A stretch of 64,000 nt of DNA from Phallusia mammillata (Eukaryota): positions 9,920,001 to 9,984,000 of the forward strand of contig OZ281494.1 of assembly GCA_965637545.1 (NCBI GenBank), read 5' to 3'. This document shows positions 1-64,000 of the stretch, piece by piece. The position numbers and the translations under genes were made by a program. Below the pieces are notes generated by a model. That model saw only the letters and a program-made list of their open reading frames with translations, had not been told where the DNA came from and made no database searches. How positions within the stretch are numbered: the first letter of the stretch is position 1; every line of letters starts with the position of its first letter.

Positions 1-239
1 ATTGCCAACTGATTTAGTGCGTATTTTTTTCTCAACGGTTTTCATTTTTTATTATGCATTGCTGATCGAAATTATTGTTATCATTCACTCTAGAATGTTT
101 ATGTGACATTTCTGGTTGGTGAGGTGTCGCAAATGTTTTGAAGTATAAAATGGGTACCACAGCTCAAAACAGGTTGAAAACCAGTGAACCAAACGATAAT
201 AATTTTGTTTGCCAGGGATAAAATCATTATAGAATCGGT

Positions 240-3200
240 TTAAAGGTTCGTCCACTGACCATTTTCTTTGTCTCCTGACTTCCCTTTCATGCTACTTCGC
301 GTCACAGGTCGTGAACGTTCACTCCTGAAAACACAAAAACAACATTGACAAGTTTAATAGACCCTTAGCACACTATTTCCTGTTAAATATTTTCCACAAG
401 AAAATCACAGTAATGGTTTGTAAAATTTTACCGTTTTGACAATAGCTGTTGTCAACAGTGAGTTTTACTAGTCATTAGTTTTCGTTTTGCAACGACAAGT
501 GCCTAATATGTGTTTTCGATTTAGCTTTATTTCTAAAGTTTTTTCGAGTCATTCCTGGTGAGGAGAGGCTTACCGGCGAAAATACTTTAAAAGCTAAATT
601 TTCCGCTTTTTAAACGAAAAGTCTTACCCAGCAGTGCTTGAAATTTTCCTTTGACTTCTGACGCTGGCTGTAAAAATATATTTTTAGTTATATATGACAT
701 GGAAATCAAAGTAGGTTTCATAGAGTTCAGAACTATACGGCACAAACCAAACGTCTGCAAGCGTTGGCAGATTCAGTATAGAACAAATTTCCAGCGAAGT
801 TGAATAAAACGTATTCATTTTATGACAAAAGTTTTTTGTCGAAACGTCTGTTCAATAAAATGACCGTGTCTTCTGTACCTAAGTTCGTTGGCAGATGATT
901 GCACAAAAATTATATTAATCATATAAAGTGTTTTTGCCATTTCAAACAAAACGTTTTCGGGATTTTTGCCAAGATTTCTCATTTTGGAAGTGATTTGAAC
1001 CCACGTAATTCCAACTCACTGCACGGGTCGTCAATAAATTTGCAACAACAAATTACGTCGGCGGAACAAGACAAAAGTTTCAAACCTGTTTCGACTTTCG
1101 ACTCCTTCTTGGGCAAAGTGTCCAAGCCTCGTGTTGGTCGGTTCACAGCGAACCACTGATCTACAGAATTTGCCGGTTCTGGCTCCTGAAAGTTTTGGGA
1201 AAATTTACTTACATAGATACTTACATCAGACAAGTCTTGCAAATACCGGTAGGTGGCGCAAAGAGCACTGGTGAATATATAAAGCGAAAATTCTGCAAAA
1301 CGCTAAGGGTCAGTGCCATTTCTGTTGCGGTGAGGTTTTATACTAAAAATTAAAAAAAAAACTTCTAAGAAAGGATAGGGTCTAATATCAATGCAACTTG
1401 CGGAGAGGTTTTATAAAAAATCTTCCAACAAAATCAGTTAATCTTCAGACACACACTGTTTCAAAAGAGAGACACTGTGTTGGTTTATTTGTCTGCAAAT
1501 ATCATTTTTCTGGAAAACATTTATGGCAGGTAACATATTTTTACAGAATTTATAAATAAGGATGAGGTTTTGCCTCAAGTTGCATTGATAAGTTATAAAA
1601 AAGTTCTAACCTTTCTTAGGAATTAAAAGGTTTTGTGGTGTCAAACGTTACTTATGCCGAAAAACATGGCTCACTGCACTTTGTAAACATGTTTCAATAT
1701 TCTGGGAAGAAAATACAAGCCAATATTGGTGTATAAAATAACGCAGTGTTTTACTGCTGTGATCGTCAAATGATATAAAACATGCGATTTACATCACGTC
1801 CGTTCGTTTATTTTATGTTTTATACACAAACAGTGCCTTGTATTTTTTGTTGAGTATATTTAGAACCGTACATCTTATCAAATGGCCCAGGTAACACTAT
1901 TTTTCATGCAATAAACAAACGAATTTCAAGCACATAGAGAAGATCAACAAACCCTTTCGCCGGAGGTTTGTTTTTTCTTGTTTCGGCGCATTGAAGCGTA
2001 ATGCTGAAGGTTCTTGGCTCCGTTGGCGACCACGTGATTCCCTGTTAAGTCAACCGTGAAGCTGGAAGGAGATCTGGGACTTTCGGGTCGTGGAGAAGAA
2101 ACTAGAAAAGCAAACACAAATGTGAGTTCTTTGACATCAGCCTTATACCCAGGGTTGAATTTTTAACCCAGGGTTTGAATTGATTTTTTTTTTTTTAATT
2201 AACTTTTCTTCTGAAAAAAAAACAAAAGTTTTTGAACAACACTTTGCCATATTTTTTGCCATTTGTTCAAGCAATTACTTGTTCAGAGAAAATACTTTGT
2301 GCATCTCACAACAGCTCAGGTCTAGGTTTACTTTTACCTGTACAGGGCTTTGACTTGTAATTGTTGAAAATAAGACAATATAAGGACATTTCTTAGAAAT
2401 AAGGACAATAAAATTTTCTAAGACATGGCCCTTCCAAATACAGACAAATGTTAGATATATATAAGGATGGTATGGCAACTCTCTTTACATCACATTTTTT
2501 CAGTAATTTAAGGACAGCAACTTATAGAACTAAAAGTGGTGGTTTAGTTGAAACCATTTGGGGTAAATCTGTCATTTGGCAAGAAACTGGAGGTTGAAAC
2601 ATTGACACAACAATAAGTCCCACAATAATTTGCTGGGGCTACTACACACGAATCACACAGTTTACAAAAACAAGCTGTTTACTATTTTCTCCTTTCATGT
2701 GATATTGTAATTTAATTAGGATCATATGAAACCGTGAGAAGTTACACAGCACGGGTCACAATTTATTCAGTGCACATAATCAAGAAACAACCACAGTGTT
2801 AACAATGTATCTACAATATCGGACCGAACAAAATAAAAATTAAATGAGTTTGGTAAATCCTGGTCTTGACTTAATTTGACCAGGAATTAACAGATATAGT
2901 TCCATACAATTCAATTTTTTTATAAATCTTTGATAACTTTGATAACTGACCAAATCTTTCATAACTACATGTGTAATTATGTGTTTTTCTAGAAATGCAA
3001 GTTAGTACTGTGTGACTGTAATTTTTGAACTACGTATCAGGGTTGTAGAGTTAAACTTAGGTTTGATGCGCTTGCACTTTATAAGGTGAAGTTGGAGTTT
3101 GTTAAATATTGTTGAGAGTCACGATATGTTTGACTTTTATGACTTTAGGTCAATTAAAAAAAAACAGGAAAAAAATTGTCAAGTGAAAGTTTAAGTCAAT

Positions 3201-5979
3201 ATATTTTGATTGAACACACAACCTACATAAGTACAAGGACCATACTTGTTATGGAGTACTGTACCTAAACTGGACACTTCCTTAGTTGGTATTTTATCCA
3301 GTTCTTCATCTTTCTGTGTTCCTGATGCCTTTTTATGCAAACCTTTGGCAATTTTATTTTGGTGCTGGGCAGATTTTTCACTTGCTATGCTTTTCACATC
3401 ACTATTTGATTTGGCCCTTCTGGCTGTGGACACTTTGGATTCTGTTAAAAGATAGAATTTCACCATTAAAATCCAAACAACGATGGCCTTTTTTGCAGCG
3501 TAGTGCGCACATTTCAACATTCAAAACTGACATTAAAACAGCAAACTAAACTTTTTACCCATTAAAAAGGTGGTTATGCAAAGCCAAACACTTAATACAC
3601 CCAATGGTAACCGTCCGAATCCTTATTTAAAGGCTTTAACTGCAGAAATAGCAAGGAAAGAACCTTTTTACAATACCCTCTCAAAAAACATAGAGTTTGA
3701 GCAGCTTTGGTCCACACTGCATGACATGTGCAAGACGCCATGCAAATCAAACTAGAAATCACCAAACTAACAGTATTTAACAATAAAAAACAAAATACCA
3801 CTTGAAGATGAAGACGATGATGATGATGAAGAGGAAGATGAGGACGAACTTTTAGATGAATCAAATATTGCTTTATCTTTAGAGAGAAGACTTTTATCAT
3901 CATCATGGCTTCTCTTTATTCTAAGAATCTACATGAAAAGATGACACTCAGTTTACTTTATAGCAACTAATCTGTCTTCCCAAAACCACAATTGGCAGGA
4001 CATAACTAACTTCCAAAACACAAGGTCAGAGCCTGAAAACCTAATGTAGAGGCACAAGGTTCAGCATTTTAAAACAAGTTTTTGTTTAAAGCTGCCTATT
4101 TGTTAGAGTAAAACTAGCATGAAATTTGTTTAAGGGCATATACAATGAAAAGAAATGAAAAATCCAATGCTCTTTTACTGTGCTACCAAGCTATGACTTC
4201 CATAACAATTACTCAAAAAAGGATTTGAAAAAGCAATAGCACTAATATTAAATCAAGCAGTTTTGCATACTTTCTGTGAAATACCTGAACATTAAAAATG
4301 TATAGTATTAAGCAATTTTACTTTAAAGGCACAGAAAAAGATGCTTTACCCTGGCAATACTGAATGTCTGTGTGTCATATCCAAATCGAATGGAATCTCC
4401 ATCTTTTAACGTTATGTACACTTGTGGTGGAAGTCGTGTCTCGTTGACAAACGTCTGTAAAAACACAAGGTACATTTGTACACATAATTCTGGGTTGAGT
4501 TATTTGAGATTACTGGTGATCTGTGTTCACAAGCGTCACAGACAACAACCACAACAAAGAAATCTGAAAGAGTACTTTGTGTTTGTTATGTCACAATAGC
4601 CTGTGGTCTTAATGTGCAACTAAAGTGAAACAAAATCCAAGCGACGGCATCCCTCAATAACTTCACAAGGCTTTTAAGCTTAAACTGTCAACAAACTTTT
4701 CTTAAGAGTGCGTCACAATGAAGTAGGGACAATGGTCTACAGAAACACAAATGGCATTTAATGGGGTTGGACCTAAATCTTTCATCAACAAGTTATTTTG
4801 GTGGGTTTTAAGTTTGTTCCAATTGCTAAAATTTTATATTTTTTTGCTTTACATTTAAAACAGCAGTTAGTTCATTACTGCTCTACTATTTCGAGTCCTA
4901 AAATAGTAAAACTTGTTCAAATATTATACACAAATTTCCCAAAAGCTTTTTCTTGTGGTTTTAAAATTTAGCTAATTTTTTGTGGTTAGGGACACAGTTT
5001 GGCAACAATTTACTTAAGTTACTGCTGCACATTACCAAATTAAGTTAATTCATTAGTCATTACAGTGAATTACACAATATTTTGGTTAAGGACAATGACT
5101 TCCTGGGCCACAATCCTCAGTGAATTTCCATTGGTTGTCAAATATCATAAGCGTCAGTCATAAAAAGTAATTCCATGTAAGCCCTTTACTCGAACATTTA
5201 CATAGCGCCTCTAATACCCATGGGGGCAGCTGGAGAACAGATGTTGGTACAAACTGTGTTCAGCCCACTGTCAAGTGATTAGCACAGAAATAATCTCGTA
5301 ATCTGCTCTGGAAACTATTACTTACTCCATTGGAACTTCCCAGGTCCTTGATTCTGAATGCATGCTGTAGTATGTCATAGTTCAGCACAGCATGTTGTTC
5401 ATCAACACTTCTTGACTGTACAAAACATGATAAACAATTATGCAAAAACATACCAGACATATTGCCTTGTTCACTGTTGCAACTGCAGGTCATTATCAGA
5501 ATATATAACATGGTCGGCTGGTCACTTTACAACCTATTTTTGACATGTAAGTTCCTGTTAATAACTAATTGGACTAGGTCAAGTATGTTTATGCCATGTG
5601 ATTGACTACATTATAGATGGATTTCAAAGGTTTTCAAAACTTTTAATCATAGTCCAAATATATACTTATTTTTAAATTGATGTGTGACTTGCCATGTGCT
5701 ACACAAAATTTATTACTGCAAGGTCATAGGAAATTATTTATTACAAAAAACAACACAGTCTGTTAAAATAACATAGCCTGTTAAAATGTTTCATGGCTTA
5801 CAGTCTGGTAATTAACATATTAAACATTTAGCAAGCAAGATAGGATCACATAAAAAACTTATTTTAATCACCTTTAGTTTAACTTCACAGTCTTTTCTAC
5901 CCACGAAAAGCATTTCACGTGGCAGACGATGTCGACTTCCATCGCAGCTTGTTAAATACCAAGCCAATTCACTTGTCAT
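240..5979 (-). CDS. CEP170: CEP170-like FHA-domain protein, short form (~327 aa, 9 coding exons)
   Basis: Exons (minus strand): 5979-5872, 5415-5326, 4454-4350, 3928-3799, 3441-3265, 2101-1953, 1185-1086, 667-628, 324-240. All introns are GT-AG, phases match, total 984 nt. The N-terminus [50 protein letters not shown]...[35 protein letters not shown] closely matches the CEP170/CEP170B FHA domain as I recall it. It is followed by a Ser-rich run and low-complexity sequence and ends ...GQWTNL*. The 3' exons are less certain than the FHA exons. Confidence 0.82.
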
Positions 5980-6904
5980 TGTTCAAAAAAATACAAACAA
6001 CTATAAAATATGCATATCTCTTTCAAGGAATACTGCTTTCTGCAAAAGAACACAATAAAATACTTTTCAAATAAAATTCTTACAATTGTTTGAACTTGAT
6101 TATCAAAAGTAAAAGAAATTTTTTAGGTATTGCTTGCAGAAATTGTGAAAAAGTGTACAAAAAGGGCAGGCCTCCCACTGCATTAATACAAAAAGATGTG
6201 ACAGAATAGAAGCCATGCACAATCACAGTTTTAACAGTGGTCCAATAAAAAAGACTGTGTTGAGCTTAATTATTATAATATAGAGGCAACCTTCAAAAAT
6301 ATGCAAAAGCATTATAATGAAACACAGACCTATCTCAGATAAGTCATGACATTTTGGTTGTGACAGCCAAAGGGCCAGCAGGTTTATTAGAAGAGATGTG
6401 AAAAGTGTTTAACAAGTCTTAGGTTTATTTGATACTTCAGGACTTGGAGGTGATTTAATCCAGAACGCTTTCTGATAACTGGTATGAAGATTCTATGTAG
6501 TCTAACACTAACCTTAAAATACAAACTAGTCTGGGCTGAATATAATTGTGCAGATCAGGATAAAATCACATAAATATGCTGATAGTTAGTGCTAGTTAGG
6601 TTAGGATGAGGTTTTGTAATAACACAACATTACAACCTATTCCCTGGATAAACAGGACCACAGAGTACTTTATCCCAAATTTCCGCATGCAATTAAGAAA
6701 GTTACCAGCATTTTTTTCGAAACCAACGTGCTGATGCAGACTGGAATTTAACAATGTCCTGATGTTCAGCAGAAATTCCTGAGCAAAAAAGAAGCCCAAA
6801 ACTGCCAAGTTTTTCGAAAACTGCTAAACAGCATGTGTATAATAATAGTTTTATGGATATTGTGGATTGGACTAGGCGAATACAAACCGTGCTACACCCT
6901 ACAC

Positions 6905-7534
6905 CAGTGGTTCCCAAACTTTTTCATTATTTTGTCAAAACGTTCCTTTGCCATTATTTCGAGGGCTCGCGGTCCTTAAGCTGGAATGTGTATTTCAGAA
7001 AAACGAAAGTTGATTGCAGGAGTTTTGCTAGTTATGCAAAATTGCGCATAATAATGATCTAAACTCTAAAGACAGCTTGTGACATTACAGACAAGACAAA
7101 AAGCGGTCATGTCTAAAACTGCGGGGCCACTAGGATCACTTGGCCCAGCACTTCATACAATTGAAAAACTGCGGGCCCACTATATCCATGGATTGGCCGT
7201 CTCTCGCAGGAAAAAACGGGCCAAGTGCTGGGGCAAGCGGGCCCGCAGTTTTAGACATGACCTGACAAAAAGCAGTACGATTGTGCGCGAACAATTGCAT
7301 TTTTGATAGTTGTCATTCAATAAAGGCCATTGTGTAGCAATGGAGACAGTCGATTTCTCAATTCTCTTGATTTAAACTTATTCAGTGGCACAAACTGACG
7401 CTAAAAATCTATACTAAGATACCAGTAAGTCTAAGCTAAATAAGATTATAGAACTACTTCAACTGCTTCGCGGTCCCCCAAAAATTGCCTCACGGACCCC
7501 TAATGGACCGCGGACCCCAGTTTGGGAACCGCTG
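6905..7534. mobile_element. Non-autonomous hAT-type DNA transposon (630 bp)
   Basis: TIRs CAGTGGTTCCCAAACT (6905) and AGTTTGGGAACCGCTG (ends 7534). Perfect 8-bp TSD CCCTACAC at 6897-6904 and 7535-7542. No transposase ORF. Confidence 0.9.
7104..7264. mobile_element. hAT-type MITE (161 bp) nested inside the 6905-7534 element
   Basis: ~21-bp TIR GGTCATGTCTAAAACTGCGGG / CCCGCAGTTTTAGACATGACC(TG). 8-bp TSD ACAAAAAG at 7096-7103 and 7265-7272. Confidence 0.85.
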
Positions 7535-7882
7535 CCCTACACCATTTAATTTTTTGACATTTGAAGATTTGCTCACTTATAAGTGTTAATTTATACTTGG
7601 TGAAGCTCAAAGGCAAAAAGGACAAACAAATGTCAAAACAACCTTGCTCTGAGAATGTTAACTGTTTTATATTAAAAGGAAACAACTAACATGGGAAGCA
7701 CTGCCTCAACTTGTCAATGTCAACAACTCAACTCTTGATAAACCGTAATAACTTATCCTCACAATGATTGACTTCAATGCTTGCTACAAGTTTATCAAGT
7801 CGCAGTGAAGTTATTCGTTGGTAACTAAGTAACGCTTGAATGATGCCGCACGTGTCCATAGAAATAACAAGTAAAAACTGTG

Positions 7883-7894
7883 TTTCGCGCCAAT
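7883..7894. promoter_or_regulatory. Candidate E2F site overlapping a CCAAT motif, upstream of the CEP170-like gene
   Basis: TTTCGCGCCAAT matches the canonical E2F consensus TTTSSCGC. It lies in the intergenic gap between the SLC16 stop and the CEP170-like ATG, near a CACGTG E-box. This is a motif match only. Confidence 0.25.
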
Positions 7895-8395
7895 AAAATT
7901 CCTCTTTTTTTTGAGAAGCGCCTTTCGTCTTTCGAAAACCAATAACAAAAACATCGAATAAAGTAAATAATTACTGCCAATGCACTTGTCACGCGGTGAC
8001 AACATATATTTGCAGCAAAATAACATTGTAAGTTCACACCGAAGCATGACATCAACGTAAAAGTAAAAAAAGCAACGAGCCAAGTGAATCAAAATGCAAA
8101 CATACAATCAGTGGATTCATTTCGTTGATATAAAAATTTTGAAAATGTGCAGTATATACAGATGACCATTGCATTATAAAACAGAAAGATTTAAATTCAT
8201 TAGGTTCATCCGGCTGTTTTGTTACAAAACAAACCTCGTTTTGTTACATACAAAACAAATACTTATAGTACGTGTTATAAAGACATCGCTCAAAAAATAA
8301 TCACAAACAGTTTGGTCCGAAACTTTTTTGCAGATAAAATGTCTTCAGGTACTCTTAAGAACCCTTTTAAGCCCATTTTAGCAATTTTCTACTTC

Positions 8396-11300
8396 TTATG
8401 TCATGCTATGCATTTCAAGAAGCATGCCAATGTCCTGTTCATCCGGAACTTCTGCAACACCATTTGAACTGTCTTCTTTTCTTTGCAAGTATCTTGCTGC
8501 CGGAATTTCAAGCCACAGCACCAACATGGCGGCAAAGAAACAACAAGTTGCCACGATGAAACTGTACGTATATGATTGCGTTGCGTCAAACAAAGCACCT
8601 GAAACAGTTTTATAATGTTAAACTAGTGTAACTTGACACCAGAGGAGATGCTATGGTGAAACATAACATCATCAAAACTAATACATTTAGGCCAAAATAA
8701 CAAGAAACCCAAGTGTTAATTTACATTCAATAAAACATTATTTTATGAAGTGAGTTGAGTTTACAAAGACGTTTGAGTAGAGCAGTGACAGGAGATGTTA
8801 GTCAGACTGGGCTTTTCAAATTGTGTTTGGGTCAAATCGGGCCAGGTTCGGTGCATATATTATTGTGACCATATGTAGGTTATATAGTACCTGCAACAGG
8901 AGGGCCTATGAGTTGACCACATACGCCGCTGAAGAAAAGGCAAAACCCGTAGGCACTTCTTAGTTGTCGCACGCCTAAAGTGTCCACCGTTACTGGTAGA
9001 ATGTTTCCTTGCCAACTGCCCGAACCGCAGCCGAACACTATACAGTATATTGCCATTGTTAAGAACGAGTTGGCTAACAAGCTGAATGCGCTTGCAATGC
9101 CCATCACTGTGATGTAGATCTTGTGCAAATGAATTCTCCTCAAGTAACCTTTGTCAGCGAAGTAACCCGAGGTCAACTGGGCAATGACTTCAGATAACCC
9201 GATAAGTGAAAGCAACATTGCCGATTCGTATTCGCCGATACCCAAGATTTTAGCCCTTGCTACTGTATGAACCAAAGTGATCGAATAGCCAAATTGTGTC
9301 ATAACTAAGTTTGTCGTGACAACAGCCCAAAGTGGATTCTTTAGTAAAGAAAAGTCCAAGGCTTTTTTCTTCTGGGGTTGGTACACGGGCTCGATCTGTG
9401 GAAAATGGTCCACGATAAGCGATTCGGTAATGCCGTATTCAGTGACTCTTTTTTCAATCTCTTTTTGCTGCTGTTTTAAGCGTTGCTTTTCAGCGAGAGC
9501 TCGTCTTGCAACCAGTTTGTAGCCTTCCTCAGCGTTGTTAAACGACTCTTCGTTTACGCTAGGTGGCATGATGCTATCCCTGTGCCGTTGCAGGGTTTCC
9601 CTATGGTCGAACTTGAGTTCATCTTTTAACCTTACTGGCCGGAGAAGCAAGGCACAGGCGAACAGATGAAGCTCCATTCCAGCAACAACTAGTAGACAAC
9701 CTTGCCAACCGTACAAGTCGACTAGCAGTTGTAGAACTGGGGCGAGAAAGAAAGTTGCCCCGCCTCCGGACCGAGATAGACCGTTTGCAAGAGATCGTTT
9801 GGTTTTGAAGTATCGGCCGATCATCGTAAGAGCGGGCAAAGAAGCCAGCGCAAATCCGAATCCTGAAACAAATAAGTGAACGTTTGTTTTGGTATGTTTA
9901 TGGAATGCCTGGCAGCACGACACATGGAATCGCGCAATTTGGATAATGGTCTTTTGTACAGTGTGGGCTTATAGCACTTAAGTTGTCAGTTAAGATAAAC
10001 ATAAACTAATAACTGGGATCAGCCCTAAAGCGTACATGTAGATTGTAGACCAACAAACAGGACACAGACATATGTAAATCATAGTACGCCAGACATTTTA
10101 AAGGCGTCATGCCGACTCAGCAGGTCACCAAGCATTCTTATATGTCAAGGCGTTAACGTAGGGCACAATGGGGATGCAAGTTGATTTTGCCATATGGGAA
10201 TGCTTGGTGATTGACTGGTTCAGTATGGTGCATTAAATAGGCCTGGCTTAATATGATTTAATATTATGCATGCTGCATTTCGTTGCAAGCTCAAGCTGCT
10301 GAAAATCGCATTTCAGGCAAGATAGAGCAACGAAATGTTTACCTGAGACGCATCCGAGGGAGACATACAAGTAGTAGGGTGAGGTGGCAAACATGCTGAT
10401 GATCAGACCAATCGTAACGAGTGTAGCTCCCCAAGCAACAACCTTCCTTTCGCCGTATTTGTTGCTTAAAGCTGCCGCCAACGGAGCTGAAATACAATTT
10501 ATTGGCGTTCCCGTATAGACTTAACATATGTACAGCTAAAGAACAAATACGCGCTACTTTTGATAGGACTTCATCGTACTTTTTGGATCTGCCTGTTTTG
10601 ATATAAGTTGATGGTTTAAAAATAAAGCTTTTAATATGTTCAAGGGAATGTAAATGATTTTACTTCGTTTTAAAAGATAAACACCAAGAAAGGTAAAATG
10701 ATTTGACCAATGTTTGTGACCATTCTAAATTGTTGTTTATTCTAAAAACTCGTTTTGGCATCATTGCTATCTGACACACCTGGTTAATATAACTCAGGCA
10801 AATGTACACGTAATTTTAAAATACCATACTGCTTGGCAACTGTTGTAACGGCAATTTTTTGAGGTAGACTAAACAAACGAATTAAACAGAGAAGAGTCTC
10901 ACCAGCCGAGGCGCGCATGGAAAGCGAGATGGAATTGATCCACGAGATGGCGCCAGCACTCCCCTGAAAGTAAGTTCGGAATTCTGGGAAAAGAACGCCC
11001 AGGGATTTAAGCATTCCAATCACCAGGCAGTTGTCAATCCACACTGCCACGACGACCACCCATCCCCAGCCTCCATCAGGCGGTTCAACGTATCTGAATG
11101 GAACACATTTTCGAACGGTTTCGTACAAAAATGTAGCATGTCAGCGACCAATAAAGTAATGCTGCATTAGTTTTGTAATGGGGGAACTAAAGTAATCGAT
11201 AAGTTCGTTAGAGCTAGACGATTTTTATCGGTATGTATTAAACCATCAATAGTGAGACGTTTTAAAAAAGTTACAGTTAAATATATGTTAAGGTGAAGCG

Positions 11301-12416
11301 CTGTCATTTAGTAGCATGTTAAAAAAAAACACATCGACCTTGTCCTAACCTTGCTATATGCCCAAAAGTTAGGCATTAGAGGGCATCACAGGCAATCTTA
11401 TTTCATTAGGATTTCAATTTAACATGTCAAATGCCTCATAATGAAGCAACATTAAGTTTAGCTCTCCCATTGGGCAACGTGAGAAATAACATGTAGGCCG
11501 GGTTTATTGAACAAGGCAAAGAGGTTATGTAAGCAACGGGGTTGGGTAATAATTAAACGGGTGGTGCGGCGTCGCAATGTGCACCAGCGGGTGTTTTGAC
11601 GAACTTAATGTTGCCATACAAAGGTCGCCTTATATGACGTGCATGTGTCAATATTTCCCGGTATGGCATGCGGTCAACAAAACCGCGGGCAAACATCAGC
11701 TCGACGTGTGCCGGCTGCATTTCAATCAAAGGGCGGATTTAAGGGCCGATGTGTTGCCAAACGTGTGTAAATAAGTGCAGGGTTTTATGAGACCCGCCAA
11801 GAGGAGGCAACGAACACACTAAATATGCATGTGATATACGTTCACACATTACTTACCCCCAGAATGCTATCTGTAAGGTGGTAATATATAGGTTACTGAA
11901 ATGTTTATAACTCAGTTCATGCGTTTTCGACCCAGTTTGCTGCAAAACAATGCGCTTGGAAATTTCTCGTTGGGCGCGCTTCAATTCAGATTTCAGACTC
12001 ATTTTCAACTGTTCCTAAGGATTCAAAGAAAACTTCGTTCCGCAATTTTTATACAACAAAGTTCATTTAAGCCGAACTGCTGTACATGGACAGGGACATA
12101 AAATAAATGGCCACGCAATAGCAACATTTTCAAATATACATATTTTTTGCTACTGATTTCAACCTAAATTGCGTCACTTGAACCTTGTATCCAACTAAAA
12201 ATCTGAATCGTACCGATTTAAATCTTGTACAACAAATTCCACTTACTTTTTCTCATTTACAATCAGCGGTTGAGGATCGCGCAGTGACGCACGCTTGGAG
12301 TATGACGAAGTGGTTGATGACGTAGAAGTGAGGTGGGGTCTTAGTTTTCCATTGGCGGTGGTTTGAACAGTTGTAGGAAACCTGCCAGCGGTTGTAATTG
12401 CCTCAAACTCAGACAT
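8396..12416 (-). CDS. SLC16/monocarboxylate transporter family MFS transporter (~559 aa, 5 coding exons)
   Basis: Exons: 12416-12247, 11093-10903, 10486-10343, 9862-8891, 8598-8396. GT-AG introns, phases match, total 1680 nt. It has the MCT hallmark PPDGGWGWVVV, the motifs LSNKYGERKV and YFKTKRSLANG, multiple TM helices and a central cytoplasmic loop. The paralog cannot be assigned without a phylogeny. Confidence 0.92.
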
Positions 12417-15295
12417 ATTGACGAGTCTCTGTTCGTTTACAAGAAAACTGAAAAAAATCAACATCACATTTGGTTAAAATTTCGGAAATTTTCACTTAAT
12501 ATAGCAATAATGTCAATCATTGAACGATTTGCCAGTTTCAAACAAACACCGCCCATTGTATTATTACGGGCAAACACGGTCTTTTGTGTAGAAGTACCCA
12601 TTTAATTGAAAGCGTATTCTAACATTCGTTTGACTGACAGAAAAGGATCATTCTTTATTGTCGGGTGCAGTTACTGCTCATATGATCGATACGGTTGCCT
12701 TGGTAAAAAAACTTACCTTTTTTCATACCACTGGCTTGCAATATCCTGTTCACAGTACAACTTGACAAATACGTCGCGTTTTGAACTGAGGCTAAACGTA
12801 ATTTAATTTTCGCCTACAAAACTAATAACTGCAACAAATAAAAATATAGTTATACACATAAAATCGGAACGGAAATTTATAAAGGAATGTTTAGAAACTT
12901 TGCGAAAACACCTAATGTCAATTATGTCGGATAAGCTCATCTTTGTTTGCAGTTACCCCTTGTCAATAACGCACTGAATAGTAAACTTTACGGAAGAAAA
13001 AGGGCACCGGAACGTTTATTACGTAATAAATATGCGGATGAATGACAAGATATAAAGCATTCTTGGTAAAACACCGGTTCAAACAACCGGCAAAAACTGA
13101 AGCCAAAACTTTTGCACCAAACACTTCCTCTCACAAAATACGCAAAAAGGTAAGAGAAGCTAACAATTTTACAGATTTGTGCACGTCGAAAAAAACTGAA
13201 TAACCACTTTTACAATATCCAACAAAAACGTAACCAACGTATTCATCATTAATCGCTATTCGAATCTGTTCAAATCGCTTGTTGCAAGCAGAACCGCCCA
13301 TGAAACGAGTTGACAAACTTGCACAATCGTCTGCTTCGAGTGGTGCAACGCCCATGTTGTCAACCTATTGCTGGCCTGCGGAGGAGTGTGAAAACATTTC
13401 GTTTGTCCTCCTCCAATTAATTATTGACCCCGGGAAATGCTGACTTGCCTCTTTTCGATTAGTCGCCGAAATGCAAACAACGAAATATAGGATCTCACAC
13501 TCGACCAACAAACCATGCAAATTTACCTAAAACCAACAGGTGAAAAACATTTTTCGTCGAACCCGTAATAAATAAAAAGGCTACATCTATTTTAAACGGT
13601 TTACTTTTTCAGTGCGGCAGAGACCTGGGATTTAGTTTTGATTTTTGCATCCAATTCGAACCGTACAGACTGTTTAAAAATAGTAAGGAGTAACCTTTTA
13701 TATTTCGTGGGTCTGAGAAGTCAATGCAATTGCGTCATAAACACAATCGACGACGTAAGTATTGGTCCGAGCCAACACCTGTTCCAGGCTGACCACGGCG
13801 TAGGCGACCGATAATGCATTGCCAATGTGTCTTTTCATTATCCGAAGTTACCCAACAAAACCCACATACAAAGAATGGAGGCATACATAGCGGGGCAAAG
13901 GTCTTGACAAACACGTGCTCTGGTGGAACAATAACCCAAGGGAAACAAACGAGTCGTATAAGTGCGTTACAACGCTCTACGCCCTTTTAACGCTGCGTTA
14001 CAACGGGCGCTCTTTACCACAATTTTATTTCCGCAATAAACCATTCTGTACCCTGAACTCAATGTACAACATTTAAGCTTAAAGAGATTAACATTTCAGA
14101 TTGATTTGCTGTAAATAACTTTTACAGTCTTGTTTTCCACCTAAATTTTGCCATTAGCTGTTTGCAGTTGTAAATTCACACATTTGTAACAAAGGTACCT
14201 AATGTAAAACCGTTTTGATTGGTTGTTAACCGATGGGTCCCTTACGTGCATAAAACTTTACTGTACCTGCAGTGTTGTATTGAACTATCTAGCACACGTA
14301 ATGGTGCGACGGCTTGCAATTTACAAAGCCCTACAGCTTATTTGTTTAACCGGGTAATCCTTTATTAATGTATTACGAAATCTGGTTAAAATGCATCCAC
14401 GATTAACGTGATAAGTTCTAAATAATCAAATCTTTGTTTCTAAGTACCATACATCGGTGCAGTAGATTCAAACTTTTGTAAGCGTCATTTTTTCATATGC
14501 TCGAAAAATATATCACTGGTCTTGAATTATCATACAGCTCTTTCTGTTGAGCCCTATTTGCTTTTCATAGAAATATGATTACGACCATCGATCGCATCAA
14601 CACTACCCCCATTTTGGCCTCTCTAATGCACCTCTGTAATCACGGCTGCGGAGCCGATAAAGAAATTTCAAATGAATATTTAAATAGTTAACGATCCGAT
14701 GTAGCACCAGACAAGCTACGTGTAACATGTAAAAAGACCCAGTGAAGAATTGTAACCATTAGGAAAAAGTTATTTTAGGCACAAAAAGCACGTAAAACGA
14801 TATACCTTAATTTGAATGATATGCAAAGGTAAGAATATACCCAATGGTTCCTTACAAATCAAATCTACAAGCAAGAGTGGTTTCTAGCTGATACAAAATG
14901 CCCTAAATCTTGTGTCACCAGACAAAAGACAAATGGCTGAACAAATAAAGGTAACAACCGTTTTACGAGTCAGTACAGTACATTGCGACATAACAGATGT
15001 ATATTGCGCACTAAAAGTTTTATGACCTAGGAAGAAGTAGTTTTAAACATCTTTCAGTTTTACTAATACACTGCAAAATGATAACTTCCTCTCGTATGAG
15101 TAGGCTTCACAACACAAGCAACAGCGAAAAACAACTAGCATATCACTCTTTTCCGAAAAGTTTAAAGGCAAATTCTGATAGGACAGCCATAACAAAGCAT
15201 CGCTTCCGCTTTAAAATCAGCATAAAGAATGACAACAAGATATATTCTAATCATAAACATTACTGCCAAGGTAGTGGTGTATATAGAATACATCG

Positions 15296-15335
15296 TGTAG
15301 ACGTTTCGACAATATCTGTTGTCATCATCAGTACA
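15296..15335 (-). ncRNA. Minimal type I hammerhead ribozyme motif, opposite-strand copy
   Basis: Mirror copy in the left arm: TGTA-CTGATGA-T-GACAA-cagata-TTGTC-GAAAC-GTC^TACA. It differs from the plus-strand copy only in the stem II loop. Confidence 0.75.
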
Positions 15336-15429
15336 TGTTTTCAATCAAGCTGTGGAACACGGTATATCTTTTTTTTTTTTTTTTTCCTTAGTGCTTTATA
15401 TACCGTGTTCCACAGCTTGATTGAAAACA

Positions 15430-15469
15430 TGTACTGATGATGACAACAGAGATTGTCGAAACGTCTACA
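15430..15469 (+). ncRNA. Minimal type I hammerhead ribozyme motif (Penelope-like element type)
   Basis: TGTA-CTGATGA-T-GACAA-cagaga-TTGTC-GAAAC-GTC^TACA. It has the core CUGAUGA and GAAA boxes, a 5-bp stem II, a 4-bp stem I (TGTA/TACA), palindromic ACGU in place of stem III and a GUC cleavage triplet (predicted cut after 15465). Confidence 0.75.
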
Positions 15470-16674
15470 CGATGTATTCTATATACACCACTACCTTGGC
15501 AGTAATGTTTATGATTAAACTACTTTTCAAGTCCGTGCAAAGTGTTCCTAAAGATATATTCTGTTGTTTTGATTAGCAGCGTCAAAATCGCCTTACACTA
15601 GATTTTGTTCCTTTAACTGCGGATCTTGGCAACAACGTATTAAACAATGTACAACAACGAAAGCCTTTACATTGATAAACTGTCATAAACTGACGCATTT
15701 CACAAGGTAATTACATGCCCTCATGACTTCTATTAAACGCTATCACCACAACATATTATCACTATTGAAAAATGTAAAATAACGTATTTAGTGCTGGTTG
15801 CAAAGCTGGTAGCAAACTAATTTTGCCTTACTTCGTTGTTAACAGGCAGATACTATGACAAAGGCGATTTTTTTTGTTAAAACGCGTCGCAGCGGCTTCG
15901 TGCTGCTACAATAACTGAGGATGTAAACAACAGCTGATCGGGAGGCGACACGCTCTACTGCGCACCAATTGGCGCTCGCGGTTATTTGCTTCACTGGCTG
16001 AGCCTTGTTTTCATCGGGAATCCGTACGCCAATGCCTTTCCATCGATACAGTGCAAATGCCAATGCTTTTAGCAACCAGATTTATGTAAGAGATAACACC
16101 AATGCAACATCATTTTATGGCATACTAATTATTTTTGTATGTTTCTCCAAAATTTTGGCAAATATATCCTCTAAATGTTGCTTTCAGTTTCTGGAAGTAC
16201 CCTTACATCATAATACCTAATACTTGTCTGAACTCCTTGGCAAGTTAATAACCTTTTACGCCTGCAACTAAAAACCACAATTTAGCTTGTAAAGTAGATT
16301 TTATACTGATTGACCACGGACTGGCGCTGGGCATTGTTATGAACGACGGCGTTCTGCCAAAACAAAATAAGTTCAACTGAGGTCACTGCTTTAGAACTGC
16401 TGTGTGAAACTGTGCTGCATAAAGCAGCTAATGACGAACGGAATCGAAGTATAGTTAACCGATCGGAAGCAATAACAACTCGCTGCAGCGCTGAATAGCC
16501 GCATTGACAAATTAACTTGCTGGCGGCATTGCCAATTCTGACCTACATTGCTTGCACTAGAGGTAAGGTAACCACAAAGGCCACCTGTTGCTCTTAATTG
16601 GTTCGGGGGAATTTATTTAAATCTTTGTTACTAAAATGATGTATATGCTTGGTACGATGGGTTTGCATGGTTCC

Positions 16675-16791
16675 ATTTGGTGCTGTTTAGAAATGAGTGA
16701 TTGTATTGGTCCTATTTGGTGCTGTTTAGAAACAAGTGGTTTACATCGTGCCATTGTGCTCTGTTCAGAAATAAGTGGACTAACAAATGTT
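16675..16791. repeat. Imperfect 39-bp tandem repeat (~3 copies plus a partial upstream copy)
   Basis: Units start at 16675, 16714 and 16753 (ATTTGGTGCTGTTTAGAAA..., ATTTGGTGCTGTTTAGAAA..., ATTGTGCTCTGTTCAGAAA...). Confidence 0.7.
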
Positions 16792-17405
16792 AGAGACACG
16801 GTTTGTTTGAGTACAGGTCATCTATTCGAAGTGCACAACTTTTATTAACGTTATTTTCTGGCGAAGACCAAAGATAAAACAAATGTGAAGAGAGGTTAAA
16901 TTTCGATACAATAGCTGCAGTTTACTTCTTATTAGACATTTGTTAATATTATCTAAGTTAGTTCAAAGGTAATGTAAGTCGCACATAAAATGAATTGTAA
17001 AATGGTAAATGTCCAATAAGAATCAGCAATGGCCAACGAATTTTGCAGAATTTAAATAATCCACCACTGAATGCAAAAAAATGACTTGAGAAGAAGTCCT
17101 ACAACGTAACGCAGACGTTGTTGTGAATTGCTGATGCAGAAATGTAATTTGCATGGTCCAAAGCGTTTACAATTTGAGATGTAGTATGACACTCCAAACA
17201 CTTTATGTGATTTTTACTGACTTAAACTCTTAATATTGAACATTGTATGTCATCAAATGTTGATTACAGACGCGTAGGTTTCAACGTTTGTAAAGTTAAA
17301 TAAAACCGACCGTAAGCACAAACAAAATACTTTCGAGATCTTTCTCATTTCCGGTTTGCATCATAAGTTTTATAACACGTATACAGGTTGACTCCGGTTT
17401 TAAGT

Positions 17406-20400
17406 TTAAGGAGATGAGGCAGCAGCTACAGCGGCTGGAATGCTTTCCTTGCTGCTTGCTCGCGACGAGGCCAAGCTTGATCGCCCTGAATGGCTCCCGT
17501 AGCTGTATCGCTTCCTGCCAATCTTCTCTAAAGGATAAAGCCTCAACCCCGTGTCCGTATCCACAACACTTCGCTTCATCAGTTCGCTGTAAGTGACATT
17601 TTCTTCCGTGTTTGGGTCAAAGAAGGTCTTCAAGCTGTCTTCCACGTCATCCATGGCAGCATCGGTACAAGCAGCCTTCACAATATCAGCCACCTTCTGA
17701 TCGAGCAAGCCCTGCTCTACAGCGACGTTTAGCGGCAGGCGTATGTTTGTTTTGTGGTCAATAATTCCTCCTGTGGCAAGTTGAGCTTCAAGCAAGCGTA
17801 TGCCATGTGATTCGATGACCAAGCCTCGCTCCATTGCCTGGCCCAATGAGAGAACGTCAGGTGAGACACGTGACTTGTACCCGGTGACTGCCCGTTCTGC
17901 TCGAGAAACTACGGTTTCGTAGACTTTATCAAGAAGCCCGAGTTGAAAAGCTTCGCTAACTGACATCTGCCGGCCAGTTATGGGGTCTATGATATTACCA
18001 GTGGCCGCTTGTGCTTCCAGCAAGCTTATAGCGGTGCCCCTTCGTATTATTCCATCTTTTGCCGAACTATAGATTGATTTCTTTTCCCCTGATTCGGAGA
18101 TCATTATGCCTGCAACTGGGCTTGTTCCACAAAGGAAGGGTTTCAACGCGTCCGGTACAGGCTTGTCTTCAACATCACCTAATTCCGCCATAGTTTCCTT
18201 AACCTCATCCGCTTTTGAGCTTGTTAATAAATTCAAATCTACCAAGTCTCTCAACTTCACGCTTCTTCTCCATCCACCTCGAATCAAGATGTCGTCAAAC
18301 CGCGAAAGATCGCCTGCCTCCTTGAAGGAATTCTCTTCTTTCTCCTCTCCCTCTTTCTCTCCCTCCTCCTCTCCCTGCTCCTCCGGACACGTGGAAAGAG
18401 TGGGAGGAGCTGACTCTTGAATGTCGGCGTGAGTAGGCTTAACTGAATTATTTGATGTTACAATATCGAAATCGTCAACGGCCGATGTATGCAGTGAGAA
18501 GTGAGTGGCCTTTTCCCGGTCGATCTCTACAACCGATGTTTGTTTCTTCACTGCTCCTTCTGAGTCCTCTTGATCTGGCATGAATGCATCGTCTGAACCT
18601 CCAGAAAGCTGACATTCTACAATGACAAAATGTATAGTAAGTAAAGTGTTAAAATAAAGATTTGTTTTTTTTCACAATCATACAAAGGATTTATCATTTT
18701 GCGTTGGCTATACAGCAAATTAACAACGACTTAAAACTTTTTAAGCAATACAATGTAGGCCAATATGTACATGTAAACACTAATCAGATGCAAATTATTG
18801 TATAAGAAGTGTAACACATAATTTTAGTTTCATTTTAAAACAGATTTTTCTCTTTTATTTTAAAATAATATACTTGGAGAGTCATTCTGGTTAAAAGTAA
18901 ACGCCAATAGCAGAGAGTTTAATTGCATATACTGACCAAGGTTTGGTCGAGTGATTGGTTCCGGTGTCTGATCTATGGGAGGTCCAGTTTTCTGTTCAGA
19001 TTCAGTAGTTCTCTCAAGAATACTGTTTCCATTTTCTACTCGAGAAGAATTTTCAGGGTTTTTCTACAAACCGAAATGTACCATGTTAGGTTGTATTTAC
19101 TTATTACATTAGTTTTTTTAAACTGCAATATCTTCAACGTTCCCCTTAAACAGCAGTAGTGGCCATTTAGCGAAACCTAATAAAACATACGTCATGGACG
19201 GCTCCACATGCTGTCACAAAACCTAAGAATTGCGTGAAAATGGTAAAAATTGACAAAACTAAAATACAGCAAGCCCTCGAAATCATTAATTACCAAAACC
19301 ATTGGAAATGCATTGAAACCTGAGTATTATTGAATCAACTTTTAAAATTGTGAAAAAAGTGATAGGTTTCCACTTGGTCACATTACGCGGTTAGATGTTT
19401 TTCTCATAAACATAAACAAATTTGATCGACCACATGCCAAGTCTAAATCCGTCCAGTGCTTATACACAAACAGGCTATACAGTTATCAACCAAATCTATC
19501 GAATATAGACAACCGAATAGATCGAATTAACCTGTTACAAAATACCACCACGGTCAGATACTACATTCCCAATGATCTACATAACGTTGAAAACTGATCG
19601 GCCATGATAAAACGCAATAGGGGATCTCGGTCAAATTTTAGTGACATCAATACTTTTCGGATCTTTTAATCGCAGGGAAAGATCAAAATCAACACGGATG
19701 GTTTACGAGATCTGATGGAACTTGTTTAAAGCAACCGGGCAAGGCATCTGGAGGAATTTAATCTCTCCCGCATCTATTGCCTTTCATCAGTGGTTAACTT
19801 ACAAGGAGTAGTTTTGTGCTCGACCCGTACACAACTTGTCCATTATAACCGCAGTAAAATCATAGGGTTTAACGCAGGAATTTTTAGCTAGATAAGATTT
19901 TGGAACAATGGTGGCACAGTTTATCGATTACGAAATTAGTTGATTGCCTATTTTTGGACAGCGCATCTTTCTTGGTAAATGACATAACAATAATGGTCAA
20001 AAGCAGTTTGCAAGTGACAATCATGCTTTATGTCAGCATTGGGTTCAAACAGCAAATAATTAATAACGTTGTAACAAACTTAAACCAAATTGGAGACTAC
20101 AAGCATCAGAAAGCCCAATTTCACAGTAACATTATGTAGAGAGCAGTTCCGGTTATGCAAGGTGCGGTTTTCGGCCCAACAAAGATCAAAATGTTAGTTT
20201 GGTTTTGGTTTACTGTAAAAACTCAAAGCGTGAAACATTGTATACCTGTGCTGTTTCATTTTCCCCCGCCTGAACTTCTGCTTTTAATTCTTGTATTGGT
20301 TTTTCTTCTTCAGCTTTTGTTGTTCCATCAGTCGCTGGTTCGAACGCTACGTTTGTGACACCGTTTTCTTTTCCCTTTCCACCTGCTCCGTCCTGCTCTT

Positions 20401-20865
20401 CCAAAGCGATTTCAGCTTTTTCTGGATCTTTTTCATTTTCTTTCTTTTCTGCAAAACCACAAGCTTCTTTGCTTAATATAAATCATGTTATAGTTTTTAA
20501 ATAAGAAGAACTTAAATTACTCTAAAGTTTAAACAAGAAATGTTTGAGGTATGTGTACTGCAAACATTTTCAGAAACAATCTTTAATTATCCGAGAAAGT
20601 TGGTTTTAAATAGCAGCATTATTCAAATTTATGTCTTTTGTGAAATTATTTTCAATTTTGTTAAAGAAGATCACAGTTTGGAAAAAATGGGAAATGCTTG
20701 GAGTTAAAATTATACTCACGGTAATTTAGAATACTCACTTTCTTTTCTCTTCCTCAGAAACCGGGTACAAGCTGCGCATGACGTAATCACTAACGTCACG
20801 CATGCGATGAGGGCCACAGAAACGATACCAGTGGTGAGGCTTGAATTGATGATACTTGATTCCAT
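17406..20865 (-). CDS. Single-pass membrane protein with a C-terminal plakin (plectin) repeat domain (~555 aa, 4 coding exons)
   Basis: Exons: 20865-20739, 20448-20246, 19063-18937, 18616-17406. GT-AG introns, phases 1/0/1 match, total 1668 nt, and there is an in-frame TAA upstream of the ATG. Exon 1 encodes MESSIINSSLTTGIVSVALIACVTLVITSCAACTRFLRKRKE. The last exon has unmistakable plectin repeats (LLEAQAATGNIIDP, AERAVTGYK, HGIRLLEAQLATGGIID, FFDPNTEENVTY) and a Ser/Arg tail (GSHSGRSSLASSRASS). Confidence is high for the domain and lower for joining the upstream exons to it. Confidence 0.8.
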
Positions 20866-22329
20866 TCTTTTATATTTGAGTTACTCCAATTTCTCAAAAA
20901 CTATCATTGTATGACTAAGACTAAACATCTAGGTTTGTCTGTCCAAATAAAAGATAAATAGTTAAAATCAAACATTAAATTGATTACTATAACGGCACTT
21001 ATCACAAAGAGGCTTGGATTTTAAATTCCAAATACAAAAAGGTTAAAAAAGGCTAGGAAGAGGAAATAAATTAAATCTATAGGCAGAATTTTTGACAACA
21101 GGAAAAAGATTAAATCCATAGGCAGAAATCCATAGGTTTTTTGAAACGTCTGCAAATGCTTCAGCTTTGAAAGTGTAAATTAAATCGGTTTTCGTAACAA
21201 AGAAAGGCATAAACATTCAGTTACATGCAAAAATGCATCAGAACATAAGACTGATAGTCCGTGACAAGGCACACAGTTCTGTGCTACGTAATTGGTACAT
21301 TCGCAGGCTATAAAAACTGCCAACAAATCTTTTAACTACACTTCAAAGCTATTTCACCATAACTGTCACCAATACACTTCAAAAAACGACTATAATTGAA
21401 TTACAGGTTTTTACTCCAATGTTTACCTATTTCGTCTCCATATAACACACCTCGTTATGTTTCGACAGCTGCGACCTGCAACTGCCGTTTTAGCCAGTGC
21501 CCGAAGACATTGGAGACACATAATACTGCTTCACCGGAATTTTAATAACCACCCACGATAGCTGTTTGACACGGCAGCGTATAGACCTCGACAATAGCCT
21601 CATGTCCGTGTCACGGCCAGTTTTATCTCGGCAACTGTCGGACTGGCGAAAACTTAATCCTCTTTTAGGAGTAAGTTTGAACGCATTTGGATTTCCTTAA
21701 GCGATAATGTATGCTTGATTTGCAATTAACAGTTTGTTGAAAAGATTTAAGAGGTAACTAATTAAAGATTTGATATTAGTTTTGGTACTAGTCTCAATAC
21801 GGAAGTATATGTCCGCATAATCTATTTGACCATATCATCTATATTTTATACCACCAGATTATTTTAATTATGAATGGTAATTAGGCATAGTTGCGATACG
21901 ATTTAATTAATTTATGAACTCTTCAGCTAGACAGTAACCCTACATAGTTAACGGTAATGAGTTGAAACTTTCTCTCTCTCTTGAGAGCAAAATTTAAAAA
22001 GGAGGTTTTATAAAAATATGGACACAATATTAGTCATATAGATGCTTTGCTTAAGCTTGGTGAATGGTGAAGAATAATGCACACATTTATCTTGTGATCA
22101 AACAATAAAAATGTTCCAATAACATTTACAGTTCACCTTCTATTAAAAAAAGTGAATAATTTACTGCGCGGTATGTGCAATAATGACTATAACTTTCATA
22201 AAATATTATCGAAACTAAGTTTTGTTCTGTATTGGCCATTAACTAACAAACTAACTTATTTTATGCTAAAAACCGGCTTTCAGTTTTACACCACACTAAA
22301 ATTCTTTATGCTGAAAAATAGTTTTTCTA

Positions 22330-22367
22330 TCACTAATGATGGCATGAGCATTTGCCGAAACGTTTGA
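22330..22367 (+). ncRNA. Degenerate hammerhead motif (Penelope-like relic)
   Basis: TCA-CTAATGA-T-GGCA-tgagcatt-TGCC-GAAAC-GTT^TGA. Stems I and II are intact but the core has a G5->A change (CTAATGA), so it is probably inactive. Same repeat family as the copy at 30212. Confidence 0.5.
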
Positions 22368-23064
22368 AATATAAAGCATTTTTACGTCTATTTGGGCGGT
22401 TATTTTCATCATTAGTTTTTCTTAATAACTGAACTTTCATTTTTGTTCATTCTGAATTCTACGCCTTAAAGACCTGACTTTCATTCATTCTCAACCTAGC
22501 GTTTTAAACAGTACACCGCGAAGCATAGGTTTGGCATTTTCCAGCACGAAGAACAATAAATCACACGGTCCTTAACTTGTCTTCTGATTTTGTGTACTCC
22601 CGCAAAAAACTGTTTTTCTATTTCCTTTTACGACTCGGAAACCCGCACCCAGAAACAATACGAGTTAACGAGCATTTATGTCTCAGAATTCCACGTGTTT
22701 TACCCACAACGAAGCGACAATAAACGCCTTGAATCGCGCCCCCGGCTGTACAAAACACAGCAAACAAAACGCACCGGATTGGCTGTGGTTGTGAGTTGGA
22801 CAAATGTGCACGACATTTTACGTCACAGCAATGTGTTCGGCGATTGATTGATTGATCCATTAGCGCGATTAGCTCACCCGATTTAGGCATTGCTTTCATT
22901 TTGAATTGGTCGTTTGGCTGGTTTTACAACAATGTTATACGCAGGAACGTCGAAAGAAGATAAACTAACTAGCATAGCGTATTTCAAGTTAACAGTTTTT
23001 AAATAACTGTTAAATTAATAACCAAACTTTAAATTTAATTTTTACGTTGATATATACTGTATGG

Positions 23065-23374
23065 CAGGGGTCGGCAACCTTTTTGGCGACGCGTGTCAAT
23101 TTACTTGTTATTTCCATGTGTTAATGACCTCGCGTGCCAACGTTTTTCTAGATAATTGTGGTTCGTGCCAGCAGATACCAATAATAAAGAGAATGCAGAG
23201 TGTAATGTGCGTGTAAAGCTGAATTTTAAGACAATAGCATGATAAAAAATGAAAACTAGCAGTGTAACAGGTTAAATTGTTACTTCAATATAAACACGCA
23301 AATTGGTTGGCGTGCCATGAAAAAACACCTCGCGTGCCAACCTTGGCACGCGTGCCAGGGGTTGCCGACCCCTG
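23065..23374. mobile_element. hAT-type MITE (310 bp)
   Basis: TIRs CAGGGGTCGGCAACC / GGTTGCCGACCCCTG (15/15). Perfect 8-bp TSD CTGTATGG at 23057-23064 and 23375-23382. Subterminal CGCGTGCCA repeats. Confidence 0.93.
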
Positions 23375-25520
23375 CTGTATGGTTTGACTGGCAAAGTAGA
23401 CATGTTATATATCAAGCAACCACATTAATTTTGTTACTTTTAATAATAGTTGTTGCTGAAAGTTGATATAATAGAGAATGCCACATTTGACAGTAAAACA
23501 AGTCCGTAAATTTCTGACGTAACTTTAACAGAAAGACGAAATTATTGCACACAAAATGGAACCATGCCTTCTGTTCAGACGACACAATACCTGACTGCAC
23601 AAAACTCGCTCGCTAACCAACTTTCATTCCACAGGTCTTAACACGGGTTAAACTCAGACTTTTGTCCAACCATAAGTCCCCAGCAAAGTTTACCCAAATC
23701 ACAAATCGATGCAACGGTTTAAAATGTCTGTAACTGCGTAACACTGGAATGTATATTTTTAGTTGACCAACAGCAAACCACAATCAAAGTTCTAACTGTC
23801 TGCTGCAAGCAATTATCCACGATTTCCTCTTACAACGCCCCAATACTACAGCAATTTGTTCAAGTTCTGCTCCTTACTATGAAGGCGGTTTCAAGCAGTA
23901 AAAACCTCATTCTCTTTGAAGCTTGACATTCGTTAAACGCCGAAGGGCATTCGCGCGCTTGAATTAGCGTTTTCTCACATTTTATGTCTTGGTGTCAGCG
24001 GAAAGATATTAAGCACCGTTTACCATATTGTTTGTTGTTTTGTGGTTTATTTTGTGAAGTTGACACCAGATGTATCTGGTGTGTTGTACTATAGTACAAG
24101 ATAACCTTTGGTCTCATTAAAACAATGAATGTGTATCACGTGTGAAAAGGTTGTAGTATACGTCAACCTTGTGTCCTTTTTAAAGTACTGACACTTTTGA
24201 AACAGAGATGTTGAAGGGTAGGTTTTGTATTTGGAATAGCATTGTTTTTGCAATAGCACCGAACACTACGTTGTTGTTGCCTTTAGAACTGACGAACTCT
24301 TGTGATAATAAAAGTAGGGATGCGCGTTGCATTTGCAAAATTGCTTGCTTCTAAAGCTGCCAGGGCTTTAATTTTCATTACTACTGTATTTTCCTAAGAC
24401 ATACAATCTTGAATCAAAATTTATTTGAAACTATGATTATAGTAAGTGCGTCTGCTTCGGTAATTTTATTCCTTACTCTTAAACATCGCAAATTCATTTT
24501 TGGTACTGCGAGTAATGTTGGTTTATTTCGCGAAACGCTAGATTTGGCGCGAACCAAACTGGTCACGTGACACAGGTGACGTAACAACTTGCCAAGTTCA
24601 AAAATTTTGGCGGTGATAAATAAATCTATACAGGCATTTCAACAGAATCAGGTGGACAGTAACGAAAACTAGAAAATGCAATAGTGTGTATTTTGGCTGG
24701 GTTAATAGCCACTGGAAGCAGGATTCAACGTGGGGTGAGGATAGAGCGGGGTTTGACCTAGATTAACCCCCCAAATAGGGGGGTTACCTAATATCAGGGA
24801 ATATATGTGGTTGGTTTGCTCAGTTATACAGTATTCAAAATATGTATTTTTTCGTTGTGAACTAATTGTTTGAAAAAAATACCAAGAAAGAAGCTCTTGG
24901 CCCAAAGTTTGGCTTTCCTAAGATACTTTAAGTTGGACCAAATAACTTGTTAACCCTTTGTCCTAAAGTAGTTGATGTAAAAATATGCGCGGAAGACACA
25001 ACAGTGCAAAAAAGTACGAGGGAAACACTGTGGTGCTTGTGTACAGATGAGGCGCAACAGTGTGGTTTAACAATACACGGAGACATTGCACAAAAATGCG
25101 AAGAAATTTTCACGCAGCGACGCAGACATTAAACAGCAACGTGTCAGTGTTTCGCAATACTTTTTTATCGACTTACTATATACTCGGTACGAATATTATT
25201 TCAGGTAAGTTTCCGAAAATGTCGATCTATAGAAATAATATGTTACAGATTCGGGCGCAAAGTTCAAAAACCGAATAAAATACCCTGAAACGCACACATG
25301 CACGTGGAACTCATGCGACGAGAGTCTAAAAAAGTAAAATAATATAAAAACGCAGCAAAAACATTTCGGCACATTATATCACTACAGTCTGGGAATTTTG
25401 TATTCATTTTTGTCATCTCCTTTATGCTTCTGGAAAGAGTTTCGTAAAACGAAGTCATTTGGCTTTCCAGTTTGGATTTAAACAGAACTTTACACGACAA
25501 TGAGATGTCGTATGTTCATG

Positions 25521-28500
25521 TCAGCAGCTAGAAGAAGTGATTTTCATCGCAACTTCGTTCCCACATCGTCCAACCAACAAACGAACGTAGTCACCAGCCT
25601 GGCGAACTGTTTTGGTTGCTCTGCAAACGAAAAATATTTTTTTCCCGAACGTACAAAATGGCTTTACCAAAGCTACAAAAGCTGCTACTTGTATTTTACC
25701 TAAAGATTTTGATTTATTATTTGATGTCTTGGAAATCTTTTTTATTGTTGCTTTTAGTTTTAGCAGATTTTTAAACAAGAACTGTTTTGTGATTTTTTGA
25801 ATAACAAAAGTTTAGACGTTTTGTTTGGAGTTAATAAATTTAAAATCGAATCGACCGATTATATATCGACCCCGTTTTTCTTTGACCTACTTTTTATTGA
25901 TATTACAGTTATTAAATACCAAATCGAACTATTATAATTCATATGATAATTTTCTAATCGACCAATGGTAACCACTTACTCGTTGTATGACATGTTAAGC
26001 AGACTGACACCGTTAGCGGCGAGAATGCGATCCCCCAGCTGCAAACGTCCCTCCTGGAGCCAACATTTAATTACATCGTGGTGCTTGGTGTGACCATGCT
26101 GTAAGTTAAAAAAATGGTGTTAAGAAAACGCTCAAATACAAGTTGTGCTATCTAATACATATATGAGACAAGAGCACTTTTAAATGCGTGTTGTAAAATG
26201 AAAGACAGACAGTTTCCTAAACATACTATTACAGTTAAGCTATTGCCAGTGCACACTCTTTTGACCTATCAGTCTAATCAGTGTAGCTGGTAACAAGAGA
26301 TAGGCCATATGAGCTAATTTAGCCACCTTATGACACTCCAGAGTCCAGCTTACATAAGCTATTGCTGCCAGGCATAATATCAAGTTTGTAGAGCTCTTCT
26401 GGCAAAGTCCAGTTTATTGGGAGTAACAGGCCGAAAAGCCATACCAGCCATGGGGTATTGCACAGATGAGACCTTATAGGTATAAACAGTGTGCACTGTC
26501 TGTAGCATAATTGTTGTTTTAGTGTTTTTGTCTGTGCGTTAGCGAAAAACTTACAAATGGATCAACAAGCAATGCTTACGTCGTGTACAACGAAAAAATC
26601 TTCCTTTGAAAAGCAACATTTTTTACCGAAATGTTTAAAAATATAATGTGCACTTTTGTTCAATAATTTAGCCATTATTTCCAAACAAGCAGCAGTTAAC
26701 AAACTATTATAGATCGTGCCCCCCTTTAAGTAACCCTAACCCCTTAGGACTTTTTTACATCTTCTTACCTTCGTTCCCGGAGCGTCCGGCACAAGTGAAC
26801 GAACATAGACGCCCGGCGTAACCAATGACGTCACAGATCCATCGACCAATCCGACACCAAGTCCGTTTCTACCTTTTTTAATGTCGACGATGAAAACTTC
26901 CTTTGGCATGCCTTGAGCGCCTCCTTGTGGTTGAGGACTTGTTGGATTTGCTTCTGCTGCCGCTAAAATAAAACATTTAACCATTTTATGTTTATACGGT
27001 TGGAAATAACCACATGGATTTATTGAAAATACCATTAACGTAAAAAAAGATTTGTCAAAATTACAAACGTTAATGCAAAGACGACTGAAAAAGTTTTCAA
27101 ATTAAAATTTTATGCAACAGTTTACTGCTTGAGTTTTCGCAATACCTTCTACTCGGTTTGTCGAAACTTGAGTCGCCAGTGACGTAGTTTCCGAAACCGG
27201 AAGTAGCAAGACCTCGTCACACGCTTTTCCACGCTCCTCGTCTTCTATCTTCGATTTGGAATCGAGTAACTCATTGATAGCTTCAGAAGGACTCACACGA
27301 CCAATGAGGTCACTCGCCTTGCGGTGCCTGCTCCTATGCTGTCTGATGACGTAACCCTCGGGCTCTGACGATGATGACGAACAAGATGATGACGAAACAA
27401 TTCGACCTTGTCCACCAACAGACGCTGTTTCTCCGAGATGATGAGTTGACTTGGAACGCACTGAGGATGACGTGTCGCTACTGACGTTGGTTGTGACGTC
27501 ACGTTTTGTGTCTTTGACGTCACGACTAGGGCTCGCGGTTTCTTGCGGAATCTCGCGACCGTCGGGCTGCTCGCGCACGCCCACTTGTGTTGAATCTATT
27601 CGGTTTCGTGCCGGGGATGAGAGGGAGTTTCCCGCTACTGCAACTCGCCTTTGCAGGGATTCGAACCACGGATCAGTGGGAAGTTGCTGAAAGTCGATTC
27701 GCGTCCCAGTTACAGGTAGCATGAGAGGCGGATGCTGATCATAGCTTTCCATCACTAAATCTAACAAAATGTTTAAATGATTAAAATCTGTGGTTTTAAA
27801 CTTGTCTCAATTTTATTGATCATTTGTCATGTGAAACGGGTTTTGTGTTACCCTTACGAACAATTTTGTGCTTTTGAAAACATTATCTAGCATTCTATCA
27901 AGGTAACAGAGCACATTGATAAACAAACATCTTATCATGGTCCCAGTTAAAATAGTGTTTAACTGCAACCGATTATCCAAACACCTAAAATCAGGACAAC
28001 AAAGATAAATGCACCAGTATACTTAGTTGAAAAAGATCCAAACGACAGTTTCAATAATGGATTAAAACCATCAACAACAAGGCTTAAACTGACGATCACT
28101 GTTTGCTTTTTCATACTACAACACAGTAAAACCCATATATGATGGTTTCGTCTATTGGTTTTACTGTTTTTTAGTTATTGGGAGACGACTGCTTTTGGGT
28201 CAGGGCAGTTTTCTACTTACTTGTGTCTAAAGAAGCTTCTGGTTCGTGTTGGAAGGGACTCCATGCTTGTGGCTTAACGTGGTTGTTGGGTAACTGATAG
28301 CCGCTGAGGACATGGTGAAGTTGTGCAGGCTCAAGAGATGGATAGGTTTGCCTAAAATGTGTCCACGAACCCTACATGTATAATAATGTTTTTACACTTT
28401 AAATATTGCAGTGTTGTATGAAGAATCGTAAAAACATTAAAATAATAAAAGGTGCTGGAAATAGTTTTGAATATATATATATATGTGTGCAGGTTTTTTT

Positions 28501-31500
28501 TAAGGTTTGGTTTGGGTGACCGCTAAGTAGTTTTAAGAGACCGCAAGTGTTTCATTTAAATACCAAAAATAGCCATATTTGCTTAAACGAATTATTTATT
28601 AGGCTACTGGCAAATTTTGGGAAACCGCTGGAGAAATTTTAAAACACCTTAAAAAAACACTGTATATGTGTGTTGCATATGCTTCAATAAGGGACAAAGC
28701 ATTTAAAAATCCTCTACAACACACTTCAAAGTGCGGAAAAAACATAAAATATGTGGGGTAATATAGCATTTCACAATGTTACTAAATATCACTCATACAT
28801 GGACATGGCATTTTGTAAAAGAACATAAATGCTGTTTCAATTTTTGAAATTGAAAATGTATAGCACGATAGTAGACGATCAGGCCAATAAACAATTCCCT
28901 ACCTTGGTTATTTGCGTCCTGGGCGTTGCAAGCAGATTAACCAGTGCTGAAACTTTCTCCAGGAAGGTAGTGCACTGATCAGGATATCCGGCGTCACACG
29001 CCCAACTCTCAACTTGCTCCAGGTTGCCACGAATCCGTGCTCCCATATCCCACTTGTAATATCTCTCATTGGCTTCTGTAAAACAAATTTACTTGCTGTT
29101 ATCAATAAAACATTATGCAAAAGAAGGTTATACCCGGGTTGAATGGCTAAACTAGCAAATACGGTCTATATCCTGACTGATGAAACCTTATGGGTCACAA
29201 CAATGTGCACTGCCTGCAGACTGTAGGTAATACCCGTTTCGACCGTGTCAAACTCAATTTGAAAAAGGTTAATAAAGTACACCGTCTAACATTTCATGCG
29301 AGTCTATCGTGTTTACGGAGGTAGACTAAAAACGAACGGTGTTAATGCAAGGAGCGAAACTTTGTGTCAAACAGCTAGCATAACTGTTTCATCAACTCTA
29401 GCAATTGTAACCGAGCTTAAGGCAGTCAAACTTGACCGACCCTATAATAAAAGCATCAATAACCCTCTATTTTGAGACATTTTGATTGAAAACTCTTTTC
29501 CAAAATCGTGAAACCCAATATTTTCACTAAAAACGTGAAAAACTAAGAGCCGCTTACCGTCCTCCATTAATGTGTTGAAGAGTGAAACGTTGGTGAAGAA
29601 GAAAAGGTAGGCGAAGAGTTGATCCGAAATTTGCTGGTTCACGTCATACACTTCCACCATTTCTCGCGCGCTCTCGTACACGCCAGTCACGTGATCAACG
29701 AGTACTCCGTCCGTGACGTCAGAGAAGGGGTTGCAGTCGAGAACGGCAGGGAGGTAGCTGTATAGGGTCTGTGTCAAAAATGAAAAAATGTAATTTACCT
29801 TTAAAAAAGATCGAAAACTTTGATAAGGCAAAAGCCATCCACAGTTTTTAGACTTATCAAAGCTTTCAGTCCGTTAGTATACGTGACTTTTGTCTCCATT
29901 CCTTATACTGAGTCTCTAGTGACTCGTGATTATATAAATGCTACTCACAGTTTATTACCTGTGAAATTGAACACTTTTGGGTACGGGACACATGATTAGA
30001 TTTTAGTTATATATCAAGTCTGTAGGATTTTTGTGTTTTTATGTTAATTACCTTTGTTAGGTAGTAGACTAATTGTTGGAAGGCGTACATCACAACTTCC
30101 TCAAGCAAAGCCAGAATTTCTTCGTTTACTTCAAACTCCTCAATTTCGTCAAGCACAGCGGGATCGACAACTCCTCTGCGAAAAAATGTGTATCTGATGT
30201 GACCCCTCATATTACTGATGATGACATGAGTATTTGCCGAAAGGTTTGAATAAAAAAGCATGTCGCTTTTTAAATCTAGTTGGGCCGTTTTCAACGTCAT
30301 TAAACTTATGAACAGATCCGTGTATATTTCCAAAAAAGTAAACACCTAATTAAAAAAAAAGATTATATAGGGCAGTAGTAAAATTTAAAACGTCATGTTT
30401 TCTTAAAATATGGTACATTTACAGGCAAAGACGAATGGACAACCAGACTTGCACCTGGCATATTATGTAATTTAAGACTATAAAATGTTAATTGCAAAGT
30501 ATTCGTGTTACCTCGATCTTTCTTCGCTGACTCTCTCATGCAGCTTAGGAATGAGATTCTTCTGTAAGAACTCGAATATTTCAAGGGAGTTTGACATCCA
30601 GTAAACCACAGGACGAAGAGAAGGAAGTAGGAGGTTGATGTTGTTACCAAGATCAGGCCTAAATAAAATGGATGACATTACGTAAAGATCGTACTAGTTA
30701 CTAGGCAACAATGCATATGTGAAGCCAAATAAATTTAATGAATATTTTTTTACACTTACGATTGAATCTCTTGAACTGAAACATTCCGAGTCGAGTTCTG
30801 AAATAAATAAAATAAATATTCTAGTTATATTTTTAATGTAACACTGAACTTAAACTATTAGATATAATTTTATGTACCAACGTTTTGCAAAAAATAGGAG
30901 AAAGAAAAATACACGCCAGATCAGCTAGCTTCACATTTTACGTAATGTTACTTAATTTTTAAACATAATCTTATCAGTGAATTGGAAAAACCACCGACTT
31001 ATTGCTAAACTCGAATTTGTCGAAGCTCAAGAGTGTTTAGTGTACCATGTGTGTTTAGTGTTTTGCCATGCAAATTTGAGACAGAAAACAAATGCCAGAT
31101 CAACATTTCACACAACGTTACTTAATTTTTTACTCATAATCATTGAAGTTTTATTCTTACCAACACTAGTGTTTGCAGGTTACTTGCAATCTTTAGCAGC
31201 AAATCGTTTCTGTTCTCCAGCCGGAAATTTAAACACGAATGAAAAATGCACTGACACAAGAGGGCAGCAGGTGCGAAGGGATATTCCACACTCTGATCGT
31301 CCACGTCTTTCAGCGAATCAAATATCACTCGCAGCACCTGGTCCTCACACTCGAGGGCGTAAGTGAGCTCGGTGGGCATGATTGGTTTTGATTTCGATGG
31401 CGATTTTTGAGTTTTCGCCGGAGTAATTTGACTTTTACGCGTTGGTGTTTTTTCGGGAGTCGCAGGGATGGATTTGCTGAGTTCGCTAAATGAGAATTTG

Positions 31501-34500
31501 TTGCTCAAGTTCACGTTCGACGACGGGTCTTTGAACATGAACATGGAATGTTTGCCTATTGTTATCAAGTCGCCGTGCTGAAGAGAGTACTCTGACATCA
31601 CACGGAATCCGTTGGCCGTGACCTCAGCTTTGGCGTGAAGGGGAATCACCGTGACGTGCCAGCGTCTGTCCGTCGCGTCATCGGCATCGCTGAAAAGAAT
31701 TTCGAGTCGCCGTTTCATGACGCAATGATGCGGAAGCACGTCACGCGCATTGAGCCTGAAGTCGGACGCCTTACTTCCGATCAGCGTTTCCGGTTGCTTT
31801 AAATAGTGAACTAGACTTTCCTCTTTTCCTCGTTTCCCTACGTCGCCCTGCAGGGTAATTAAGCACGGAACTGGTGGCGCTTTTTCGACGGAATTCGGCG
31901 ACGCTGATTGGCTGCTTGTGCTCGTTCGGACGTCACTCTCTACGTCAGAGGCAGTTTTTTCCGGACTGCTTGGTGGGGTCGCGACCGGCGGTTCAACAGC
32001 TGCGTTGGAAGGTTCGGAAGGTGGTGTGGGCTCCACAGGTGTCTTTATATAAGTATTGGTCTGTTCCCCTGAAGGCGAAAACACGGGATTTTCTCCATTC
32101 TCTTCCGTGTCTGACTCCTCGCTGTCTGTTTGCGGCTGGTCGGGGACCGGAACACCCATGTGGGTTCTACGTATAAAAAAGTTTAATTTAATTTATTTGC
32201 ACTAAATCAACAAAAGCAAGGGAATGTGATCATAAACATTATGCATGTGGAGCTCGAAATACCTTGCGGTCATTGTGTCAGCAACCCCAAAAAGCACAAT
32301 GTTGTTGCTTTTGCTAAAGTAGAGTCGTATGACGTAAAGACCTTACAAAGTTAAGGCCGACAAGAGGCAACAACATCTGCGCAACGTTTCGTGCACGATA
32401 AGCCTAAATAAGCCAAAAAGTGGTCAAGAAACCGTCATTTTTGCCTGTTGGTGGACCAATTTATTTGAACTTTAGTAACTTGAGTAATCTCAGTAAATGC
32501 ATTATTACCTTGACTTCTGCAATATTAGACGCCTTGCTTGATTGTTGATATCCCGAGTTGCGTGATCCTTCTCTACTTTTTTGAAAACCTAGAAAAGAAA
32601 TTTTGGGTTTAACAGCAGTCAAATAAAGTGATCGGTAACCCAAAATACTTGCCCAACTACCCTCTGGAAGTAGTAAATACTGTAATACGGAAGTTTTAAC
32701 TCAAATATGGAGGGCAAACTTTACTTGACGCATTTTTCACTCGTTCAATATTTTTTTACTTCAAAGAGCTCTGTCAAGCTGATGCATAACACATCATAAA
32801 GGCTGGCGCAGTTAGACAGAGTGGAAACCGTTACCTTTGATCTTCGCCTGATCTCGAATCTTCTGCTGTGACCATCCAAAGGCTTCCAGTAAGATTGAAG
32901 AAGTAGTGGTTTATCGTTGTCGCTTAGAGGACGGACTAAATCTTCCTGGAAGTTGGCTCCCGCTCCTCCAAGGGATGAAGAATCAAGGGACATGCTCCCT
33001 ACAACGAGAATCGAACGTAAATGAAATGAAAACTTCTGCACTTATTTCAACCAAACACAATGAAAAGGAAAAGCTTAGTTTCACTGAAATAAGCTAATGC
33101 TGCCAGGCATAAAGTATAATCAAGTATTGCTCATCCAGCAGTTTTATTGTATGTAAACAATCGACGTTTCGACGTCCGTTACAAGACGTCATCAGGATAA
33201 TGACTTAGTTTCACTGGTCCATTATTTAACCGAATTATTTAAATTATTATTACAATGGGTTACATAATCATATAATGACAACACTATATTCCGAATATTT
33301 ACGCAAACGTCTTTGAATAAACACATTTCTGTTTTGCATTTGTTTTGCATAGCACTTCACAAACTTCATATCCAGCAATTCTTACTTGACGTTTTCTTTG
33401 TCTTTCCGGGTTTTACATTCAATGCTTCTTTCGCTTGGGGTTCTTCCTCTTGTACTCTTCCCACAACTTCGCATAACACAAAGTCCTTGGCCTGCTGACG
33501 AGGGATGCCGTATCGCTGCAAGGCCATCTTTACCAGTTCCTGCGCGTTCGACTGTCGTGTGGCCATCACACTTTTGTAGTTGGCACCAGGGCTTACAGCA
33601 TCGCCAAATATCTTTAAAATACCCGGTAGATTTACATCTGAAGACAGCTCAGCGCTTTTCGTGGGAGAGGTTGACTCTTCAGACTCAGAAGCAGCCCCTT
33701 GGTCGCCCCGTTCGCGGGAAGCAGAACGTGCACGGCTTTTTCGAAGGCTGAAAAACAGTCGTCGGGCTGATGCGGATCTTGGTTCTCGGCGGTTAGCAAT
33801 TGTAGCGTTCTTCTGCTTCTGCTTGACACTCCGCATGCGACCCGTTCTTGTATGCGAGTCGCTTTTATCGTGCTTTATAGGAAGGGTTGAGTACTTGATT
33901 TCGGTCTGAGAACGCCGAAGTGAGGATGTCTTGCGTTCTGGCCGATGGGTTGGAGTCTTTGAAGCCCCATTGGGCACCTTTTGGTTAGGATTTTGGGCAA
34001 CTTCACCATTTCCTAAAATGGATAAGCAAGTATTACGAACTCTTGACACAAACTTTAAACATGTTTTTTCACACAAACTGAATTTAAAGTCACAGTTCAT
34101 GTTTAAAATCGTACAGCAATTACGTTATTTTGGCACCCTTTTTTAAAATAAGTAATCGTTTTACAAAATGACTGATGGTATATACATGGCTGCCTTGTAT
34201 GAAATAGCAAGGTCTCTTGACATAACTTGACGTACCAAATTTTGCCATTGCAGCAACAAGCGGCGACGCAGTTTTTCGTCTTGTATCAGTTGCCGATCGT
34301 CTGATGCTTCCACTACTGCTACCGCTTAAACTTGTCCTACGACGCGGTGTGCTGGGTGATGACGCCATGGAACTCTTGTCGTCATCAGTGTTGTCCGGGT
34401 TGAGGTTAAATCTTCAGGTTAGGGATAATATTATTAAACAAATGTAAAGAGGAACATATATGCAAATAATATTATTTTTATTGATAGTATAGATATTCAT

Positions 34501-37500
34501 GCCGTTAATGTATGTTAACGACATAGCAGCGCAAGAAGTTCAGAGTCACCATCATGATGCAACTGCAGTTGCTTAATTTGCCATGTTTTGCGTTTGTTGG
34601 ACTGTCCAAGATAACACAGTAACACAACTAAATACTGTAGGGTTGTGATCACATTTAAACGCCCTTTTAAACAAAAAGTAAAAAAACACACTTTTTTTCT
34701 AAATCCCGACAAAGAACTTAGCTTTATCTATAAATTGAGTCTTTGGAGAAAGATTTTGTGTACAAAGCATTGTGGTGAAATCATTGTGCAAGTTTAGACA
34801 ACTTCGTATTTTCGTCGGATGTGGCACAATATGCACTTTAAAGGTTGAATCACATGGGTTGAAATTGTTTACGGAAGTCTTACCGACACTTTTTGATCGA
34901 CTAAAATCTTCAGTCCATTTACGGAAAATTGTGCAAACGCTAATACGGAAATCTAAGCATCCGCACAAACTAAAACATCATATTTTAACTGTGACATCTG
35001 TATCTGGATGCTGTCCACATACAATTTTTCACTGCTTGACTCATTAAAACACTATTTATGTCGTAATCATTAAATGTCGGCCAGCCCCCTAGCTCACGTC
35101 TTGAAATGCCAAAAGCGCCTCGAACAATTTTGCGGAAACTGCTCATTAGCCTATACTGGAACTAAAAGTTTATCGTGGAAAAATTATCCACTCTGATTTG
35201 CTGTTTATACTCAGTGATCTTATAACCCTGATCGTAATAACACATACAGAAAACATAATGTTTTGATAACTAATCATGATACACATTTCTTTAAAACACC
35301 TTTGATACGTATATTTCCAGGCCAAGTAATATCAAGTAATACTTTACACCCGTTTGGTAGTGAAATAACCGACTTTTTTGCTGAATGAATCGCCAGCTAG
35401 CCAGAGAAGCTTAAACATTGCCAGTTTATACAAGAACCATCAGGTGTCCAATTGCGCTTTTTGAAAAATTAACTATGTCAACTGCAAAAATGTACACAGT
35501 TTCGGCCAATAAGCTATCATTAGTGCAGCTGGTCATAAAACATTGACCTAATACTCTAGCAGACAGGCTACGGTACTTTAGTTTATAAACTGAACACACT
35601 GGGCATATTTCGCAGTGTTACTGGATTTAAAATATATTTCCTTACTTTTCAATCAATCGCCGTCTCTGTTCCGGTGAAAAGCCTTCGTGTCCTAAAATCC
35701 TTAGGAGCTCAGCGTTCCGATCTGCCCCAGCCACGAGGTGAAAGGTCAAAGGTGACTTGGAATTAACGGCCAACTCCAATGGACGATCGTCCGGGTCAAG
35801 AAGAATTTCGTCTAGGAACAAACGAATTTGTTATTCCCATTCAACAAAGTCTTCTAAACTCTTCCTTAACATTCACATTCAGAGACTTCGAAGCTCATAA
35901 CAGATGCCCAGCACATATGTTAAGTTACAGCTACATTTCCCGGAACCCGATTTTAGGTTTTGAATTGATAAGACCATGTCTTTTGTACTAAACTTGGACA
36001 AAAAGCAAAAACTTTGACACGTTCCATACATTATCATAACACGTTAAATCAATTTAGCTTTAATTTAATTAACTCGTTCCTAAACTAAATCGAAACCCTA
36101 GAAGCGTATTACGACCTTAGCATAAAACACACCTAACAGACAATACCTCGTATATATATACTAAATACAAATACTGTCACATAACTGCCAGATTTGGACA
36201 CAATCTCACAGTATCAGATTATGTTTTCAACCATGTTTCGGTACTATTAGCCGTACAGTCGTGCTAATCCACAACTTACTAGCAACACAATTGGTCTTAT
36301 GAGAGAAATCATGCAGACATATTTAATACGAAGCAAATGGGACGTGACGAGCGACAATTAATTCGTTGGGCTGACTATTTATAGCGGGTTCGGGCTTGTT
36401 GGGGCAAGCGCTAGGCAATCGTTAACACCTGCTGAGCCCGTTCAATAGATTTTCTCCTATTTATCAACTTTGAAAGCTAGCCAACGCTTCTTGGATTCTT
36501 ACGTGATAAATGTGGAAATGGTAAACGGGCGGTAAATTTTATTAACGTTCGACATCAAAAATACTACAAAGGGTAAAAAACTGTAAACACACTAAAACCT
36601 TGAAAAAAATCGATTGATATGCAACATGTTTTAACAGATGAGCGAAAATAATATAGAACAGAGTGTAACAGACCACCGATTCTTTGAAAAAGGTCAGTTG
36701 ATCAAAATCAAATGCTAATGCCGAATTTAAACGAACAAAATGCTATCACTAAATGGCAAGGCCAGTTTAAATGTCTTATTCGTGGTAATAGCCGCCGATT
36801 TACGCCAAGAAAAGTTTTTTTCCACAAACATATGATAGTATAACCGAGCTTGAACTACAGTAAACCTCGGTTAATCCGAAACCGTTTGGACCAAAAATTT
36901 GTCCGGATTAGGCGAGGAACCGGATTAAAAGATGCCGATTAGTTCAAGTCCTACCACATTACAAATCATTTGTATCTCGAGTTTTGTCTGATTTGGCGAA
37001 GGTCCAGATTACCCGAATCCGATCTAACTGTGGTTTACTATACTACACGATTAGTGATGCTAAACTCTTCAAAAAAATGTACTGAAAAACAAATGCCCTA
37101 TTCATACCACAAAACAGCAATTTAAATCCCTAATTTTGACCAACTGCTCAGTTCAATTTCCAACCTAAAATTCTCAATAGACTTTTCGCAAACGTAAAAA
37201 CATTAAACTATTCCGCAATGATAAAAAACAAAAAATATGCTATCACATACCTTTTGGTAGCATTAGTTCCTTCGCTGACTGCGCTATACAACTAAACTGG
37301 GCTCGACTGGACTGGAATTCGTGCTGGCCGGATGAGGTCTGAACTTAATTACAGGGGCGTCAGATCCGACGGTAACTTCCAGCGATTGCCGTGAAAAACT
37401 GACAATTACGCTGGCTCTAAACTATCCGAAACACTTGACTGTTGCAACGTAATAGAATGGATTACACCTAAATTTCCAAGTAAAATTGGAGCTATAGGCC

Positions 37501-40500
37501 TACTTTAGGAAACGTATCAATTTATTCGTTTCATTTTGCATATATCTAACTTTTTTTCGTACATCGTAAAATATAGGTTGTTTAACAAAGATTCAAACAT
37601 TGAAGTTAGTATTGTAAGGCATTATAGCTTGCTACACTTTTTTAATACCGAGTCTCGATTCGGCGACTGCTGTCCTGTCTGACTTAATGACTGCTTCTTA
37701 GAGAATTGTGCAACTGTGTAACAATCATACACGACATGTGATAATTGCAGTCTTGTCGTCCCCGCGGGCAAAGGAGTTTTGAAAACACAGTGACGTTTTT
37801 ACAAAGGAAACCAAACTTTAAAATTGGACTGAGAATATTTAAAACATCAAATAAAAAAACCAAAACAGCTTGAACCACAACTATGACAGATTGACATCAA
37901 ATTTGCCAAAACGAGATTTGTGTGGTGCACGATATTCCAGGCCCCCATACGACTAGCACTAATTAACATTCTTGGCCAATTGGACACTAACAGCCTAAGT
38001 TTGCTTCGCCCATTTCGCGTGTTAATACGGATTGCTAATTGCTGCTAATGTTTACTTTGAGCGCATTTATTTTGCGTATCATTAAATTAAAACCGAAAAA
38101 GTACAATTGCGCACACAAGTGATATACATGTAACTACTTATAAACTTGCTGCAACATTAAAAACAATGTTGATACATTATGCCGGACAGCAACAGTGTAT
38201 TCATTGCTGCAATATTGTTGAACAAAGCAAAAATGAGTAGACTAGTACATTTTATAGTGCGTTTCGTTACAGTCTACCTTTAATCGATTTTCTGCAAAGC
38301 ACATGTAACAAACATGCACCTCAGTAGGACAGATTGACCAGAATTTTGTATGTTGCAGCTTTCTGATTGGTTAACTTACCTCGATAGCTCCACCCACTAC
38401 CACTGGAAGGACAGGGGGATGGTATTTCCGGCCCTGTTATGTCACAATCCACACAATCGAAAGACTTGTATGTGCTTTCCATGCTCGTTGTTTTACGCAT
38501 TGTCACACAAGGTCAATGTGTGTATTCTTTGTGCGTTTAATTCATTTATACAACAACAATCTGTTTTGTAACTTATGACTACTAGGTACATAAAATAACT
38601 TGGAACACTTGTAAAGACATCTGCAGAAAAGGACAAATTAATCAGTTTTAAACTTTACGCTTTCTGCAAAAGCAAAACAATCGGAAATTTGCAGTAGCAA
38701 ATAAAGATATAACGAACGGTTGTTAGCTGCCTGGCTAATTTATGTGCATAAATCATTCTGCAACTTGTTTGAATTAAGATTCAAAAGTTCAATCAACTGC
38801 TTGTCGCCTAAACGCGGTTCCAATGTGATGATGAACTTATATACGTATCGGTGATTCACCACCAAACGGTGTGTCACACGAAGGAAAGAAAAACAAATAA
38901 CAAACTTCAACCTTTACGTTTTTCACCTTGCTCGTCTTTAGGATTTAAATCAAATTTCCATTTTCCAACAAACACAACATTTACCTTAAATTTTTAGTAC
39001 AGTGTATTTAACAGTTCATTGAAAAACGACTTAAATGGTAAAATTTGCACATCAAAGAACCATTTTGATTCTATAAGTGGCAACAAAATTTTCCTAAACC
39101 AGCAACAACGAATATATTCTATTACAAAGCAATCCTGCCTGCTTCCGTTCAACGTCACACCTGTTACGTCATCACCGATCAGCGACATCTTGAGTCAGAT
39201 ATCACCTGACGCGGGCCAAACCCTAATAAGCCCAGCTTTTAGGGTTGGGTAGCAATTTATTTTATCCCTACGCAGCCAAATATGCAAAACGCAGAAGATT
39301 TATCGTTGTTATATATTCTGCATTGTTTATAGAGAGGCAAAACTAATCGTACCGTCTATATTGATGCTAAAATAGGCGTCGCACATATGGGTGATAATAG
39401 CTACTGGATTGCTAATTGAAACGTTTACTCGGTAATACATATATTTTAATACAAAACCTGAAGCCCCAACAGAAACATACTTTATCACTGGGAAACTTAC
39501 ATCTTGCTCACAAAACTCTTTCAGCAGGGCAAAACAGGTTCGACACTGTTATAAATGCTTCGAAAAGTTCCACAACTGCGTGAACAGAACTGCACGAAAG
39601 TTTAATCTGTTCTCCGAAACAACCGAATTCCTTTACGTCCAAACAGCAGAAATGCGTTGCGCAAACCGATCGACCCAAAGCAGTAGCAAGTAACGGGCGA
39701 ATACAGGACGTATTGGACACGCAATGCATTGTCGTTTCCAAGCAATCCATGGCAACCCCAGCCGTTAGTGGCTTGTTCCAAGCACGGACGCTATGGTAGA
39801 TGATGTCGCAACAAGGCAACTGGCGGAAATCGTTGAGGCCTTTTAAAAATAAAATGCACAGAGAGCGAGGTATCGTACTCTGGGAGAAACAACTGCAACA
39901 GGATGTGGTCGACAATGTGGCTTGCAATTGGACGATGAATTTGCTGGCAAACGCAAGTTAAACGGAATACTTTTGTGTCCTAACTACCAGTAAGCACCGA
40001 GCCAGTAAACAACTTGAACAAGATAACTTCGCGTTGTATAGTATAACGCTGTTTATATTTGTCACTGTTTGAAGATTTTATGTCGTGAAACTAAACCAAT
40101 TAGGCATGGGATTTTACCCTGTTTTTACTAACAAACTGGAGTGCCGTTGGATGGCTACACAAGCCAATACGGCCGGTTTTTCGTCATCGGCTGCACTGAT
40201 GGGACCTTATTTTGACCATTGGCGAGGGTCGCAACAATGCGCACTGTCTGCAGCAAAAGTTTAAAGAATTATTGCAAAAATGCAATCTAAAGCAAATTTT
40301 TTGGCACAGAAAATCGCGGCAATAACATAATCCACAATATCTTGACCGCGGTAATTTCAAATACAAGGCCACCGTGAGGTTTCTGCTAGTACTGACATTA
40401 CCTTGTGGACTTCAAACGCAAGACGAAGTGCCACTTTGCTCTTCGCAAGAGTTTAATTGTTGTACCCATAGCATGCTTTGTCCAAACATGGCAAGAAAGC

Positions 40501-43500
40501 TAACATACATTGGAAATACGTGTAATTAAACATAGGGTTTACAAATACTTTACATGATGTACTGTTAGTCTGTTACATGTCAACTATCCACAAACTCTTT
40601 CAGAACGGCTGTCATACACACAAGCAAAAGCATATTTTTGCATTGGTCTGCAGGAACCCTTCTATTCTGATCCTCTGTGCTCTGTATTAACAACAAAATG
40701 TGTTTCTGAAAATGTGCACTACAGATAAACGTGGCACTGCCATTTATAACAAGAAACCACAAACAAGCCGCAAAAAATACTTCAAACAAAATCAACCGCA
40801 AAACGAAATTGGGGCAGCTGCAAAGGGTATCTGTCCACCAACAAACCGCTATATCAAATTCTGTTATATAAGGAGGATGAAAATAGCAAAATCAATGCGT
40901 TTGATAAATGAGAGCCTTTATGTTTCACTCTGATATACCGCGTGTCGGATAAAATTTCTAATTGACAAACTAAGTATTTTGACAAGGGTAAGCAGACTAG
41001 CAGTACTTTGGCATTGTGATGACACTTTTTTCAGAAAATCAAAGACCAAAATATAGTGTTCAGACTTACTCGCTTTAATTCAAATTTGTCATAAGCTTTG
41101 GCGAAAACAAATGATTTTACTGGCCTATAAAGTCGTTGGAAGCAATTTATAATTACAATGTCACCGTCAGTCACGCACTTATAATACATCATAAATCAGG
41201 ACAGATATTATACAGGGAAGTCGCGGAACAGGTCGATGAGGTGCAAAATCAAGGCACTTTTTTTCATTATCTGTGTAAAACAGTATCTTGTCATACAAAG
41301 CAGATCTGTGTTCAGTGTCTTAAACCAATTATAGCTTTTAAAATACGTCCATCTAACATACAGCAAAAAATAAGATCCTGTTTGCTGCTTTACGTATGAG
41401 CGGTCTTTCTGTCTATGGCTGATCGCCTAACGTGCTTTTGCACTTTGCCTTTCAAACTTTGTCGAGAACTGGCTTACCCGTGTACTTGGTACGTGTCGGT
41501 GTAACAAGCCACTGACCTGTACTAATTGGTGACGGATGGCCAGCCCGTAACGATTCTAACTTACCGCAGGTGATTCGCGTAATTACACCCTTACCGGGAT
41601 TCAGCAAAGTTAATCTTTCTGGGAGATTTGCGTCAGTGTGGGAAAGTAGGAGTTTTCTATGATGACTTTGGCATATGTAGATCAAAATTCATACAAAACT
41701 TAGCGGTTAAAAAAATTTCGTAAAAATCCGTCACTTACGACAAAAATGTCTCATTTTCTAATCTTGCCTTCCGTTAGATTGCTATACATTTTGCCTTACT
41801 TGCATAATATTTCTGTTGTTGTTTTTCCCAGAAACGTTTTCTTTTAATCTTATACCTTATTAAATGATAAAAAGTGTGGGTTTCACAATTCTTTATAGTT
41901 TTATACGATGCTTTATCTATCTAAGGGTTATGGTTGCTGCTGTATTAGAAAATATGTTTCACAAATCAAATTGGCTACCCTGATCGGTTAAGCAGATTTG
42001 GGCAAACACAAAACACTCCACAATGATAACAAGCCTACAACAATAAAATACTTAAATTCACATGGAAACTAATGCATTTTAATTCACAACCCTTCACTGC
42101 AACGGTAGTTATGCTTTTATCTGGTTAATTTGAACTTCGTCACTAGTCAAGACTGCTAAAGCTGGTTATGTAACTCGTTTGAAAAGCTGTAGGCAATCAA
42201 GTCAGACCACCAAGGCAAAACGTAGCTCGCAATCAGACTAGAAGGAATTCGAGGCATCTGGCACTTGTAATTGTCATTTGCGTCAGACAGTATGAATTGC
42301 TTCGGCACATGTAAACTTTATGAGGTAATGTCTAACTGCCAAACGAAATCGGTTCTAGGTAGCAATCAACGGGTTCAAAAAATACCAGTAAAACCTACAG
42401 GTGTATAAATGTCGTTTACCCTCGTGAGGATGTAACTTAAGGAACAAGCAACAATGTCAAAATTAACCGGACAAACAGTACGCAATATGTATTGTGGTAA
42501 ATAAGTATTTAGTAGGTTCGAGTAGTTTTAAACTTGTCTAATAGCGACAATGTTACATCGAAAAAAAAATGTTAAACAAAAAAACATCCTATACGTCTAA
42601 CAATACGGTAATAAAATTGGTACATTTCTATTGACGTTAAACACAAAATATATTTGTACTTTCCACAATAAAACCAACCAATTAAATCGTAGCTTCAATA
42701 AAACCGGTTAAAACAAATTACAAGTCATGCACCTGTCGTTGAAACATCTGGTTTATTTGCGTTGGTGCGTTGACCACTGACTACCAGCTGTCATTATGAA
42801 ACTCAAGAAGCCAGTGTAAATAAACCTGCATGGCCCAATACGTCAAAAGTGCGACATCCATGGTATTTAGCATGACTGTGTTACAGCAACTGTCATTACG
42901 TTGTCTATATTCTGAATAAAAACCGTGTGGTGATTTACCGTACAAATTGATAATGGGTTCTGTATCTAAAATTAACGTTAAGGCTGCATAAGCGCGTTTA
43001 CTAATTGCGCAGTAGTTAATTGTCTATTCAGGCAAAGACAGAACATCGCCTGCTAACACCTTTTCAACGTTTAGAGGCGAAACAGAAACAGTTTCATCTT
43101 GATTTACAATGTCAAGTGCACTTCGGACGTTCAAGGCGTCTTTCAAATTCAAAACTTCGTAGCAATTTGAATTCCCTAAGACATGCGTTGTGTCTGTTGT
43201 CAGGTGATTATCCATCCCTACCGCTACCGCAGAAACAGACGAAGTCCATTCTCTTCAGGGGCACAATAGCGCATATTTTAAAGAATACCAATTACAAGCA
43301 CGAATTGCTTGGTCTTGTAAGAAATAAGTGCTACACAACACGACAACTTTTGATTTAGCTTACACGTTAAACATAAAACATAGTCCAGATACGAAATGTA
43401 TAGCACAAATTGCAACTATTCTTGCAACTTCGTAGCTGCAAATCTTCATAATCTTCATAAAGATTAGCTTTTAAGGTCTTGCCTTTTCAAGTCTAGTTAC

Positions 43501-46500
43501 AAAGTAAAATATGAACAAATGCCGTATACCGCACTGGATTTTTTGCCTGATTTGACATTGTTTTTACTTGTAAGTGCGCTTTATCCTAAAACTGTTTTTT
43601 CTTTTACTTGACAAGAAACAAAAAAACAACCTAACAAGATGTCAAACGTCCTGTACAGTCCAATAAAACTAGTGGCACCTGGACAGCTAAACTGTCATAT
43701 AGCCACGGCACTGGGTTTGTTCAATTGCAAAACTGTTGTGGTCCATATTTAACTTTATCGATTAACGGTCCAAAGGTTTCTGAGAAAACGAGCTATAGTT
43801 AAACTCGGTGCTGCAGATAAGGGCGGAAACGTTAGAGAAATCCTGTCCTAGTGACCTTACTTCCATACAAAACCTAATCATAATGATAAACAGCATCTAT
43901 TATTTCCTCAAAGGTTCAGCTATGGTTCACATGGCTGCATTGGTGATTTTACATATGCCTTCAATCTTGTGACGTTTCACCTATAGTCACTCCCAACAGG
44001 TTATGCTACACAAGGCGCGTCATATTTTATGACGTACGTATACAGCGTGCTGCCGCAAATCTTCCAGCGAAAATTGCGGACATGCTATCACACCTGCGTT
44101 GGTCTAGAGCAGTGGTTCTCAACCTTTCATGGACCGTGGCCCCCTAAAAGTAACTTTTTGGCCTCGTGGCCGCCTTCAAGTAACCCTGTAGAACCTGTGG
44201 CTCCCTTAAAAATGTAGATGGCAACCTTGTGTTGGAATTCGGTACTAATTTCGGCCTTAAACAGGTCGAATAGAGCACAGATGGGTCCATAATGGTAATT
44301 AACCTCAATATAGACAAATAGTATGTGAAAGAGTTGATTAAATTAAGGAATAAAGTTAAAAAGAAAATGGATTTTAGTGGGTGTTTCTGACGAATTTACA
44401 CCAGTGCGGTTTCAATAAATATATTTTGATTTTTTTCAAAATCAACACAGATGACGGTTATAGCGTAAATGTAAGATTGGTTGCATCTAGTGGAGCCAAG
44501 CTGTTATGTACGGGTGCCAGGAATATCGTCGTGGATCGTGACAGAGCGGTCCACTGCTCGTTTCTTATTGGGAAATCCTGACTTGCTCCGTAAAATACGC
44601 CGACGTTCCCGCTACTTGAGTTAACTGCTGCTGTGCTTGCTGCAGAAGGAATTGGACTTGCCTATTGACCTTCTAGAGCAGTGGTTCTCAACCTTTTTTC
44701 TTTCGTGGCCCACTTTCAATGCACAAAAATTCTGTGGCCCAGTAATTTTTTATGAAAGAAAGAAAACACATATGAAATAGGTTCAAACCAAAAAACTGCA
44801 GAACATATTTTATACAGATTATTATCAGTTCAAAATAACTTAATGCAAAAAATCATAAAACAGCACTTTCCCTTCTTTAATCAAGCACTTTTAGTTATGA
44901 CGGAATAACTGGACAATGGATATACTGCTATTATCTGGCTTTATAGTAATCACAAAGTAGTTTATTACATCACAAACATAAAGTGTTGCAGAAATTTAAA
45001 GTAACTTTATACTGTAAATAGAATAATTCAAATAAATTTACATTCCTTCTCAATTCCTTCCCATCCATTATTCTTGTAAAATTGAGAGTAGTGACACAAA
45101 TAAAAGTAAACTCTTAATAAATGCTTTACTACTGATTGGTCTGTGGCCCAATCAAAATGCTTCCATGGCCCACTGGTTGAGAACCCCTGCTCTAGAGTCT
45201 ACACACACGATGAGAATATTGTTCTTCTACATATCTCGTTAAAGTCACCTTACCGTGTCTTCGGACTGACTCTAGTCAAATGCATAATAATAAACCGCTA
45301 CTAGACGACAGTTTATCGCTTCACACACAGAATGGACATAAACGGTTGAGACCGGTAGGTCAGAAAGGGGAAACAATAACATGAGTATACCTGGCACGCT
45401 ATGAGCGACGACACAAACAGACAATCAGAGCTCATTCAGTACGTCTATGTCAACAAAGTGGTTTTCAAGCGATGTAGGAATACTAAGGGTGCTGTACCGT
45501 GCTACAATAGGAAATATGACTGATATTAACCTGACAGTGTCATTGTTTCACAATATATTGTGTCATTGTTTCACAATATATATACAATATATAATATATT
45601 GCTGCATTCTTACTTCAGTTGACAGTAAATCAAAACAATGGATACTATATACACGAAAAACTGACTAAAAGACATTTGAGTCGTTTATTTGTCAAAAATG
45701 TTATTAATGTACATATATATATATGTACATAATTATATCTACAACAACAAAGTGATAGCAACAAGCACTAACTCTGTTCTTTCTGCGTTTGGCCGATAAA
45801 CGCCTCAACAATAAACTGCCAGTACTGACCTACACCTGCATGAACCACATCAAACAATAGAAAAACGGTAAAACCAAGCACCTACGGTTCTGCGTTATAT
45901 AAACACTTCTGTAGTCACTACGAGTTATTATCAAAGGTCGGTAATTATCAGATTTTAAATGACGCGCCAGATTGAGATCAAAAAACGCCTCGAGCAAAAA
46001 ATAATAATTGCGACATTTGACTGACATGTTTTCTGACGCACTGACAAAAGTTATAAACTCCAAGTAAATACTATAACCTGCGTTCACCTTGGCATATGTC
46101 TATATTCCACAGCCACACCCCATTTGACATGCCATTAAACTTGCAAATTTACAAACAATGTTGTAAGACTGCCTCTGTATTCTGCCAGCGCCCCTAGCTT
46201 CAATGCCACAATAAATGCTAAGTGACCTCTTCAAAAGAAATTTAAATCTACATTTATAGATTCCTCTTTCCGAACAGAATGAGCATATGTTCAACATAAT
46301 GAATACAGCAGTTACAACAAGCCTTTTCCTTTTTAAGGCAATTGTCATCGGAAATCCAATCTATACACACTAGCTCAATCGGGCTGGCATTGTTTACACT
46401 CGGAACGCGCTCTACACAAGGCCATTAATTCATCGAAACACGCCTGGACGAATTCTAGAGTGCCTGTGAGGGGATTACAGTGCTACATCAAGAGGGACAT

Positions 46501-49500
46501 ATGTTGACGGCCGGCGATAGGGCCACTGCCCAATGTTCTAATCAGGTCTTTTCTGTCGTTTCGTTTCTTTGACCACCGTCCTTAAACACCATTCATGCAT
46601 GACGAACTAACGTAGAAAAGATTCTTCTCCGATTTGGCATATGTCACTAAAAAGATAATCCAATGTCCCTTTCGCTTTATATTGACGTGGTTTAAAGCAA
46701 TCGTTAACAATTAAATTTTGATCCAGTTTGTATTTCAGCTTGTACACATTGTTGTTAGTATGAGTTCTTACCAAATGTTTTGACTTTTAAAACATTCGAT
46801 GTCAGTGTAACCAACAACATCCTGACACAGTTTGATTTTGCATCTTTTGTACAACCAGTGAGTATAACCCCTGATGCTTTATTAAACAAAACCAACATAC
46901 GTGAACGTGATCACAAAAAAAAAACTCAAGGCTCTTCTGTTTCTGTATAACACTTATAACACCTTTAACAATCATAAATTAAACTTCCTAAAACGTTTCT
47001 AATGTCCCCTACAGGTACAGTCTGTTAATAACTTGGAAACTGTATTACTGATTACCTTGCTACACTACCGCTAATCTTAGAACATACACAGACAATGAAT
47101 GAGAAATAAACGGAATCAGAATTTAACACGCTCGATTGCTTCTGTCTCGTCACTACGGCGTCATAAGTAATTGTGACGAAACAAAACGTAGGTGTAGCCT
47201 TGAGGGGCAATGTATTGATGCTAGACGAGCTACCGTGGTTTTTCGCTTATTGTTACATGACAATCAGTGCTACGCCAGCGTTGAATGCGATAGTGATTTA
47301 ATTGTTTACTGTTGTGGCATCGTTTCTGCTGTGGTTGCTGATCATGTTACAAAGCGCTGTCGGAAGAAAGTAGGGTAGGTTTAAAAGTTTCTGTTTGGCC
47401 GAAATGTGCCTGTTTTTTTACATGCTCAAACGCCAAAACGTTGAAATCTTTTACATTGGTACTTAGATTTGACGACAAAATGCTTAATGAAAAGTATAAT
47501 GATGATGGATCTATTGAGTTGAAAGCTTTGTAGTTTATTTATCAAAATCTTTAACCCGTTCAGTGTACACGTTTTACCAATCATGCGTTCTCAGCAATTG
47601 TTAAAACTGAAGGTACACATTTCTTGTTTTACCGTTCGTACCTTATCCTACTAACAGTTTCTGTTTCGTACAAACACGTTTCACCCAAATAATCAAAGTA
47701 TACATTTCGCCCGTTTCAAAACACCTTTTGTCGTAAACAGACAAGGAAAAATGTGCTTTTCTAACAAAACAAATATTTAGGCAGCAAAAAAATTGCCAAA
47801 TTAGGAATGGGTGTTGTCGTAACCAAGTACATGTGATCCCATGCAATTAAATTAACATTCCTTAATAATTATGGTGTAGGTTGACGTTCGAACTTGGGCA
47901 ATTTTGGTGGGTTACCTATTTTTATGATTTATGACGCAAGTTCGACGTGATTGGGCCAAAACTTAAGAAAAAGTTGTGTTCCTGGAAAAGCAACGATTGT
48001 GCTCTGAAATAAGTCTGATAAATATATGCTATTCTACCAAGTTTTAAGTTATCAAACCACGTTTGAATAATACTGGCCGATGCGTCACGATTGAGTGGTA
48101 AATCACTACCAGAATTTAATTTTATTTACCGTCTATTGTATTTGTTTCGGCCTAACGAAGATAACGCAGCACAAACTATTTAAAATTTTGGCAGAAAAAT
48201 TGCAATTGGGTCGCGAAGACGACTAGCTATATTTGCTTTAAATACATTACGTATTTTAACGGCTGGCTCATTAGCGACATTAAGTGGTCTTTTTCTCGTT
48301 CGATCTAGGGTTTGGGCTAATGTTTGTGCAGCTCGGGAAATTTTTTCAATTTTTAAAATAAACGTGGACAACAACAAAGTGAACAAAAACATCAACTCAA
48401 GACCGATGAAAAGGACTGCAAACGGAAGATGGATGGCAATTTACCAGCACTTTAGCATTGCTTGTTGGACATAAATCAAAAAAAAAGGAAGCCTCCTTGC
48501 TGATAAAAAATACCCGATAAAATGGCACAATATTGTCAGATTTCGATAAACACGTAAAATTATGTTTTTACCCCTCCTACAACACACACTTTTCACTATC
48601 CAAACCACACAGGTCTTCAGACCACCGGATTACAAATGTTTCATTCTGTGCATTGGTTTAAACACTGTTACACATATTTATTGCTACTTAACCAACCTCC
48701 GTTGATAATCTCCCGCAGTGTACATCGTATGTGATCTTGCACACCGAACCTCCGACGTAACGCGGGCATGATGTCACGGACGCAGTCGTGGTCCGATAGC
48801 GTCATCAAGCGGAAGCTTTCCTGTTGTGTCACCGGTGAGCGATAGAAAAAGCGAAGAGGACCCGAGTATACCAGCTCATCTGTTCCCTGCAAAATGTCAA
48901 TGAAATTTCCAATGTATATGACTCAGGCAACTTGTTAGTGATTTTAAACGTAAACTGTGTTCAACTGTTAAGGATACTATCCTGAGTGACTTCCACTCAC
49001 ACATTAGTCAAGTCAATTTCTTAATTTGAGTTGATAAGTTGCTGCTACTTAAGGGAGCAAGTATTTGGCTAGTTACTAGACGAGAGGTGAAGACAAGAGA
49101 CGGAAAATGTTGGTGTTAGATAAAACAGACATGACACAGTCTTTCACAATCATTACATAACTGTTAAAACGTACCAAAACCAATTGCACACAGGCGGGAC
49201 AAATGGGTGCATAAAGGCTGCGTTATTTTTCTAGCTCCAGCCTGAAAATTCCGTCACGAGTTTGTATTAATCGACTGGTATTGAATCGTGCCAGCAAAAA
49301 CATAATGCCTAAAATTTTGGCACGTTTTAAACCCTAAGAATTTGTGCCAAAACAACTGACTGAAAGCGTAACACAAAATTTTCGGTTTACTTAATTGCCT
49401 AAACAATCAAACGGCCTGACATGCTTTGAAACTAGTAAAGCTTAGCACGTCGTAGTTTTTTCTACGCTACGAAGAATTAACAATATAGTGACAGCAACCA

Positions 49501-50669
49501 TATAAATTGCAAAGTTACAAAAATAGTTTTGAACCAAAAACTATTTTTAAGCGTTTTGCAGCTACAGGCCACATGCTAAATTTGCACTGGACGGAAAATA
49601 ATCACATTTTTGTCATGATGTTCACGTATAATTTGTTTTCCCGTGGAGTCATCATGGAGCCTTTAAAGTCAACAAAGGTTCGTTTGAAAACATTTAGGAC
49701 CAGTCAAAAGCAAAGATTTAATATTTGCCTAAGTTTGACAACGGGACAAAGCAGGAGCGCCAAAGCAACTAAGTAAATCGCCGAAATCACGTCTCACTGT
49801 CATTTAGTATTACAAAGCATTTTCACCATAAATTAGAAGCTTTATGGAGATTAGAAAACCCTATGCATTGATTACCACCAATATTTAAGGCTGAATCTGC
49901 GTTAATTAATAACAAAGAAAATTTGATTTTTGTCAGCAGCGTTGTACGTATAGTGTTTTCGTAATTATTACGAGTGAAAAAGGTGCAAATAAACAAAGAA
50001 AATTGTGCCTGTCTTCTAAAAAAACATCGTTGTGGAATTGAATGAATGTAAACGTATAGGTATTTTGTTCAGGTTGGACGAGTAACGACATACAGCCACA
50101 TGGTTAGCATATCAACCTACCTCTAACAGCTTGACCTTGAAAGCACCCACTTGACCTCTGCGGTTAAACGCTTCCACTTTTGCTCGAAGTTGTCGTCTTC
50201 TCTCGTCAATGTCATCTTCCATCTGTTGTTGAGTCGCTCTGTAGGAATAATGTAAAACTGATGTACTATCTCTACGCATAAGTGCTATAAATAAACCTAA
50301 ATACATATTTATTCGCTAAGCGCTAAGCTCCCAACCAAACATTCACGTTCATGATCAAAGTATGTGGTACACATGAGCGCCGCCACGTAGGGGCAAGAAG
50401 TGGCACTTGCCTTTTTTTCAAGAAACTTACCTTCTGGTTGCACGTTCATGGATCTTTTGCAGATGACGTAAAATAACCGGGTTGGTGAGAACCACGTTCG
50501 GGTCAGACGCGTGTATTAGGTGTTTCGGGTCCAGCACGAGATCCTCCGACTTGCGAGCGTTATGAGTGACGTCACTGGTCTTGCTGACGTCAGTCGCCGT
50601 TGATAGTTGGCGACTCTTCTTCCGACGAACGCCGATAGCACTTGACTTTTTTCGACCGGAATATTCCAT
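25521..50669 (-). CDS. RADIL: RADIL/afadin-family Ras-associating scaffold (RA-RA-FHA-DIL-PDZ, ~1530 aa, 19 coding exons)
   Basis: Exons: 50669-50431, 50238-50121, 48886-48697, 35811-35646, 34411-34236, 34012-33386, 32998-32835, 32588-32509, 32166-31161, 30797-30760, 30658-30512, 30175-30052, 29768-29558, 29075-28903, 28371-28221, 27760-27146, 26962-26769, 26053-25980, 25620-25521. All phases match (4593 nt). Domain motifs: RA2 (PGILKIFGDAVSPGANYKSVMAT...LSDNDKPLLLQSYWKP), FHA (TLIGS...VLPHHC...LQHGDLITIGKHSMFMFKDP), DIL (QLFAYLFFFTNVSLFNTLME, YYKWDMGARIRGNLEQVESW, YPSLEPAQLHHVL), terminal PDZ (GLGVGLVDG...VYVRSLVP...GRLQLGDRILAANG). The RADIL assignment, as opposed to AFDN, rests on the terminal PDZ and the absence of an afadin tail. 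Confidence 0.85.
30212..30249 (+). ncRNA. Degenerate hammerhead motif in an intron of the RADIL-like gene
   Basis: TTA-CTGATGA-T-GACA-tgagtatt-TGCC-GAAA-GGTT-TGAATAAAA. The core boxes are intact, stem II has one mismatch and ACGT has become AGGT. It shares ~50 bp with the 22330 copy. Confidence 0.45.
33160..33198 (-). ncRNA. Degenerate hammerhead motif in an intron of the RADIL-like gene
   Basis: Minus strand: ATC-CTGAT-GACGTC-ttgtaacg-GACGTC-GAAAC-GTC^GAT, with AATAAA ~14 nt downstream. It looks like the same design with one GAT of CTGATGAT deleted. Confidence 0.45.
36858..37040. mobile_element. Tc1/mariner-pogo-type MITE (183 bp)
   Basis: Imperfect TIRs CAGTAAACCTCGGTTAATCCG / CCGATCTAACTGTGGTTTACTA, flanked by TA on both sides (36856-57, 37041-42). 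Confidence 0.6.
44110..44319. mobile_element. hAT-type element, left-end fragment
   Basis: Starts CAGTGGTTCTCAACC after GTCTAGAG. About 200 bp are homologous to 62669-63067 (shared CCTGTGGCTCCCTTAAAAATG and GTGTTGGAATTCGGTACTAATTTCG). I found no right TIR of its own. Confidence 0.7.
44679..45189. mobile_element. hAT (Charlie-like) MITE (511 bp)
   Basis: TIRs CAGTGGTTCTCAACC / GGTTGAGAACCCCTG. TSD TTCTAGAG (44671-78) / CTCTAGAG (45190-97) with one mismatch, matching the NTCTAGAN target preference known for Charlie-type hATs. Confidence 0.85.
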
Positions 50670-53600
50670 CCCAAAATCTTGGTCACTAACTTAGGTATTA
50701 TCAAACGCAAATTTCAGGGTGACCAGACGTAAGTAAGAAGATATATATTGATCCATAATGTTGGACATATATCTGGAAAGGAAGTTTCGTTTACTAACAA
50801 GACAGCTGGGCTTTTCGTCCCAAAATTCAGCGAATAACATTATCGACATTTATTTCGTTTCAAAAAAATTAACCACCCAGCTTATTGCATTTGAGGCCAG
50901 TTTCCTACTGAGAAGCAAAATAGTTGTATTTTCCCCCACAAGACCACTGCAGCGTTATAGTCTATTTTACGGTTCTTTTCATCTTTTATCACTCTGTCTT
51001 ATTTCTTTAAATGTAATAGTATGACAGACAGTTCGCTTCACATTTTCAATTTTTCAAACGACGATCACTTTGCGTTTAAAAATCTAAATACTTCGTTAGG
51101 CTTACCGAAAAAAAACGGCCCTGCTAAACTTCTAACTAATCAAGAAGCAAAGAACAGACTGACAAATAATGTTCTCTACACTCTACAGGACAGGTAGATT
51201 GCCTGGACTTCGAACTATTGTTAGCTCGCATCTTTACTCTTTGTATAAATCCAAATGCTCTTATCTGCGCACGCAAAATGCTCACTGAACAATCGAAGTC
51301 GGCCGGAAGCACAACTGTGACGTATAGCTGCCCTGCGCCGTTTTGCATCACGAATTCCCGTCGTATGACTTTACATAAGATACCATTCTGCTGTTGAATT
51401 TACAGGCCACGTGCATTAGCTGTCGATGTCTTACTGTTAACCACTGTTTTGTTGTAATCTTAAATCTTTCTTGACACCTAGCATGGTTTTTCAAGACCAT
51501 TATATGCTTATTGGATAAAAAAACACAATCCTGTGTTGTTTAAGCCCTGACAGTGTGTTTATGAGCAAAGCACCCTGCTGCACTGTGGGAAATCTTAAAC
51601 TAATACTTTTGATGCAATCAGTTCAAGTTAGGCATATCCAGCATTTTTTGCATAAGTTCTTTGGGAAGTTGCAAGTTGTATCATACCGTTAATTAAAGTG
51701 GCCAAAAATACTCACAAAGCTCTCCTTATTACGCTTTACATCAAAAAGCATTTCCAAACATGACTAAATGAACGCATTCATTGACGCAACTGCTTACCCA
51801 TATCAAGCTGCAATTATCATACGCTCGCCCGAAAAAAAATGTAACAAATACTGAAATGCATGCGTTTCACGCAAATTTTCCCACTAGTAATTGGTCGTGA
51901 CTACACCAATGATGTATCAAAAATTCAACATCGTAAGTATTTAGCTGACTACTAATTTCTATACAATTTCAAACGTCTTGGATCAGCTCGCTACGAAACG
52001 AACAAAGCATAACTGATTTTTATGGTTCTACGAAGAAACAGCTCTGAGTATGGCGTTACTGTCGTCTTGTTTCTATTTTAAACCTAGCGTTTGTTAAATT
52101 TCACGGAAAAGTAGGAAAAACGCTTGGGTGAAACGTTTTCATCCAAATTTAGATGGCTTTGTCGCGTAACATTACGTTGACCCGTAAATGCAATGGGTAC
52201 GTCATGTTTGTAAAAGCGTATGTTTGCGCACGATATTTTACGCGTTCCTCATAAAGTGACGTTTTTCATGCCAACAATCCAGTTGCCAAGCGCCAGAACA
52301 AACAATAAAAATTTTTAGCGCTTAAAGCCAAGCAAAAGACCCCACAAACATACAAATACCGTCAAATCGACATTTATTACTCTTTCAGGTGGCAATACTA
52401 CCCAGGGCGTTTAGAATTTGCTTAGTTATCAGATGTCACGGCCTTTTACTACGTTTTTGTTGCCAAATGAATAGCAGACTAAATTTTTCACGTTACATCA
52501 AGCCTTTAAAATTTAAATGACACTCTTCACGTGTATAAGGCCATCAAGTGACATTCTTACCACTCGCCACATTACAAAACGTTTTAGCCAATTTCGAGAA
52601 AAGTTGCTGCTCAAAGGCAGTAAGGTGCTCTCACTTGTGGCTGTGGTGAGATTGCTTAGGTTTGTTGTGACAGCTTTTCTAGCAACGACATTTTTACCAC
52701 TTAATCGTTTCGCACAAGTTCGCTGCAGTCCTTGCGTTTCCTCAGGCGGGGGAGAAACCGACAAAAACCCGGCTCATTCTGTTTAGCTATTTCTTCATCT
52801 TCAATTATGCTGTTGTACATATGCTTAAGTATGCTGTCTTACATATGTTCAAAAGCAATCACCTTTTTCAAAAATATGTGTTTTATTCTGTTCTCAAACA
52901 CGAACATACTTGCATCACAAACCAACCGAACGAGCTTCGTGGATTTAACCGTAGCAATGTATTCGCAGCATGCTGCAGTTGTAAACAAACTGAAGTATAG
53001 GACTTACGGTTACGTACTTTGTCTTCTACAGGTATAAAGCAAAATCCAACTTTTCTACTTTACCCAATAAACGTTTTAACGGTTACTGTACTCGGCTTGT
53101 CATACAACTTCGATATTTTATGCTGCGTACAGTCACTATATAAACAGCTGATTCAGACAGCGTATATAGTTGCATTTAACACTATGAATTCCACATCACA
53201 AACTAATAGCTCAATGCAAATTGAACTGACATTACCTTCCCATTCATAAAACCAGATGGCGAACTATCAATTTAAGCGCCTGGTAAGCGGTGTAACAAAT
53301 GGGTGTGTTAAAATTATCAGGTGTTCTACCTCTTTTGAAATTAATTTCACTAGAATTTTACTGTTGTATGTTTTTCGTTGCAGTTACAACTAACTGCGTA
53401 CTAAAGAAGCTGTAAAACATGGTTAACGATTTGGGTACATTTGATCAACGTTTAACAAGCGAATAGTAATGAAGGCCGCTGCTTAGTTACCCAAACCGTT
53501 TTGTTAAGTTTTCAATCGGGCTGTAGGCTACTTCAGAAGCTTTATCTAAATATCGGGTACTTTTTATTCTTGTCTAGTTTATAGAACCATTTAAACCTGG

Positions 53601-55299
53601 CCTGATGATCTGCACTACTTAATGACAATATTCCCTTTTTGCAGGCTTTACATTGCTGAGAGGCTGTGTAAAGTAGCATCAAAACAGCAGAATATTGAAA
53701 ATTAATCAGTTCCTGGAAAAGACCAACCCGAGGTTATAGTGTTCCACGTTACGGTAATCGTCAACAAACACATCACAAAGCCGTCAATAGTATTTTATAA
53801 CCAGCCACAAGTATGTCAAGAAACGTGATATCCTTACAAAAGCTGGCGCAAACGCTGTTGGAAACGATAACCCGTTAATTGGTGATCAGTGAGCATTGGT
53901 ATCCTAATTGCTTACACGTGGTGGCCACAGGGCAGAAACAACGGAAATACCAAGTCTAGCAGAAACAGTAGGCCTACAGCTCTCTCAAGACGTTACCTGC
54001 TAAATTCACGTTAGATTTCGCATCCCTTTATCCGCATTTTAAACACCCTGCATTGTGTAAGCTGTCAGACTTTACTTTGCGACTTAATCTTCGCCTGAAG
54101 ATAGAAATTCAAACAACCTGGACATAGTAAGTTGTTTTAGGTGAATACTTCGCCTTTCAAGGCAAGACAAACTTGTAACACGTTCGTCGCCTATAAGTAC
54201 ACTGGCGATTTTGGAAGGCACATGAAGGCATAGAAAAAGTCGCCTTGCTGTAAAATGTTTGGCGACGACAAAATACACGATTCTGTGCAAACATTATGAA
54301 CTTTCAAAGGCCTTTGTAATTTTTTCAACCTCAACGCTACAGCGCAAACATTACGGAACGCCTTTGCGAGAGATTTATGCCTTTCCGTCGCGGTTATTGT
54401 TTGAGATTTCTCATATTCGACAATCGCCTTTTAATGCGACTAATCCGAATTATTGAGAAGTGTGCTGGTCAAGCTGTGCCAGAGCGCGTTTTTGCCTTAT
54501 TAAATCTGTGCTTCCTGTGGGTTTTCGACTTTAAATTGGTTAATATTATAATACATCACAGTTGATTAAAAGCATTTTCAATGCATTCCAACGCCTGTTT
54601 TATAATGCAAAACTACCCAGGCTTAACGAAGTAAAATGCATTCTAAGCCTGTTGGCAGCTAAACTTAAAAAAACGTTTGTTGTCATGGATTTTGTTTACA
54701 AATTTTAGCACATATTTGAACTTTTTTTGAATTCTTGAGAACCAGACCAAAAGGGCAAATTAATTTTTTTTCTTTCATTTTTAGCACACATAGTGGCGCT
54801 CTTGAATATGGTAGAAATAAGTTTTTAGCGCAAAATATTCAGTATTCAAATAAAGAAAATCTACTGTTGCAGTCTACATAGCAAGGAATAGGCTATGTTT
54901 ATGACAAATATACCACCTCTTTGTGACTTAACCTGCCTGTCATTAGGTAAAACGAAAGTCATATTTTAAATCAAACCGAAATTTATGTGTTCAAGGCAGA
55001 ATCTAGTAAACGTTTCAACTTAACTACAGAATTTAAGCAGGGTCAAAACATGACCGAGTGCGTTTGAAATGTTTGGTTAAGTTTTCTCGATAAAATGGCT
55101 TTAAAAAAGGTTGGTAAGATACTTCACTGGTTACGTTTCGACAAGTTTAGTTGTCTTACACGCATGCCAGCATCAGCCACATGGACTACAAGACAAACTG
55201 TTTTGTCTCGTGGTTTATGTCAATACTTGCACAACCACATTGCAACACGGATTTCACGCACTGCATTGACAAGCCCATTTTCGACTCGCACCATCGTCT

Positions 55300-55373
55300 G
55301 GCCGGTTAGCTCAGTTGGTTAGAGCGTCGTGCTAATAACGCGAATGTCGCGGGTTCGATCCCCGTACTGGCCA
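55300..55373 (+). tRNA. tRNA-Ile-AAT: tRNA-Ile, anticodon AAT
   Basis: GGCCGGTTAGCTCAGTTGGTTAGAGCGTCGTGCTAATAACGCGAATGTCGCGGGTTCGATCCCCGTACTGGCCA. 74-nt cloverleaf with A and B boxes, nearly identical to the metazoan tRNA-Ile(AAU) consensus. Confidence 0.96.
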
Positions 55374-55377
55374 CTCT

Positions 55378-55450
55378 GCCTCGATAGCTCAGTTGGGAGA
55401 GCGTTAGACTGAAGATCTAAAGGTCCCTGGTTCAATCCCGGGTCGGGGCA
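55378..55450 (+). tRNA. tRNA-Phe-GAA: tRNA-Phe, anticodon GAA
   Basis: GCCTCGATAGCTCAGTTGGGAGAGCGTTAGACTGAAGATCTAAAGGTCCCTGGTTCAATCCCGGGTCGGGGCA. 73 nt. The acceptor stem GCCTCGA/TCGGGGC pairs fully with one G-U. Confidence 0.96.
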
Positions 55451-55453
55451 AAC

Positions 55454-55458
55454 TTTTT
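55454..55458 (+). terminator. RNA polymerase III terminator (T5)
   Basis: TTTTT 3 nt after tRNA-Phe. There is no T-run between the two tRNAs. Confidence 0.8.
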
Positions 55459-55540
55459 GAATCGTTATTCACCAACAAAACTTTAAAGCCAATTTAACAT
55501 CATTTTCACTCAATTTATTGTCGTTTTAAACGGCTACAAT

Positions 55541-55767
55541 CCAGTCTGCAGAACATGGCAGTTCCCGACGAGATCTCGCGCGTGTAGGACCTACATGTCC
55601 TGCGTGCGCGACCCGTAAGTTCGCGTGCAAGACCAATTTCAGCAGGCCCAAAGCAAGTAAAAGAGGTCAAGACAGGCCAATTAAATGCCTTTGGTGCAAA
55701 ATTTTCGCGTGCACATATTTTTTTTCCAAAAAAATCGCGCGTGCAGCTGCCATACTCTGCAGACTGG
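55541..55767. mobile_element. Class II MITE (227 bp) with 8-bp TSD
   Basis: TIRs CCAGTCTGCAGAACATGGCAG / CTGCCATACTCTGCAGACTGG. Perfect TSD GCTACAAT at 55533-40 and 55768-75. Internal TCGCGCGTG-like repeats. Confidence 0.88.
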
Positions 55768-56334
55768 GCTACAATAACGGTATGGTTAGCCCTTAACGAC
55801 CCGCTAGAACTTATGTCTTACTAATGCGAGTGAAAATATAGGCACAATTTACCAAAACTTACAACTAACCCTTATGTTCACACCAATCACACGTAACCCC
55901 AGTCATTTGTATTCTGTATTCCACAACATATAATTGTGGCAAAACCAACAAAATTAGTCTAACCGCTAGTGTTTGAAACAAACTCGACACCTAAAGCAGC
56001 ATAATATAACATAAATACTCTGTTTATTTGCATGACAGCGAGGACAGATAAAAAACGACGACTTTATGACTTTAAACAAGACCACCACATGACAAGAATG
56101 TGGAATAGACCCATATACGTAGGTTTAAAAATCTGCCCAATCTATAAAATAAACAAGTAATCAATATGTATTTGGGTTAAACCAATTCATGTTATCAGAG
56201 AAACACTTTGCCTATACAAGCTGTCAAAAATTTCCTGAGTTAAATAGTAAAGTTTTGGTACGTATAGCCCAAAGCTCGATTACAACACCAAGGAAATATG
56301 CAATTGACAACTGTGATGGCAAAACACCGGAATT

Positions 56335-59300
56335 TTAATCACAGCGAAACATCATAGTGACAGCTCGCAAGCTTTCAGTTTTTGCGCCTGTGGGTTTCCA
56401 CTTCATTTTTGCACCACCTTTTGCATTAGACCAGGGAGCATGAGGGGCAAATCGGAAACACTTGCTGTACCAAAAACCTCCCCATTCTTTCTTGTCGGCA
56501 CAATTCTTGTTCCTGTGTGAAATCATCGTAAAAAAATACCAACAAAAGCACTATTTTCGAACAATTGAAATTGAGTACTAATAAGGCGCGACAGCGTTGT
56601 AAGTCTGGTCAGGTTTAGGATTAGTTTTGAATAAAACGGGCTTGGTCCGCGCCTACACTAGGACATATGTATGTTATAGCTTCCCAAACCCGTGACATTT
56701 TTTTAGAAATGGGTTGAACCCATCCCTTCGACATTTACAGGGAATTGGATCTAACGTTTTTCCCGTGAAACTCTCTGCAGGTAATATTAGGCCAGGACTG
56801 TTTCATTCCAAACCGCGAGGCAACCGCTAATGTAAATTGATTTTGTCAGCGACTCATATTACTAATGCAACATAAAAAATATATCTGTTGCCTATCAACC
56901 CTAAGTAAACTTATAGGCCCTAGGAAAAAAAACATATTTCTGGCATTCCGATTCGGATGCTAATCTAAACGAATTGTATTTTTTTATCTTTTATATACTG
57001 TATATACTTTTACAGTACTTTAATGTCAGTTTGAAACCTAGCGGGTCGAAAACAAATACGGTTTAAAATTACTTGAATTGGTCGTGATCCTCGTCCCGTG
57101 TGCTAAAATACATTTGGTTGTGATATTTATGCAAAGCATTTCCTGCTGTGCCAGAAAAACCCCTCGCCGTTAGCTTGTAAAAGTCCTTCTCACTTGCAAC
57201 GGCAAACGTCCTGTAGTGACACAAAAATGTAAAGTCAAATTAAAATTGTTTGTTTGTAAAAGTAAAACTGTAAAACACGGCTCGTCAACCTGCTTGTTGT
57301 TACATTGCTTGTTTTTATTTTTTATCATGGTATTGTCGTAAAATCGCACCAATATGCAGAAAGCGCTCTGCTTTCTGTTTATTATGAAGTTTAGCTAGCA
57401 CAAACCACAGTTACTCAAAATAATGCGAAGTTTATGGAAAATAACAAGTAAATTGACACGTATCGCTTAAAACAGAGGTCGTCAACCTTTTTTCTACTGC
57501 GGACCGTTTTTTAAACTAAAATTTTATCGCGGACCGGCCTTAAAAAATCCACAAATATTTACAACGAAAACACATGAATTAGTTTATCATCTCCGGGATA
57601 CATGAGCAAAATGTCTTAGAGCATTTAACCTGAAAAATTATACGGCCCGGTAACGAACTTGTCGCGGACCGGTACCGGGCCGCGGACCGACGGTTGCCGA
57701 CCACTGGCTTAAAAGGTTGCCACCCCCTGCCCGAAACAGTACCAGGCATTTATACAAAAAATCCAAATTTTACCTAAACACACAACACCAGCGAACGAAG
57801 TTTTTAGGAATAAAGACTTAATAAGTTGTGATTGTTAATGATTTTTACCCGTAGTGTGCCTGAATCAACTGGTTACCATAGTTCCACATGTCAATGCGCA
57901 TTCTGCACGGCCCAAAACGTGATGTCTCATTGTGCAAAGTTTCCAAACCTACAAACAGATATTGTGTACACTTTACAGTTTCAAGTTCAAATGACTGATG
58001 TAGGAACCACCCCTTTACAGTACGAGTTAATCAGGCAAAGCATTTAAGCTTTTCCTGTTTTGGTTCAGTAAAATGCCCATCAAGGGATCTCTCCAGGGTA
58101 GAAAGTTATCAAAAAAAGAAAGAAAAGGAAACAAAATGCTCAAGAGAACTATGACACTTTAAGAAAATAATTAGGCATTGAAATGGACATGGTTGTTCAG
58201 CACGGTGTTAAAACTTAATGGTTGTGCGTGAGGTGCGATGTTTTACCAACGAAGGAATTTCAACATACCTAACCAGTATTCGGAATCCAAGGAGCCGAAT
58301 CCGTTTTTGTAATCTTCCCAATATAGGTAAAAATCCTGCGACCCATCATAACGACGATCAAAAACCTGCAGAGTAATTTATATTTTAGTAAGTATCTTTA
58401 CATATGCTCTTCGTTGCCATACTCTCCAGCCTTCTTGACACAGAGCCATATCTCCCGACCGCAATTTGGTAATTCCGTCTTTATTCGTTTGCCAGCAGTT
58501 GGGAGGACCTTGACCAGTAACCAACAAAAAAAGGTTTAGTTAGGCAAATCTCATTCAACTTTATTCTCTTATGAACTCTTCACAATTAAAATATCATGTG
58601 CTTATTACACACACTGCAAATTGTTTAAACATACAAACTTTTGAATTCCTATGACTGTTATTACGCACCCAGGTCGAATAACACTGTAATAGGGTAAAGG
58701 GTTGCATTTGGGGTTTGTAAAATGCGAATACACATTTCAAGTGTTACTTGTGTTAACAGTATGAAGTAATAACAGCAGAGCAAATCACCACATAATTTGT
58801 AGACAACGCTGCTCTTTTTTTCCAAGAGCCTGCACATCGCCAAAACAGCACGATGGGATTAAATCTTTTGTCCATCACCAATTTAAAACGGTCTGATTAT
58901 TTATCTATACTTCGATTTTTTGGTTATGGTTAGCAAAAGAACAAAGTTATGATTCCCCACACAATTTTCATTGACCCTTAGTACCGCAATAGGTAAGAAA
59001 TTTTGTAAGTGAATCACAACAGCTGGTGATTTAGATATAATTTATACCGTCATCGCATTCATTATCATCATCATCATCGTCATCATCGCATCTACATTCA
59101 AACCCTCCGTCTGGGTTAGGAATGCAAATTTCATTTTCGGAACAAGGCGTAAAGTCGCAATCATTTCTGTCTGAAAAATATGCGTCAAAAACACACAAAT
59201 CATCAGTTTGAAATCAGGCCCTGTTGTGAGCTTTTACATGCCGCTAAAACTAGCGAAAGTTTGACAACAACTATAGGCTACAAAAGTTGCTGGATCCAAT

Positions 59301-62300
59301 CGGTTTCATTTTTGGGTGCTTTTTGACAAGTTGTGATTGGTTCCGTTGTGTAATTGGTGAAAAAAAATATTGTATTGTCATACATATAGCGTTGAACCGA
59401 ATCAAGGCGGTATCCCAAGCATTCCCATGGCAAACCACAGTGATTTGGGATTTTAGTTTTTTTGTTAAACAACCCTTGTTTAAACAAAAGGTCTGCTATT
59501 TTTCGGTGAGCGTAACAATACTGTAAAACAACAAGGTATAGTATAAAAAGTAGTGTTTATCGCGTAGGGTTCAAGCAAAGAAATAAATTACTTAAGACCA
59601 AAAATAGTCAGCTATCCCAATTTTACCCTATTATGTGCAATAAAATAATATTACTGTAAGTCGATCCATTTTGTAAGGGTAGCTGGGTAACCAGAAGGAC
59701 AGGAAGTCGAATAAATTTCAGTTTCTTAATTCATCTCAAAACAGATTACTTGTGTTTTCATATGCCACAAACGTGGTTTTACTACCATGCATAGAAAACG
59801 AAAATCTGTCACACCTTCACAGCTGTCTCCATCGTACCCTACGGCACATTGGCATTCGTAAGTTCCTCCAGACACAGGCACACAAGTTGCATCGTTCTCA
59901 CACGGAACATGCACACAAGGATTTAGCTCGACTAAAAACATAATACACGTTCTGCTTTAAAACATTCTGTTGTGTAAAATTACTTTTGAGCAGTAGATTT
60001 TTGCATTTCAGCTGGTAACAACTGAAGAGAGAATGGATGGGGTTCGTTATACATTCCATTGCAGTTCTGTTAAATTAGACGGACCAGGACAGTAACCATT
60101 AATTATTCGTGGAAAAATTATAATTACGCAAAATTTCTAATCTATAAAAATTCTTTTTGGTCAACAGCATTTAATACTCGATGTGTTTATAGTGTCAGTA
60201 TCTGGTAAACCATTAGAAATTTAAAAAAATAGTTTACAGAGCTTTTTTTCAACCTTGTTTTAGTGCTTTCACATTTCATCAAAAATAACAAGAGCATATG
60301 ACAACACCTTAGGGAAATCAAAATACATGTTTGCTGCTTTGTGTATTTACTAAAGCTTCGACAGAGCAGAGGGTGTTCGGCCGACTTAATTTATCTGTAA
60401 CTGCTGTATACGAGCACAACAATATTCCACATACTTTCACAGTCCTTTCCATCAAAACCCTCTGCGCAGTGACACTCGTAATCCCCATCAGACACGGGCA
60501 CACAAGTTCCGTTGTTCTCGCACGGTAAGCTTACGCAGTGGTTAAGCACAACTTCAAAAATATTAAACATATTCTGCTTTAAAAACTTCATATATGTCAT
60601 AATTAATTTTTTTGAATGCGCCTGGAAATCAACATTTCTATTCACAGGGGAAAAGTCAAAGAGTTAGGTGCAAAAGGAAGAAAGCTTGAACCAAACGTGG
60701 AGAGTAATGCAACAAATAAATTAGCCAACGCAGAAATTGTTTACAACGTTGGCATTTTTTCATTAAATAACTAGTATATATTATATAACTTTGGCAGGGA
60801 TAATGTCCTATTAATAAACAGAAGGCAAAACTCCATCATACAAACTTCACCTTAATTGACAAAAACTATTTATTGGTTTCTATTTATGAATTTAAGATGC
60901 TATCAAGGTAAACCACCATGACAAAAAGACCTAATAAATTTTGAGTCCCAACACGATCTACAGTAAAAAACAAATTATTTGTGTCTTTTCACATGCCAGT
61001 AAAAATAAGTACAGAGTGTTTAACAACAATTTAAAGTTTGTAAGGTGGATGTTTCTAAATCTCAACTAATAACAAAGATATGTTCTGCTTTAGAAATACT
61101 GATGTAATCAATGCTATAGTTAACAGGGTAAGCCAACTTCGTAATAATTCTAACAGGCTGCTACAACGATTGTTTCGTCGAGGAATCTGTTTTCTGGTGT
61201 TGGTGAAACTTAAGCAATCATAATGACAGCCTAAAAAGTACTAAATTCTGTAATGTACTTTCACAGTCGTCTCCATCATATCCTACAGGACATACACATT
61301 CGTAGTTCCCTTCAGACAAGGGCACACACGTTGCATCATTCTGACAGGGGGAGCTTACACACGCACCGAGGTCAACTAAAAACAAAGATATATACTGCTT
61401 TAGAAATCCTGATGTAACCAATACTACAGTTGACAGGGTGAACAAACTTTTCAATAACTCGAACGAAATTTCAATAATTCTAGTAGTTTTTCGTTAAGTA
61501 ATCTGTTTTCTGGTGTAAGCTGAAATCTTATGAACCATAATGACCCGAATTTTACAGCTTAAAAAATACAAAATTTAGCAGACAAAATTATTTCGTACCC
61601 AAAGCAAGACGAGAAATGGACTTGTAGCAGTCGTGTATTTTCAGGTTTTGCTGAAATTACCTAGAGCGTTTATAGCAGCTTGGAATACGTTGGGGTTGTT
61701 GGATTAAAACACTTCTGGTTCGTTTATGAATTTTTCCAAAGCAATTGCAAAAATAAGGCTAAATAGAGTTGGAACTGTTACATACTTTCACAGTCGTCTC
61801 CATCAAATCCTACAGGACATTGGCATTCGTAGTTCTCTCCAGGCAAGGGCACACACGTTGCATCATTCTGACAAGGGGAGCTTGCACAAGCACCCAGCTC
61901 AACTAAAAACAAAAGATATATACTGCTTCAAAAGTCGTTATGTATAATCAGTGGTGGGATGCCCGGTACGCACCGTTCTATAGAACCGCCGCACAAAATT
62001 TTATGAGATCAGCACACCGGTAAGCATTTCTGGTTACTGTCAATGGACTTTTTGTAACAGAACCGGCTAAAAAAATGAATCCCACAAATGTGCATAACTA
62101 ATACTACGGTTGATAGAGTAAGCCAACTTTTTATTAAATCTGACGGACTAGTACAACGTATTTTCGTCGAAGATCTGTTTTCTGGTGTTTGATGAAACTT
62201 TAGCAATCATAATGACAGCTTCTGAAGTACTAAATTCATCATACAAAAAATTTACCACCCAGAGGCAAGACAAAAATGTATTTGTAGCAGTCGTGTGTTT

Positions 62301-62569
62301 TAACGTGTCGCTGAAATTACCAACGGTCTTTATAGCAGTTTGGAGTACGTAGGGGTTGTGGACCGTGGTTTTAAAATATTTCTTGTTTGTTTTTAAATTT
62401 TACCAAAGCTATAGCAAACAACAAGGCTAAATAAAGTTGGAACTGTTATATACTTTCACAGTCATCTCCATCATATCCCAAAGGACATTGGCATTCGTAG
62501 TTCCCTCCTGGCAAGGGTACACATGTTGCATCGTTTTGACAAGGAGAACTTACACAACACCGAGCTCAA
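56335..62569 (-). CDS. Multi-EGF plus fibrinogen C-terminal (FReD) domain protein, 5'-incomplete
   Basis: EGF exons, all phase 1-1: 62569-62454 (116 nt, frameshifted), 61902-61786, 61375-61259, 60551-60435, 59931-59815 (117 nt each), 59170-59048. FReD exons: 58508-58423, 58365-58269, 57948-57849, 57210-57073, 56512-56335. FReD motifs: [50 protein letters not shown]...[12 protein letters not shown]...GGFWYSKC...[10 protein letters not shown]. The intron repeat continues to the window edge, so more exons probably lie beyond 64000. Confidence 0.87.
57473..57706. mobile_element. hAT-type MITE (234 bp) in a FReD intron
   Basis: TIRs CAGAGGTCGTCAACC / GGTTGCCGACCACTG. Perfect 8-bp TSD GCTTAAAA at 57465-72 and 57707-14. 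Subterminal GCGGACCG repeats. Confidence 0.88.
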
Positions 62570-62722
62570 CTAAAAAGAAACGATATATTCTGCTTTATAA
62601 GTACTGATGCCACCAATACTACAGTACGGTAAGCAAACGTTTCAATAAATAATTCTAACGGATCACACCGGTGGTTCTCAACCTTTTGTTGACCGTGGCC
62701 CCCTTCAAGTAACCCTCTAGGA

Positions 62723-62936
62723 CAGTGGTTCTTAAACTTTTTTATTGTCGGGGCCAAATGGTATTTTTTAAGTGTGTAGGGAGCCGAAAAAACGAAACCT
62801 TGAGAAAATCACCAGAGAAGATGACTTTGAAAGCTAAAATAGCAATGTTTGGTGGTTTTCTGAGGTCTGGTGCGAGCCGCAAAATAAGTAGTTGGGAGCC
62901 GCATGCGGCCCCGAAAACCGAGTTTGAGAACCACTG
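62723..62936. mobile_element. hAT MITE (214 bp) nested in an older hAT fragment (62669-~63070)
   Basis: TIRs CAGTGGTTCTTAAACT / AGTTTGAGAACCACTG. Perfect TSD CTCTAGGA at 62715-22 and 62937-44. The host-family copy at 44110-44319 lacks this insertion. Confidence 0.9.
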
Positions 62937-63238
62937 CTCTAGGACCTGTGGCTCCCTTAAAAATGCAAATGACAATCTCGTGTTGGAATTCGGTACTAAT
63001 TTCGACTTTAAACAGGTCGAATAGAATAAACAAGAATCAGTAATCTTAAAAAACCTCAATATAGACAAGGGCTATAGTATAACGATTTGTCTTCGAGGAA
63101 TCTGTTTTTTGGTGTAAGTTGAAACTTTAGTTATCATTATGACAACTTCAAGCGTACTAAGTTCATAGGACAAAAAATTTACCGCCGAGTACTAGTAGCA
63201 AGACAAAAAATGTATTTGTAGCAGTCGTGTGTCTTCAC

Positions 63239-63946
63239 TAGGGTTGGTTCGGATATCAATAATTTCCACTATCCGGATAACGGATATATACGGATATTTT
63301 GAATTTAGCTATCCGTTTAACCGGATAATAATAAGTCTATTCCAACATCATTCAATTGTGGCGCCGATTTCGTTTTAGTGTTCATAATTGTCCAGCATAT
63401 ATTAAATTTACGCATTTACTGCTTAAGCATTATGGGACGCCGTTTTGAAACAAACAAAAAACTTGCAAGATAGCTAACTTGCGGCAACTTAGTTACTTGC
63501 GTTGCAAGTTAGCTATGTTTCGTTGCAAGTTACCCGGTGCATTGTGGGAAATTCATATCAAAATGTATGGAGATGTCCCACAATGCACCGGGCCGCAAAC
63601 ATTGTTACTAATCGAACATTTTTTTACGTGTCTAAAAAATTATCCCTCCGAGCCAATCACCTTACAATAGATGTATTTACCGTTTCATTAGTGTGACGTA
63701 AATTTTCTTGTGAATTTGAACATTGGTAGGGAATATGTAGGATAAACATAAAGTCGTTCGTTGCATCCACCACTGCACATTAACTGCGTGTTTTCTAAAA
63801 TTATGTTAAAATGCATAAAACGCTGACGCGGCACTGTTCTTTTGTTATCCGGTTAACCGACACAAAAATATCCGGATATCGGATAACAAAAAATCCTTCG
63901 GTTAATCGGTTAACCGGTTATCCGATATCCGGATAATTCAACCCTA
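63239..63946. mobile_element. Non-autonomous hAT-type element (708 bp, TAGGG ends)
   Basis: TIRs TAGGGTTG / CAACCCTA. Perfect 8-bp TSD GTCTTCAC at 63231-38 and 63947-54. Clustered subterminal ATCCGGATA/TAACCGG motifs at both ends. It interrupts the EGF intron repeat, which resumes after it. Confidence 0.9.
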
Positions 63947-64000
63947 GTCTTCACGTGTCGTTGGAATTACCAACGGTCTTTATAGCAGTTTGGAGTACGT

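What the first reader, a model, noticed from the sequence alone, without database searches (positions are those of the whole stretch)
17406..20865. Membrane-anchored plakin repeat domain protein: a possible direct membrane tether for intermediate filaments
Seen in sequence: a complete 4-exon gene with an in-frame stop upstream of the ATG. It encodes a short N-terminus with an N-S-S sequon, a 21-aa hydrophobic helix (GIVSVALIACVTLVITSCAAC) with juxtamembrane cysteines, a basic stop-transfer cluster (RFLRKRKE), a long acidic low-complexity stretch, one plakin repeat domain resembling the plectin/desmoplakin B type, and a Ser/Arg tail. Only ~4.6 kb without long ORFs separates it from the stop of the upstream RADIL-like gene, leaving no room for the actin-binding, plakin or rod domains. 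Established: plakin repeat domains bind intermediate filaments. In plectin, desmoplakin, envoplakin, epiplakin and dystonin they sit in soluble cytolinkers that reach the membrane only via partners such as desmosomal armadillo proteins or integrin beta4. Inference: a type III (N-out, C-in), possibly palmitoylated protein could anchor intermediate filaments to a membrane directly, as a one-component junction or organelle tether. I do not know of a described protein with this architecture.
Basis: partly seen in the sequence, partly recalled or inferred. Interest (0 to 1): 0.82.

Follow-up and report, generated by a model that had tools for sequence, protein, structure and literature searches.

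The report
Membrane-anchored plakin-repeat protein of sea squirts
This sea-squirt gene joins a single membrane anchor directly to a desmoplakin-type filament-binding domain, a design conserved across ascidians and described in no paper I found, so it may tie intermediate filaments straight to a membrane.

Summary
The four minus-strand exons (20865-20739, 20448-20246, 19063-18937, 18616-17406) have GT/AG borders and give a 555-aa ORF. It reads: 12-aa N-terminus, 21-aa hydrophobic helix, an S-C-x-x-C pair, a basic cluster, about 200 acidic disordered residues, one B-type plakin repeat domain (PRD), and a Ser/Arg tail.

The layout is conserved. Orthologs with the same TM+PRD plan, four coding exons and RADIL / gene / MFS synteny exist in Ciona and Clavelina. 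The same N-terminal plan is in Styela and a nearer relative. One relative's transcript contig carries TM and PRD in a single ORF.

In this species, RNA-like runs hold exon 1 and about the exonic share of the locus.

Best reading: an N-out/C-in signal-anchored protein, probably palmitoylated, that tethers intermediate filaments to a secretory-pathway or plasma membrane. Filament binding is inferred, not shown.

- Plectin isoform 1b is already a directly membrane-inserted PRD protein.
- The 3-13-aa ectodomain cannot mediate adhesion.
- The N-S-S sequon is not conserved.

New here: a conserved NPxY-like motif, and paralogs with signal peptides or a PDZ domain. This scan had already noted the same family on two other pieces of this genome.

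The parts
20739..20865 (-). Coding exon 1 (ATG at 20865). It encodes the 12-aa N-terminus, the TM helix, S-C-A-A-C and the basic cluster. Donor GTGAGT, phase 1.
   Evidence: RNA-like runs hold 0.90 of its sampled words. A homologous exon with the same phase lies in the nearest relative at L004:6188-6305.
20767..20829 (-). Codons for the 21-residue hydrophobic helix (residues 13-33).
   Evidence: KD mean 2.34, no K/R in the N-flank, +5 in the C-flank. The equivalent segment of the Clavelina ortholog is modelled as helix 3-25.
20246..20448 (-). Coding exon 2: Lys/Glu-rich, acidic linker.
   Evidence: An equivalent second exon exists in Ciona and Clavelina.
20342..20353 (-). N-V-A-F, the window's copy of the conserved island ENG-x-x-N-[PV]-x-[YF] (NPxY-like).
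   Evidence: Local alignment of six orthologs. It is a strict NPxY in Clavelina, Styela and the L003 transcript, and NVxF in the window and Ciona.
18937..19063 (-). Coding exon 3: linker.
   Evidence: Third exons exist in Ciona and Clavelina.
17406..18616 (-). Coding exon 4 with the stop codon (17406-17408). It encodes the rest of the acidic linker, the PRD and the tail.
   Evidence: It is 55-68% identical to the last exons of Ciona and Clavelina.
18336..18384 (-).
17520..18308 (-). Folded plakin repeat domain, B type, with its N-terminal extra hairpin-helix (protein residues 256-518).
   Evidence: Pfam PF00681, PDB hits, AlphaFold pLDDT above 90, Foldseek 1lm7 TMt 0.91.
17409..17519 (-). Basic, Ser-rich disordered tail (EKIGRKRYSYGSHSGRSSLASSRASSKESIPAAVAAASSP). 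It is strongly conserved among orthologs.
   Evidence: pLDDT below 55. Smith-Waterman against ortholog tails gives z = 22 (Ciona) and 11.6 (Styela).
25521..33887 (-). Upstream neighbour: RADIL-like gene (RA, FHA, DIL, PDZ in the Clavelina ortholog). Stop at 25521-25523.
8402..11107 (-). Downstream neighbour: major-facilitator (MFS_1) transporter gene.

Best explanation
The locus is a complete, expressed ascidian gene for a single-pass membrane protein. Its N-terminal signal-anchor inserts N-out/C-in, so almost the whole protein faces the cytosol.

From the membrane inwards the protein has:
- an invariant S-C-x-x-C pair (inferred S-palmitoylation);
- a basic stop-transfer cluster;
- an acidic, disordered spacer of about 200 residues with one conserved NPxY-like motif (inferred docking site for PTB-type adaptors, or an endocytic signal);
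- a globular B-type plakin repeat domain;
- a basic Ser/Arg tail (inferred phospho-regulated).

The PRD plus tail most likely binds cytoplasmic intermediate filaments. The protein would then tether the filament network directly to a secretory-pathway membrane, most probably the plasma membrane. It would do so without the armadillo or integrin adaptors that vertebrate plakins use.

What is shown: sequence, splice signals, conservation, fold and synteny. What is inferred: membrane identity, palmitoylation, adaptor binding and filament binding.
For: Gene model.

Expression:
- Twelve small, RNA-like contig sets from three studies hold 0.42-0.48 of the locus words. The coding share of the stretch is 0.45. 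DNA runs hold 0.90-0.98.
- The same kind of runs hold 0.90 of exon 1.
- A 1,968-nt transcript contig of a relative (L003) has TM helix, linker and PRD in one uninterrupted ORF.

Conservation:
- Orthologs P0002 (Clavelina), P0003/P0004 (Ciona) and P0014 (Styela) have the same N-terminal plan.
- The same four coding exons are present in Ciona and Clavelina.
- Exon 1 is conserved, with the same phase, in the nearest relative.
- The RADIL / gene / MFS order is conserved.

Topology: no K/R before the helix and +1 to +6 after it, in all orthologs.

Secretory route: paralogs P0093, P0098, P0099, P0095 and P0069 reach the same final topology through an N-terminal hydrophobic stretch that reads as a cleavable signal peptide, followed by a TM helix and Cys/basic clusters.

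Fold: PF00681, desmoplakin PRD-B, AlphaFold models.

Ligand available: Ciona has cytoplasmic intermediate filaments, including a keratin pair (Karabinos 2004, as cited in PMC5603733). PRDs bind such filaments through a groove (PMC4782060).
Against:
- Only R148 and R199 of the 309-aa piece match the six basic groove residues of envoplakin. The other four positions are Q, V, V and S.
- The PRD core has a net charge of -7 in the window. The mean is -2.1 for the orthologs, similar to vertebrate B-type PRDs at -2.9. C-type PRDs average +1.3.
- The paper on envoplakin calls B-type grooves only moderately basic.
- The window's motif is NVAF, not a strict NPxY.
- The membrane is not identified, and no dedicated TM or signal-peptide predictor was available.
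Confidence: 0.6

Rival explanations
1. The N-terminal helix is a mitochondrial outer-membrane signal-anchor, as in plectin isoform 1b. The protein would then link mitochondria, not the cell surface, to intermediate filaments.
For: Plectin 1b has the same logic: a very short N-terminus, a TM helix at residues 5-27, a net positive C-flank, and the bulk of the protein in the cytosol (PMC2426950). The orthologs here have 3-13-residue N-termini and basic C-flanks.
Against: - Hydropathy of the helix is 1.9-2.3 (21-residue window), against the 'moderate' 1.49 reported for plectin 1b.
- The invariant juxtamembrane Cys pair and the NPxY-like motif are typical of cell-surface proteins. This is general knowledge, not tested here.
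- Paralogs of the same PRD clade appear to carry cleavable signal peptides and so would enter the ER.
Confidence: 0.12
2. The protein is membrane-anchored as predicted, but its B-type PRD does not bind intermediate filaments. It would serve another partner, for example as a scaffold recruited through the NPxY-like motif.
For: Only 2 of 6 envoplakin groove positions are basic. The PRD is net acidic. PRD-A and PRD-B modules have weaker or no basic grooves, and other functions have been suggested for PRD-A (PMC4782060).
Against: - Sequence identity to desmoplakin PRD-B is 42%, with TM-score 0.91.
- Extra basic residues (K154, R156 in GYKSRVS) replace the acidic NDPE of desmoplakin near the groove.
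- The conserved basic tail adds +5.
Confidence: 0.18
3. The hydrophobic segment is a cleaved signal peptide, or a type II anchor. The PRD would then be lumenal or secreted.
For: The segment is N-terminal and ends in small residues (S-C-A-A-C), which could mimic a cleavage site.
Against: - The hydrophobic stretch is 21 residues or more.
- There is no positive charge before it and a strong basic cluster after it, in all orthologs. That favours N-out/C-in by the positive-inside rule.
- All known PRDs, and their filament ligands, are cytoplasmic.
Confidence: 0.04
4. The gene model is an artefact. Exon 1 would belong to another transcript, and the PRD exon would be a separate or differently spliced unit.
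For: No junction-spanning reads could be laid for this species.
Against: - The same four-exon models exist in Ciona and Clavelina.
- The L003 transcript joins TM and PRD.
- Exon 1 is conserved with its phase in L004.
- Exon 1 is present in RNA-like runs.
- The word share equals the exon share.
Confidence: 0.05

Closest known systems
Plectin isoform 1b (vertebrates)
   Same: It is a PRD-bearing protein inserted into a membrane by its own short N-terminal signal-anchor, with a basic C-flank and the filament-binding part in the cytosol. It tethers an organelle to intermediate filaments (PMC2426950).
   Different: Plectin 1b is a giant cytolinker of more than 4,000 aa, with an actin-binding domain, plakin domain, rod and six PRDs. 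Its anchor is one alternative first exon among many and targets mitochondria. Here the whole gene is anchor + spacer + one PRD. The helix is more hydrophobic and carries an invariant Cys pair. No N-terminal sequence similarity was seen.
Desmoplakin PRD-B (1lm7, 5dzz)
   Same: It is the best sequence and structure match: E = 3e-53, 42% identity, TM-score 0.91. The match includes the hairpin-helix that precedes the domain.
   Different: Desmoplakin is soluble. It has three PRDs, a rod and a plakin domain, and it reaches desmosomal cadherins through plakoglobin and plakophilins. The tail here shows no significant alignment to desmoplakin or plectin tails.
Envoplakin and epiplakin (PRD-only or single-PRD plakins)
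   Same: Envoplakin has a single C-terminal PRD, and epiplakin consists of PRDs only. Both show that PRDs work without the full set of plakin modules.
   Different: Neither has a transmembrane segment. Envoplakin's PRD is C-type with a strongly basic groove.
Two-component tethers: integrin beta4 or BP180 with plectin/BP230, nesprin-3 with plectin, desmosomal cadherins with desmoplakin
   Same: The end result is the same: intermediate filaments tied to a membrane through a PRD.
   Different: In those systems the membrane protein and the PRD protein are separate polypeptides, and the membrane protein has a large adhesive ectodomain. Here they are one chain with an ectodomain of 3-13 residues.
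Tunicate paralogs (database names 'desmoplakin-like' and 'PDZ domain-containing protein')
   Same: All have a single TM helix, juxtamembrane Cys/basic cluster, a linker, and one B-like PRD of the same tunicate-type clade.
   Different: Their N-termini differ: an apparent signal peptide plus short ectodomain, or a longer N-terminal helix. Their tails differ too, and one (P0069) has an added PDZ domain. This gene's group is a separate clade with 99% SH-aLRT support.

Membership tests
Plakin repeat domain (Pfam PF00681; B-type PRD) | Sequence match to the plectin-repeat profile above Pfam's gathering score | tested here: met
   118.7 bits against a cut-off of 20.5, E = 8.6e-35.
Plakin repeat domain (Pfam PF00681; B-type PRD) | Globular fold of about 4.5 plakin repeats, superposable on solved PRDs and closest to the B type | tested here: met
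   AlphaFold pLDDT 88. Foldseek gives 1lm7 TMt 0.91 and 5dzz E = 1e-23, with C-type PRDs lower. By phmmer, PRD-B scores 185 bits against 78-100 bits for C types.
Plakin repeat domain (Pfam PF00681; B-type PRD) | Basic groove residues needed for vimentin binding (envoplakin R1876, R1895, K1901, R1914, R1952, K1994) | tested here: inconclusive
   These map to Q123, V142, R148, V161, R199 and S250 of the 309-aa piece, so 2 of 6 are basic. Position 123 is K in other orthologs. By the same alignment, human desmoplakin PRD-B has 4 of 6.
Plakin repeat domain (Pfam PF00681; B-type PRD) | Binds intermediate filaments | not testable with these tools
   Needs co-sedimentation or co-localisation experiments.
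Plakin family cytolinkers (plectin, desmoplakin, BPAG1, envoplakin, periplakin) | N-terminal plakin domain (spectrin repeats with SH3) and a coiled-coil rod | tested here: not met
   Pfam finds only PF00681 in exon 4 and nothing significant in exon 1. Exons 2 and 3 (about 110 residues) were not scanned on their own. The linker is modelled as disordered in the Clavelina ortholog. No long ORF lies in the 4,655 nt up to the RADIL-like stop.
N-terminal signal-anchored (N-out/C-in) single-pass membrane proteins | One hydrophobic segment of about 20 residues near the N-terminus | tested here: met
   KD mean 2.34 over residues 13-33, and 1.9-2.3 in five orthologs. Modelled as helix 3-25 in the Clavelina ortholog.
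N-terminal signal-anchored (N-out/C-in) single-pass membrane proteins | Charge asymmetry: positive residues on the cytosolic (C-terminal) side | tested here: met
   N-flank has no K/R. C-flank is +5 in the window and +1 to +6 in orthologs.
N-terminal signal-anchored (N-out/C-in) single-pass membrane proteins | Integral membrane insertion and topology shown experimentally or by a dedicated predictor | not testable with these tools
   DeepTMHMM, Phobius and SignalP were not available.
Mitochondrial outer-membrane signal-anchor of the plectin 1b / Tom20 type | Moderate TM hydrophobicity (plectin 1b: 1.49) with a net positive C-flank | tested here: inconclusive
   The C-flank is positive, but hydropathy is 1.9-2.3, above plectin 1b. 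The window lengths differ (21 against 23 residues).
NPxY / PTB-binding motif | Conserved hydrophobic-x-N-P-x-Y in a cytoplasmic tail | tested here: inconclusive
   The aligned island is ENG-x-x-N-[PV]-x-[YF] in six orthologs. It is a strict NPxY in three (FNNPAY, IANPSY, IMNPGY) and NVxF in the window and Ciona.

The most novel reading that the evidence does not exclude
Tunicates lack the vertebrate desmosomal cadherin and plakophilin machinery. They may have evolved their own family of one-chain 'membrane plakins': single-pass proteins with almost no ectodomain that couple intermediate filaments directly to the plasma membrane. This gene would be the minimal member. It would be held in place by palmitoylation, and coupled to adhesion receptors or to endocytosis through its NPxY-like motif. 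That would be an independent solution to filament-to-membrane anchorage in the sister group of vertebrates.
Probability: 0.4. Interest if true: 0.78.

Novelty: new variant of a known kind. Interest (0 to 1): 0.62.

Why it matters
Intermediate filaments are thought to reach membranes through multi-protein plaques: desmosomes, hemidesmosomes, or nesprin-3 with plectin. Desmosomal cadherins and plakophilins are vertebrate innovations (PMC3013132; PMC11317759). Yet ascidians have keratin-like filaments.

A conserved family that fuses a bare membrane anchor to the filament-binding module would show how the closest relatives of vertebrates solve this problem with one polypeptide. It would also provide a minimal, genetically tractable tether. 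Ciona embryos can be electroporated, so such a tether could be used to test what PRD-B modules and their Ser/Arg tails do. It also bears on how the PRD was redeployed after the tunicate-vertebrate split.

Tried and rejected
After that I sent only window:17409-18335 or parts outside those places to search tools. Local scripts that only aligned or printed the spliced protein (for example) still held them.
2. Homology of the Ser/Arg tail to the regulatory C-terminal tails of plectin or desmoplakin. BLASTP found no alignment. Smith-Waterman scores were within shuffle noise, z at most 1.7. The resemblance is compositional only, so this was rejected.
3. ESM Atlas look-up of the Ciona ortholog gave no usable hit.
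4. Literature searches found nothing on this architecture: plakin repeat + Ciona; plakin + ascidian + transmembrane; LOC100182972; desmoplakin + Ciona/tunicate; 'transmembrane plakin' and similar phrases. Green et al. 2020 (PMC7310670) is not held, so I could not check it.
5. N-glycosylation of N-S-S. It is not conserved and lies too close to the helix, so it was dropped.
6. I did not run the large representative-protein search. Multi-PRD plakins would fill its top 150 hits, and it gives no taxonomy. Absence of TM+PRD proteins outside tunicates is therefore not established.
7. Rfam at gathering threshold on 14000-17400 found nothing.
Full report

Yes. Spliced in a script, they are 127, 203, 127 and 1,211 nt long. 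Each intron starts with GT and ends with AG. The product is one 1,668-nt ORF of 555 aa, with in-frame stops upstream of the ATG at 20865.

The N-terminus is MESSIINSSLTT, then GIVSVALIACVTLVITSCAAC, then TRFLRKRKEKKKE. The helix has a mean Kyte-Doolittle value of 2.34. There is no K or R before it, and the next 15 residues carry +5. Residues 43-245 are acidic, with 49 D+E against 22 K+R.

The upstream RADIL-like gene stops at 25521-25523. That is 4,655 nt from the ATG, and no ORF there is longer than 93 aa.

**2. The domain**

- Exon 4 matches Pfam PF00681 at 118.7 bits against a cut-off of 20.5.
- Against solved structures the best match is desmoplakin PRD-B: 1lm7 at E = 3e-53 and 5dzz at E = 4e-86. 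The C-type PRDs of plectin, desmoplakin and envoplakin score only 77-100 bits.
- AlphaFold on the last 309 residues, with 30 aligned relatives, gives pLDDT 88. Residues 10-272 of the piece are folded and residues 276-309 are disordered.
- Foldseek places the model on 1lm7 with TM-score 0.91 normalised to the target and 42% identity.

So 'one B-type PRD' is correct. The domain includes the extra hairpin-helix that also precedes desmoplakin PRD-B.

**3. Is it one gene, and is it expressed?**

I therefore have no junction reads for this species.

Indirect evidence from this species:
- Twelve small contig sets (20-33 Mb, guessed RNA) from three studies hold 0.42-0.48 of the sampled words of 17300-21000. 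The coding exons make up 0.45 of that stretch. DNA runs hold 0.90-0.98.
- Runs of the same three studies, several of them the same runs, hold 0.90 of the words of exon 1 alone.

Evidence from relatives:
- The annotated Ciona intestinalis (P0003) and Clavelina lepadiformis (P0002) genes have the same four coding exons: TM exon, two short linker exons and one long PRD exon.
- A 1,968-nt transcript contig of another ascidian (L003) carries MLE-LAAIAISAVFMFTISMVLFSCASC-RKLFEKK, the linker and the PRD in one uninterrupted ORF.
- In a genomic contig of the nearest relative (L004), an exon at 6188-6305 encodes MIANYSLSVLVSAALLVSVSMVLVSCTTCWKKIRGKKDK. It has a GTGAGT donor and the same phase 1 as the window's exon 1.
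- The gene order RADIL (RA/FHA/DIL/PDZ), then this gene, then an MFS transporter, all on one strand, is shared by the window, Ciona and Clavelina.

**4. What is conserved**

Across six orthologs (window, L004, Clavelina, Ciona, Styela, L003), the following holds:
- The N-terminus before the helix is 3-13 residues long and has no basic residue.
- The helix has hydropathy 1.9-2.3.
- It ends in an invariant S-C-x-x-C.
- A basic cluster follows.

The linker is otherwise poorly conserved. It does contain one aligned island, ENG-x-x-N-[PV]-x-[YF]. This reads FNNPAY in Clavelina, IANPSY in Styela and IMNPGY in L003. It reads VTNVAF in the window and TENVSF in Ciona. It looks like an NPxY-type motif.

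The PRD and the tail (consensus YSGRSSLASSRxxSxExIPxAVAA) are strongly conserved.

A full-length AlphaFold model of the Clavelina ortholog shows:
- helix 3-25;
- disorder at 28-203;
- the folded PRD from about residue 205 to 469;
- a disordered tail.

**5. The wider family**

The homology search also returned other tunicate single-PRD proteins with a membrane anchor.

- One group is named 'desmoplakin-like' in databases: P0073 (Ciona), P0080 (Phallusia), P0072 (Styela), and the unnamed P0090, P0093, P0095, P0098 and P0099.
- In that group, P0093, P0095, P0098 and P0099 start with a hydrophobic stretch that reads as a cleavable signal peptide. An ectodomain of about 10-15 residues follows, then a TM helix and Cys/Arg/Lys clusters.
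- A second group includes Clavelina P0069, which has signal peptide + TM + PDZ + PRD.

I built a tree of 154 PRD modules:
- This gene's group is monophyletic (99% SH-aLRT).
- It sits inside a 96-97% supported clade whose named members are all tunicate.
- That clade is sister to the vertebrate B-type PRDs of plectin, epiplakin and desmoplakin.
- C-type PRDs lie outside.
- The unnamed members of the clade could not be assigned to a taxon.

This scan's earlier notes report the same family on two other pieces of this genome: a four-PRD single-pass protein and a three-gene cluster. I did not re-examine those loci, but they agree with the paralogs I found independently.

**6. How it most likely works**

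By the positive-inside rule, the helix inserts N-out/C-in. Paralogs reach the same final topology through apparent cleavable signal peptides, so the family most likely uses the ER and secretory route. This points to the plasma membrane or an endomembrane rather than mitochondria.

Two features are typical of cell-surface proteins: the invariant Cys pair at the cytosolic face (S-palmitoylation) and the NPxY-like motif (PTB-adaptor docking or endocytic sorting). Both readings are inference.

The PRD plus the basic tail would bind cytoplasmic intermediate filaments, which Ciona has. The disordered spacer of about 200 residues would let the PRD reach tens of nanometres from the membrane.

Because the ectodomain is only 3-13 residues, the protein cannot itself be an adhesion receptor. 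It is a tether, possibly working beside other membrane proteins.

**7. Caveats on filament binding**

Six basic groove residues of envoplakin were shown to matter for vimentin binding (PMC4782060). Only the equivalents of K1901 (R148) and R1952 (R199) are basic here. R1876 maps to Q, which is K in other orthologs. R1895, R1914 and K1994 map to V, V and S.

The PRD core is net -7 in the window. The orthologs average -2.1, vertebrate B-type PRDs -2.9 and C-type PRDs +1.3. The same paper describes B-type grooves as only moderately basic.

Two things may compensate. Basic residues in the PR3 loop (GYKSRVS, against GYNDPET in desmoplakin) lie near the groove, and the tail adds +5. This is untested.

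**8. Comparison with what is known**

[quoted passage not shown] Its TM helix spans residues 5-27, with hydropathy 1.49 and a positive C-flank, and it links mitochondria to filaments (PMC2426950).

That is the closest functional precedent, and it is also the main rival for which membrane is involved. The present protein differs in four ways:
- It is a dedicated small gene: anchor + spacer + one PRD.
- It has a more hydrophobic helix.
- It has the Cys pair and the NPxY-like motif.
- It belongs to a tunicate-type gene family.

It is a member of the PRD superfamily. It is not a member of the plakin cytolinker family in the strict sense, because it has no plakin domain and no rod.

**9. Novelty**

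Orthologs sit in public databases as 'uncharacterized protein LOC100182972', 'plectin-like' or 'desmoplakin-like'. Five full-text searches found no paper describing a transmembrane PRD protein. One relevant review, Green et al. 2020, is not held.

I did not establish absence outside tunicates. I rate the finding as a new variant of a known kind.

**10. Verdict**

- Confidence in the best explanation as a whole: 0.6.
- Confidence that the TM+PRD architecture is real and conserved: about 0.9.
- Interest: 0.62.

Noticed in passing
window 25521-33887 (minus strand): RADIL-like gene (RA, FHA, DIL, PDZ in the Clavelina ortholog) lies directly upstream on the same strand. Its adjacency to the TM-PRD gene is conserved in Ciona and Clavelina.
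   Followed up: partly
window 8402-11107 (minus strand): Major-facilitator (MFS_1) transporter gene, 72% identical over its largest exon to the Ciona and Clavelina genes that occupy the same downstream position.
   Followed up: partly
window 15248-15517: Another first-reader note reports a 270-bp fold-back with hammerhead motifs here. An Rfam scan of 14000-17400 at gathering threshold found no family, hammerhead included. I did not fold it or scan at a laxer threshold.
   Followed up: partly
P0069 (Clavelina lepadiformis, 672 aa): A paralog that combines signal peptide, short ectodomain with an N-R-T sequon, TM helix, Cys/Lys cluster, a region the database names a PDZ domain, and one PRD. It would be a membrane plakin with a built-in PDZ scaffold.
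   Followed up: no
P0073, P0080, P0072, P0069 (first 80 residues): Several paralogs carry [AG]-Y-[DE]-N-[PV] about 25-35 residues after the TM helix. It recalls the GYENPTY-type motif of other single-pass receptors and parallels the N-[PV]-x-[YF] island of this gene.
   Followed up: no
runs X15-X20: RNA-like runs of two further studies of the same organism hold none of the locus words, while three studies hold the exonic share. Expression is probably stage- or tissue-restricted. The sample identities are coded and could not be read.
   Followed up: no
L004-L007 (ENA ERZ272417xx and JGI 3300001913 metagenome contigs): The closest relative of the window's gene (83% identity in the PRD) lies on 57-68 kb contigs filed as metagenomes. 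This is evidently ascidian host DNA inside host-associated metagenome assemblies.
   Followed up: no
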